A stretch of DNA of 64,000 nucleotides. Origin: Mytilus edulis. Its lineage: Eukaryota. The notes under the pieces were generated by a model that ran no database searches, was not told the origin of the DNA, and saw nothing but the letters and a program-made list of their open reading frames with translations. This document shows positions 1 to 64,000 of this stretch, piece after piece. Within the stretch, counting starts at the first letter, position 1; the number at the start of each line of letters is the position of its first letter. A program made the position numbers and the translations under genes. The DNA lies in assembly GCF_963676685.1 (NCBI RefSeq), contig NC_092346.1, positions 47,988,001 to 48,052,000 of the forward strand. Direction: 5' to 3'.

Positions 1-200
1 ATGGATTTTCTTATCCCAGGCATAGATTACCTGAGCCATATTTTGCAAAACTTTTTTGGATTTTGGGTCCTCAATGCTCTTCAACCTTGTATTTGTTTGA
101 CTTAAGAACTTTTTTGATCTGAGCGTCTGATGAGTCTAATGTAGACGAAACACGCACTTAGTGTATTAAATTTTAATCATGGTATCTTTGATAACTATTT
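1..200 (+). mobile_element. Fragment of the hammerhead repeat family
   Basis: CTGATGAGTCTAATGTAGACGAAAC at 127-151 with a decayed cleavage site; flanks match 3370-3520 and 4023-4075. Confidence 0.7.
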
Positions 201-247
201 CCTATTTGGTTCTATATTTAAACAATAATCTGAATAAATCATGAAAA

Positions 248-1801
248 CTACATTACATTGTACAAGGCACACTCATCCTCATCACACAAAAGTAACATTT
301 GTTTGTCTTTGTTGTAGTGCAATGACATTGGATTGATTAAACCATCAGTTTTGGATAGAAGTGTTCTACTCGACTTCCCGTCATGTTGTATAACTATCAG
401 AGATTTCGACCCTTGATCAATAACAAATACATTTTGATGATCATCCACAGTGCCATTAGTGCTGACTAAAGCTGCCTCCTTACGACCCCACATTTCTTCA
501 CCTGTCATTGAAATACAATGTACAGTATGGTCTCTTGTGTTGGTAACATACATTCTATCATTGGTGGTTCCTATGTATGCCCCACAACTTGAGTTAAGTT
601 TTTTTAGTACTTTTCCCGCAATATTTGTTATAACAATGCAATTTTGTATTCTAACGATAAAACCTATGTTGTCCTGGTATGATATACCAAAGCAGCGGCT
701 ATTTAATTTAATTCTCTGAATGTTAGTTTTGTTCTTTATATTCAAAATATCTATGTAACCATCGCTTCTATTTCCATAAGTAACAGCAATACTTTCAGCG
801 TCCATGACTGTTACATCAAATGTTGGTTTCGAACATGGTATGTCCCGGATATGTTTACCTTTCTCACTATACTCCATCAGTACGCTGTGTCCGTAAAAAT
901 TAGATATCAACACATTACCATTTGTTAACATTGTACATCCAGTCATCAACAGCCCCACGAAGTCTTTTTTCACTTTAAATCTCTTTTTCAATCGCAAATA
1001 AATGTTATCAATACTTTTCATATCGGACACTCGAAGCGGTATCTGGACTTGATCTACATTTGATCCCTTGAACGGTAGACAGGTTGTAGTCTTTTTAAAG
1101 AATATGTTCCCGAGCTGAACAACTTCATTCATTAACGTGGTGATAGTAGTGTGTAACTGTAAGTATATTTCATAGTTCGGTACTGACTTGATTCTTTCTT
1201 TTACGGCTTCTACCTCTGTGCTGACTGTTTCATTAATCTGACGCGTTCCAAAGAAAAGGTGAAGGTCGGATGCGAATGATTTCAATTGCAATGTTTTCTC
1301 TCTCAGACAACCTAAATTTTGTTCTGATTTTTTCAGACGGTTTAGAAGTTTGTTTGGTTCGGATTTGCAGTTATTATGTTTTGTGTCTAATTCAAGAAGA
1401 AGATTGTTTTCAAATTCCTCCAACTTTTTCACTAGGCTAAAGGTTAAAGTTTCCTCTTAATCAGCCAGGGCAGTTGAACGTTTTGCATTTTCAGCAGCTT
1501 TATCTAAAGGAATGACATCAGAGCATGCCCTATGACGAGATATACAACCTAAACATACTGCAACATCATGTGTTTTACAGTACAGCCTGTCGTGGTCTTT
1601 ACACTTAAAGCTGACAGTAATATTTTGTATCTGCCGGAAGTCTTCAATGGAGATAAGCCTGTGGTTACGTGAAGTTTTGATAGATTTATGAACCTTTTCA
1701 CAATCTGCGCATAATCCCTCTTCACAAACTGTACACCAGCTTTCTGCGTTTTTCTCATTTTTTGTATAATTGCAGGGACCGCAAAGAATCAAATAGGACA
1801 T
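248..1801 (-). pseudogene. RING-less TRIM-like (B-box x2, coiled coil, NHL-like propeller) copy 1, with one in-frame premature stop
   Basis: ORFs 1457..1801 and 248..1432 are in the same frame. The junction reads ALAD*EETLTFSLVKKLEEF, with TAA at 1457-1459 where paralogs have Leu. About 35 aa of coiled coil are deleted in frame relative to copy 4. AG acceptor 10 nt upstream of the ATG. Confidence 0.85.
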
Positions 1802-2277
1802 AGTTCAATGCCTGTTGAAAAAAATGTGTTACTTAATGTATTATTTACTTTAATTTTTTTAAATGGCATACAAAATTGTAGAATAACAAGAATACAGAAC
1901 TCTTAAAAAAATTGAAACATCAAAAGATCAAACACATCAAACATGTGGGAAATTCCAGATTTGGTACAGACATTTCCTTAGCATAACAACACGATGACGG
2001 ATGTATGATAAACAAGCTACGGCAAAATGTATTACAAAAAAGGACAAACAGTCAAGGTTAAAAACTATACAAAGACTAATAAAATGAACCCAATAACACA
2101 TAAATTAGATGATTAACAACATCAGTACCCAGCATGTATACTTTTAGACCATTATGTATTATTTGTGAAGTTGATATTAATCAACAAGGTCTTAGTATCT
2201 TCCGATTACAAAAAGGAAGTTTTATAAAGTCTGGGCAGCAGCTGCAACTCTTTCTTGAATACCGCATAAGTTGGGAA

Positions 2278-2565
2278 AGAAAGTAGAATCACAAAAATAC
2301 TGAACTCCGAGGAAAATTCTAAACGGAAAGCCCCCACCAAACGACAAAATCAAAGGATAAAACGCATCGAACGAATGGACAACAACTGTCATACTCCTGA
2401 CTTAGCACAGTTTTTTTCAAGTGTAAAAAATGGTGGATTGAACCTGGTTTTATAGCGCTAAATCTCACACTTGTACGACAGTCGCATCAAATTTAATGAT
2501 ATTGATAATGATGCGTGAACAAAGCTAACAGATATAATAGGTAAAAATGTCACAAATAAAGGTAA
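2278..2565 (-). repeat. Abundant SINE-like interspersed repeat (copies near 11800, 16080, 34735, 38440, 43450 and 51330)
   Basis: Recurrent block AAAATACTGAACTCCGAGGAAAATTC...ACAACTGTCATA.TCCTGACTTGG in both orientations. Confidence 0.6.
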
Positions 2566-3369
2566 AAAGTTTAGTTCGGTAGGTTTTGTTTTCAACCGAC
2601 CCTAATAGTCAATTTCTAGATATAAATCCTAAACGAAGTGATAACAACTAATACAGATGAAATTGGTATACTACTGCTAAGGTAGGGGAAATTAATAATT
2701 ACAAAATTAAAAAAGGTCGCGTTTGTTGTAGATTTTAAAACTTGCATGACCAATTATGTCCAATTACAGGTTAAGTCTAAAAATGAGGTTGAGTAAGCCG
2801 TGTCTTCCCTTAAATTTCTTGTTTTGAATATTATATCAATGGAACGCAATCAGAAAAAGTTTTGATTGTTGATATTAAGAACATCATCAATATACCTGTT
2901 TTTGGAATTAAGTGATCTAACGCATTTGATATCCTTGTTTTAGCAAGTGTCTGAAGTAGCTCCGACTAATAAGAAAATAAGAAGAGGTCGTCAATGAGAG
3001 GCACACAGTTCTGTTCCATAGGACTGACGCAATTTTTTGAAAAAGTGTATTTCTATATTTAACAAAGATATTACGAAACTCCAGCATTCTGATAAGTTGT
3101 TCTTTGGTGTAGTATCTTGTAGATTTTTAAATGGTACCATTTTTATATTGTAAAGCATAGTGGATTATTAATTATTTAGACGTTTTATCAATTTGGCATT
3201 GGGAATGATGATATTGCGGGTTGAAAAATGAACGGTTTTGATAAAATGTATTTCCAAAAAAGATCGAGATTCAAAATTATCAAGAAGTTTTTTTCCGAGG
3301 TTTTTAAGAGTCGCATATGCTAAAAACGACGATGCGAATAAACTACACACTTTTGGATTCATCGAAAAA

Positions 3370-4075
3370 CTAAGGATTTTCTTATCCCAGGAAGAAATTA
3401 CCTTAACCGTGTTTGGCACAACTTTTTGGAATTTTGGATTCTCAATGCTCTTCAACTTCGTAATTGTTTGGCTTGATAAATATTTTGATATGAGCGTCAC
3501 TCATGAGTCTTATGTAGACGAATAGTTATCAAATGTACCAGGATTATAATTTAGTACGCCAGACGCGCGTTTCGTCTACATAAGACTCATCAGTGACGCT
3601 CATATCAAAATATTTATAAAGCCAAACAAGAACAAAGTTGAAGAGCATTGAGGATGCAAAATTCCAAAAAAGTGTGCCAAATACAGCTAAGGTAATTTAT
3701 ACCTGGGATAAGGAAATCCTTAGTTTTTCGAAAAATTCAAAGTTTGTAAACAGGAAATTTATAAAAATGACCACATTATTGATATTCAGGTCAACACCGA
3801 AGTGCTGACTACTGGGCTGGTGAACTCGAGGACGAAACGTCCACCAGCAGTGGCATCGACCCAGTGGTGTAAATAGTTATAAAAAGTACCAGGATTATAA
3901 TTCAGTACGCCAGACGCGCGTTTCGTCTAAATAAGACGCTCATATCAAAATATTTATAAAGCCAAACAAGAACAAAGTTTAAGAGCATTGAGGATCCAAA
4001 ATTCCAAAAAGTTGTGCCAAATACGTGCGTCTGGCATACTAAATTATAATCCTGGTACCTTTGATAACTATTTAC
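3370..4075. mobile_element. Hammerhead-containing retrozyme/Penelope-type repeat cluster (351-nt period), with a nested inverted copy
   Basis: Minus-strand hammerhead motifs repeat at 3561 and 3912, and a plus-strand copy is split between 3522 and 4023. Confidence 0.75.
3556..3599 (-). ncRNA. Minimal type I hammerhead ribozyme (subfamily A, intact)
   Basis: GCGTCA CTGATGA GTCT-TATGT-AGAC GAAA C-GCGC-G TC^TGGCGT: stem I, CUGAUGA core, stem II, GAAA, minimal stem III with a palindromic loop, and a GUC cleavage site. Confidence 0.85.
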
Positions 4076-4260
4076 TGCGAACATATTTTTTGGTCTTTCT
4101 AATGGACAATGGCTGTCGTCTTACAGTTGTTTTGTTTTGATGCTCTATTATTAAAATATACTTCACATCCCTATCTTTTTCCTATTATCAATTTGGTCAA
4201 TTCGAATTGATGATTTCAATTACAAAGAACTTTGGAAACAAGTTTTCATTTGGACTATTA

Positions 4261-4463
4261 TACTGTGGATTCCTTTATTTTTGTGGGTACCAATTTCCAT
4301 GGATTGCGGACTTCTCGTGGATATGTTATTTCATGGTTTTGCAAAATTCTGCTTACATCTAATAGAAAATGTGTAATTCGTTAAACATTTTAATTCGTAG
4401 TTCACCTGTACCCATCATAATAACGAAATTTGGTATCCAACGAATAATAATGAATCCACAGTA
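4261..4463. mobile_element. Tc1/mariner-type MITE
   Basis: Terminal inverted repeats TACTGTGGATTC ... GAATCCACAGTA with TA ends. Confidence 0.75.
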
Positions 4464-6554
4464 TATTGATACTGTACCGCCTGGATTACAGATGTCAAAC
4501 CCTAAACACATGAAGATATAACAAGATATAACAAAAGAGATACGAGATATGCGTCTTAGAGACGACAAAACAAGGGGTTTCAGAGATCAGTAACATTTTT
4601 TAATGATAACTATAATTGTTTCAGATCGAAGGTACATATATTTGTTGACATTGGCAACTGTATAAATGTAAGACAAGGAAATCAATTGTCATTATCAGAT
4701 AATGAAAAATGAAATACAAGTATTCATATATTACACAAAATTGTCACAAATGTCTTTTGCTCCGTTTTGAAGTTGAAACTTGTCAATGCAGATAAAAAGA
4801 AATAACGTAAATACCTTTACTTTTGTCGTTGAAAGACTGTGTCATTTGGTTGTCAAGGGCAAGGTTAAGTCTCCTGGTATAACAATGACACTTGGGAATT
4901 TAAAAAGTTTAAAAGGAAGTTTGCGTAAATTGAGTTATGTTACATCTGCGTGTCTATGGCAAAATAAATTCCTATACTAGTATTATACAGCAGCAAGTAT
5001 TATTCAGATAAAAGGTCTAAGAAGTAAGTCTGTCTCATTACACATAAAGGAAATATTTACGAAATGTTTTATAGTGTCAGAGAGACGATTGTATAAAGAT
5101 TACTAGGTGTTCAAATGGAAGAATCAGTGTAGGTCTTTTTACAGTGTAAATATTCAAACGTGTAGCAACGAGTTATGTGTTTCGTACATCGCATGATGAT
5201 TATGAGCTGCACGATACTTCCAATCGTTCTCACTTTTAATTTGTACATGTCATCATACTTTCTCCGTCAGTGTTTGAGCAAACTTGCGGTTGTTTAATAA
5301 AACAAAACGCTTCAGACGCACGGCATTCATAAGGTTTTCATCTCCACACAGAAAATAAGAATTGAGGGGTAATGTATATAACATATTACCAAAATAACAC
5401 AAATCAGAACGTACCTACATTTATATAATCTTTACAAAGTTCGAGGTTTTGTTGTGAATTGTCTGAATTGTATCGAAATTGTAAAATGCATGCGCATTTT
5501 TGCGCCTGTCCCCAGTCAGGAGTCTCTAGCCTTTGTTAGTCTTGTATTATTTTTAATTTTAGTTTCTTGTGTACAATTTGGAGTTTAGTATAACGTTCAT
5601 TCTCACTGAACTAGTATATATATTTGTTTAGGAGCTAGCTGAAGGACGCCTCCTGGTGTGGGAATTTCTCGCTGCATTGAAGACCTGTTTGTGTCCTGCT
5701 GATGTCTGTTCTATGGTCGAGTTGTTGTCTCTTTTACACATTCCCCATTTCCATTCTCAATTTTAATGTCTAGTAGTTTTAGATAATAAAAAAACCCCAT
5801 CAAAGATAACAGGCTTAGTAATTAGTTAGAAATGATCGATTATATGCTATATGAAATAAAAGAGTTATACTTATTTCGTTTTGAATAAATTAAGCCATCA
5901 CTTGGTATGTATTTCTTTTTAGGTTACTTTGGAAACACGACAAGACAAAAATTAAGCCAACGTTAATACCACTATAGACAATGATAGACACTACCTGCAA
6001 AGTTTATTTTTCATTTAAAGAAGCGCTTACTTAAACAACCAAAGACGTAGAAGTTGTTAAAAATGCAAATGGTACTTTATTATTCAGAACGATTTGAAAA
6101 GGCAACAAATCTATTTTGATAGATTGTTGCTAACCTTTACTGTTTAATCACTTTTTGGTAATATCGGCTGACAATTGTTATCTTAAGATTTTTTTTATAG
6201 CTTTAATTTAGTCTTGTTGGCGATTGTTCTTCCCCCTATCTATTTCAGTTTTTAAAATTACCTTTTATTGTCCATCGTTTGAAATTTAAGAGTAAAAATA
6301 ACTTGGTAGAAATTGTATTTCAAGTTTGAGGGAGCCGTCTCCGTCTATTATAATTCTGGAGATACTAGCTTAAAACATGAGTTGACTCCTATGTTTTATT
6401 TTAAGTTTGTTGGCTTTAAAAACTAAATTTGTATACTGGTTACCCTAAACGAATTTGCAGATTTTGAACCCCATCATTTATAATCAGTAATTTCCAAAAG
6501 TCACGAATTGGCTTGTTTGATTCTTTTATTCTTACGAATGGATGAAAGATATAA

Positions 6555-8225
6555 CTACTCAAAATTGTATAGGGCAGCACACTCATGGTTGTTGCACAAG
6601 AGTAATACGTTTTTTTCTTTGCTGTAGTGTAATGTTTGCGGTTGATCTAGACCATCAGCTTTGGTAAGTATCGTTTTACTAGAACTCCCGTCATGTTGAA
6701 TTACTACTAGAATTTTAGATTTGATATCTACAACATAAACATTTTGATGATTATCAACAGTGATTCCCTTAGGACCCACTAAAGATTCCTCCTTATGCAC
6801 CCATATTTCCTCACCGGTCATGGAGATACAATTTACGGTTTGATTTCTTTCGACTGTGAAATAAATTCTATCCACAGCGGTTTCTAAGTATAATCCACAT
6901 TCAACATCTAATTTGCTCAATACTTTCCCCAGCATATTAGTTATTACAATGCCATCTTCGATAACAACAAACAAGTTGTTATTCTTATACGATATTCCAT
7001 AGCATTTGCTTTTTAGTTTAGCTCTCTTCTCAATCGTATTATTCTTTATATTGCAAATCTCTATGTATTGACTTAAGGAACCATATGTAATAGCAATACG
7101 GTCAGAATCAATGACTGATATATCAAACGGAGATCCAGATAATTTTATGGTACGAATATGTTTACCTTCTTCATTATACTCCATCAGATTATTGTCTCCT
7201 TTATAATCAGCTATCAACACACTACCATTTCGTAACATGGTACATCCCGACAACCATGTTAAAAAACTTGTTTGTTTCACTTTGAATCTTTTCTTCAACT
7301 GGATACCTATTTGCTTGATACTTAAGATATTTGGCTCAAGAAGCTGTATTTGGGCCTGATCTGCCTTTGCTTCTTTAAACGACAAACAAGTGGTAGTCTT
7401 CTTAACGGAAATTTTCCCGAGCTTATCTACATCATTTTTTATCAACATAATTGTAGGATTTAACTTTAAAAACATTTCATAATTCTGTATATACTTAATC
7501 CATTCCTTAACGGACTCTATTTCTTTAAACACAGCTTTATTGATCTGGCGCGTTCCCAGGAAAAGCTGAACTTCGGATGCGAATGATTTCAATTGTTTTG
7601 TTTGCTTTCTCCAACAACTTAAATCACTTTCACAATTTTTAAGACGAGTTAGAAATTTGTCATTGTCGGATTTACAATTACCATATTTCTTGTCTAATTC
7701 AAGGAGTAGTTTGGTCTGTAAGTCATCCAACTTTTTCATTATTCTTGCTCTTGTATCATTTATTGTATTTTTGATATCTTGCCTCTGGTCATTCAACAGT
7801 TCCATAGCCGAAACACAATCGGTAATGATTTGCTGAAGGTTATGTAACGTGCTTGAAAAAGTGTCCTTTAAATCAGACAATGCAACCGAACGTTTAACAT
7901 TTTTAGCAGCTTGATCTAAAGGAATGACATCAGGGCATGTCATGTGATGAAATGGAATGCAACCTAAACAAACTGCAATATCATGTGTTTTACAGTACAG
8001 TTCAAGTTGCTTATCGTGATCCTGACAGTCAAGATTGACAGAACTATCTTTTATTTGTCGGTAGTCTTCGATTGATATAAGCCTGTGATTTCGTGATGAT
8101 TTTATAGATTTGTGAACCTTTTCACAATCTGCGCATAACCCCTCTTCACAAACTGTACACCATATCTCTGCGCTTCTATTCTCTTTGGTATAACCACAGG
8201 GACCACAAAGAATAAATTCCGACAT
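6555..8225 (-). CDS. RING-less TRIM-like protein copy 2 (intact, 556 aa)
   Basis: B-box1 CGPC..WCTVCEEGLCADCEKVH..H and B-box2 CQDH..YCKTHDIAVCLGC..HH, then coiled coil and beta-propeller repeats (PFDISV, PKGITVDNHQNVYVVD, GLDQPQTL). Single coding exon; TTTTTCAG acceptor 10 nt before the ATG. Confidence 0.92.
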   Translation of the reverse strand: MSEFILCGPCGYTKENRSAEIWCTVCEEGLCADCEKVHKSIKSSRNHRLISIEDYRQIKDSSVNLDCQDHDKQLELYCKTHDIAVCLGCIPFHHMTCPDVIPLDQAAKNVKRSVALSDLKDTFSSTLHNLQQIITDCVSAMELLNDQRQDIKNTINDTRARIMKKLDDLQTKLLLELDKKYGNCKSDNDKFLTRLKNCESDLSCWRKQTKQLKSFASEVQLFLGTRQINKAVFKEIESVKEWIKYIQNYEMFLKLNPTIMLIKNDVDKLGKISVKKTTTCLSFKEAKADQAQIQLLEPNILSIKQIGIQLKKRFKVKQTSFLTWLSGCTMLRNGSVLIADYKGDNNLMEYNEEGKHIRTIKLSGSPFDISVIDSDRIAITYGSLSQYIEICNIKNNTIEKRAKLKSKCYGISYKNNNLFVVIEDGIVITNMLGKVLSKLDVECGLYLETAVDRIYFTVERNQTVNCISMTGEEIWVHKEESLVGPKGITVDNHQNVYVVDIKSKILVVIQHDGSSSKTILTKADGLDQPQTLHYSKEKNVLLLCNNHECAALYNFE

Positions 8226-10004
8226 GTTGTTATATCTGAAAAATGCATATTTTTTATCAATTTACAGACTGTTGCTATGATTAGAGATAAAATGGTATAA
8301 GATCATTTAAACATAGAACTTAAATTTGGCCTCAAATAATCTGTTTTTGCGTTTGTCTGTCATGTATGATCGAAATCGTATTAGTATTTGAAATTCATTG
8401 ATTGTTGCCCGATATGACGTGCATGACCAGGCTTCAATCCGGACTATTTCTGTTCGCAACGAGTTTATTTTTCTATGTCATGTACGAAAATGATAATTAG
8501 TTAAAAATATTTATTGTTTTATTTTCTCATAGCTTGTATATATATTTAATAATAGTAGCAATCGATATATTTATTAATATAAGACATATTAACAAGTGAC
8601 AAAATATTTCAAAGACTAGAAAATCTTAAACCATTTGTCATCTAAATACCAATCCAAACAATTATTATGATTTTGAAATATATAACACAAATTTTGGCCG
8701 GTTTCATGTTTGATAAAACGTAATTTTACCTTTCGAAAATTTACCTCATTTATCATAGAATTTCGATAATGTTCTAAACAATCATTTATTTTGAAATAAA
8801 ACTAATACAACATGTCCACTGAGAGTTGTTTGCTTGAATATTCGAAAACATAGCACATAAACTAAAAAGTATAAATTAGAAATAGATAAATAAACTGATA
8901 ATAATTATTTAGAAAGAGGTTTATTGGAGCTTTTGGAATACACAGCAATAGTTTGTATGGACACATATGTAGTTTAAGTATCCAATACAGTAATGAAAGG
9001 CCCAGTTTATCGTCTTGGATTGAAAGAACTGTTAAAATGTTATTTTCGACTCGTCTCTAATACATAAGGAGTACATAACTCGCGATTGCCTCTAAAACTG
9101 GGCAGCAAATTTTTACTAGACATTATCTGGATATATGAAAAAACAAAAGTTTATCATCCAATACAATTTCAAATGACTTCAATCCTCTGTGAAATCTTTC
9201 AGCTTTGTCTTTGACGAAAAAGTACTCACCAGAGATATATTTCTTAAATCTCTATTTCTCAAGTTGGATTCATATTGAATAAATTCAATTGAAAATTACC
9301 AAATAGTTTTGATATAAAACCTTCAATAAGACGTGAATGTATGAAAATGAAATAAGACTATGAAAACAAATTCTTCATCAAAATGTAAACAAGTGTCAAA
9401 TATATACATGTATATGTTTATGAAAATATTATAAAAATGTGCCATTTTTTGTATAATGTCTTCTTCACACTACCATTTACATAGTTTTACAATGCATAAT
9501 TTCGATGTGTGCTAAATTACCTTCAATGTCAGCTAATATGGCAGCATCCACATCATCATAAATCCCACATTATCCAACAGATGTCACCAAGAGATACACT
9601 ATTTAAAAGTGCGCAGAAATATATCGTAAAAAATTGACGACATAGGTAATTTATTGTTTTTATCAATCAATGTAATGTTGCAGTTGTTTTTGAAATAAAT
9701 TCAATACTTCGATTTTGATGCATAAAAAAAAGTTTCCGATTTCATTCATATATTTGAGTCATTAAGTTGCTGTTAACTTAAAGTATAATCCAATCTTTTA
9801 ATAGTCCCAATACATACCCTGCTGTCGTTTTACCTGATTCCTTGTTTGTCATTTTTCCAAGCATACATGTACATGCAACTCAATTGATTTTAATGATAAA
9901 AGAGCCAGGTGAAACTCCGCTCCAAAAACAATACACGTACAATCTAATCATTTGAATATCAGTTTATAAGATTGAGTCATTTGAAGAAACGTGTATACAT
10001 AATA

Positions 10005-10450
10005 TTATTAGTTACATAGTGTGTTAGTGACCTAATATGATATATACAGGGTCAGTGAATTCCATATGTATATATCATGTTAGGTCACTAGCACAATATG
10101 TTACGAATTTCTCTTACCGACTAGAATTTACACTCAAGTTGTCTTATTTGCTATCATAACACATCTTCGTGTTTCTGTATTTAAGTGTTCAAGTGTTCAA
10201 CTTTAAAAACCTTCTTCAATTGGTGACTAAAAACTAATGTAAACGACAAATACCTATCATTAGTAACCTTGATATAACAATATTAAACAGAACTTTCAAA
10301 ACTTTTAAATAATCGAACAGTGCCAAAGTCGTATATCCACTACTAACCGTTTATTGAAATAAGCCCCGCCTCCCTACTAACCTAATATTTGTGAATATAC
10401 AGGGTCTCCAAGAGGTCTCTTTTAACCAATCATATTACTAGAAATGTATA
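10005..10450. repeat. Unclassified element starting with a ~100-bp hairpin
   Basis: TAGTGACCTAATATGATATATACA ... TGTATATATCATGTTAGGTCACTA inverted repeat at 10012-10105; the right boundary is uncertain. Confidence 0.5.
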
Positions 10451-10929
10451 ATTCTCATGCAACCAAATAGGAGGAACTAAACTTCACTTACCATTCATTA
10501 AAATTTTATTTTTTATTTATCTTTTTGTTTTCCCATTTGTAAATGAATTTCTGTATTGAAATTTCCTTGTAGTTCGTTATTTTTTTTAATTTTCCTTTTT
10601 TTATATGTCAACATTGACGCACTAGACATGTATACCATTTAACCGTTCTACAGACTTGAAAGCGTTTAGATGTCATCAAACAAATTTCAATACTTCACTA
10701 TGACCTTGGTCATTGATTTTGTTTGTTACTTTGATAAAATGTGTCTTTTTGATTTTCTTGAAGAATTTCCGAGTTTTAAAAATCGGTAAAATAAGAATAA
10801 AAACAAATTATCATTTTCATGTGTCCGAAGTACCGTTCTAGATATAGCTTCATCGGGCCTTTGTGAGCATAAATTTACCAATATGAATGTTTAACACCAC
10901 TGAACAATTCATGTTTAATATCAACAAAA

Positions 10930-12180
10930 TCATGCAGACCCAAATGGCGACATGGTCAACCAAGTTACACAAAATTAATAGTTTTTTGTCTTTGTCGTTG
11001 TGTAATGCGTTTGGTCTTTTCATTCCATCACTTTTATTCGGTAATTTTCTACTGGATTTCCCGACTTTTGTACTACTGTTAGTACGTTTCACTTGGCATC
11101 AACATTAAACACATTTTGATGATCATAAAATGTGTTGACTAAAGAAGAATCCATATTATGTACCAATAATTTCTTACGGATATGCAATTCACAATTTTTT
11201 CTGGTTCTACGATAACGTATATTCTATTTATTGTAGTTTCTTAGTATAATCCACTATCAAATGTGGTCAACACTCATTCTTTATCATCTGTTACGATAAT
11301 ACCTGGTACAAGAGTAAACATGTTATTGTCTAGATATGATATTCTGTAGCATTCGTTTCGACATATTTTTTTCTTCATTAGTTTTGTTTTTTTATATTCC
11401 AAATCTTCATATATTTACTAGAAGACCAATATGTAACATCTATACATCCAGTGTATATGACAGTGAAATGAAGCAGGTGTCCAAGGCGTATTCATGGATT
11501 ATGTATACCGTTCTCTATACAGAATCATTGTATCCTCTCCGTAATAATCGGCTTTTAACAAGTTACCATTTGGAACATTTAATATGCAGATAGGCACATG
11601 AAGTTATTATATCATATCTTTTCTTATAAAATCTATATTTTTAACTGGAGACGGACTTTATTAACCGGATCTACGTCCGCCTCGTTAAATAGTAAACTTC
11701 TGGTAGTTTTCTAAATGGATATTTCTTCCATCTGATCAACATCGCTATAAAAACAAGTTTATTGCACAATTTTCTCTATATGCAAATACCTGAACTAAGT
11801 TAGGAATATGAGAGTTGTTATCCATTCGTGTGATGTGTTTGAACTTTTGATTTGGCGGTTTAGTTAAGGGTTTTCGTTTTGAATATTCCTCGGGTTTCAG
11901 TATTTTGTTCTGATTTTACTTTTCATTCATTTTCGACATGCTAGTGGCGTGTAACTGTAGATACAGTCACATTTCTTCAAAGACTTGGTTCCGTTGTTGT
12001 AATATTTTATCTGTTTGAAAGCTGCTTCATTAATCTGACGTGTTACTAGAAAAAGTCGGATGCGAATGATTTCAGTTGTTGTGTTTCAACTTTAAAACAC
12101 CCGAGATCTTGTTCCCCTTGATGTTTATGAACTTTCTCACAATCTGTACATACCCCGCTTAACAAACTGTACACGTATTC
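10930..12180 (-). pseudogene. Heavily degraded TRIM-like copy 3 relic
   Basis: Propeller C-terminal remnant GKSSRKLPNKSDGMKRPNALHNDKDKKLLILCN (ORF 10850..11092), QLKSFASD/TRQINEA remnant near 12020-12080 and B-box1 remnant near 12120-12175. Many frameshifts and a large deletion; boundaries approximate. Confidence 0.75.
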
Positions 12181-12199
12181 ACTGCCTATATACATTGTA

Positions 12200-12660
12200 T
12201 TAAAATGAGGAGATATGATTGCCAATGAGACAAATCTTCGCTCGAGACCAAATGACAGAAATTAACAAATGTAGATCACCGTACGGACTTCAACCATGAG
12301 CAAAGCCCATGCCGCATAGTCAGCTATTAAAGGCCCCCAAAATGACAAAGGTTAAACAATTTAAAAGAGAAAACTAATGGCCTAAATCATTTACAAAAAT
12401 GTACGAAATACAAATATGTAACACATCAACAAACGGTATCCAAAGAATTGCAGGCTCCTGACTTTGGACAAGCACATACATACAGGACGGGGTTAAATAT
12501 GTTAGCGAGTTCTCAACCCTTCTCTAATATAGGACAGTGGTGTAACAGTACAACATATGAACGAACTATAATAATCAGTTGAAAAGGCTTAACTCATCAG
12601 ATGGATACAATTAGAAATACATCCAACAAAAACACAGTTGACGTGACCGGGTAATTATAC
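12200..12660. repeat. Interspersed repeat family (copies near 13100-13630 inverted, 21700-21975, 34620 and 63660)
   Basis: Shared blocks GCCAATGAGACA, TACGG(A/C)CTTCAAC and CTCCTGACTT.GGAC. Confidence 0.55.
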
Positions 12661-13775
12661 ATTATGTTTTATACGACGAGTGTCAGATGATCATGTGGAG
12701 CACCCCCAGTTTTAAATGGAATTTGTGTCATGATTTAGATACTCAGTTATGTAATTTTTTGGACAAGAATAAAAGAGAATTAAGGACACAAAAAGTTATG
12801 CCCGTTTGACAATAGTGAATAAACTTACAACGCCATGGCAGTGAAAAGGAAAAAAAATCATAAACAGATGACCTCTACAAGGTTACCTATTCAACACTTT
12901 AATTAAATCTTTGAGGATGGCTTCAGCTGGCCCCTTTGAAAATGTGAAAACATGATCTTTCATGGATTTTCATATTCTGTCTATATCGGTAATTTGGCAT
13001 GTGTTTTTCTCTGATTGTTTTTGACGTCTTTACACTAAATCCATTGATGTTGGATGTGTTATGATTGATAATTAAGTCTTAAAGGCCTGATTTCGTTTGA
13101 TTAGTTATTAGTGGATTTGAACTCAATGCCAATAACTGAGAGTACTCTCAGATTTGTGCTTAATGTCTTTTTGTTGTTGATGTTACATGTACCTGGCCAC
13201 GTTTGATCTGTGTTTTTATTAGATGTATTTCTATTTATATCCATTGAATAAAATTAGCCTTTTGCAACTAAGTTTCATAGTTCATTTCTTATCTTGAACT
13301 ATTACACCACTTTCCCTGATAAGAGAGTGTTGGGATCCCGCTAATATGTTTAACCCCTACACATGTTGTATGTATGTGTCTGTACCAAACGAGAAGCCTG
13401 TATTTCAGTGGTTAATTGTCGGTTGTTGCTGTGTAAAATGTATGTTTTTATTCATTTTTATATAAACATAAATGAGGTCGTTAGTTTTCTCGTTTGCTTT
13501 AAATTTGTCATTTTTTAAATGGATATACGGTCTAGGCTTTGGTCATTGTTGAAGACCATACGGTGACCTATATGTGTTCATTTTTGCGTTATTTAGTTTC
13601 GTGTGAAGAGTTGTCTCATTGGCGTAATACCACGTAAATATAAACAACAGTATATACATAATACAAAATAGAAAACTCAAGACTGTGCAACATGAATCCC
13701 ACCATAAGTATTATTCTGATAGATATAAACAGTATAACACCTGATTGATTTTAAAACTTTATTTGAGTAATTGGT

Positions 13776-13965
13776 TTACTTCTTTAAGTTGTCAGGTATT
13801 CCATTTACACGATACTTATTCGGATCTCCTCCAGATCTTCCCCACTGATTTGCTTTCCTATCTTTGTCTGAATCTGCAAGTTTCTCTTTGTATTCCTTAT
13901 CACTCATTAATCCAAGTGTATTTTCTTCCTTATATCTCATCTTATCTGTTTTCTCTCGTAAATTA
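13776..13965 (-). CDS. SAA: Serum amyloid A-like protein, last coding exon
   Basis: TTTTTGTAG acceptor; encodes (S)NLRE...LADSDKDRKANQWGRSGGDPNKYRVNGIPDNLKK*, matching the SAA C-terminal motif DS..[23 protein letters not shown]. The phase-2 junction is consistent. Confidence 0.93.
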
Positions 13966-14084
13966 CTACAAAAATAAAATACAAACATTAAGACGTTTTG
14001 AATAAAGTGATCTTGCGGAAAGCCTTGCATATTGAAAGGAAACAATTTACTAAAAAAATATTAAATAATTAATAAATAATAATA

Positions 14085-14445
14085 TTATACAATTACTGTC
14101 TTTTGATGAGGTAAATATGCGGTTTTATTGACTTTTGAAAAACTGATATTCACTGAGGCCGACGGCCGAAGTGAATATCAGTTTTTCAAAAGCCAATTAA
14201 ACCCCATATTTACCGAAACAAAATACATTAATTGTTTTATTCCATATTCCGAGAAAAGAAAATGTATTTGATGACAAACATATACCAAAACAAATGTTAC
14301 ATGAAACATTTTACCATAACGTTACATGTAAAAGCCCGTGACGTTTAGCGCGGTGAATAACACTTTCTCAGGTGAATATGCTTTATTTTATTCAAACTCC
14401 AATTCATATAGCGACACCTTCTAAAATAATACCAATATGGAATAA
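14085..14445. mobile_element. Unclassified hairpin-bearing repeat (second copy near 52030-52245)
   Basis: About 145-bp palindrome centred on GAGGCCGACGGCCGAAG. The downstream block GTGACGTTTAGCGCGGTGAATAACACTTTCTCAGGTGAATATGC is shared with the copy near 52146-52190. Confidence 0.65.
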
Positions 14446-14988
14446 TTCTTCTTATTAAATAAAAATATTATGATCATTCAGAGATATTTCAACTCATTTA
14501 CTCCAAAACAAAATATTCTAAGGCATGCTTAATTCTTTTTTAATGAAAGGTATTGTATTTAACCGCCTGTACTTTGTTTTTTGCGTTAGTTTATGTAATA
14601 AAAGGATTGACATATTGACTTGTTGGGGATTTGATTAATCCTAACACCTTTCTTACAATACTCCATTCGTCAAGACTTCAATAAAAAAACCGAATGTCTA
14701 TTTTCTATATACTTACATACCGGGGTGACACATCTCGTTTAATAGTGCAATTTGAGTGGTACCTTTACAGAAATTATGATGCCATTATTATTGATGGCTT
14801 ATAAGATTAAAAACTGACAATGCAGATGACAAGGCAGATGAGCCCAAAAGATCTCGAACAACATGTAATGTAGCTTATCAAAAGAGCTATCACAATAAAA
14901 GGACAACGCTATCATATGGACATTTGAAAGCTAGTCATAATCATTGTTTTAATTTTGGAAGTTTGTTGAGTTTATATTAATACGTCAC

Positions 14989-15099
14989 CTGATATCTTCT
15001 GCTGCTTTTACACCACCTGGGCCTTGCTTTGCCGCATTATAATTTCCTTTCGCGTGAAAGTACTTGTCTGCACCAATCACGTTTGATTTTCGCATTTCT
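14989..15099 (-). CDS. SAA: Serum amyloid A-like protein, middle coding exon (absent from the ORF track)
   Basis: TTTCAG|A GAA ATG ... ATC AG|GTGACG; 111 nt encoding (R)[36 protein letters not shown](S), the SAA signature DKYFHARGNYDAA.RGPGG. Confidence 0.95.
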
Positions 15100-15749
15100 C
15101 TGAAATTTTATGTATCTTGATAAACATATCATGTAACTCTCTCTTCTCTCTCTTTTAAGAAATTTTGCACTCGATAGAATTAACTAAAATGTGCAGTGCT
15201 AAACATAGAAGCCTTATGGTTTGTTAAATTTGCGATTTTACTACAATAAATTTATGTTTCGTTTGAATCCGTAACTTTGATTGGTTTTCCGCATATTAGA
15301 GGCACTTCAATATCAATAACGTACAAAACTTGATTTAACTCGAAATGTTTTAAATGAATCAAAAATGTTGTCTTATTAATTGAATGGATCTTTTTGTACA
15401 AAGTGCTTCCGCGATTCATTCAAAATGTTTTTGACAAACTCTTTGGCATCCGAATAAATCTAGCATTTTAAATTCTCAAGTTCAAGTTAAATTGATAAAT
15501 GTGTATTAACTCCAAAAATTTTTAATCATATGAGGATGTCTTTGTCAACAGATGATATTCGGTTTCTAAGTTTGTATAGCATTCAAGATTTTTGAAATGA
15601 TGAAGTCGCTAATTGAGCAAGACTACTCATGTCAAAATAATATCTGTTTGTCTTTTTCTTTTTGAGCCATAGAGTTGTTAGTTTATTTTTGATCTATTAG
15701 CTTGTTTAAATGTCCCTTTGGTATCTTACTCCCTTCTTTTGCTATTTAT

Positions 15750-16060
15750 ATATAGATATTTCGTATTGGTCAACCAAATGAATATGGCGTCCATAACATT
15801 GTGATATGGATGACATATTCTTTATCAGTTTCAACCCTGGGTCAAAAGCTTCCTCGCAAACAGCAGTTCTATATCAAGTTAATATAACGATGAAAGGCAA
15901 ACACCGTAATGTCATGTAATATCATATGAACTTGGAGGTTAATACTCCATATGCAGTTGTGACCGGAATGTTGCTACACAGAAAGAATGGGTTAAGATGG
16001 AAACATTGAACTAATCTTTTGTGTCCTTAATTTCCCAATCAACCCTATTGGTAAATATCA
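15750..16060 (-). mobile_element. Degraded Penelope-like (PLE) reverse transcriptase fragment in an SAA intron
   Basis: Translates FLCSNIPVTTAYGVLTSKFI*Y, RKLLTQG and YGRH, resembling the PLE RT C-terminal motifs FPFLCSNIP..PAYGVYISQLIRY / RKLL.QG / KFYGRH (recalled consensus). Confidence 0.6.
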
Positions 16061-16400
16061 ATATAGTTAAATTGTTTGCCACTGTCATACTGTTGAGAGG
16101 TATTTCTAGTTATAAAACCAGGTATAAACCACCTTTTCTACATATAAAAATGTCTGTAACAAGTCAGGAATATGACAGTTGTTATCCATTGGTTTGATGT
16201 ATTAGAGCTTTTTAGTTTGTCATTTCATCAGAGACTTTCCGTTTAGAATCTGTATTTTGCTTATTTACTTTTTTCTTTACATAGGTCAAGAAAATTAATA
16301 GAATAAACAGCTTCTGTGTTAATTATATTTTATTCAAAGTTCACGGGATTAAAACATCGATGAATATAGCCGTTGACTCTAAAGGAAATCACCTATTAGC

Positions 16401-16933
16401 TATGGTGGCCGTATATCTGACCATACTCGTCACTTAGCCAAGTATTTAGCTACATACGTCGACTTGTCAGTTATTTGATTCTACTTATCACTTGGTAGAG
16501 TATACTTGTTAGATTATAAAATTAAACTGTTTTTTTTTAGAGAATAAAAGCGTCTATTAGTCTTTTTGTCCATTTCATGACATGTGAAAACAGACTTATA
16601 CATCTGAAAAGTGCACTTAACTAAGTGACAAGTAGACCTAAGAAAGTAACACATAGGCTTAATTAAGTGACAACTAGACCTGTTAGATACGTAAATCGAC
16701 TTGTCAAATACATAAGTCTACTTGTTACCTAATTATGTCTACATGTCACTTAGTAAGGTCTGTTTTTACGTGTCATGAAATTGGCAAAAACACTAAAAGA
16801 TATTTTTATTTTCTTAAACAAAGTTTGACTTTATTATCTGACAAGTCGATTTAATTAATCGACAAGACGATTTATTTGGCTATTTAATACGACTTCACTA
16901 AGTGACAAGTAGGGGAAGATATGTGCTACCCTA
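16401..16933. mobile_element. Foldback MITE in an SAA intron
   Basis: Imperfect TIRs (TATGGTGGCCGTATATCT..CTCGTCACTTAG / CTAAGTGACAAGTAG..AGATATGTGCTACCCTA) and internal ACTTGTCACTTAG-type repeats in both orientations. Confidence 0.65.
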
Positions 16934-17398
16934 ATTAGCAGAATAGGAAGTTAATAATACTAATAAATGACAACTACCTTACTTTTTTTTCGAAGGAAGC
17001 TAGGTATGCATCTTAGGAGTTAAAAAAACCCAAGTCGGCAAGAATATGAATTTATTGGAATACCAACTTTCCGTTGAAAACTTTTCTTCTCATCATGAAA
17101 ATCATATTAAGAAAAATAATGTCCCGATAATATCAGTTATAAATCACTGATTGTTTGGTTTTTTTTTTTTTTTTTATTATAGATATTATGATTTTTTTGC
17201 TTAACGAATGTATGTTATTATGTATTCTTTAATATGAAACAAAACAAAACTATTCTTTCAATCTGAAAACTCCAATGCAAACGCACTTTCTAAAAGCAAT
17301 TACGCTAGCAATACACCACTTAGACGGCTATTGTGAATATAATATGTACACAAACCCTTTATATGAAGAATAAATTGATTTTTAACAATTGTGCTTAC

Positions 17399-17706
17399 CT
17401 ATACGCCTTTACCATTTCCTTTGATCCTTTTGAATATTCTTTTGCCCGATTTATCTTATCTTTTAATTTATTAATTACTGCCTTAGTTTTATCTTTAACC
17501 TTATTGATGACTGTCTGCGTTTTTGATTTCACCGATGATCTTCTCCACCAGCTTGTTCTTGTTCTTGATATACTACTGCGATTTGAAGAACCTGAGCTTC
17601 TAGAACCACTGGATCTTGAGCTTGAACTTCCCCACCACGAATGTATGTCATCAACATAGAGGACAAGTATCAGACACAACACAAGTAGAAGTGTAAAACC
17701 TTTCAT
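17399..17706 (-). CDS. SAA: Serum amyloid A-like protein, first coding exon (signal peptide, cationic extension, helix 1)
   Basis: ATG at 17706 after a TTTGCAG acceptor (17719-17720); signal peptide MKGFTLLLVLCLILVLYVDDIHS; ends GSKEMVKAY AG|GTAAGC, aligning to SAA GARDMWRAY. The joined CDS is 609 nt (202 aa). Confidence 0.88.
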
Positions 17707-18129
17707 GTTTAAATCGAACTGCAAAGTGGATATTACATTTTAAGTTATAGAAGTGCTATGTGTATGCTTTAAACAACAATTGAACAATAATAATTCACCT
17801 ATACACCACATGTCTAAAAAATAACAATAAAAATATTCTAATGATACATGAAAAAAGTTTTCCCTGCACCCAAATTTTGAAATTAATCTGGTCACTGTCA
17901 CTGTAAAAAAAAATTTTTTAAATAAATTTTAAAGAGAAATAGTTTCAGTACAACTTCCGTGGAATTTTAGTTTATAACAGTTTTTTTTCTTCATTTAAAC
18001 TTTTCTTGTGTTTGTTGTTGTTTTTTGAATAAACATATTAAATACAGCTTATGTAAACAGCTCATATTTTTTTTTACGATGCAATAAATATAACGAGAAT
18101 ATAAATATTAAGTTTGTGCGCATTTGTCA

Positions 18130-18832
18130 ATCCCTAGCCGTATTTGGAACAACCCTTTTGAACTTTTGATCCTCAGTGCTGTACAACTTTGTACTTTTTT
18201 TGATTTTCGAATTTTTATGTCTTGGCGTCACTGGTAAGTCTTGTGTGGACGAGGCGATCTTATGGCGTTTTAAATGTTAACCCTGATGCCCTTTGTGAGC
18301 TATTATTCGTGTGTTTCTTTGTCTAATATGTTCCATTTAATTGTATTGTTGACCTATAATGTTATGTTGTCATTTTGATGTCATATTTAACATTGCCATT
18401 AAAACGCGAGGTTTGGCATGCCACAAAACCAGGTTCAACCCACCATTATTCTCTTTAAAAATATCAGGAATATGGCCATTGTTATATTATAGTTCGTTTC
18501 TGTATGTGTTACATTTTAACGTTGTGTTTCCGTTGTGTCGTTTGTTTTTCTCTTATATTTGAGTATTACTTCATATTACTATAAGACGTGTCACGGTACT
18601 TTTCTATTCCAAATTCATGTATTTGGTTTTGATGTTATATTTGTTATTCTCGTGGGATTTTGTATAATGCTAAGTCCGTTTCTGTGTGTGTTACATTTTA
18701 ATGTTGTGTCGTTGTTCTGCTCTTTTAATATATTTAATGCGTTTTCCTCAGTTTTAGTTTGCTACCCCGATTTTGTTTTTTGTCCATCGATTTACGGTTT
18801 TTGAACAGCGGTATACTATTGTTGCCTTTATT
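18130..18832 (+). mobile_element. Same composite repeat family as 24681-25623
   Basis: Shared blocks AAAACCAGGTTCAACCCACC and the 3' end GAACAGCGGTATACTATTGTTGCCTTTATT. Confidence 0.7.
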
Positions 18833-20069
18833 GTTCTAATTATAATATGGATTTGTTTAAAACGAGGTATAAGAACGTTATATTAGAATTTAAATTTAAC
18901 ATTGATAACCGACAGACAATGTCTTATTTCGTAGATTTTTGTTTAACTTCAATGTGCCAAAAAGTGGCATTATCATACCTTTTCCCTGTTTGGTAAAACT
19001 TTTTTTCTATGAAGCTGGTATATTGTAAGCAAATTTTCCACATAAGACTCTAATGGTTTTTATGTTAAGCCTCATGTTTTCCATATCAACCAGACATATT
19101 GAAATCATGGTTTACATTTTACATTCGGAAGGGTAAAATGCAAGTAAACGCCCAATATTTAATAAATCGAAATTGCAATTGCCTTAAGGTCAAAGCACAG
19201 TAAATGGGCTTTATCACAGATTTTTGTAAATTTTGCATACAACTTTAGCTTGTTGAAATTTATCTGAAAATCGAAAACATAGCTTATTGATCTCTTTTAT
19301 CTTTTAAAACTGTCTTAGTTTTTTCTTGAAATCAAACGATTTATAAGTTGTACTTTGTAAATACAGCTGTTTCATAATTAACGCCTCTTTTGGGGAGATA
19401 TATAATACATGTATTCATAGATAATTAATTTTGTTTACGTACTGGATCCAAGATATGACCTGCATGTTTCATCTCGTACAGACATAACTTGGGAATGGCA
19501 CCAGTATACATGCATATGCATTTTGGTAAAATTGTAATTTGTGGGAACCCTAAAGTCAAGGTAGGGGTAGTAAATAATTTTAGTTTAAGTTTAAACTCTA
19601 AGAAGTTCGATGAGTGTAAACGTTGAAAATATGCCGCACAGCCATATATTCTGACCTTTGATAAAAATAATAGTGCATACGAACTTTCCATTATAGGATT
19701 TATTGTTTTACAAAAAAATATTGTTAAAGTGGTACAGGCACCTAATTATATAAACATTAACACATGATGTAACTAATACATATCAAATATACAAGGCTTA
19801 TAATTAAACTCTACGAAACAATCCTATTCATTTTAAACTCAAAGTTGTCTTATGTGAGCAGATACTACGAACGTTAGTCGAAATAGGAATATCATTTAAC
19901 AATACAGTTGTCTTTTCTAAATTTCTATCAGTGAGAGAAGGTTAAGCCCTGGAAAGTACTAAAATCTTATACTTTAATACAAATGTTTTATATGCCTCCA
20001 GATAAACTAACCCTTCATGTTATTCATTATGTGTATAAAACTGGACAAATTAAAAAAAAAATGTTTTAC

Positions 20070-20135
20070 CTGATATTCCGAAAAAGCGTCAGCACTTTAG
20101 AACAATAAAATGTTTTAACTCCTTAAATACCTCAA
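20070..20135 (-). promoter_or_regulatory. Candidate SAA non-coding exon 1 and TATA-like element
   Basis: Minus strand reads TATTTAAGG ... GGAATATCAG|GTAAAA. A 5' UTR exon is implied by the acceptor 12 nt before the ATG, but this position is only a guess. Confidence 0.3.
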
Positions 20136-22879
20136 GCGGGATATCAATTATCTGTAGAGCAACAGATGCAATCAATTTAGATATAATTCTTGAAACTAAA
20201 ACTGAAATGGTAACGTTGAATTCATGGAATTCATAAAGCATATTGTCATGTTATATATCTGATGTACCAAATCAATGTTATTGCCACGTTGATATGTATT
20301 ACAAATCAGTTATTTTTTTTCTTTTTTTCTTTGTTTCTATCTAATTTTGATTAGATACTATGAGCATTTTATGCGCCTTATACTTCAAAAGTGAAACCAG
20401 AGACAATTTTAACCATATATGTCTTTCGTTCAACGGTATGGTAATTCCTTAAATTTATATACATTTAATCTACATGTTTTGATTTTACAAAGGAATGTCA
20501 TTTAAGCCGGAGTTCATTTTTTACAAAGCCTCAAATCTCTTTCTTATAAGAATGTTATATTTTCCCCCTCGATTTGAGTACAGATTCTTCTTTTCAGTAT
20601 GGCAATTCGCAAAAAATTTGCAATGATAGATAAATACATTAGAAAAAAACCAAGTTCTCACTTTGAACTAAGTATCTCATTGACTGCATGTGTATATTTT
20701 CTTTTTGTAGTCCAAAATTACCTAATGGAACAATTTACGTCGGGATTTTGAATATTCAGCTTTAAGAGAATGATAATATGTATAAATGAATAGCAGAATG
20801 CAATTTTATTGGAATCATGTTTTTGGTACACATATATGTATCATAAAGTAAACCATATTGAGTTTTTTTCGACTCCAATACATAATACTTTGTTCAAAAG
20901 TCATTAATCGATTGAGAGAAAAACAGATTCGAGTTACAAACTAAAACCAAGGAAACATATCAACTAAAAGAGAAAAATAATGGAACAACAGAAATCATGA
21001 CGTGCAACAAAAACAAACGCCAATGCAACATACAACTATTTGATAACAACTGTCATAATCCTGACTTGTTACAGGACTGTGTAAAACAACCGAAAAATAA
21101 ACCAAGAATCTACGTATTTTCCAAGTATAGCTAAGTTAGAGGACTTTTTATTGACACCCAAAATTTACTTCATGTATCTTAAACTTGATTTAATTCTAAA
21201 AAATAACTAATGTATGGTGTTATCAATATCTATTTTCTGTCTAGGATGCTGTAAACCTAGTAACAAACATAAATACATACACTAGAATACATTAGTATCG
21301 GTTTTATTGTATTATGATACACGTACATATGTTATTCTTAAATACCTGATAAACAAAATCGATGTGATTTCCACGTTATATTGGGTATATAACACATCAG
21401 TTATCCTATGTTTGTTTGTCTTCGGATGACATTTTTTAGTCATTTAAAACACATTTTACCTCAAAGTAAACCTATGGTATATCCCTTTCATTTATATACA
21501 TTAAATCTGTACCATTTCATAAAAGAATGTCATTCAAGCCGAAGCTCTTTTTTTTACAAAAGTGTTACCTCTGAAATCTTATTTATTACATTTATATCTG
21601 AACTTTTTGTTATCAAATATACCTGATTAAACAATTTAGCTTTACATTTGAATTTTAATAACCAGCTTTAATAAAATGGTTAACTGTATACATGCATACT
21701 AGATATAAGAAGATGTGGTGTGAGTGCCAATGAGACGACTCTCCATCCAAATAACCAAAAAAAAGTGAACCAGTATAGGTAAATGTACGGCCTTCAACAC
21801 GGAGCCTTAGCTCACACCGAACAACAAGCTATCAAGGTCCCCAAAATTACTATTGTAGAACCATTCAAACGGGAAAACCAACAATCTAATCTATATAAAA
21901 AACGAGAAACGAGAAACCCGTATAAATAACATAAAAAACGACAACTACTATACATCAGATTCCTGACTTAGGACTAGTATGCAATATTATTAATGAACAT
22001 GTTGGTTTTTTTTTACACATATAGCTATCAAAAGTAAACCAAATTCAATATTATGTTTGTGACTCCAATATTCAACTATTGCTAATACAACTGAAAAATA
22101 TAACTCGAGCCTACGAAGTTTTCCTTGTACAGCTAAGTTATAGTTACTTTTATCTACACCTAGAATATATATTGTAAGACTATTTTGACCGTGTTGTTTT
22201 AATGATAGTTTGCAGCACTGTAAAATGTCTTAATCAAGTGTTTTTTTTTTATACCAATAACAGTTTCAGTCTGTTCCCTGTGTTATTTTCTATCCTAAAT
22301 TATAATGTTTATACTAAAACATGTTTGTATTGACATGTTCAGGTACTCGTGAGTACCGAATAAAATCGAAACAAATGTTAAAAAACTAGCCAACTCAAGT
22401 ATTTTACACCTTTTCAACCTTTTACTTCTAACACAAAATATAATCATAAGTTATAACAATAGATTAGTGTCAAGAATACAAATTACTCCTTCCATGCACC
22501 TTGGTTTTCAAAAAGTTAAAACAAACTTTTCTACATATTCTTAATCATTAATTCGTTTTAAAGTTTGCGGACACTATCGTTCTTCAAAAGATAATTCGTG
22601 CACAAGATTTAAGAGGAGACTTTCCAAACTACATCATTGGAAAAGTGGATAGGTTTACAATAAATGCATGAGAGCGTGAGATATATTAAAAAAAAATGAA
22701 TTTTTCAAAGTAAGATTATTCAATACTGTTTATAAGAAAATTATACAACAATATTGATATTAATGTGCGTCTTTCATTAAGGTAATTTCAAATCAGAAAA
22801 ATGTACATTAATCGTGATTATGCATTGATTTGACTATAGCTGAATTTATTAATTCAAAACTTAAAAGACATTATTAAAA

Positions 22880-24529
22880 TTAATCAAGAGCGTACAAATA
22901 GCCCCCGTTATTATCACACAAAAGTAACACTTGTTTCTCGTTGTTGTAGTACAATAGACGTGGCTTGTCTAAACCATCAGTTGTTGATAGTAATGTTCTG
23001 CTTGACTTCCCGTCATGTTGTATAACTATCAGCGAATTCGACCTTTGATCAACAACAAATACATTTTGATGATCACCCACAGCAATGCCCCATGGATTAG
23101 TTAAAGATTTTTCTTTACGTATCCATATCTCATCACCTGCCATTGAGATACAATGTACAGCGTCATCGACGGTGAAATAAATTCTATCTTTGGCAGTTCC
23201 TAAACATGACCCACATCGAACGGTTAACGATTTCAGTACTTTTCCTCCGACATCAATTATGTCAATGCCCTCTTGTGTAATCATTACAATTGTGTTGTCC
23301 TGGTACGATATTCCATAGCAATGTTCTTTAAATTGAAATAATTTTCCCTCAACAGTAGTGTTGTTTATGTTTAAAATCTCTATGCACCGATTGTCGCGTG
23401 TAACAGCAATACGGTCAGTGTCTATGACTGTCAAATCAAACGGTTCACCAGAGCAAGGTATGTCACGGATATGTTTACCATCTTCACTGTACTCCTGTAC
23501 TACATTCTTACCAGCTATTAACACATTTCCATTTGGTAACATGGTACATCCAGTCAAAATCGTTTGTCGATCTTTTTGTTCGACACTAAATTTCTTTTTC
23601 AACTGGAGACGAATGCTATGTATGCTTTTTGTATCTTGCACTCGAAGTTGTATTTGAGCTTGATCTACATTTATCTCCTTAAACAATAGACTGGTGATAC
23701 TCTTCTGAACTGATATGTCCCCGAGCTGATCTACTTCATCCATTAACGCGATGATATAAGGATTTAACTGTACGGAAACTTGAAAGTTCTCGGCAGACTT
23801 GATCCCTTCTTTGACCGATTTTATTTCTTTGAAGACTGCTTCATTGATCTGGCGCGCTCCAAGGAAAAGCTGAATTTCGGATGCGAATGATTTCAGTTGA
23901 GATGTTTGCTCCTTTAGACAACTCAACTCTCGTTTTGCGTTTTTCATACGGTTTAGAAGTTGGTTTACTTCCGATTTACTATTTTCATGTTTTATGTCTA
24001 ACTCTTGAAGAAGTCTTCGTTCTAAGTCTTCTAACTTTTTCAGTATTCTCGCCCGTGTATCAATGATTGATTTTTTTATGGTTTGCTTTTGACTTTCAAA
24101 ATCCTTAAAAGCTGTCTCACGATCGGTAATGATTTGTTCAAGATTTTGTAATGCTCCGGTTAAAGTGTCCTCCAAATCAGTCAGTGCAGTTGAATGTGTT
24201 GCATTTTCAGCAGCTTTGTCTAAAGGAATGACGTCAGAGCAAGCCCTATGATGAGATGGAACGCAACCTAAACAAACTGCAACATCGTGTGTTTTACAAT
24301 ACAGTTCAAGCTGCCTTTCGTGGTATTTACAATTAAGGTTAACAGTGATATTTTGTATCTTCCAGAAGTCTTCAATGGATATCAGCCTGTGATTTCGGGA
24401 TGTTTTGATAGATGTATGAACCTTCTCGCAATCTGCGCATAGTCCCTCTTCACAAATTGAACACCATTTTTCTGCGTTTTTATTATTTTCTGCATAACCA
24501 CAAGGACCACAAAGAATCTTTTCAGTCAT
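22880..24529 (-). CDS. RING-less TRIM-like protein copy 4 (intact, 549 aa from MTEKILC)
   Basis: Same architecture as copy 2. The start at 24529 is inferred from paralog alignment (MxEKILCGPC) and the TTTAACAG acceptor 10 nt upstream. Confidence 0.92.
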   Translation of the reverse strand: MTEKILCGPCGYAENNKNAEKWCSICEEGLCADCEKVHTSIKTSRNHRLISIEDFWKIQNITVNLNCKYHERQLELYCKTHDVAVCLGCVPSHHRACSDVIPLDKAAENATHSTALTDLEDTLTGALQNLEQIITDRETAFKDFESQKQTIKKSIIDTRARILKKLEDLERRLLQELDIKHENSKSEVNQLLNRMKNAKRELSCLKEQTSQLKSFASEIQLFLGARQINEAVFKEIKSVKEGIKSAENFQVSVQLNPYIIALMDEVDQLGDISVQKSITSLLFKEINVDQAQIQLRVQDTKSIHSIRLQLKKKFSVEQKDRQTILTGCTMLPNGNVLIAGKNVVQEYSEDGKHIRDIPCSGEPFDLTVIDTDRIAVTRDNRCIEILNINNTTVEGKLFQFKEHCYGISYQDNTIVMITQEGIDIIDVGGKVLKSLTVRCGSCLGTAKDRIYFTVDDAVHCISMAGDEIWIRKEKSLTNPWGIAVGDHQNVFVVDQRSNSLIVIQHDGKSSRTLLSTTDGLDKPRLLYYNNEKQVLLLCDNNGGYLYALD

Positions 24530-24680
24530 GTTGAAATACCTGTTAAAGCATATATATATTCTAGATGTATTTGCATATCTATTATCAAAAAGTATATATA
24601 CAAGCATTCATTTCTGAATTTCTCTTTTTTTATGTCTGTTTTGTGATAGAAAATTCGGAGTGACCCATCGACTCTCGATG

Positions 24681-25623
24681 TACAACTTTGTACCTTTTTC
24701 ACTTTCGATCTTTTATATCTGGGCGTTATGAATTCAAGAGTTAGACATAAAGTTGTACAACTTTGTACCTTTTTCACTTTCGATCTTTTATATCTGGGCG
24801 TTATGTATTCAGGTTTAGTTTTCTGTAATTAGTTAATACTTCAGTTTCTTTATGTATATCTCTTTCATCTTCATTTGATAAAATTTACTGTTTGCAATAG
24901 CATGAATTGTTCTATATAATAAGAATGTTCTTATCCCGGGCGTAACAAACAATGCCGTATTTGGCGAAACCTTTTCAACTTTAGATCTTCAGTGCTGTAC
25001 AACTTTGTACTTTTTTCACTTTCGATCTTTTATATCTGGGCGTCACTGGTGAGTCTTGTGTGGAAAAGGCACGTTTTTGGCGTATTGAATTTTAAACCTG
25101 ATGCTTTTTGTTACCTATTAATCATGTTTTTCTTTGTCTAATATGTTATCCTATTTATTTGTATTGTAGTCCTGTAATATTATGTTGTCATTTCAATGTT
25201 ATATTTAACTTTTTTTTTAAAGTGCGAGGTTTGGCATGCCACAAAACCAGGTTCAACCCACCACTTTTATTCCCCTTTAAAGGTGTCCTGTACCAAGTCA
25301 GGAAGATGGCCATTGTTATATTATTGTTCGTTTCTGTGTGTGTTGCATTTTAACGTTGAGTCATTTGTGTTTTCTCTTATTTTTGAGATATTGAGATAAG
25401 ACGAGGCACGGTACTTGTCTATCCCAAATTCATGTATTTGGTTTTCATGTTATATTTGTTATTCTCGTGGTGTTTTGTCTGATGCTTGGTCCATTTCGGT
25501 GTTGTGTCGTTGTTCTCCTCTTATATTTAATGCGTTTCCCTCGGTTTTAGTTTGTTTACCCGATTTTGTTTTTTGTCCATGGATTTATGAGTTTTGAACA
25601 GCGGTATACTACTGTTGCCTTTA
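24681..25623 (+). mobile_element. Composite non-autonomous repeat with a degenerate hammerhead module, flanked by 41-bp direct repeats
   Basis: Direct repeats at 24640-24680 and 25624-25664; 3' hairpin AACAGCGGTATACTACTGTT followed by GCCTTTATTT. Family copies near 18130-18830, 27780-28262 and 37150-37686. Confidence 0.75.
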
Positions 25624-26067
25624 TTTGTGATAGAAAATTCGGAGTGACCCATCGACTTTCGATGATTGTAAAATTGACAATCCTAGTCAATTAAGGTTGC
25701 ATTCGCCAATGGTGACAGGAGAATAGAAGTATCGTCACTTAAGTCCGCAGCTTCGTCTTGTCCAGAAGTGAGCATGTTTAATCCCATGCCTCCGTGTAGT
25801 AGTGTCAAGCTGTTTACGTGTAAAACAACTCTGAGGATTCGCCTGTTGCGGAGCAAAATTCCCATCCCTTTATAACATATCATAATTAACCTGCGGCAGT
25901 CCAAATTACCAAGACCTTCATTGTGGATTACAAAACATACCTTTTGGAAACATTAAGAAATGTTGGGTCCGGTATTCTCTTCTTCCTTGTACTGTATTTG
26001 GCTTTGATTGACCTTATAGAATCGAGCGTCACTGAAGAATTTTTTGTACACGAAAACGCATTTTTAA

Positions 26068-26707
26068 ATACAAGAGGGGAGATAACTCCATTTTGCGTTC
26101 AACGTACACTTGCAATCAAAATGTATGTGTTTAGACATGTCGCGACTAACAATTCAGTACAAATAATTTGTTGATATCTTATACGGTTTTGTGGAATAAG
26201 TGAAAATAAGCCAAATTCAAAAATTAGAATATGAGTTTGACCTTTGACCTTGACCTAATTTTCATTTGTTTGGACCAAGGACCTCAAATCAAAAGATCAT
26301 AGGTCTCTATCACTTATGGTTTACAAGATAGAAATGCATATCACTTATATCAAATGCATAAGGGGAAATAACTCTCATATGGAACGTTCATTTTGATTTA
26401 GTAAAAATGGGACAAATCATGCGAAGGATATAACGAGCAATTTTATAAAATAAATTTATCTTAATCTTTTACGGTTGCGAAGGAGAAGTGGACACAAGGA
26501 AAACAGTGTTTGGAAACATAACTCCTACAAAGAAAAGTATTCGTTTACGCAAGGTAAATTTCAAAACTGTTCGATATAATATCCCAAATATCTAATCGAC
26601 ATATTGCAAAACAAATATTTATCGCAATAACAAAATTAGGCGGAAGAAAAAACAAATCAGAAGAAAAACAATAGGTCTTTCCATAGAAATGTGGAAAGAC
26701 CTAATAA
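26068..26707. mobile_element. Helentron/HINE-like non-autonomous element
   Basis: Internal TGACCTTTGACCTTGACC and GGGGAGATAACTC motifs, with a terminal hairpin AGGTCTTTCCA..TGGAAAGACCT. The classification is inferred. Confidence 0.5.
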
Positions 26708-27335
26708 ACATACAAAACATTACTTATTCGTGTCAATTCCAATTGCTGAATGCAAAACCGAATTCTAGAACCGTTTTCGAATTATTTCGTTTTGTTTAAA
26801 TATTCCGGGTAAGAACAATTTTATAAAATAGAATTCAATTTAGCAGATATTGTAAAGTGGACAGCCCAGGTCAAGGACTCTCAAAAAGCAAAACATTATT
26901 AAGAACCAAAGACAATTAATGGTGAAATAGAGAATAAACTGATGATGTCAAAACAAAGAAACAAAAACAAACCCCAAAGATATCTAAGGGTCAGTAATGT
27001 TTGTTTGTATATTCAACTACAACTTGAATTTTGTGTGGGAATGTTGGTTTTCGGAGAGAGGTACTTTTTGACATGTATCTGGTGTTCGTATTTGATTTCG
27101 TTTTGTTATTTTACATATGCTATCAAACCAAATCAAAAAACAATTTGATGTATATTTAAAAGAAAAGAATTCCAAAACATAAAACCAGGAAGTATATCAT
27201 ACAATAAAATTGTCCATGATTTTGTGAAATACTGATTTTTACATTAATGTATCTAAAAGAATGGGGTTTCCCTAATCAGTAACATAGTCTTTGCAATTCA
27301 CAATTTTGCTTATATAAATATATATATATATAACT

Positions 27336-27480
27336 ACCTTTAATATTGTTTTAGAATGACACTATCTAGACTACGTCATGTTGTTGTCAGTGATAAGTAT
27401 CGTGATAACGCACAGATATCTACTTGATATTTGAATAGTTTTGAAAAGCGGGAAATTTCAAATGTAAGCAGGAAATTTAG
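27336..27480 (-). promoter_or_regulatory. Putative non-coding exon 1 and promoter of TRIM copy 4 (homologous blocks near 36079-36240 and 42602-42750)
   Basis: Conserved AAAG|GTA donor in the paralog blocks (GT at 27337, 36080, 42603; similar donors at 4814 and 9520). kB-like GGGAAATTTC at 27450-27459 and 42711-42720. Confidence 0.5.
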
Positions 27481-27777
27481 TTTTATAGATCTATAGGTAG
27501 AAAAAAGTATCAAAAGTAAACAGCACAAAGCTATGACCTACTAGCAAAGTTTCAGTTTTTATTTGAACTTTATATATGAACTATTCTAAAAAATAACTAC
27601 GAAATTTTCTCAAAAATCATTATGTCTTGCGTTATTGGGAATCAAAGCGACCTTCTTGTGAATTGGTTCCGATCCAAATGACATAAAACAGGAACATTTT
27701 TGTAAAGCAGCATTCACGTTGAATGACATCATTGCTGATGATCAGCATGGTTTTAAGTCGAACATACATAATGCATT

Positions 27778-28262
27778 TTTATTTGTATTGTAGTCCTGTA
27801 ATATTTTGTTTTCATTTCAATGTTATATTTAACTGTGCCATTAAAGTGCGAGGTTTGGCATGCCTTAAAACCAGGTTCAACCCACCACTTTTATTCCCCT
27901 TTAAAAGTGTCCTGTACCAAGTCAGGAAGATGGCCATTGTTATAATATTGTTCGTTTCTGTGTGTGTGTTGCATTTTAACGTTGAGTCGTTTCTGTTTTC
28001 TCTTATTTTTGAGATAAGACGTGGCACGGTACTTGTCTATCCCATATTCATGTATTTTGTTTTGATGTTATATTTGTTATTCTCGTGGTGTATTGTCTGT
28101 TGCTTGGTCCGTTTCTGTGTGCTGTTGCGTTTCGGTGTTGTGTCGTTGTTCTCCTCTTATATTTAATGCGTTTCCCTCGGTTTTGGTTTGTTGCCCCGAT
28201 TTTGTTTTTTGTCCATGGATTTATGAGTTTTGAACAGCGGTATACTACTGTTGCCTTTATTT
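27778..28262 (+). mobile_element. 5'-truncated copy of the composite repeat family
   Basis: Near-identical to 25155-25625. Confidence 0.7.
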
Positions 28263-29139
28263 ATACAAATAGTTATACATGAGTCATGATCACAGGAGAC
28301 CCAGAGAAACATTACATATTACTTCTGATGGTTAGGAAGGACAACATGCATTAACCCACGATAAAAGCTAAACATGGACAGCACATTATAGAACAACATA
28401 AAATTCTATCATATTAGTCTTAAATCATTGTACTAGGGTAAATTAATAATACGCGTAAAATGATTCATTGATTGACCTACATCAGAAATGTTCATATCCG
28501 AATATTTGAAACTGAAGGATGTAGAACCGAAACAGTTCAAAAGCTATAACCAAATGAATTTCAGACAAGAATTACCTGAGGGAATTATACCTTTTTCTTC
28601 TGAATAATTTTAAGATTTAATACTTACAATTTACGAAAGGCTAGTTGTTAATCATGTCAGAACCGAAGTACTGATAACTAAGCTTTTGATACCATTGGGG
28701 ACTGATCGACCCCTAGCAAATTTGTCGTCCAAGGGCCAAACATGTATAAATAATGAAAACAACTATACACCTTTTTTAAGAGGCAAGCTGAATCCCAACT
28801 CCTAGTGTTTGATTTTCTAGATGTGTTGAAGACCCATTTGTGGCTGTTTTCTGTACATAAGTTGGGTTATTATATCTTTGACACATTTCCATTCTCAATT
28901 TTAAAGCTTTTGAAATAAATAAACTAATGACTTACTATCAGTAACTGCGAATACTCTCAGTTCTGTACGCTGTGTTTTATGTTAGGGATGTATAAATACC
29001 CGGTCTGAGGTTTTCTAAAATGTTTTTCTGCTTTAAAAACAATCTAATTTAAGCCTTTTTCAACTGAAATGAAAAGTGTGTTCATATGTTATACTGTTAC
29101 ACCACTGTCCCAGGTTAAGGGGAGTTTGGCGCCTTCAAA

Positions 29140-29280
29140 TAGTTATTAAAGGTACAGGGATTATATTTTAGTACGCCAGACTCGCGTTCCGTCTACATAA
29201 GACTCATCAGTGACGCTCATATCAAAAGATTTATAACGTCAAGCAAGTTAAAAGTTGAAGAGCATTAAGGTTCAAAAATA
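29140..29280 (-). mobile_element. Fragment of the hammerhead repeat family (GAAA mutated)
   Basis: Close match to 3523-3660; the core reads CTGATGA...GGAA. Confidence 0.7.
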
Positions 29281-31589
29281 TCTAAAAGGTTTTACCCTGC
29301 AACATTGTCTACATGCCTGTCCACGTCCACACGCCTATACTTCAGTGGTTGTCGTTTGTTCATGTCTGTCATATTTGTTTTTCGTAAATTGTTATATTAC
29401 AAATTAGTCTATTAGTTTCCTAAATAGAGTTGTTTTATATTTTCTCACAATTAAGCTTCCTACCAAGAGTCGCTATTTTGTTGATCGCTATGGAATTTCT
29501 GTTTTATAGATAATAATTGCATTCCCTTTTCCCCGAATGTGAATTATTACCGGGCTTGTACTTACATGAGCAACTCGACGTATGTGACATGTAGAGCAGG
29601 ATTTGCTGACCCCTCTGGAGCACATTAAATCACCCCAGATTTTGGCGGGATTCATATAGCTCCGACTATATTTTTTTGTTTTCTTTATTGTTGTTTGTTT
29701 GCCTTTTTCTTTTTTAGCCATGGGGAGATTAGGTTATTTTCGACTTATAAATTTGAATGTTTCTCGGATATCTTTTGCCTATCTTTTTCGTGTCGGGGTC
29801 TTTAAAAATTGATTGCTATGCGATATGTTTTTTTCCGCATTTTTGAAGGCAGTACCATTGCTTATTATTGCATTTGACATGAAATTTAATGGATATAATG
29901 ATATAATTTTTTTCTCATTGTAGATACGATTGCCTTGTATTTCTCACATATACTTCATATGAACATTGACACTCATACCACATCTGTTTATATCTATTTC
30001 GAAGATACCTCGCATTGGCAATCAGAAAAAACCTCTTTATTGAATATTTCTTGTTGTGGTTTTATTTCATGTACTTATGATTTTTTGTGATTAAACCTAT
30101 TCCAATAACATGAATGTATAATTAAAATAAAAAATCATTTTATTTATTTAAGAAGTTTAAAATCAATTATTTCGTTTTAACTGTACTAATCTATCACTTT
30201 TACATCACGCAATACGCGATAGGTGTATATCTGAAACACATTCATTAACATTCTGCAATATATACTAGTATCATATACTAAGTCTTTCGTTTTCTATGTT
30301 GTATGTTCTGTAATATTGCCTGTTTGTCTTTTTATTTAGCCATGGCGTTCTCAGTTTATTTTCAATTTATGAGTTTTACTGTCCCTCTGGTATCTTTTGT
30401 TCCTCTTTCAATTTATTTAACAATTCATTTTCTCTGATTGTTAAGTTTTCTGCCCTGTAATACAATTGTTTACCCCAAACTTTACAAAATCTATTTTAGA
30501 ACAGTTATCATTAACTATGGTTTTCCAACAGAAATTTTAAATAAGTTTCAAAATGTAAAAGATATTAGAAACAAAATCATTTCATGATAGTAATTTTTTT
30601 TAACATTTTAGGTCGATCATTTGTTTTTCAGAGGTAGTGCAACATATTCGTTTAATAAATATTAGATTTAAAATCAAAACGTAGGCTGGTCAGGCAAGTG
30701 CGTCCTTTAACCCAATACAGGACGAAAATGATTAGTTGTCCATCATGTCAAATAAAATGCACAACTGTGTATAAAATCGAAAATATAATTTGTCTGCAGG
30801 AGATAAATAATTATTTTCTAAGTTATTTCTGTAACTAGCATCAATTTTATTTTAAAAATGTATACAAAATAAATGCAAAATCAAAGACCACGTGGCTATT
30901 GGCTATTAAAAGTTTAAATCGTTTGTAGATGTGTGAAGAAAACCAGTAAAATCAATGATTTCATACATTTTGATAACTTTTGCTTGTGACCCTAAATATC
31001 CATATCAGTTATTAAAATAGAAAAGATTCAAGATAAAGATAACCAGATTATTATATAATCACTCCTATCATGCACCTAGGTTTTGAAAAAAAGTTTGTCT
31101 TTTTCATTTTAAGCCAGGTTGTTGTCAGTTTATTTTTCGATTTATGAATTTGACTGTCACTTTGGTTTATTTTGTCCCTCTTTGAAAACAAACTATGTCT
31201 GCAAATCTGCATTAATTTATTAATTCTTTAAAAGTTTACTGAACAATTTGCCGTAATGTTCATTCTTCAACCGATTATTCGTGCTAAATATTTATAAGTA
31301 GAATTAGTCAACTACATCATTGTAAAACTAGATGGATTTACAAAAACAAAATGCATGAGAGCGTGAGATATATTTAAAAAAAAATATTGCATTTTTTACT
31401 ACCTTAAAAGAAAATTGTCAAAAAGATTAACGATAAAGTTATTCAATACTAAATAAGAAAAAAAAACCAACAATATTAATGAGCGTCCTTCAGTCAGGTT
31501 ATTTCAAATCAGAAAAAAATGTACACTAATTGTAGTTATGCATTGTTTTAACTATATCAACATTTTCAAATTAAAAAACATTATAAAAA

Positions 31590-33231
31590 CTACCAAAGTG
31601 TGTACAAGGCGCACCCATTATCTTCACACAAAAGTAACACTTTTTTCTCTTTATTGTAGTGCAATGAACGTGGAATGTCTAAACCATCAGTTGTTGAAAG
31701 TAATGTTCCACTTGAGCTCCCGTCATGTTGTATTACTATCAGCGAATTCGATTCTGGATCAATAACAAATACATTTTGATGTTCATCCACAGCGATGCCC
31801 CATGGGTTAGATAAGGATTTTTCTTTACGTACTTATATCTCATCACATAACATGGAGATACAATGTACAGCGTTATCGAAGGTGAAATAAAATATATCTT
31901 TGGCAGTTTCTATGTATGACCCACAATGAACGGTTAACGTTTTAAGTACTTTTCCTTCAACGTCACTTATTTTAATGCCATCTTGTGTAATAATTATAAT
32001 TGTGTTGTCCGTGTATAATATTCCATAGCTATCTTCTTCTGATTCAAATTTGTCCTCAATCGTATTGTGTTTCTTTAAAATCTTTATACACCGATCTTGA
32101 TATGTAACAGCAATACGATCACTGTCTATTACTAATAAATCAAATGGACATCCAAAGCATGGTATGTCACGAATACATTTACCGTCTTCGCTGTACTCCA
32201 TTAAGACATTCTTATCGACAGGAGCAGCTATTAACACATTTCCGTTTGGTAACATGGTACATCCAGTCAGACCTTTGTGTTCGACACTTAATCTCTATTT
32301 CAACTGGAGTCGAATGCTATTAATGCTTTTTGTATCTTGCACTCGAAGATGTAGCTGGGCTTGATCTACATTTATTTCCTTGAACGGTAGACTGACGGTT
32401 GTATTTTTAACTAATAAGTTCCCGAGCTGATCTTCTCCATTAATCAACGCCATAATAGAAGGATTTAACTGTAAGTGAACTTCATAGTTCTGTACAGATT
32501 TTATTCCATCTTTGATTATTTGTACTTTTTCGAATAATGTTTTTTTTATCTGACGCGTTCCCAGGAAAAGCTGAATATCGGATGCGAATGATTTCAGTTG
32601 TGATGTTTGCTCAATCAGACAATTGAAATCTCGTTTTTGCATTTTTAGATTGCTCCAGAAGCATGTGCACTTCTAATTTACAATTTTCATGTTGCTTTTC
32701 TAATTCATGAAGTAATGTGTGCTCAAAGTCATCTAACTTTTTCAGTATTTTGGCTCGTGTTTCATTGATTGTATTATTGATGGTTTGCTTATTATCTTAA
32801 AAATTTGTCAACGCTGACTCACGATCGGTAATGATTTGTTCAAGATTTTGTAATGTTCCTGTTGATGTGTCCTCCAAATCAGCCAGTGCAGTTGAATGTT
32901 TTGCATTTTCAGCAGCTTTATCTAAAGGAATGACGTCAGAGCATGTCCTATGACGAGATGGAACGCACCCTAAACAAACAGCAACATCATGTGTTTTACA
33001 GAACAGTTCAAGTCGCTTGTCATGGTCTTTACAGGTAATGCTGATGGAAATATTTTGTATCTGCCGGAAGTCTTCTATGGATATCAGCCAGTGATTTCGT
33101 GATATTTTGATAGATTTATGAACCTTCTCGCAATCTGCGCATAATCCCTTTTCAAAAATTGTACACCTTTTTTCTGCGTTTTTATCATTTCCTGCATAAC
33201 AACAAGGACCACAAAGAATCTTTTCAGCCAT
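31590..33231 (-). pseudogene. TRIM-like copy 5 pseudogene
   Basis: Stops at 32797, 32295 and 31833 (Trp in paralogs), a +1 frameshift near 32635-32640, and a B-box1 Cys replaced by Phe (RCTIFEKG). Confidence 0.9.
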
Positions 33232-36200
33232 GTTGTAATGCCTATTGAAAAATATTTGTTAAAGAAATTATTATGAAAATAATGTAAAATAGTTTTTTTT
33301 AAAATTTCACTTTACTTTCATGTCTGCCATTTATTTTTAGGATAGGAAACCGGTTTCCCGGAAAGAACCACCGACTATTGGATTTAAACATGGCAATCCA
33401 AGACAAATAAGATTCCTTATCCTATAATAGTGATAGTAGAATAAAAATATTGTCACATAGGTACTCAGCCACGTCCCGTCAGGATGAAGGATGATTAATC
33501 CTTGTACTTAATTTAGCCTTGTTTGACTAGATTGACTAGAGGGTCACTGGTGAGTCTATGTAGACGAAACCCGGATCTGGCGTACACAATGTAATCTATG
33601 TATATATGATGAACTACCTTTTAATTTCATTTAATACTGAACATGTATGAAACATTTGACACTGGACATTAAGCGAATAACAATCAGTCAATTAAAAATG
33701 GAGTTTAACACACGTGCCACATGCGGACTCTAACTGATAACCGTAGCGATACACTTGATGAACTCATTATACCACTCGGCTTTCGAGGCTCTCGTGTCTA
33801 ATCGAAGTAGTGTAATGATTACATCTTATCAAATATGAATTATTTATATCATTTGCTTAACAATCAATGCTTATGTATTGACATTATCTATATCAAACAT
33901 GTCTTAAATTGTCTGCTATTAATGAATTAAGAAAGTGATTTAACAAATTCCCCAGGCACAGCTGACGTTGGTTTTATGTGGCTGTTATTATTGGTTCGTT
34001 TTGGTTATATAGCTCTTCATGTGTTTCGGTACTAATAAAATCTTGACAATATTTTGGCTCTGAGCGTCCCTTTCAGTTGGATTTATGTGTCGGCCGCGTT
34101 AAAATTATAAAGTGAATTTTCATTTATTTTTTGGCTATGCATATTTTGATTAACTTTATGAATATTTTCATTGATGTGGCTATGCGTATTTTTTATTAAT
34201 TTTTTGAGAAACATGCAATGAAAGGAACTGGAACTTGATACATTTTTTTCCAAGACCCTGAAGTGAAAATTGATATAAATAAAATAAAGCCGAACTAAAC
34301 TAAAATAAGTATCAATCCTACAACTGGTATTTTTTCTAAACCAAAATCCTGAAACATTTTGTTTTTGTAGCATAGTCAGCGTCATCTGTTATGACATTTT
34401 CTCGTGTCGTTATTGTAAGAGTTTCCATGAAATCTCCCAACTTTCACTTATAATTTCTTCTGGTATAATGTCATATATGAGTCTCTAAGAAAACGTTTTG
34501 AAAAGCAACTTATTGTGTAGACTGTTCTTGCTAAGTTGCTGTCTTATTAACAATACCTTCATCTACCTTTATTAATAGAAATAAGCATTCAAGTCACAAT
34601 TTGTAAACAAAGAAAACAATTAAATGTTAAAGTACGGCCTTTAAACGGAGACCTGGCTCACACTGAACAGCAAGATATAAAGAGACACTAAATGACTATT
34701 TGAACAAATTAAAAAAGGATAATCAACGGTGAAAAAAGTAAAATCACAAAAAAACTGAACTTAGAGGAAAATCAATTCGGAAAGTCCATAATCACATGGC
34801 AAAATCAAATTACAAAACGCATCAAAAACTAATTGACAAGAACTGTCATATTCCTTACTTGGTACAGGCATTTTCAAATGTAGAAAATGGTGGATAAAAC
34901 CTGGTTCTATAGCGCGAACCCTCTCACTTTAATGACAGCATCATCAAATTCCGTTATATTTACATTGATGCATTAAATAAACAGACACAATAAATAAAAT
35001 AGTCAAAATATGGGTACAATTTAATTTGCAATTTTAAAAGGAACAATTTATTAGAACACAAAAAATGTCTACTATCTACGAACACATTCATTGATTTAAG
35101 TGTCTGACGTCAGAAAATTGTATACGTCCCATTAATTTGTCGTTCAATGTGCATACAAACAATATGTTTAAAAAAATCAGAAACAATTATATACCACATC
35201 AACAATAAACAACCACTGAACAACAGCTTAAATGACTGACGTAGGACAGTTGCTAAAAAATGCAGCAGGGGGGGGAACATTTTAAAAGGTGCATATCAAT
35301 CGAAAATCTTAACTTGACAAAAAAAGTCTTCTCAAACAAGTAAACATACACTGTACGAATAAATTTGATTTATGATATGATTAAAACAAAAAGGGGATGT
35401 AAAACAATGTCAAAAAGACATCTGAAACCTGGAAAAAATGAGATTTTGTTTGTTTGGTTAATTCCAGTTGCTGAAAGCAAATGCATATCATTTTGGGAAA
35501 AAATTGCAGTAAGATTTTTTTTTGGTTCAGGGTGAGAACAGTTTAATAAAATAGTACTTAAGTTAACAGATATTAAAAAGTGAATCGCAAAATTGAAGGA
35601 CGCACAAAAACAAAGATATGTTGAGATGCAAAAAAAAAGCATCATATTTTAATAACCACCGACAATTAATGGTAAAATAGAGATGCTAGTTTCGAATCGG
35701 TAATGCAGCAACACCAAGACACAAACAAACACACAATGATATCTAGCGATCAGTTGTATTTTTATCTTATCTATCCTACTTTTTTTGTGGGAGTGTTGGT
35801 TGTAGGTGCAGGGTATTTGTTTGAAACGAACACGGCGTTCGTATTTGATATCGTTTGCTATTTAACATATGTTATCAAAACCGAATCAAAAGACAATATG
35901 ATAAAAACTTTAACAAACAAAAATTCAAAATAAAACCAGGAAGAATATCATTCAATGAAATTCCCAGTGGTACTGTGAAAAAATTTAAACATACATCTCG
36001 ATATACATGGATTTAAACGAATGACTTGTCCTAACCTATTAGCATAATATTTGCTATTCAAATTTATTTTGTTTAAATACCTTTGATATCTTCTGAGAAT
36101 GGCATCAATTACGTCATTTTGTTGACAGTGATAAGTCACGTGATTACACACAAATTTCGACTTGGTACTTGAAGATCCTTGAACACAAAATGTACTTTAA

Positions 36201-37149
36201 AAAGCCGGAAATATCAAATGTATGAAAGAATTTAGTTATAAACGATCTATTTGAAGGGTTTTTCCGACCAACAATATATTTTATACAAATAGGCAAAACA
36301 AAACATAATACTATCTCAGAAGACATAAAGAAAAGCCTTATTTTGCTTAAAAGAAAATTTAAAAAAAGTACATAGAAATTCAATTCACAAAGGTGTTCAG
36401 TAATAACACAACAAAAAAGGAAAAGGATTTAGTGAGATGAGATACAAGACAGAGTTAAAATTGCAAAGATACAATCAGTAACAATCTCGTTTGAACTCAT
36501 GGATACCTTCAAAAACTTTTTTCAGTTAGAACATTAAATATGATGACGAAAACAATAGTCTTTATTAAAACTATTCTAATCAACTATGTTTTCAAATGAT
36601 ATTGAGCTGAATGTTGATGTAATATTTAGTAACGATTGTTTTACTGCGTGATAATTATACACTCAAATGGATTACCATTTTAGTCTCCAAGGTATCACAC
36701 TGTCACAAAGATAAATGTATTATAAAAAATAACCAGCGCCTAACCAGGACCTAAGTTTATCTATAAACTCACCATAATTATGCACGATTTTGTTAACGTT
36801 TTAGCGTGTTTTTAAGTGTGTAATTTCCTGTTCCAGATGCCTAAAAAATATAAACTTTTGTTAGTTTTCACTGTTATTAATATAAGTTAGATGAGTCATA
36901 AAAATCTAATCTTGAATTTCATCCAAATTCTCTTAATTTTCTGAACACGTTTTAGAAATTTATATTTGACGTCACTTTGGGCGTTGCAATGACTATGGCT
37001 AACAGGGCCGTGATTTTGTAATGTATTCGTTTTCTATTCTATAGCTAGTCACCACTTCAGTTTAATCATGTTTACCTATTATATAGTCATTTTATAAAAT
37101 TAACTGTTTGCAAAACTATGTATTATTCTTGATAATGATGATGTTTTTG

Positions 37150-37686
37150 TCCTAGGCGGATAACCCTGGCCTCATAAACTTTTGGAACTTTTGGTCCCCG
37201 GCGATCTTCAACTTGGTATTTGTTATGGCTTTCAAACTTTTAACATCTGTCTGAGCATAGTTTTGTGTGGACGTAGTGTGCGTCTGGTGTATAAAAATAT
37301 TGTTTAACCTGTTACCTTTGGATGGCTATTATTCGTTTGTTTATCTGTCCTATATTTTCTTCCATTTATCTGTTTATTTATTGTACACCTGTCGTGTAAT
37401 ATTGTCATTTTAATGTTATAACTAACACTGTCATTAAGCGAGAGGTTTGGCATACCACAAAACCAGGTTCAATCCACCATTTTTTCATACAATTCCCTGA
37501 ACCATGTCAGGAAAATGGCCAATTTTACATTATAGTTCGTTTCTGAGTGTGTTACGTTTCGGTGTTGTGTCGTAGCTCTCTTATATTTGATACATTTCCC
37601 TTAGTTTCATTTTGTAACCCGGATTTTTTTTTTTTCTCTATCGATTTATGAATTTTGAACTGCGGTATACTACTGTTGCCTTTATT
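37150..37686 (+). mobile_element. Diverged copy of the composite repeat family
   Basis: Same internal blocks and 3' hairpin end. Confidence 0.65.
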
Positions 37687-38038
37687 TGTTAAGCATTATT
37701 CACTTCAACAGACATCACAATTATTATTCATCAAGATGTGATTAGTGTTGATGCAAAGTCGAACACATAAATAGTAATAAAGAATGACAGGAGTTTCAGA
37801 GGAACATTACATATTAAAGCTGATGGTTTAGAAGGACATCATTTGCTTAATATCTACGACAAAGCAAGACGCTTCAAAAATTATACTCGTTTGATTATAA
37901 ATATGCGTGATAAGATAATATTTTTCAGACTCAAGGTTTCTTTATTTATCCAGTAAATGTCCCCAAATATCCCGCTTAATACTTTGTCGGGTGTTTTTCA
38001 AACATATAACTAATAACATTAACGGTACCAATTTTTCT

Positions 38039-38082
38039 GCACCAGATGCGCATTTCGACAAATAATGTCTCTTCAGTGATGC
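38039..38082 (-). ncRNA. Minimal type I hammerhead ribozyme (subfamily B, intact)
   Basis: GCATCA CTGAAGA GACA-TTATT-TGTC GAAA T-GCGC-A TC^TGGTGC. All stems pair, with compensatory changes relative to subfamily A. Confidence 0.85.
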
Positions 38083-38779
38083 TCGTGGCCAAAATATGTA
38101 AAATCCAAAGCTTATATAAAAGATGTAGAGCTATAATCCAAAAGTTCCAAAAAAGTATAGCCAAATCCGTGAAAGGAATGATACATATGTGCTGTACTGT
38201 AAAATTATAACAGAGACAATGTAATCATTGGCAAAATTACATTAATACTACATTGTTAAAATATCGTATCGACTGTTCTATCTATTTCTATCAACTTTTG
38301 ACTTATACCAAAAACAAACTCATCATAGATGCCAGTATTTAAATTAATTCTCTGGAAACGTGCGTTTCGTTTGGTAAAACAATTTATCAGTGATGCTCGT
38401 ATTAAACAAAGTGAAAAAAGAAAAAAAAGTACGAAGTAGAAGAAAGTAAAATAAAACAAAATACTGAACTCCGAGGATAGTACAAAACTGGAAAGTCCCT
38501 GATCAAATATCAAAATCAAAAGCTCAAACATATCAAAAGAATGAATAACAACTGTCATATTTTTGACTTGGTACAGGCATTTTTTTAAGTTGAAAATGAT
38601 GGATAAAATCTGATTTTATAGCTAGCTAAACCTCTTGTATGACAGTTGCATAGAATTCCATTATAATGAAAACGATTGTGCAAATAACACAAACAGACAA
38701 AAAAAGTAAAAATGACAAAAAAATAGTGGTGCAGCGGTCAATATTGTGTTATAGAGATGTTAAACAACGTCAGTACCCA

Positions 38780-38990
38780 GAATCAATAGTTCAAATACAT
38801 TTGTTGATACAGAATATTTACTTACAATGTCTTGGTACACATCTCTCGATCCTGGTATCGATGATGAGTTTATTTGGTACCTTCGATGAACTTGTTTTAA
38901 AAAAACAATCTTTAGAAGAGTATTGGGAACAATAGCACTTAAAGTTTTGTCATAGACAGCTAAGGTAATATATTCCTTGAACACAGGAGT
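38780..38990 (-). mobile_element. Degraded PLE-like RT 3' fragment
   Basis: IVFLKQVHRRYQ / YQDIVSKYSVST resembles the PLE motif LKKF.GRYQDLV.KY; a similar short relic IGRY*DLV lies near 2180-2205. Confidence 0.45.
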
Positions 38991-40085
38991 AGTGTCTTTA
39001 CATTATGTAGAATATTTCGATCGAGTTTGGCTTTCGTAAGCTCGGTTAATCATGATAGATTGATGTAGGATTATTGAGTTTTGAGGTCTGAATTTTGAAT
39101 TTTTTACTATGAACAAGGAAACAATTACTGCAAGTACGTTGCGATCGGCACTGTGTGTCATTTGTCATTACGTTAGACTATCTATATTTTATGTCTTTTG
39201 TTTTACCATAAGTCAAGATTTTTTTTTCTCGCATGAATTGTTTATCATGTCGGTTAAGGACTTTCTTTATTATTTGAAGCAGCAATTATGATATGGATAT
39301 ACGTTTTGATATGTTCTAAATGAAATTTGAGAATTTGAGTCAAATCGGTTAGCATGAATTTGACAGCTAGTGCCGTAAAAAAAGTTTTAAAATTTTATGG
39401 ATGCTAGAGACAAAACATTCCATGATGGTCATATGTTTTGATTGAGGGGACGACCATTTGCTTTTCAGAGAGAGGGCAATAGGGGTTTTATCAAATGAAT
39501 ACTAGATATAAAATTAAATAGTATGCTGGCCTTGTAATAACTAGAACTAAACAAAAATATAGGTTGAAAACAATTATTTGTTCCACAAAATGCACAACTG
39601 TGTACACAATCGAAAATGTTTTTCGTTCCATTTCTACAGGAAATACATAACCGTTTCTAGGAACATATTAAAATGAATATTCTCCTGCCTTCCCAAGGAA
39701 TCTAAATGATTTTTTTCAACTAGCCAACATTTTCAAGTCCATATTTGGCTATTTCATTAAAACAATCATCATACATTGAATGAATTAATCCATGAAAGGA
39801 TAGAATATGTCAGTCTTTACAAATAAACCCTAAATCATGATTTCCTATTTCTTAACTTAAAAGAATCAGCAGTGCTACCGACACTGGTATAGAAGAAATG
39901 ATAGTACTTTGTAATTTGGTTCGTCCGAAGGGTTTTTAATTAATTTAAAAAAAATCATTAACCACAAAACAACAAGGTGTATAACACTCGTAGAGCTACA
40001 TGAAGAAAAGAACATTAATTGTAGCTATGCGTTGATTTGACTATAGCAGAATTTTTAATTAAAAACTACAAAGACATTATAAAAA

Positions 40086-41753
40086 TCATTCAAGTGCGTA
40101 CAAGTAACACCCGTTATCATCACACAAAAGTAACACTTTTTTCTCGTTGTTGTAGTGCAATGAACGTGGATTGTCTAAACCATCAGTTTCAGATAGTAAT
40201 GTTCTATTTGACTTCCCGTCATGTTGTATTACTATCATCGAATTCGAATCTGGATCAACAACAAATACATTTTGATGATCATCCACAGCGATGCCCCATG
40301 GGTTAATTAAGAATTCTACTTCACGTACCCATATCTCATCACCTGCCATAGAAATACAATGTACAGCGTCATCGACGGCGAAATAAATTCTATCTTTGGC
40401 AGTTTCTATGTATGACCCACAATGAACGTTAAACGTTTTGAGTACCTTTCCTCCAATATCAATTATGTCAATGCCATCTTGTGTAATAACTATAAGTGTG
40501 TTGTCTTGATATGATATTCCATAACAAATTTCTTTTAATTTAAATTCTTCCTCAATAGTATTGTTTTTTATATTTAAAATCTCAATGTACTATTATGTAT
40601 TAATACCATATGTGACAGCAATACGGTCAGTGTCTATGACTGTTAAATCAAACTGGAATCCAGAGAATGGTATATCACGGATATATTTACCATCTTCACT
40701 GTACTCCAGGATGACATTCTTTTCAAGAGAAGAACTAGCTACTAACACTTTACCATTTGGTAACATGGTAGATCCATTCAAAATCGTTTTGTGACCTTCA
40801 TGTTTCACACTAAATCTCTTTTTCAACTGGATACGAATGCTGATAATGCTTTTTGTATTTTGCACTCTTAGTTGTAATTGTGCTTCTCCTGCCTTTGCTT
40901 CCTTGAACGGTATACTAGTGGCGATCTTTCTAACTGTTAGGCTCCCGAGCTGCTCTTCTTCATCAAGTAACGATATGATAGTAGTATTTAACTGTAAATG
41001 AACTTCAAAGTTATGTACAGACTTGATTCCTTCCTTAACCGATTCTACTTTTTTGAAGACTGCTTCATTGATCTGACGCGTTCCCAGGAAAAGCTGAATT
41101 TTGGATGCGAATGATTTCAGCTGTGATGTTTGCTCTCTCAGACAATTAAAATCTCGTTTTGCATTTTTAGATTGGTTTAGAAGCGTGTTTGTTTCGGATT
41201 TACAATTGTCATGTATCGTGTCTAATTCATGAAGAAGTTTTTGTTCTAAGTCGTCTATCTTCTTCAGTATTATAGCTCGCGTATCAGTTATTGTATTTTT
41301 AATGGTTTGCTTCTGAGTTTCAAAATTGTCTAAAGCTGACTCACGATCGGATATGATATGTTGCAGATTTTGTATTGTTCTGGTTAAAGTGTTCTCTAAA
41401 TCAGCCAGTGCAGTCGAATGTTTTGCATTTTCAGCAGCTTTGTCTAAAGGAATGACGTCAGAACATGTTATATGACGAGATGGAACGCACGCTAAACAAA
41501 CTGCAACATCATGTGTTTTACAGTACAGTTCAAGTCGTTTGTCATGGTCTTTACAATTAAGGCTAATAGTAATATTTTGAATCTGCCGGAAGTCTTCAAT
41601 GGATATCAGCCAGTGATTTCGTGATGTTTTGATAGATTTGTGAACCTTCTCGCAATCTGCACATAATCCCTCCTCACAAACTGTGCACCATTGTTCTGCG
41701 TTTTTATTATTTTCTGCATAACCACAAGGACCACAAAGAATCTTTTCAGACAT
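40086..41753 (-). pseudogene. TRIM-like copy 6, full-length frame with tandem in-frame stops TAA TAG
   Basis: The 1668-nt frame is continuous except at TYGINT**YIEILNIKNN (stops 40590-40595). The downstream frame reads normally into ORF 40086..40349. Confidence 0.85.
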
Positions 41754-44700
41754 GCTGTAATAACTGTTGAAGTATATTTGTTAAATAATGTATATGCATA
41801 TTAATTATCAATTAAGAAACAATTCAGAAGCTAATGTAAGAAATTCCCCAGTCACAGTTGACGTTGGCTGAATTTGGCTATTATTCTTGGTCCCTTTAAA
41901 CAATATAACTCCTTACGTGATTTTGATTACTAGACTAAGTATCAAACATCCTTGACAATGATTTGGCTTTATTCGTTCAGGATGAATATACGTGTTGGCC
42001 GCATAAAATTTATAGCGTTATTTTCATAACAAACTTTGAATTAACCCGATAAAGAGTAATTCTCTTTTGACAAAAACTATCTAAAAAATGCATATTTGAC
42101 ATATTTTAGCATGAATCAGAGCGTTTTTAATTACTTTATCAGTCAAAATCGTTCAGCATCGTTACGAAACAAAGACAATAAATTGTGAAATAGGGAACAA
42201 ACTGATGCTGTTTATGCGTCATTGGTGCAGCAAGATAAAGATACGCAAAAACCTAGATATTCGGAAGTCAGTTATATGTTTGTTTGTATATTATCCAACT
42301 TGAATTTGAATTTTGTGTGGAAGTGTAGGTTTTTGGTGAAGGGCATTTGTTTGACATGCACACGGTATTCGTATTTGATTTCGTTTTTATTTTACATGTG
42401 TTATCAAACAAAATTGAATGACAATATAATGTATATTTCAACAAAAGATTTCTATAAAAATGATACCCGGAAGTATATCATACAATAAGATTGTCCGTGA
42501 TATTGTGAAATACTTAAATATACATATATGTATTTAAAAGAATTACTTTTCTTTTTACTAGTAACAGTATCTTTGTTTTTTAAATCTAATTTTACTTAAA
42601 TACCTTTGATATCGCTTAGAGTTACATCATCTACTTCATCGTGTTGTCAGTGGTAAGTCTTGTGATAAAACAACAAGGTAATTATAGGTATTTAAATAGT
42701 TTTGAATAGCGGGAAATTTCAAATCATTTAATGTATGCAGGAATTTACTTATATTTATATGTAGATTTCTCGACCATTAAAATATACTACAATAATACAA
42801 ATAGTCGCACAGAATAACACAAATTTCTCAGCAGATATGTAAAAAGTGTATAGAAATTTAACATAAGGGACTGTTGTTTGATTTACTGTAAGTATAACGA
42901 GGTGTTCACCTTAGGTAAAAAAAAAAAGCGCTTAACTACAAAGAGCTTAACTACAACAATTAAGATGTTTAACTCCATGAAGTCATAAAATTACATATGT
43001 AGACGAAAGTCAATAAGTTAAAGGCACTTCCTAGCTTTATTAAAACTATTTAATATGTTTCCAATGAAATTAAGCTGCAGATTTATCTAATATGAAAAAC
43101 ACGCTAATTGTATAATCAAATTAATGTTAAAATTGAATTTTTAAAAAGGTATTATAAATCCGATGAAATAGAAATATTCGACCACTTCTGTTGATTTTGT
43201 AACGTCTTATTTGTAAAAAAAAAAGATTAATGTCTTATTAAAAGTCACCAGCACCTTACCTGGACCAATATGCACAGAGCTACGACCCAATATCAAAGTT
43301 GAAGTTCCAATTTAAACTGTACAAGTACACTATTTCATTGTAAATTTTGTATTCTTGTCTTTTAATTTTGTTAATGTGCTTTGTCTTTATGCTTTTTTGT
43401 GCTTCTTTTTTACACATTTTTATGTTTTATCATGATTAGGATTATAACACAATGTTGACTGTTGTACCCCTATTTGTGACATTTTTACCTATTATGTCTG
43501 TTGATTTTGTTCACACATCGTTGTCAATATATTGGAATTCGATGCAACTGCCATACAAGTAAGAGGTTTAGCTAGCTTTAAAACCAGGTATAATACACCA
43601 TTTTCTACATAACAAAATGGCTGTTCCAAGTCAGGAGTATGACAGTTGTTATCAATTCGTTTGATAAGTTTGACCTGTTCGTTTTGTCATTTGATTAGTA
43701 ATGAAACAAATCCAAAAATATGAGCATGTTCTTATCAGGTAATACATAATATTATAACTTTCATCGACGATGTTGATTTTTTTGTATGATAAGTAATAAG
43801 ATACAAGAGCTAGATTTTGATCACATTTAATGCAAAAGTATGTACATACATTAATAAATTATATATATTATAGCTTCTCCTTAGCAAATGCATATATTTT
43901 GTAATTTTTAGATTATTTCATCGCACGTACGTACACTTTATACTTTAAAAAATAATGATATATAAGCATGTATATCATGCAAAATACAATTATTCTCATT
44001 ACAAAAACTTCCATTAAAATTCAATGAAGCATGACAAATGTCCAATTACACAAAAACTATCGAAACAAAACATAAGATTCCTTTATTAAATAATTAAAGA
44101 ACAAAGTTTTCTGACACAACAATCACGTACGAAATGATGATCTCTCTCCAATTTTCTTGTCTCTCATGTAAAAAGAATCACTATTTTACAATATTTATGT
44201 TCACAGTTGTTCTATAGAGTCAACATAATGAAAAGTCATCAAATCTGCTATCATCAAAATCTCCTACATATATATATATTTTAAATTTAATGTAAACAGG
44301 TGTGTGTATATTTTAGATTTTGGATTCAAATTATCGAATTAAATTTAAAAAAAAATCATTTCTGAAAAAGGATAGCATTATAGTTTCCAACATAGTTTAC
44401 CAACATCATAATATTTTGTCTTGCAGATATGTTAAAATACTGGTCATAACATATATGCATATGGAGAGGTTAAGAAAAGCAATGCTTTTAGCTTGGTATT
44501 TTGAAATTGTTGTGCATACCTAAATGAAAAAATGCATATATAATATTGTGCAAAGTAAAATTATTTCATATGACATAAGGAGTATAATCGTGTATCATTT
44601 AACACTAATATTGTATTTAAAAGCTTCTACGGTAATTCAGTCATGGTTTTGAAATAATCGTCTTTTCAATGAAATCTTTCAGTTTGTGTTGTTATTGCAT

Positions 44701-45311
44701 GAAATAACCAAGGTTCAATGAAATATTGACATAGAAAGTTTGTTATCCTTTCGAATAGTTCATATCACAATCACTGGGGTAAAGCTGATGACCGTAACTG
44801 CATTCACGGTCATCCCAAGATGTCGGATGAAAAATTAGGTCAGTATTGTTATTGTCTGTTAAGGTGTTTCTACATCATTTTCTTTACAAAGCATACTTTG
44901 ATACGATGTAAATATATAAAAGATTCACACGGAAGTCACAAATCTCTACCGAGGAACGTGTATAAAACGGGAATTTGGATTTGAAAAATTCGCGAGGATG
45001 ACCGTAAATCGAAATCGAGATGACCGTAACAGGATTAGCGATTCATAACAAGGCTGACCGTAATTGGTTAAAAGATGACCGTAAATTGTTAAGGATGACC
45101 GTAATTTATAAAGAATGACTAAATTTAAAAGGATGACCGTCAATTGAAAGAACTATCCATATTTGTATACATTGTTTTTTGTTGAGTTTGTCGCAATAGG
45201 GGCTCGGTTAATTCTTTTTAACTATTTGGCTTGTAGTTGGATGCTACATATGACGAACCATGTATTTGAAGCACGTCTTATTTTTGTCTACCTTTAGGAT
45301 AATGTTCTCTT

Positions 45312-48300
45312 CAAAAATTACACCTTTGTTAAGCCAATTTAGTCTTACTCAAATGATAGATGAACCTATTCATTTTACTGAATCGTCGTCATCATTGTTA
45401 GACCTTTTTATAACAAATGATGCTCACATAATAAATTACTGTGGAGTCGGGGCACCTTTATTAGACCAAATACGTTTTCACTGTCCTATAATCAGTCTTT
45501 TGAAGTTTCCAAAATGTCGTCAAAAAACTTTTAAGCGGAAAATTTGGCTATATGATCGAGGAGACTATGACAGATATCGTAACATTTTATCTGAAAAAAA
45601 TTGGGATTCCGTAATTAACTTAAATAACGTTGAACAATTTACAACCGAAATAACAAAAACTATCATAGAAGCTGCTGAAAAATGTATTCCAAATAAAATA
45701 ATAACTGTTCGTAAAAATGAACCTCCATGGCTAACAAATGATGTTAAAAAAAAAGATAAGGAAAAAAAAATAGAATCCACAGAAAGGCTAAAAAATATAA
45801 TAACCCATCGGAGTGGTCAAAATTTAAGAAAATACGAAATGAAGTTACTAGTTTAATAAGAAAATCGAAGGATGTTTATAACAACAATTTAATTAAAAAA
45901 ATCATGAACAGTAACCCGTCCACTACTAACTGGTGGAAAACGGTTAAACAAATATCCGGATTAAAAACAAACGACGCAATTGTACCCCCATTAATGGTTA
46001 ATAACAACTTAATATTTGATGAAATCGAAAAGGCAAATGAATTTAATCGATTTTTTTCTTCCCAGTCAAATATTGATGATCCAAGTGCTGTGTTACCTGA
46101 AGAACTTCATAATATTAGTGATGACACTAGTTATATAGAACTTACTGTTACTGAAGTTGAAGATATATTGAAAATTGTTAATCCCACAAAAGCTTCTGGC
46201 CCAGACCTCATTAGTCCCAAATTGTTAAAAGATCTTAAAAGAAGCATCTTCTGTTTTAAAGTATCTACTATGTAAACTATTTAACTTATCGTTAACATGG
46301 TTAAGTACGTCTACTTTTCCAGATGAATGGAAAAGAGCAAATGTTACCCCAGTTTATAAAAATAGTAAACCGAATGACGTTAAAAACTATAGACCTATTT
46401 CCTTGTTGAGTGTAATATCAAAGTGTATGGAACGATGTGTATATAAACATGTTTACAATCACTTTATGCGCAATAATATTTTAACGAAAAATCAGTCGGG
46501 CTTTACACGGGGGGATTCAGCAGTTAATCAATTAATTAACATTTCGAATGATTTTGGGAAGGCTATAGATAGCGGTAAAGAAATAAGGGTAGTATTCTGT
46601 GATATAAGTAAAGCGTTTGATCGAGTCTGGCATAAGGGACTGCTTTTTAAACTTCAACAAGCGGGCATACCGGGTTCTTTACTAAGGTGGTTTGAAAATT
46701 ATCTTACAAATAGAGTCCAGCGGGTGGTTATTAACGGTTCAAGTTCCGAATGGTTACCTGTAAATGCAGGCGTCCCACAAGGGTCCATTCTAGGCCCTCT
46801 GTTTTTTTTATATTTATAAATGATATTGTAGAAGACATTCAAGCTCAAATTAAGCTATTCGCAGATGACACTTCATTATATATTATGGTTGACAATCCAA
46901 CAGAAACAGCTAAAATTTTAATGACGATCTAGATAAGATTTGTCATAATATTGGTAAAAAAAATGGTTTGTTAATTTTAATGCCCAAAAAACTGAAAGTA
47001 TGATAATTTCAAAAAAAATAAATAGACTCTTTCACCCTCCATTAAATATGAACACCCAAGAGCTACAAACAGTAAGTAAACACAAACATCTGGGTGTCTT
47101 TTTTTCTAACAACGGATCCTGGAACGACCATATTGAATATATAGTTTCTAAATCTTACAAAAGAATAAATATAATGAGAAAAATGAAAAATGTTCTTGAT
47201 AGATTTTGACTTGAAAAAATTTACATATCATTTGTTCGCCCAATTCTTGAATATGCCGATGTCGTTTGGGACTCTCAAAATCAGATTTGATTGCTCAACT
47301 TGAAAGTATTCAGCTTGACGCAGCGCGTATCGTCACGGGGGTACTAAACTTACCAGTATAAACAATTTATATGTTGAAACTCGATGGGAAAAATTATCTG
47401 AAAGACGACGCAATCACAGACTAATTTTGAATAATAAAACTCCAGAGTATTTAAGAGACTTATTGCCCGATTCAGTAGGCAGTAGGCATGATCATAATAC
47501 AAGACAGAGAAATAATATTTCACAAGTCAACACACGGACCCGTTTATATTCTGAATATTTCATCCCTGCAACAACAAAACTATGGAACACTCTTAACTTA
47601 AACATAAGAAAATGTGAATCTTTATCATTATTCAAAAAACAAATTAGTACACAAAATAGTAAGATCCCAGCGTATTATTATATAGGACATCGTTTTGGTC
47701 AAATTCTTCATGCTCGCTTAAGAGTGGATTCAAGCTCATTGAATTCTCACCTTTTCCTTCGTAACTTAGTAGACTCTCCAAATTGTCGTTGTGGTGATGT
47801 AGAAACAAATTCTCACTTCCTGTTATCTTGTCCTATATATACTAATTTAAACGGATAGTAGCTACGATTTTCGTTAAAATTACTTTTTTAATCTATATGC
47901 CGGATTTTGTACAAAAAGTAAAATAATTATGATTAAAACAATTACTGGTTACGTTCCATTAAGCATTTAGAAGTTTTTTAACGTTTTAACACCTACATTT
48001 ATTTATTATCTATAGATAATAATTCGATGTTAAGCCCAACCCTTATTCATATGACCTTTACTCGTCAGTTCCCAATGCGCAATCGCACATTGTGCCTCGA
48101 AGGGATAATGGTCGAACAGGGGAATGTTATCGCGGAAATGGTACGCGAATTTACAGTTTCAGCGAGAAAAGAAACAAAAAAGAGGTGCAGACAAGTTAAT
48201 TTAAATTAAAAATACAAAAACGTTGATGAGATCGGTCATTAAAATCACTCGAAACACCTGCAAAGGCAAAGTCAAACAAAAGTAGACGACGGTTTGCGTA

Positions 48301-49232
48301 ATGTTTACATTTCTTAAATTTTCCAGATCACATGAAAAAAAAATCTCAACGTGTTCATAATTGTCAAAAATATGTTTATAAATTTACGGGCAGTAATCTC
48401 CCACCTAAGAAGTAATTAGAAATCAACTTCCTAAACTTAAGTATTATTCTTCAAGTGTATCCTTCATGGAGGCCCCGATTTAACACACAAACACGTGTAT
48501 ACATTATCGGCATTGTTTGGTCATACAAATGTAATAACAATTGTATAATATCGCCATTGTTGGAGAATCTTGGGTTGGAATAATATGCCGGTATTTGTTA
48601 TATTTTTTATTTACATAATTTGATAAATGGCGTCAAATATGTACGTTTAATAAAGAGTAATTATCAAATATGTAAGAAAACAAAAAGCACGTGTTCGTAT
48701 CTATATATATCTTGGTTAGCTCACTCGCTATGTCGGCAAAGTTCGGGAAGTAAACCCGATGCATAATTAATGAGATGAATAGGCACACAACACGATATGA
48801 ATTATCAATTATTAACACTTCTGTAGTTTATGAAAACATTTTAGCGATCTTATTGCTTATATTTAGTACATATCTTTGATTTTAGCAGCTTTAAAACTTG
48901 TTCATAATTTTGTCAAAATCGTAGCTACTATCCCTTTAAGACAAGAACTATTGGATTCTGTTTCAGTTCTTCCTGTCCAAGTTAACACACAAACTTTGCT
49001 CTTTGGATCAACGGTACTCTCAGATGAGCAAAATAGTCTTTTATTTAGTTTGGTGCAGAAATATATTATTAAAAGTAAACGTTTTAACCCTTGATGTCAA
49101 TGCTTCATCACTAATATTTTTGTAAAGGAGACAGATTTGTAAAAGCAAATTGCTTGTTTCTGAATCCTGAATATTATTTCCTTTGTATAATATCGTATCA
49201 TGATGAATTATCTGAATAAATATTGTTTAAAC
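45312..49232 (+). mobile_element. 5'-truncated, frameshifted LINE (CR1/L2-group-like) ORF2
   Basis: End of the APE domain, RT motifs YRPISLLS, QSGF, VFCDISKAFDRVWH, GVPQGSILGP and LFADDT, C-terminal CRCG..H..C, and 3' end AATAAATATTGTTTAAAC. Candidate TSD TAATGTT(C/G)TCTT at 45300-45311 and 49233-49244. Confidence 0.9.
47851..48935. mobile_element. TTAA-specific MITE (Kolobok-like) inserted in the LINE
   Basis: 21-bp TIR A(C/G)GGATAGTAGCTACGATTTT (20/21 match) and TTAA TSD at 47847-47850 and 48936-48939. Removing it restores the LINE frame CPIYTNLRQELLDS. Confidence 0.85.
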
Positions 49233-50138
49233 TAATGTTGTCTTATAAATACGACTTACACCACCACGATTAATTATTTGATACAAAAAAGATAATACAA
49301 ATACGGATATTTCTTAGAAATGACGGTTATACTATGAAAGGTACGGTCATCCTTTATAAATTACGGTCATCCTTTCGAAATTACGGTCAACATTTTACCA
49401 ATCACGGTCATCCTTATTATATGTTACGGTCATCTTGAAAATATTTTAAAGATGATTTACGGTCATCTTAGCGAATTTTTCAAACCCAATTTCCCGTTCT
49501 ATACATGTTCCTCGGTAGAGATTTGTGACTTCCGTGTGAATCTTTTATAAATTTACATCGTACCAATGTATGCTTTGTAAAGAAAATGATGTAGAAACAA
49601 CTTAACAGACAATAAAAATACTGACCTAATTTTTCGTCCGACATCTTGGGATGACCGTGAATGCAGTTACGGTCATCAGCTTTACCCCAGTGACAATATT
49701 AGTAGACTTTGTTAACGTTAACATGAACAACCACTGTTTTCTTGTTCTGCAGAATCTAACACTTCTTTTGGTCGTAATTCAATATCTGTACAATTGTTAA
49801 GGAAAGTTCATACGAAGACACACAGCTATCTACAAAAGACAAAGCAAACCATGCTAAATTGAAAAGATAAGTCAAAAATTTAAATGGTTTGGCTTTCAAG
49901 AAATCAGCGATGCATATAAGATATCAAGCAATGTACCCATATTACAGTGAAAACCTAAAGATCCCATCCCTTACATTTCATTTTGTCTGAATTATATTAC
50001 TATACCTTCATACTATACCGAGATGCAATCTTAAAAAGGAAACAATACGTTATGAAATGCATTCTCCGAAGCGCTTTTCTGGACTTACATTTATCAGGAA
50101 CGATCAAACTCGGAGATTTGAAGCCAAGGATGTTTAAG

Positions 50139-50866
50139 CGGCGTTTTGCATTTGCACCGATCTGCATTTCATTTGCGCCGATTTTTTCTTTCGTTTGCGC
50201 CGATTTTTTTACAGGTAAATTACAAGTGAATAGATATAAAAAGATGTATGAGTGCCAATGAGACAATTTTCCATCCAAGTCATGTTATTTTTTATTTATC
50301 ATTTTGACCTCTTCTGTTAGCTAGTTGTACAGAGGAGGGGTGGTGGAAGAAGGCATACCAGATACATCTTCAGAAATTTTCCTTGACCGTACCCACAGTT
50401 ATTTAGCCTTTGTCTTTCGGCCATCGATCTGCCGCATGGTTATGCTCTTCAAGTCTGTGTTTTGACAATAGCCAGACCATCAGAATCCGTTGTGAGTCTG
50501 GCTTTACACGATATTATGGTACATCAGTGAGATAAGTTGTTATGTTTCATGACACTGATCTTCCGATATGTATGACCATCGATATTGAAGGAATAAGCAA
50601 TTGACTCATCGGCTCATTTCAGTCCATGTCCAATTGTCCATTTTGTTACAACGAAGTTTAAGAACTATATCATATGAATCCAAATTAACTTAAACATAAG
50701 TGAACTACATTTATAACCAGATTTTACCAATGGTATAGTGGACAAGTATTAACTTACATGAAAATCTAATTAGGAGCAAATATAAAATCGGCGCAAATGA
50801 AAAAAATTAAATCGGCGCAAATGAAAGAATGAAAATTTTAAAAATCGGCGCAAATGACATACGCCC
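50139..50866. mobile_element. Mutator-like (MULE) derivative with a FLYWCH-type zinc-finger relic
   Basis: Termini (C/G)GGCGT with repeated subterminal ATTTGCGCCGATTTT / AAAATCGGCGCAAATG motifs. The minus strand near 50420-50600 reads IDGHTYRK...H*CTIISCKARLTT...EHNH. Degenerate 8-bp TSD tgtttaag/tctataag. Confidence 0.6.
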
Positions 50867-52879
50867 TCTATAAGAACCGAAACATAGCTTCAATAAAAAA
50901 AGTACACCAAATTTGTATAAAACCTGACAGGCCAACAAAGCTACTCGGTAAAAAAATAACTTCGGAGTAATGTCACTTTATAACATTAATGTATATAGGT
51001 GATTTTTTTTTTACAAAAATACTAAACTACAAAATGGAGTGCATATTATATTTATAATGAATAAAAAACAGACCTAGGACAAGTGCCTGTGAAAAAAAGA
51101 AGTGCTTGTACAGCAATTTTGAACTAGTAAATTTATCATTTTTGGAAAGTAAAAAATGTATATGTTAAATTGGACAATCTTAACATAGAGTGCGAACGTT
51201 GGCTTTTTATGAGACATGCAATGGCAAAATGTGAGTCTAAGGTATCGACATGCATAACAGTTAATAGAATAAGAAAGTAATGAATAAAGTAGAATAATGT
51301 TCAGTCTTATCCATTTTTTCACTGTAAAACATAAAATAATAAACAAAAAATCGAACTCCGAGGAAACTTCCATGATGAAAAATGGTACATTCAAATGCTC
51401 AAACATATCAAACAAATTGACAACAACTGTCATATCCTGACTTGGAAAAGCCATTTTCTTATGTAGAAAATGGTAGATTAATCCCTGTTGTGCAGCTAGA
51501 TGAACCTTTCACTTTTATGACAGTCGAATAGATTTTAGTATATTGTCTTAGATTGACAACTAATTACTACCACTTATTGCTTTTACAAAACTATAGATAC
51601 TTGATTTCGTGGTTTTGTACAAGTCTCCACACTAGTATATATATAAAATTTAACGCCGAAATAAATGGTTTCATCTTTTCTCAAGAAAATTAGCTCTCGA
51701 CGAATAATAATAAATCAACACATGAATGCTTAGACTTCAAAGACACAATGTGTCAGAGGGTTCGTATAAATAGTACTAATCATTGTATTTTTTTTTTTAT
51801 CACATTCCTATAAATAGATCAATGATATGATCCATTTTATCTTTACCTCAATTTCATCAAATTAATTCATAGTTCAATTATGAATTCTCTCGGTTAAAGT
51901 TGATCTTATACAATATAAAAAATCCAATGTATCCGAGATTCAAAATTCTTCAGGATACTAGTTTAATAAACATTTCTCATACAAACAACAATCTACAAAT
52001 GTTGGTTCCTATCGTCATTAGCTGCAATACTATACAATTACTGTCTTTTGATGACAGTAATTGTTTTATTCCATATTCCGAGAAAAAGTATTCAATGACA
52101 AACATTTACCAAAACAAATTTAACAAAAATTGCATGTAAAAGCGTGTGACGTTTAGCGCGGTGAATAACACTTTCTCAGGTGAATATGCTTTTTTATTAA
52201 AAATATATTTATTCATATAGGGAAACCTACTAAAATAATACAAATATGTAATATACTGCATGTAAAAACCAGTTTTTATGTGTATTATGTGCAAATACAT
52301 GAGAACCATAGGGAACTATATTTTAGTGTGAATACATTTAGTAACAGTAGGTAACCTGTCCTGTTGTTAGGGAGGGTGGTGCCTAAGTAAAGATTTAGAA
52401 CAAGTTCTAATCTTTCCAAAAATAAAACTCAACAACCAAAAATGTACCTAATCACTGAAATACTGTACCGTCTGGATTATACATTTACCACTACAATTCT
52501 GATGTTTCAGTGTTGAAGACGCTGTAAAAATGACTTCTTAATTAAGTTTGCAATCATTTCTGAAAATATCATATGCAACGGGGAGACTGGGTATAGAAAT
52601 ATATTCATCCTTAGACTAGCCAGTCGTGAGGTAAAACACCTTACTTAATGGGGCTTCTGTTTGTCTGAGCAGGGCATTAGATATTTAACAATGTCCGGGC
52701 GGAATGGTGTTCTTTAATTTGATGACTTGAGTATATCGCTTCAAAATATATCTGGCAGGGGGTCTACAGGTGGCTTGTTGTAACGAAAAATCCCTGTCCC
52801 TACAAAAAACCACCACACGCTCAAATATATCGCCTGTTTTACACATTTACAAGTATCACATAGACTTAAAATTATCAAT

Positions 52880-54295
52880 AATAGTTTGACACTTAGGTCG
52901 AGGTCAGATGAACAATGCCAACCAGACATGTACACCTAACAATCGGTCCATTATCCAAATATATTTGCCCTATTGCTTATAACATCTAATGTTTACAATC
53001 AGGAACAGTTTCAAAATATTGACCAAAGAACTATGAAATTGATGTCAAGGTCAGATGAACCCTATCAGACATGTGTCCCTTGCAACCTTTCCAAAAGCAG
53101 CAAGTGGCCCTCCACTTTTGAAAAATAAAACGCAAAAAATTATGAAAATATCCCCCCCCCCCATTTTTAACCCCCTTTTAGTAATTACCACCAAACTCAA
53201 TCCCAGCTTTCCCTTTGTGGTATGGTACCTTGCAGTACAATTTCAAGTAATTGTCTTGAAACTAGAAAATGCTTCATTTTTTACACCTTTTAAGCCCTTA
53301 ATTCCTGAACGTTTGGAGCAATTACCACCAAACTTGATGACCTCCCTTTATTGTATGATACGTTGTATTACAATTTCAGAGAGATCCTTACGCTTAAACA
53401 CAAGTTATTGTCTGGAAACTAGAAAAATATGTTTTGCTCCTAATTCCTGAAGGTTTAGGGCAATTACCCCAAAACTAAATCCTCCAGAACACAAACAAAA
53501 AGTTTTGTCATAAACCTGTTAACTATGTAAAAGTTTCAGTCAATGAGCTATGATGAGGGGGTGGGGGCTATATAATCTCCATAGAAATGATACTTGCAAA
53601 TGCCTTAAACTTGCAAAACAAATACCATTGACTTAACATTAGAAGTTCATCTTATACTGATCTAATCACAAACTTATACAGGTAAACTAAGCAAAAGATT
53701 TAAAGTCAACAGACCATGACTGGGGGTATGAGCCAAATACTCGCCATAGAAATGAGATGTGCTAATTCTAGTACAACTAAATACCAACATGCATTCTTTG
53801 AGTATGGCATGACATTACATAGTCCTCTACCAGTTAAAAATTCAATGTAATGGAACAAAATTCTAACTTGATCTATAACTTTTCCTGATGAAACTTCATA
53901 AAATTATTAACAAGCCTACCACTAAATTCTTCAATTAATATTCAATAGAAAAGGTAAAAAAAAAACAATTTTCATTTAGTTTAATATAATGTCTTTTACA
54001 AATCTTTTAAATGATGAGGTATTTCCATTTGAACAGAAATCTAGTAATAAATAAGTATTACATTAAAAATTTAATTCGAGGGAAAGGGCTTTAACTGAAC
54101 AATGAGAAAAGATTAAATCAACAAAATCAACTTGTCATGATAAAACAATACACCAAATATCAAATCAATTTCTTGAAGCATGAAGAAGAAAAGTCTGGAA
54201 AACTGATTTGCCAGACTGACGAATGGATAGACAGACTGACAGAGTGCAAACCTAAAGTCCCCTTCGACTTTGTTGATAGAGGATTTACTAATATA
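52880..54295. repeat. Degraded Helentron-like repeat cluster
   Basis: AAGGTCAGATGAAC motifs, internal tandem units (CAATTACC.CCAAA, GAAACTAGAAAA) and GACAGAC-type microsatellite ends. Confidence 0.4.
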
Positions 54296-57200
54296 AGCCT
54301 ACCATTATTAGGGACGACATCAAAAGTTCAATGTAAGATAAAAAAACTTAATTCACATAGTTTTATCACTGACCCCCACACCCCCCTCTTAACTTAATTT
54401 GGGAAAAATTGATTTACCAATAGGGATATATGTAAAAATCGATTTTAGATATACAAAACTTGCAAAATTACCATGGAAGATACTGTAAACCAACTTATTT
54501 TCACTAGCTATTTATTTCCACAACTCGTTTCAGCGCTCCTACTTATGGTAATAGATATATTAACTAAGGTTAACATCAAAACCAAGATAAACTTGAAGGC
54601 AAACTTGAACAAAGTCACTGAACTATGAAATATGACTCCAATTTATAGATGTATACTGATATTTGGTTGTGAAGGACTATACACATGTCTATGGGTACAC
54701 AGTGTAAAACACGTCTTGTGCAAAAGTTAAGGTAGAACTAGTATCCATTTTCACTACATATAAAAACAAAACTTAAATCTCAATTTGTTTTATTAATTTT
54801 TTTATATAAAACTTTTGTAATATTTCATAAATATATCATATTTTAACCAAACTGTATATAAATATTCCCACCTCTGCTTTAAAAAAACTGAATTTAAAAC
54901 AGAGTTGCTTCCCCTATCTGTGCCATAAACAAATTAAACCTCACTAAATAAAAAAAAATATAGTATATATCCTTACAATGATAAATTCCTAGCACAGATC
55001 TTTGATTGTAGTAAATAATAACTAACAATATTTTCCTACATGCTCATTTATATAGCATTGATAAAATTCCAATTAATATTTATGGTAAAAATATTCAATA
55101 GGCACATCCCATATTTGTGTGGATGCAAATGCAAAAAAAAAGTTAAATTGCCAAATAATTCAACAAGAAAATATATTAAGGGCTCCTAAAAATGTTAGGT
55201 GTTATCATGAACATTTATGCATGTATGATCTATGAAAGCAAAGATGTGTCTTTCAGACATGGATGACAGCCATTAATAAAATTTCAAGTAAATGCTACTA
55301 CTTTGGCTTTAAGGCAACTGTAGCCTGTCAAGCATACATGAACAATGTAGGTCATGATGATCTAAATGTTATAGAATAGTATTACATAAACTATAAAACA
55401 TTGTAGAAATATGACACTATTATCAACTATGACACATATCTATATTAAGGACCTATTGTGGCACAAGAAAAGTCCCAAAAACAAAAGCTATTAAAATTGA
55501 CTGGGTAAAGTCATAGATATTGGTACATCAGATATTTATAGCATACTGCAAATTATCTAATGATAATTTTATAATGAAATACTGTCATATGTATGGTATG
55601 CTCTGGCAGTTCGAACTTTGCTTTATGAAAATGAATATATATTTAATAAATTTGTTAACCTTGTGGACATAAATTGAACTACAGACAACCAAAATTTCAA
55701 CAGGACTAAAGATATGTATTTGAATTGAATGTAACTTTAATAACAGCAGAGTGAAATTTTGTTGAAGAATTACTTTGGAGTTGAAATGGTTTGAGACAGT
55801 TATTTTTTTTATATATCTGATTGGTTCCAGGCAAATTGAAACTTTAAAACACCTCAAGTCTGAAACGCATGTCAAAATGACCCAGAAGTTGGTCAAGACG
55901 AATTCACTGTATAAGAGAAACATAGCCTTTCTATGAACCTTCATGTAAATCACAGAAATATAATCTCATAGACTTGTAAAGAATTATTACTACTTCTACA
56001 ATGAAAAAAGTCATCTTTGGTGTATTGTAATTCCTATTTTCTTTCTTTCATTCATAATTTTGATTATTTAATTAGATCAGATAAAACAAAGACAATCTAT
56101 AGCTCTTCAGACTATTTTGTTCAGACTTAATATGAATTTTAAGCTGTGTAATTTATTTTTACTAATTTGAATAACAAATACTTATTAGTAATGAAGATGT
56201 ATCTCTCACCTATCTTTTTCTCAGAAAATCCATGAAAGAACTGCAAAAACATAGAAAAAATGTATGTAATAATAAATTTTTCATTTTCCTGATTATCAAT
56301 ATTACAGTTAATTTATTCAATGAGAAAATGAAACGTAGAGTTTAGGTAAATGAGTAAGCAAACCAGCGACACAATAAACCAATTGACACCTTCTTCAACA
56401 AAATTTATTTTCTTCACATAAAAACAAGTATGAAATTAGTCTAAGACATGGAAAATAGAATCATAAATTGTTGAACTAAATTAGGACTAAAAAAGCAAGT
56501 TGATATGATCAAGCAACCACAACTCATCTATATAGCTTCAAAAATTATTTCAAAATTATGATTGATGTCCTGGGATTTAAACAAAACCAAGCCATACAAA
56601 TGTTTAATCAGTTTCTACATTCTCATTGTCAAATTTGGAGGGTGGGCTTTATTCTGGTATTATAACAAAGGATTTTCTATTTACATGTCATAACTTATGA
56701 TTAAAAAAAGACTGAGCATGGTCTGGAAAAAATGAGAAAGTTATATATTTCACCTTTTTTTTGCTTTTTCTTTTGAAAAATTAAAGTCAACACTTATCAC
56801 AAACATAAACAAAGCAATAAGCAACTGAATAACATAATATACAATTCAATTAAAGTTGCACCAATATGTGAATTGGTGTATAACACTAATTACAGAGTCA
56901 CAGAATGATAAATTAACACTTGGTTCACCATATACAAAGCAACAAAAAAATATCAAAAATCAGATTTAAACAAAAATTTGTTTACATTCATTTTATAGTA
57001 AAATAATTTGCATATTTTATATGTTATTTTATTAAATGTTTATTATCTAAAATATTCAAACATTTTTTTGTTCATCAATGTAATTATATGGCTTATAGTT
57101 TAATAGCTGCAAAGGGTCATGTTCTTGTAAAATAATAAAATTCCTAAAAAAAAATCTAGATATGTATCTTTGTAATAGACCATGGAAAGAAGAGTAATTT

Positions 57201-57720
57201 TACCCCAAAATTGTTTTTGAAATTTGTTTTTCTTGCCCTTGTTCTCAATCTTAAATTTCGTAATATATGTTTCAGATATTTGACCAAACATCCAATAAGA
57301 TAAGATTTCATATTAAAAACTTTTACTGTAATAGCAATGTATTTCAGTTATTTTGAAACCAAGTACATTACCAAATGAAAATGACAACAAACATAAAAAT
57401 TTCTCCATTTCAAATAGTTCTTCATTTGAAATTGTACACATTTTGATTTTACATAGTAAATACACCATTTACAGAATAAAAACATTAAGTCTGGCAAATA
57501 AATAAAAGTAATACATGTTCACAATGCAACCAGCAACAAAAACACATGTAGCTGTCTTATGTCAATAATTGATGCATCCTAAAATTTCCCTTCTGGCATT
57601 TTCAATGTCTCATGCAGGAAATTGTAGGTATAAAATCCCAGGTTTTGGTGGTAAAATAATGCACATCGATCATGCAAAATGCAGTAGACAACACGAAAAT
57701 AAAAAGAGACGGAGTTTGTA

Positions 57721-57788
57721 TTAACATGCACAGCCTCCTTCTTTTGCTTCTGGCTCCGATGGTGTGTCTTTTAATCTAACCTCCGTCA
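57721..57788 (-). CDS. RAB6: Rab6 last coding exon
   Basis: (M)TEVRLKDTPSEPEAKEGGCAC*, ending in a CxC geranylgeranylation motif; acceptor TTCCTTAACTATTTTCTCAG. Confidence 0.9.
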
Positions 57789-59054
57789 CTGAGAAAATAG
57801 TTAAGGAAAAAGAAACAAACAAAATTCAAATTTTACAACATTTAAAGCTTTTTTTGTACTAAAAGCAAACAAGTAAATGTAAATGAGTTATACAGATACT
57901 TTTACTTAATGGATTTCTGGTTGACAGTGAAAAATCATTTTTTAGATTTTGAATCAAATAATTGCATTTAGAAAAAATATTTTTGGTATTTTTCATTAAA
58001 TCAAATTCAATAAGCTGAATTGTATTTTGATGCATTTTTAACTTTATGTATATTATTCTATTAAAAGTTAAAAGAAGTTAGGCTGCTGCTACAAGCATTA
58101 TGTGCCAAAATGCATTTTCATCTAGAGGATTTAGTGTGGGAGTAATATGCCTCTACAACATGCTTCAAATCAGATTTATTTTTCAAAGGTGTTACAGCAT
58201 GCAGATCAGCTTTTAAAAAAAACACTAAAATAACATTGACAATTTGGTTTTGTTTTTTAAACAATTAAGTGAAATAAATAGTTTACTATACATTTGTTTG
58301 AAAACTTTAAGCAACATAAAATAATGCACACGACTGCAGCTAAAAATGCAAATCAAGATACAAATCACTAATAAAATTGACTTTTTTACCTTCATTATCC
58401 TCTTCATTGCTAAAGGCCTGAAATTTCTGTTTCAAATATTTTGGGGAATTGTAAATGACAGTATAACATCCACATTGCTAATGGATCTTAGTAATGCACA
58501 CTATAACTTTCGTAATAAATTATAAAGGTATCGTAATTAAGCATTAAGCTTCCTCCACTGTTTGACTGTTATATTAAATGAGAAACATTCCTTATATTGA
58601 GACAATCAGCCACAATAATCTGAGATGTACCTTTATCACTTTAGTACATGTACAGACACACTTACAATAATACTTATCACTCATATAACCTTACTTTTGA
58701 GGAACAAATTTGTCTATAAGTAGTGATTTCTAATGTCATTTTTTTCATGAAATTTTCCATGCAACCTGTATATTTTCAAAGAGTCGGCAAAAAAAAACTA
58801 ATTTTATTTTGTAGACTTGTCTCTAATCTACATGTATATATCTGATGTTTAAGTTGGATAAAAGTGGAGATACACCTTTAACATGTTTAGAATTCTTCCA
58901 TATACATGTATTGGATTTTTTTTATATCAACCTTTTTGGCAGAAATTTATATCAGTTGAAATTTATCCTTGAAATCTTCAGCTTGCAAAAAAATACCTAA
59001 ATCCCCATAGATGCTCAACTTTGTATGCGTAAAATTTAAAAAACAAAAGGATAC
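57789..59054 (-). other. U12-type (minor spliceosome) GT-AG intron in Rab6
   Basis: 5' splice site GTATCCTTT, and branch site TTCCTTAAC at 57808-57800 about 12 nt from the AG. Confidence 0.88.
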
Positions 59055-59118
59055 TCTCTCCTTTAGGTTTATCTGTTTGTTCCATTCCAGGTAATGCAGC
59101 AGCCACTCGTCTAAATAA
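59055..59118 (-). CDS. RAB6: Rab6 exon
   Basis: TTTGTAG|LFRRVAAALPGMEQTDKPKGE, followed by donor GTATCCTTT. Confidence 0.93.
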
Positions 59119-59405
59119 CTACAAATACAAATATACACAGATTACTTATGCTCAAATGAGTTGATAATTTTTTAAAGTGGACTGCTGATTCTTTGGTAAA
59201 ACTTATTGAAAATTGAAAGATAAATGTTTGGGTCTTTTTTTGCTGAGAGCTTAGTGACAGTATCTAAGAACCAGAAATTTACATTCATGACATTATATGG
59301 CCTTAAAATTTCGTTTATTTGTTTGTTTCTCCCATGTTTGGAAAATATGTTTTTTGCCTGAAATAATTCATGCATGCATGTGTCTTTCAAATATACAACC
59401 AGTTA

Positions 59406-59624
<219 letters not shown>

Positions 59625-60419
59625 TCAGATAAGGCCATTTAAGATTTTTCTCCAACCAACCAACCTATTTTTTTTTTTTTAGAAATTTACTTTAAACATG
59701 TTGAAAGATGAATAAAGCAACCCACTCTCTGAATCAATACTTTTTCAAAGTCCCCAAACTGGTAAGTTTATTAATGTTTAACTTTACATTAGTGAAAATG
59801 TTGGGTATTTTTCAGCCACTGAATCACCGTCTAAAACAAATTTGAGAAAGCTCATTAACACAGTAATATATTCCTGCTACATGTATTTCATATCTGTATG
59901 GCATTTTGGAAAATCTTTTTGGAAGGACAGACAGTGATAAAATTTTAAATTAGCTAATTTTGACAGACCACCATTTTTTGCTTTTCCCAATAAAACAAAA
60001 ATAGCTGGAATCTATGTTTTAATTTGAACCTATATAGATCCATTTCAAAATTGATGAAATTTTAAAGGTAAAGACATTACAAATATGATGAAGTCTTAGG
60101 TATAATAGGCTTTATAAGAAATTACATCTAAAACGTAAGCTTGCAGTCCTTTGGCTAGTGTAAATGGTAAGTAAATTTGCACAGCATCATGTGACATTTC
60201 AAGTAGAGGAATTCAAAAGGACAAGATTTTACTCTTGTTTTTGTCTAAACTTTACAGTTGCATTGAAGTATGCCCCACATGCCCTTTTATTCATATTTTG
60301 GGAATTTACAGCTTTTAATGAATGTATTTGATTCATAAACATGATAGAACAGATTGTACTTAGTTATAGGTGGTTGCTTAAAGATTGTTGTTCTCCACTA
60401 TTGCACATGCTCGATTAAG

Positions 60420-61025
60420 TAGAGTGGGGTGCTCATTTTCGCCACATCTTTCCATGTTTTCTACAGTTTATGTTCAGGTCTAAATGTTTTTGAAGTATAC
60501 TGATATTTCTATATGAAGATCACTTCAAATGCAAAATATACTTAAGCTTGAAAACCGGTTTGTTATAAGAAAATCATCTGAAAAGTTAGATTAAAGGGTG
60601 TTTGAAATTTCCGGATGTTTTGTCAATGGGGGACACATATTCGCCGTTTTTACACATCTATTTAAAACCAAATAACCGCAGCTTTTAACAATTTTTATCA
60701 AATCAATTGCATGATAGATGAATAGCAGACATTCCAAAGGTATAAAGAATTCAAAATTAGGGCATTCAGTCAAATATTTACTTAGAAATACTTCTTTGAA
60801 ATCGTGTTTTTTATTCAGGAAATTGTCCGAAAATCGTTGTCCGTTTTTCGGTCATTTTCGGTAGGAGACGCAATTTTGTCTCAGTTTAAAAAAATATTAT
60901 ATTTGTTATAAAAATATAATTTACGGGTACATTTCTTCCATTTCAGCCATCCTTTGAAGTTTTTACACCTCAAAATCCTTAAACGGCGAAATTGTGTCCA
61001 CGGCGAAAATGAGCACCCCACTCTA
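60420..61025. mobile_element. TIR MITE in a Rab6 intron
   Basis: 24-bp perfect inverted ends TAGAGTGGGGTGCTCATTTTCGCC, possibly including a TA TSD. Confidence 0.75.
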
Positions 61026-61140
61026 GGTACCAATTTCTGATATGATGAAAATTTCTCTTCACGTTACTCTAGTGTGTATAAAAGGTATCAATAACCTTTA
61101 CCCTTTTTTTTAGTAATCAACATACTTCAACACAAGCTTA

Positions 61141-61281
<141 letters not shown>

Positions 61282-61310
61282 TTAAATATATTTACACTGT
61301 ACTTAAATCG

Positions 61311-61561
61311 TGGGCCATAAAAAAGAATAGGTTTGTTTGCCCAAATGCTACCTACTCAGAAAAAAGCTGCCTACTCAAATTCTTTTATTGTCCTGATTTG
61401 AAGAAGTTTTTTTTTAATCAGATAGGCATGAAGACTAATAAACACCCGATACTTCAATTTCTCTTTTAAAAAAAAAAGAAAAGAAAATGCCTACCTACCT
61501 ACCCACTATCTCAACCTTTGGGTAGGGTTTGGGCAAACCAAAATATTTTTAATTGTGGCCT
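61311..61561. mobile_element. Small MITE (GGCCA termini) in a Rab6 intron
   Basis: GGCCATAA..GTTTGCCCAAA / TTTGGGCAAAC..TTGTGGCC imperfect inverted ends. Confidence 0.5.
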
Positions 61562-64000
61562 TGTAACAAACATTTTACATATCTATTTGTGGTTTATTTT
61601 TATTGTTCACAGAAAGAAAATCCCAGAGCTCATTATTTATCTTCTTTGAAAAAAAGTTGAATTTGTCGCTATTTTCTCAAATTTTTGTTGTTGAATATTT
61701 TCCATCTCATACTCATAGAGACAATGAGAGAGGTACACAGATTGCCTTTTCTAGTTCAAGCAAAATGAGAATATTTAATGTCAGAAGCCTATATCATTGA
61801 TGTTGGCCTAGAAAAATAGTGATGAACATTTATTAATAGAGGCTTTCAAACTTTTACATCCTCTCTTTCAAAGAACAACTTCTACTTCATTTTGTCTCTG
61901 AATGAATGTTGTCTCATTGGCAACCATACTGTATCTTCATTTTGTTTTTAATCAGTAATCTTTGAGTATTGCAGTATTAAAGGAATAATCTTACATTTTC
62001 GCGGACAATGTTTTATTTTGATACTTCCTTTTTCTCTTTGATTATTTGCTTAGTTATGATGTATGAAATAAATTGCATTAAATATATTCATTTATCCATC
62101 ACATGAAAACTCAACTATATCATGTGTAAGGAAAGAATGTCAGTATAATATGGTAACATGATAGTTTATTCTTAGATGCATGATTTCTTTTATTAGTTAT
62201 TAGTGGCTTTGAACTAGCTGTCGGATAACTGTGAGTACTCTCAGATCTGTTCCAAGTGTCTTTTTGTTGTCTGGATGTACAAGCACTGTGTCTAAACCAC
62301 ACCGGCAAAATTTGCTCGGACTCGATGGTATCTAACATCCGGCACAATGACGGAACACCAATAAACAAAAGAAAGGTAGGTTTCTCCTTATTTTTTTTTA
62401 TTTTTTTATGATATCGAAGAATATATATACATATACAACTATTTTCTATTGTGAGATGCAATATTTTCTACAACCGTTCTATATTAACGGAAAAATAAGT
62501 CAAAATGCATGTCAAAATGACGAATTGAGTGAACCTTGTCTCGAAATTGTTTAATTTCTCGTTAAATTGTTCACATTGTACGGAAAGAAAGGTACGGGAA
62601 GATAGATATTGACACGGAGATTGCAAATTTAGTTATTATGAGCATTTCAATAATTGTATTTCTGTGTATGGAACGAAAGAAAAGGGTCATGTCAAATTAA
62701 AATAAACCGGTTTCGTCAATGTTGTTACTACACAATCACCCGGTTTCGTCTATATATATCACCCGTTTTTTTTGGGTTTTTTTAACAAACAATTTATGAA
62801 AAGAAACTTTGGCACGGATCTGAACATTGTCTTTCGAGAATTTAAATATATATTTATTGTAAAGTAAACTTGGCGTGTTAAAATCTATTTTAAACGGGCA
62901 CTTTTGGACATAGTAAATTAAGATAATACACATTTTCCTAATGAAAGACGCATCCCTTATTTCACTTAACTTCAAACTAATTTTAAATGGAATATGAATA
63001 CTGAATAGCAAACACTGGTATCTAATTATTTTGTAACATTATTATATTTTCTTTGTTTATAATAGTAGTATGTAAAGATGAAAAATAAAAGGATGTGTTT
63101 TGATTGTGCCATAATTTTAATTTACTATACTATATTATATACACTTACTTTACAATATTTACTATCAATTATTAATACATTTATGCATTCAATCATTGAC
63201 GAACAGTCCCAAACCGACTATAGTCTATACTGTTCTGCACAAATTAATCATGCATGCAGTCCTGCCAGATTTTCTGGTACTACAAATGTATATATACTGT
63301 GTTACTTGCGCATTAAAGCGAGTTTTCACACTTAAGCATCCATAACATAGCAGTGAGATTTGTAACTTTCTCCCCGTTTCTGGTAGGCACATTTATTTTC
63401 ATAGGCATGTTTTTCACATTATTTTTACAGTTCAAATTCATTTTTCGTACATTTCAAATTCAATTGAAACTTCAAGATAACTTTCGAAAACAATATCTGA
63501 CAGTTTTGTATTTTCAATGTGAATAAAAGTTGGTTTGCAAAACATGACCGTCATTTATATCTAGGTCTTATTAAGAAGAAGTGACGGTAACCACTTATCC
63601 CATAAACATTGACAATGAGACAACTTTCTTTTAGACACAAAAATTATGTTGAATTAATTAAGTTTAGGTCAGTGTATGCCTTAAACAATGAGAAAAACAC
63701 ACAAACTGCATGAAAGCAAGCTATAACAGGGCCCTAAATTATAAATGTAAAACAATTCAAACAAGAAAACTACCTGCCTATTTTATGTTCAAAACGCATA
63801 TGGTATAAAGCAACCAAAGACAACCATGGAAGCGTGTGATTCGGGAATGGACTGAGTCAAAGTGTTGTCGCTAACACAAACAGTACAACAAAAGTACAAA
63901 TAATAAAAAATGATGAAAAAACCTTAACTCGTCCGATGACAGAGCCTGTATAGTAAATGCGCGATGTGTGCCAAAACTTGTATCATAGTTAAAATTATCC

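Follow-up and report, generated by a model that had tools for sequence, protein, structure and literature searches.

The window, by which we mean the whole 64,000-nt stretch of Mytilus edulis DNA analysed here, carries a small non-coding insertion at 3523-4024 on the minus strand. It lies inside an older copy of the same family on the opposite strand, upstream of a TRIM-like gene. The features on which the analysis draws are as follows.

3..200, plus strand: older 5'-truncated relic of the family with the same fixed end (sequence comparison).
248..1801, minus strand: TRIM-like (B-box, beta-propeller) gene copy 1, a probable pseudogene (stop, deletion, almost no reads).
3344..3522, plus strand: left piece of an older family copy that is broken inside its hammerhead (sequence comparison).
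3523..3561, minus strand: 39-nt tail from the cut site to the family's fixed 3' insertion end, the putative RT start (shared end of 58 of the 61 young copies; loose ends of reads whose flanks are mixed).
3523..3873, minus strand: full retrozyme unit from one fixed end to the next, 351 nt, against 353-356 nt in the family (family matches).
3556..3599, minus strand: intact minimal type I hammerhead with a predicted cut between 3562 and 3561 (sequence; RF00163, 33 bits, E 3.1e-6).
3811..3865, minus strand: Naiad-type bulged start hairpin, unit positions 9-66 (homology to a hairpin upstream of the ATG in three Naiad families).
3874..4024, minus strand: 5'-truncated upstream partial unit (151 nt) with a dead hammerhead, its cut site between 3913 and 3912 kept (sequence comparison).
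4023..4072, plus strand: right part of the older copy, with the rest of the hammerhead and the tail (sequence comparison).
24881..25626, plus strand: 3' end of a Naiad family B element; in the UTR lies an old retrozyme-like segment whose hammerhead is dead (sequence comparison).
29137..29291, minus strand: older 5'-truncated relic with the same fixed end (sequence comparison).

Read on the minus strand, 3599-3556 forms a complete minimal type I hammerhead, with a 6-bp stem I, the CUGAUGA core, a 4-bp stem II, GAAA and a 2-bp stem III capped by a palindromic GCGC loop. The Rfam model Hammerhead_1 aligns to exactly this interval, one bit under its gathering score of 34. Thus, the search with hammerhead models proposed in the first-pass annotation placed the motif precisely but stopped short of the gathering score, and at the gathering threshold nothing in the whole window rose above the cut-off. 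A loose hammerhead core pattern matched 6 times in the window where 3.8 matches are expected. Because this is chance level, the evidence for the ribozyme is the full motif and its recurrence; of 92 units in 27 arrays, 72 carry this motif intact. The cut site of the upstream hammerhead lies at a distance of 351 nt, and 11 nt including its CUGAUGA core are deleted. The annotation had described just such a pair of minus-strand motifs 351 nt apart, one intact and one at 3912 without its core, and this description is confirmed. Since one of the two cores is deleted, a 351-nt monomer would not be released here by two ordinary cuts. Free folding gave no signal for the 66-nt motif (z 0.01) or the 351-nt monomer (z -1.5). 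Matches to miRNA families at the E-value threshold were discarded, as they arise from a 171-bp inverted repeat at the locus and lie below the cut-off.

The unit at 3523-3873 differs from the family majority by 13 substitutions and 2 gaps. Its hairpin is damaged by a 3-nt deletion and two substitutions, and the predicted fold departs from that of the family. It had been proposed that the unit is bounded by ribozymes and extends over 3523-4022. The start at 3523 holds, but the insertion reaches 4024 and ends 39 nt past the cut, so that ribozymes do not form its borders. No ORF of 120 aa or more is present at the locus. No RT or GIY-YIG ORF adjoins the retrozyme there, and the flanks differ from array to array; for these reasons we rejected an identification as the pseudo-LTR of an autonomous Penelope-like element (PLE).

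The family is large. Among 40 scored of 5355 candidate loci there are at least 74 other near-full matches with 92-95% identity, many of them in head-to-tail arrays of up to 19 units of 353-356 nt. Arrays of 9-19 units lie at L141 (G000:C6), L142 and L143 (C7), and L119, L126 and L135 (C14); two of these, L142 and L143, lie 70 kb from each other and are duplicates in inverted orientation. The units are non-coding, AT-rich, tandem and without LTR, and by eye they have no PBS or PPT. The window holds about ten relics of the family, and fragments occur in three of five unselected 10-kb stretches of the genome. Copies differ from the majority by 2.5% on average. Units differ by 1.5% within arrays and by 4.9% between arrays, in a comparison where two array pairs are duplicates; these were excluded from the later variant count. 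In that count, 258 of 310 within-array variants are private and 52 are shared with other arrays, whereas 60 of 102 array-fixed variants are shared among arrays. Private variants within arrays and shared variants across them fit repeated copying of one template or later tandem growth. In two diverged relatives, the hammerhead and the hairpin are better kept than the body.

The unit is homologous, by eye, to the printed 375-nt retrozyme of M. galloprovincialis (PMC4918200, Additional file 11) in hammerhead, hairpin and body. In that species about 5000 hammerheads are described in 350-390-bp repeats, with self-cleavage near 0.1/min and abundant circles (PMC7229834). The similarities to this non-LTR retrozyme include unit size (350-390 nt, with a 353-nt clone named, compared with 353-356 nt here), tandem arrangement, AT-richness, a type I hammerhead and, by eye, the body. 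The printed 375-nt sequence differs in that it belongs to a sister subfamily with another tail. A sister subfamily with an identical hammerhead and a different tail, in agreement with the published sequence, is also present in this genome (L039, L069, L080, L162) and in the reads. The family copies together with this homology bear out the assignment of the locus to the mussel non-LTR retrozymes; judged from sequence, the element is of a known kind and probably belongs to the published mussel family. The earlier idea that the hammerheads need a dimer to cleave is not established, as a cloned mussel repeat is reported to cleave co-transcriptionally at about 0.1/min (PMC7229834). Most invertebrate retrozyme hammerheads are described there as cleaving efficiently (Cervera 2020).

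The family is well represented in RNA. Reads were mapped onto one permuted family unit and onto 230-3340 only, in runs that may come from related species. At 88% likeness, 6336 of 8.7 M, 7303 of 8.3 M and 3757 of 12.7 M reads matched the unit in three runs. Two of these runs have a strand bias of about 5:1 inside the unit but of about 1:1 on a dispersed Naiad fragment; the third run is unbiased. If the libraries are of the usual type, this bias probably means RNA of the ribozyme strand. Joints between units are abundant, with 522 and 382 reads at the main joint, and they fit circles and multimers alike; read ends do not pile up at the ribozyme cut site. Because joints are common and no such pile-up is present, circles and uncut multimers look the same in the reads.

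The insertion ends provide the first clue to the mechanism of spread. From 101 de-duplicated arrays and fragments we dropped 9 (at a locus edge or shorter than 40 nt), which left 61 young copies that are at least 88% identical and 31 older ones. The stop point of 58 young copies is 39-41 nt beyond the cut, and no young copy stops at the cut itself; among the 31 older copies, 12 stop within this range. The query used to retrieve many of the young loci itself ends at the fixed site, but the stop point was recovered both with a query permuted away from it and from loose read ends whose flanks are mixed. The 5' ends are scattered, with no clustering at the hairpin. A bulged hairpin of 58 nt starts about 7 nt after the fixed end, and the flank begins with TT in 41 of the 58 junctions. 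No junction among the 58 carries a repeat longer than 7 nt, and two comparisons of filled and empty sites reveal no target duplication; an automated search among the examined loci found no empty site. Repeats of 5-7 nt are present in 12 of the 58 junctions, compared with about 2.6 expected in shuffles, and for this reason the lack of target duplication is not absolute. A fixed 3' end, 5' truncation and no long target duplication are the insertion anatomy of PLEs as described in PMC8557442. This anatomy fits an internal initiation by RT such as that reported for an anole PLE (PMC11167929). A cut monomer would have only about 40 nt upstream of the start site. For a longer copy the template would have to continue, as a circle or an uncut multimer, or the RT would have to jump between templates.

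The second clue is the hairpin, which is shared with three families of Naiad PLEs. Their proteins of 1053 (A), 1007 (B) and 1000 aa (C) are 56-63% identical. The three have an N-terminal GIY-YIG domain, CxC and DKA motifs, a C-terminal RT with YIDD and no hammerhead core, so by the criteria of PMC8557442 we class them as Naiads, on motifs found by pattern and with Pfam RT scores below the cut-off. Intact young copies are present in the genome. In all three families, a segment homologous to unit positions 1-75 sits between the fixed end and the ATG. Its local scores are 42.5 in Naiad A, 51 in B and 94 in C; the shuffle maxima are 31-33.5, and none of 1000 shuffles reached the score in any family. 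In six stretches with C-terminal-endonuclease PLEs the hairpin is absent, with a local score of at most 24.5. The bulged hairpin is predicted to fold identically in Naiad C and in the retrozyme, and the predicted Naiad B fold is almost the same. In the hairpin alignment 98% of cells are paired and 7 of 23 pairs are changed on both sides, a count reached by 67 of 500 shuffles; the alignment has 8 distinct rows from only three lineages, leaves out Naiad A with its inserted arm, and uses a structure derived from the same sequences.

All four families stop at one distance from this hairpin. For 40 insertions of Naiad A, 67 of B, 58 of C and 55 of the retrozyme, the match to the family's own RNA stays at 0.84 or more until 7 nt from the stem. 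It falls to 0.44-0.70 at -6 and reaches background by -2; between 7 and 3 nt from the stem, the partial matches are to the sequence of the family concerned. Since the hairpin follows the fixed end of three Naiad families and is absent from the six other PLE stretches, we suggest that a Naiad RT is the likely mobiliser. The earlier proposal of a Penelope-like mobiliser is thereby supported, and the shared hairpin and common spacing narrow it to Naiad.

Naiad C has the closest hairpin match, including about 20 nt of the tail. It is compact, with a 3370-bp period and many intact 1000-aa ORFs, and is probably active now (L264-L268, L275-L305); 40 of 40 scored copies of its UTR are identical. Because this best match looks younger than the retrozyme copies, we name a clade and not a family, and the actual helper could be Naiad A, Naiad B or an earlier C. 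A closer partner may also exist, since the candidates scored were 150 of 858 for GIY-YIG and 150 of 4077 for Naiad. The retrozyme body does not score above shuffles against the UTRs of Naiad A and Naiad C. A 29-nt match to the retrozyme tail in the Naiad A UTR was rejected as a shared end, because it is a captured mini-insertion found in 8 of 30 copies. This piece of 27-29 nt marks a young Naiad A subfamily, in the 3' UTR (L062:590-618 in G000:C5; L081, L083-85, L087, L088, L091, L092); the empty site is an internal duplicate, and there is no target duplication. Fragments of one 5'-truncated repeat are found at 2277-2567, 11743-11922, 16058-16249, 34731-35019, 38439-38753, 43462-43698 and 51332-51545, and the copy at 2277-2567 matches the 3' end of Naiad A, with reads placing its fixed end at 2280. 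Frameshifted RT-like ORFs at 45254-47858 on the plus strand presumably belong to an element of LINE type, by motif reading.

Naiad B shares more than the hairpin. A segment of its UTR resembles unit positions of about 63-358 at about 70% in both B subfamilies; it starts at the end of the hairpin and stops at the standard end. We favor the capture of an old retrozyme copy, since Naiad A has the flanking UTR motifs without the segment and the retrozyme hairpin is closest to that of C. The retrozyme may instead have originated by ORF loss from a B-like Naiad ancestor, but capture fits the segment better. Further Naiad B 3' ends lie on the plus strand of the window at 18132-18832, 27778-28262 and 37018-37689, and elsewhere at L191-L199 and L260-L263. 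In one subfamily the retrozyme-like segment is doubled as a 240-bp repeat.

Taken together, we consider it likely that 3523-4024 is a damaged mussel retrozyme that was spread by a Naiad RT, which would bind the shared predicted hairpin and start about 7 nt upstream of it. Binding to the retrozyme RNA and priming on it by this RT are inferred from the sequence data. The cycle may run as follows. The family is transcribed, as the reads show at the level of the family, probably mostly from the ribozyme strand. The hammerheads would cut multimers into monomers that are ligated into circles, as published for the M. galloprovincialis family. The junctions suggest that the Naiad protein would next nick an AT-rich target and, helped by 2-5 nt of pairing, prime on the RNA at the internal site ahead of the hairpin. 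The template continuing upstream of the start site may be a circle, an uncut multimer or the product of a template jump. Repeated rounds of copying on a circle would produce arrays of near-identical units that stop at a fixed 3' end and have 5' ends at random points. This is the anatomy that the copies have, though uniform arrays could also stem from tandem amplification after insertion. We lean slightly towards a broader reading, in which the mussel retrozymes are circular, SINE-like parasites of ribozyme-less Naiads; they would copy the start hairpin of their host, its RT would roll round the circle, and they were perhaps born from a Naiad by ORF loss.

The nature of the template is the point at which another explanation survives best. 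A Naiad helper could instead copy an uncut linear multimer transcribed from genomic arrays, so that circles are a by-product and the hammerhead is dispensable for transposition. We regard this as possible but rather unlikely. Hammerhead mutations left the insertion of an anole PLE unaffected (PMC11167929), and folding energies predict a penalty of 9.5-11 kcal/mol for the hammerhead fold of a monomer. The missing pile-up of read ends at the cut site also speaks for uncut RNA, as does the sharing of 52 of the 310 within-array variants with other arrays, which is above a naive 5%. However, circles are the main RNA form published for mussels (PMC7229834), and the youngest arrays consist of near-identical units with array-wide variants. 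Moreover, the core is intact in 72 of 92 units, and two diverged relatives have kept the hammerhead and the hairpin better than the body.

The identity of the helper could also be questioned. If the mobiliser were a canonical hammerhead-bearing PLE of the Penelope or Neptune type, the hairpin would reflect ancestry or a promoter-like signal and not recognition by the RT. The genome does contain several intact C-terminal-endonuclease PLEs with minimal hammerheads of their own, and PMC7229834 argued for PLEs from the shared hammerhead. Yet in none of 20 stretches is the retrozyme tail the own end of such a PLE, the six PLE stretches described above are without the hairpin, and one spacing from end to hairpin is common to four families. 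We therefore find this explanation improbable. A search of the GIY-YIG loci for a hammerhead-bearing PLE with the retrozyme tail turned up only nearby retrozyme insertions. In several families of C-terminal GIY-YIG PLEs, the ORF is closely followed by a minimal motif of hammerhead type, its loop a palindromic CATG or GCGC (L061, L065-L066, L068-L073, L078).

We now return to the locus, where the 3523-4024 insertion interrupts, head-on, the ribozyme of an older opposite-strand copy. The outer pieces at 3344-3522 and 4023-4072 rejoin seamlessly, with no base lost or doubled. In the left piece 16 of 179 positions are unlike the family majority and the core is mutated. On the Naiad reading, a new copy would have landed in the older ribozyme and then lost one core and the integrity of its hairpin. 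The inverted flanks might alternatively be part of a single PLE-type insertion with inverted ends, as an inverted 5'-truncated copy is frequent in PLE insertions (PMC8557442). This is quite unlikely, because the two outer pieces form one copy when joined and have 18 differences in 227 nt, compared with about 4% for the inner units, with which they have only one variant in common. Two events are thus likelier than one, given an outer copy that is about twice as diverged.

The arrangement also has consequences for the ribozyme. The sequences at 3344-3522 and 3571-3741 pair as the 171-bp inverted repeat, and the antisense arm, which starts 40 nt after the cut, would pair with the hammerhead core. 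Read-through past 3523 into this arm raises the predicted folding cost of the hammerhead from about 11 to 50 kcal/mol, so by this model the inverted repeat would mask the intact hammerhead. With one core lost and the hairpin damaged, the 3523-4024 copy is probably inert.

The TRIM-like gene downstream belongs to a tandem cluster of B-box/beta-propeller genes on the minus strand, at 248-1801, 6555-8261, 10964-11578, 22880-24607, 31514-33266 and 40086-41780. The ORFs at 6555 and 22880 are full, and the other copies look broken. Copy 1 has an acceptor-like splice site at 1813-1812. Its reading frame breaks off after 114 codons at a premature stop (about 1459-1457), and about 105 nt are deleted. 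The depth over its coding part is less than 2 in one RNA run and zero in three, though missing reads could reflect tissue or species. Its first exon was searched for and not located, and an upstream block common to three paralogues is absent here, so the earlier placement of the ribozyme in the first intron of this gene is not confirmed. Given this stop and the near absence of reads, cleavage of a host pre-mRNA, which had been raised as a possibility, is unsupported: the hammerhead does lie on the gene's strand, 1.7 kb upstream of the acceptor-like site at 1812, and the intact core of a dimer could in principle cut at the site of the upstream copy, but the stop and the deletion, the low coding depth, the missing upstream block and the antisense arm 40 nt after the cut, which would pair with the core, make cutting of this pre-mRNA very improbable.

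Several known systems bear on the proposed mechanism. Naiad PLEs as described by Craig et al. 2021 (PMC8557442) resemble the retrozyme in 5' truncation, partial tandems, a fixed 3' end and abundance in mussels, and the hairpin after the end is shared. They encode a GIY-YIG/RT protein of about 1000 aa and have no canonical hammerheads, whereas the retrozyme is non-coding and has one. The words hairpin and stem-loop are absent from the main text of that paper, and the parts of the M. galloprovincialis retrozyme papers available to us describe no fixed end. The anole Poseidon PLE (Frangieh et al. 2024, PMC11167929) also ends at an internal RNA site downstream of the hammerhead cut and has AT-rich targets. 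Its start adjoins a stem-loop at the pLTR-ORF junction, and the retrozyme end likewise lies beside a hairpin. Unlike the retrozyme, with its one narrow site, Poseidon is autonomous, belongs to another PLE clade and has two start sites. Its RT starts at non-homologous DNA, whereas the retrozyme junctions suggest 2-5 nt of pairing. Vertebrate retrozymes have also been argued to be non-autonomous derivatives of PLEs (Li, Clavereau, Pollet 2026, bioRxiv 10.64898/2026.07.22.740005). That preprint, as far as its accessible part goes, is based on co-occurrence and Xenopus pLTR trees, and does not treat molluscs, junctions or a recognition signal. Within a search in which most subscription papers fell outside, PMC8557442 and this preprint are the only works naming both Naiad and retrozyme, and none ties the two by a shared hairpin.

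The locus itself is an ordinary decayed repeat. The result at the level of the family bears on the identity of the autonomous element that mobilises animal retrozymes, which the 2020 review (PMC7761336) treats as an open question, with no conserved motif said to point to a helper. The general origin of retrozymes from PLEs has already been argued in the 2026 preprint. Here, a 58-nt hairpin that is present in three intact Naiad families, at a fixed distance from the insertion ends, points to an enzyme and to its start site. If this is true, the hairpin would be a recognition signal of the Naiad RT, and it would be of interest for the targeted copying of circular RNAs.
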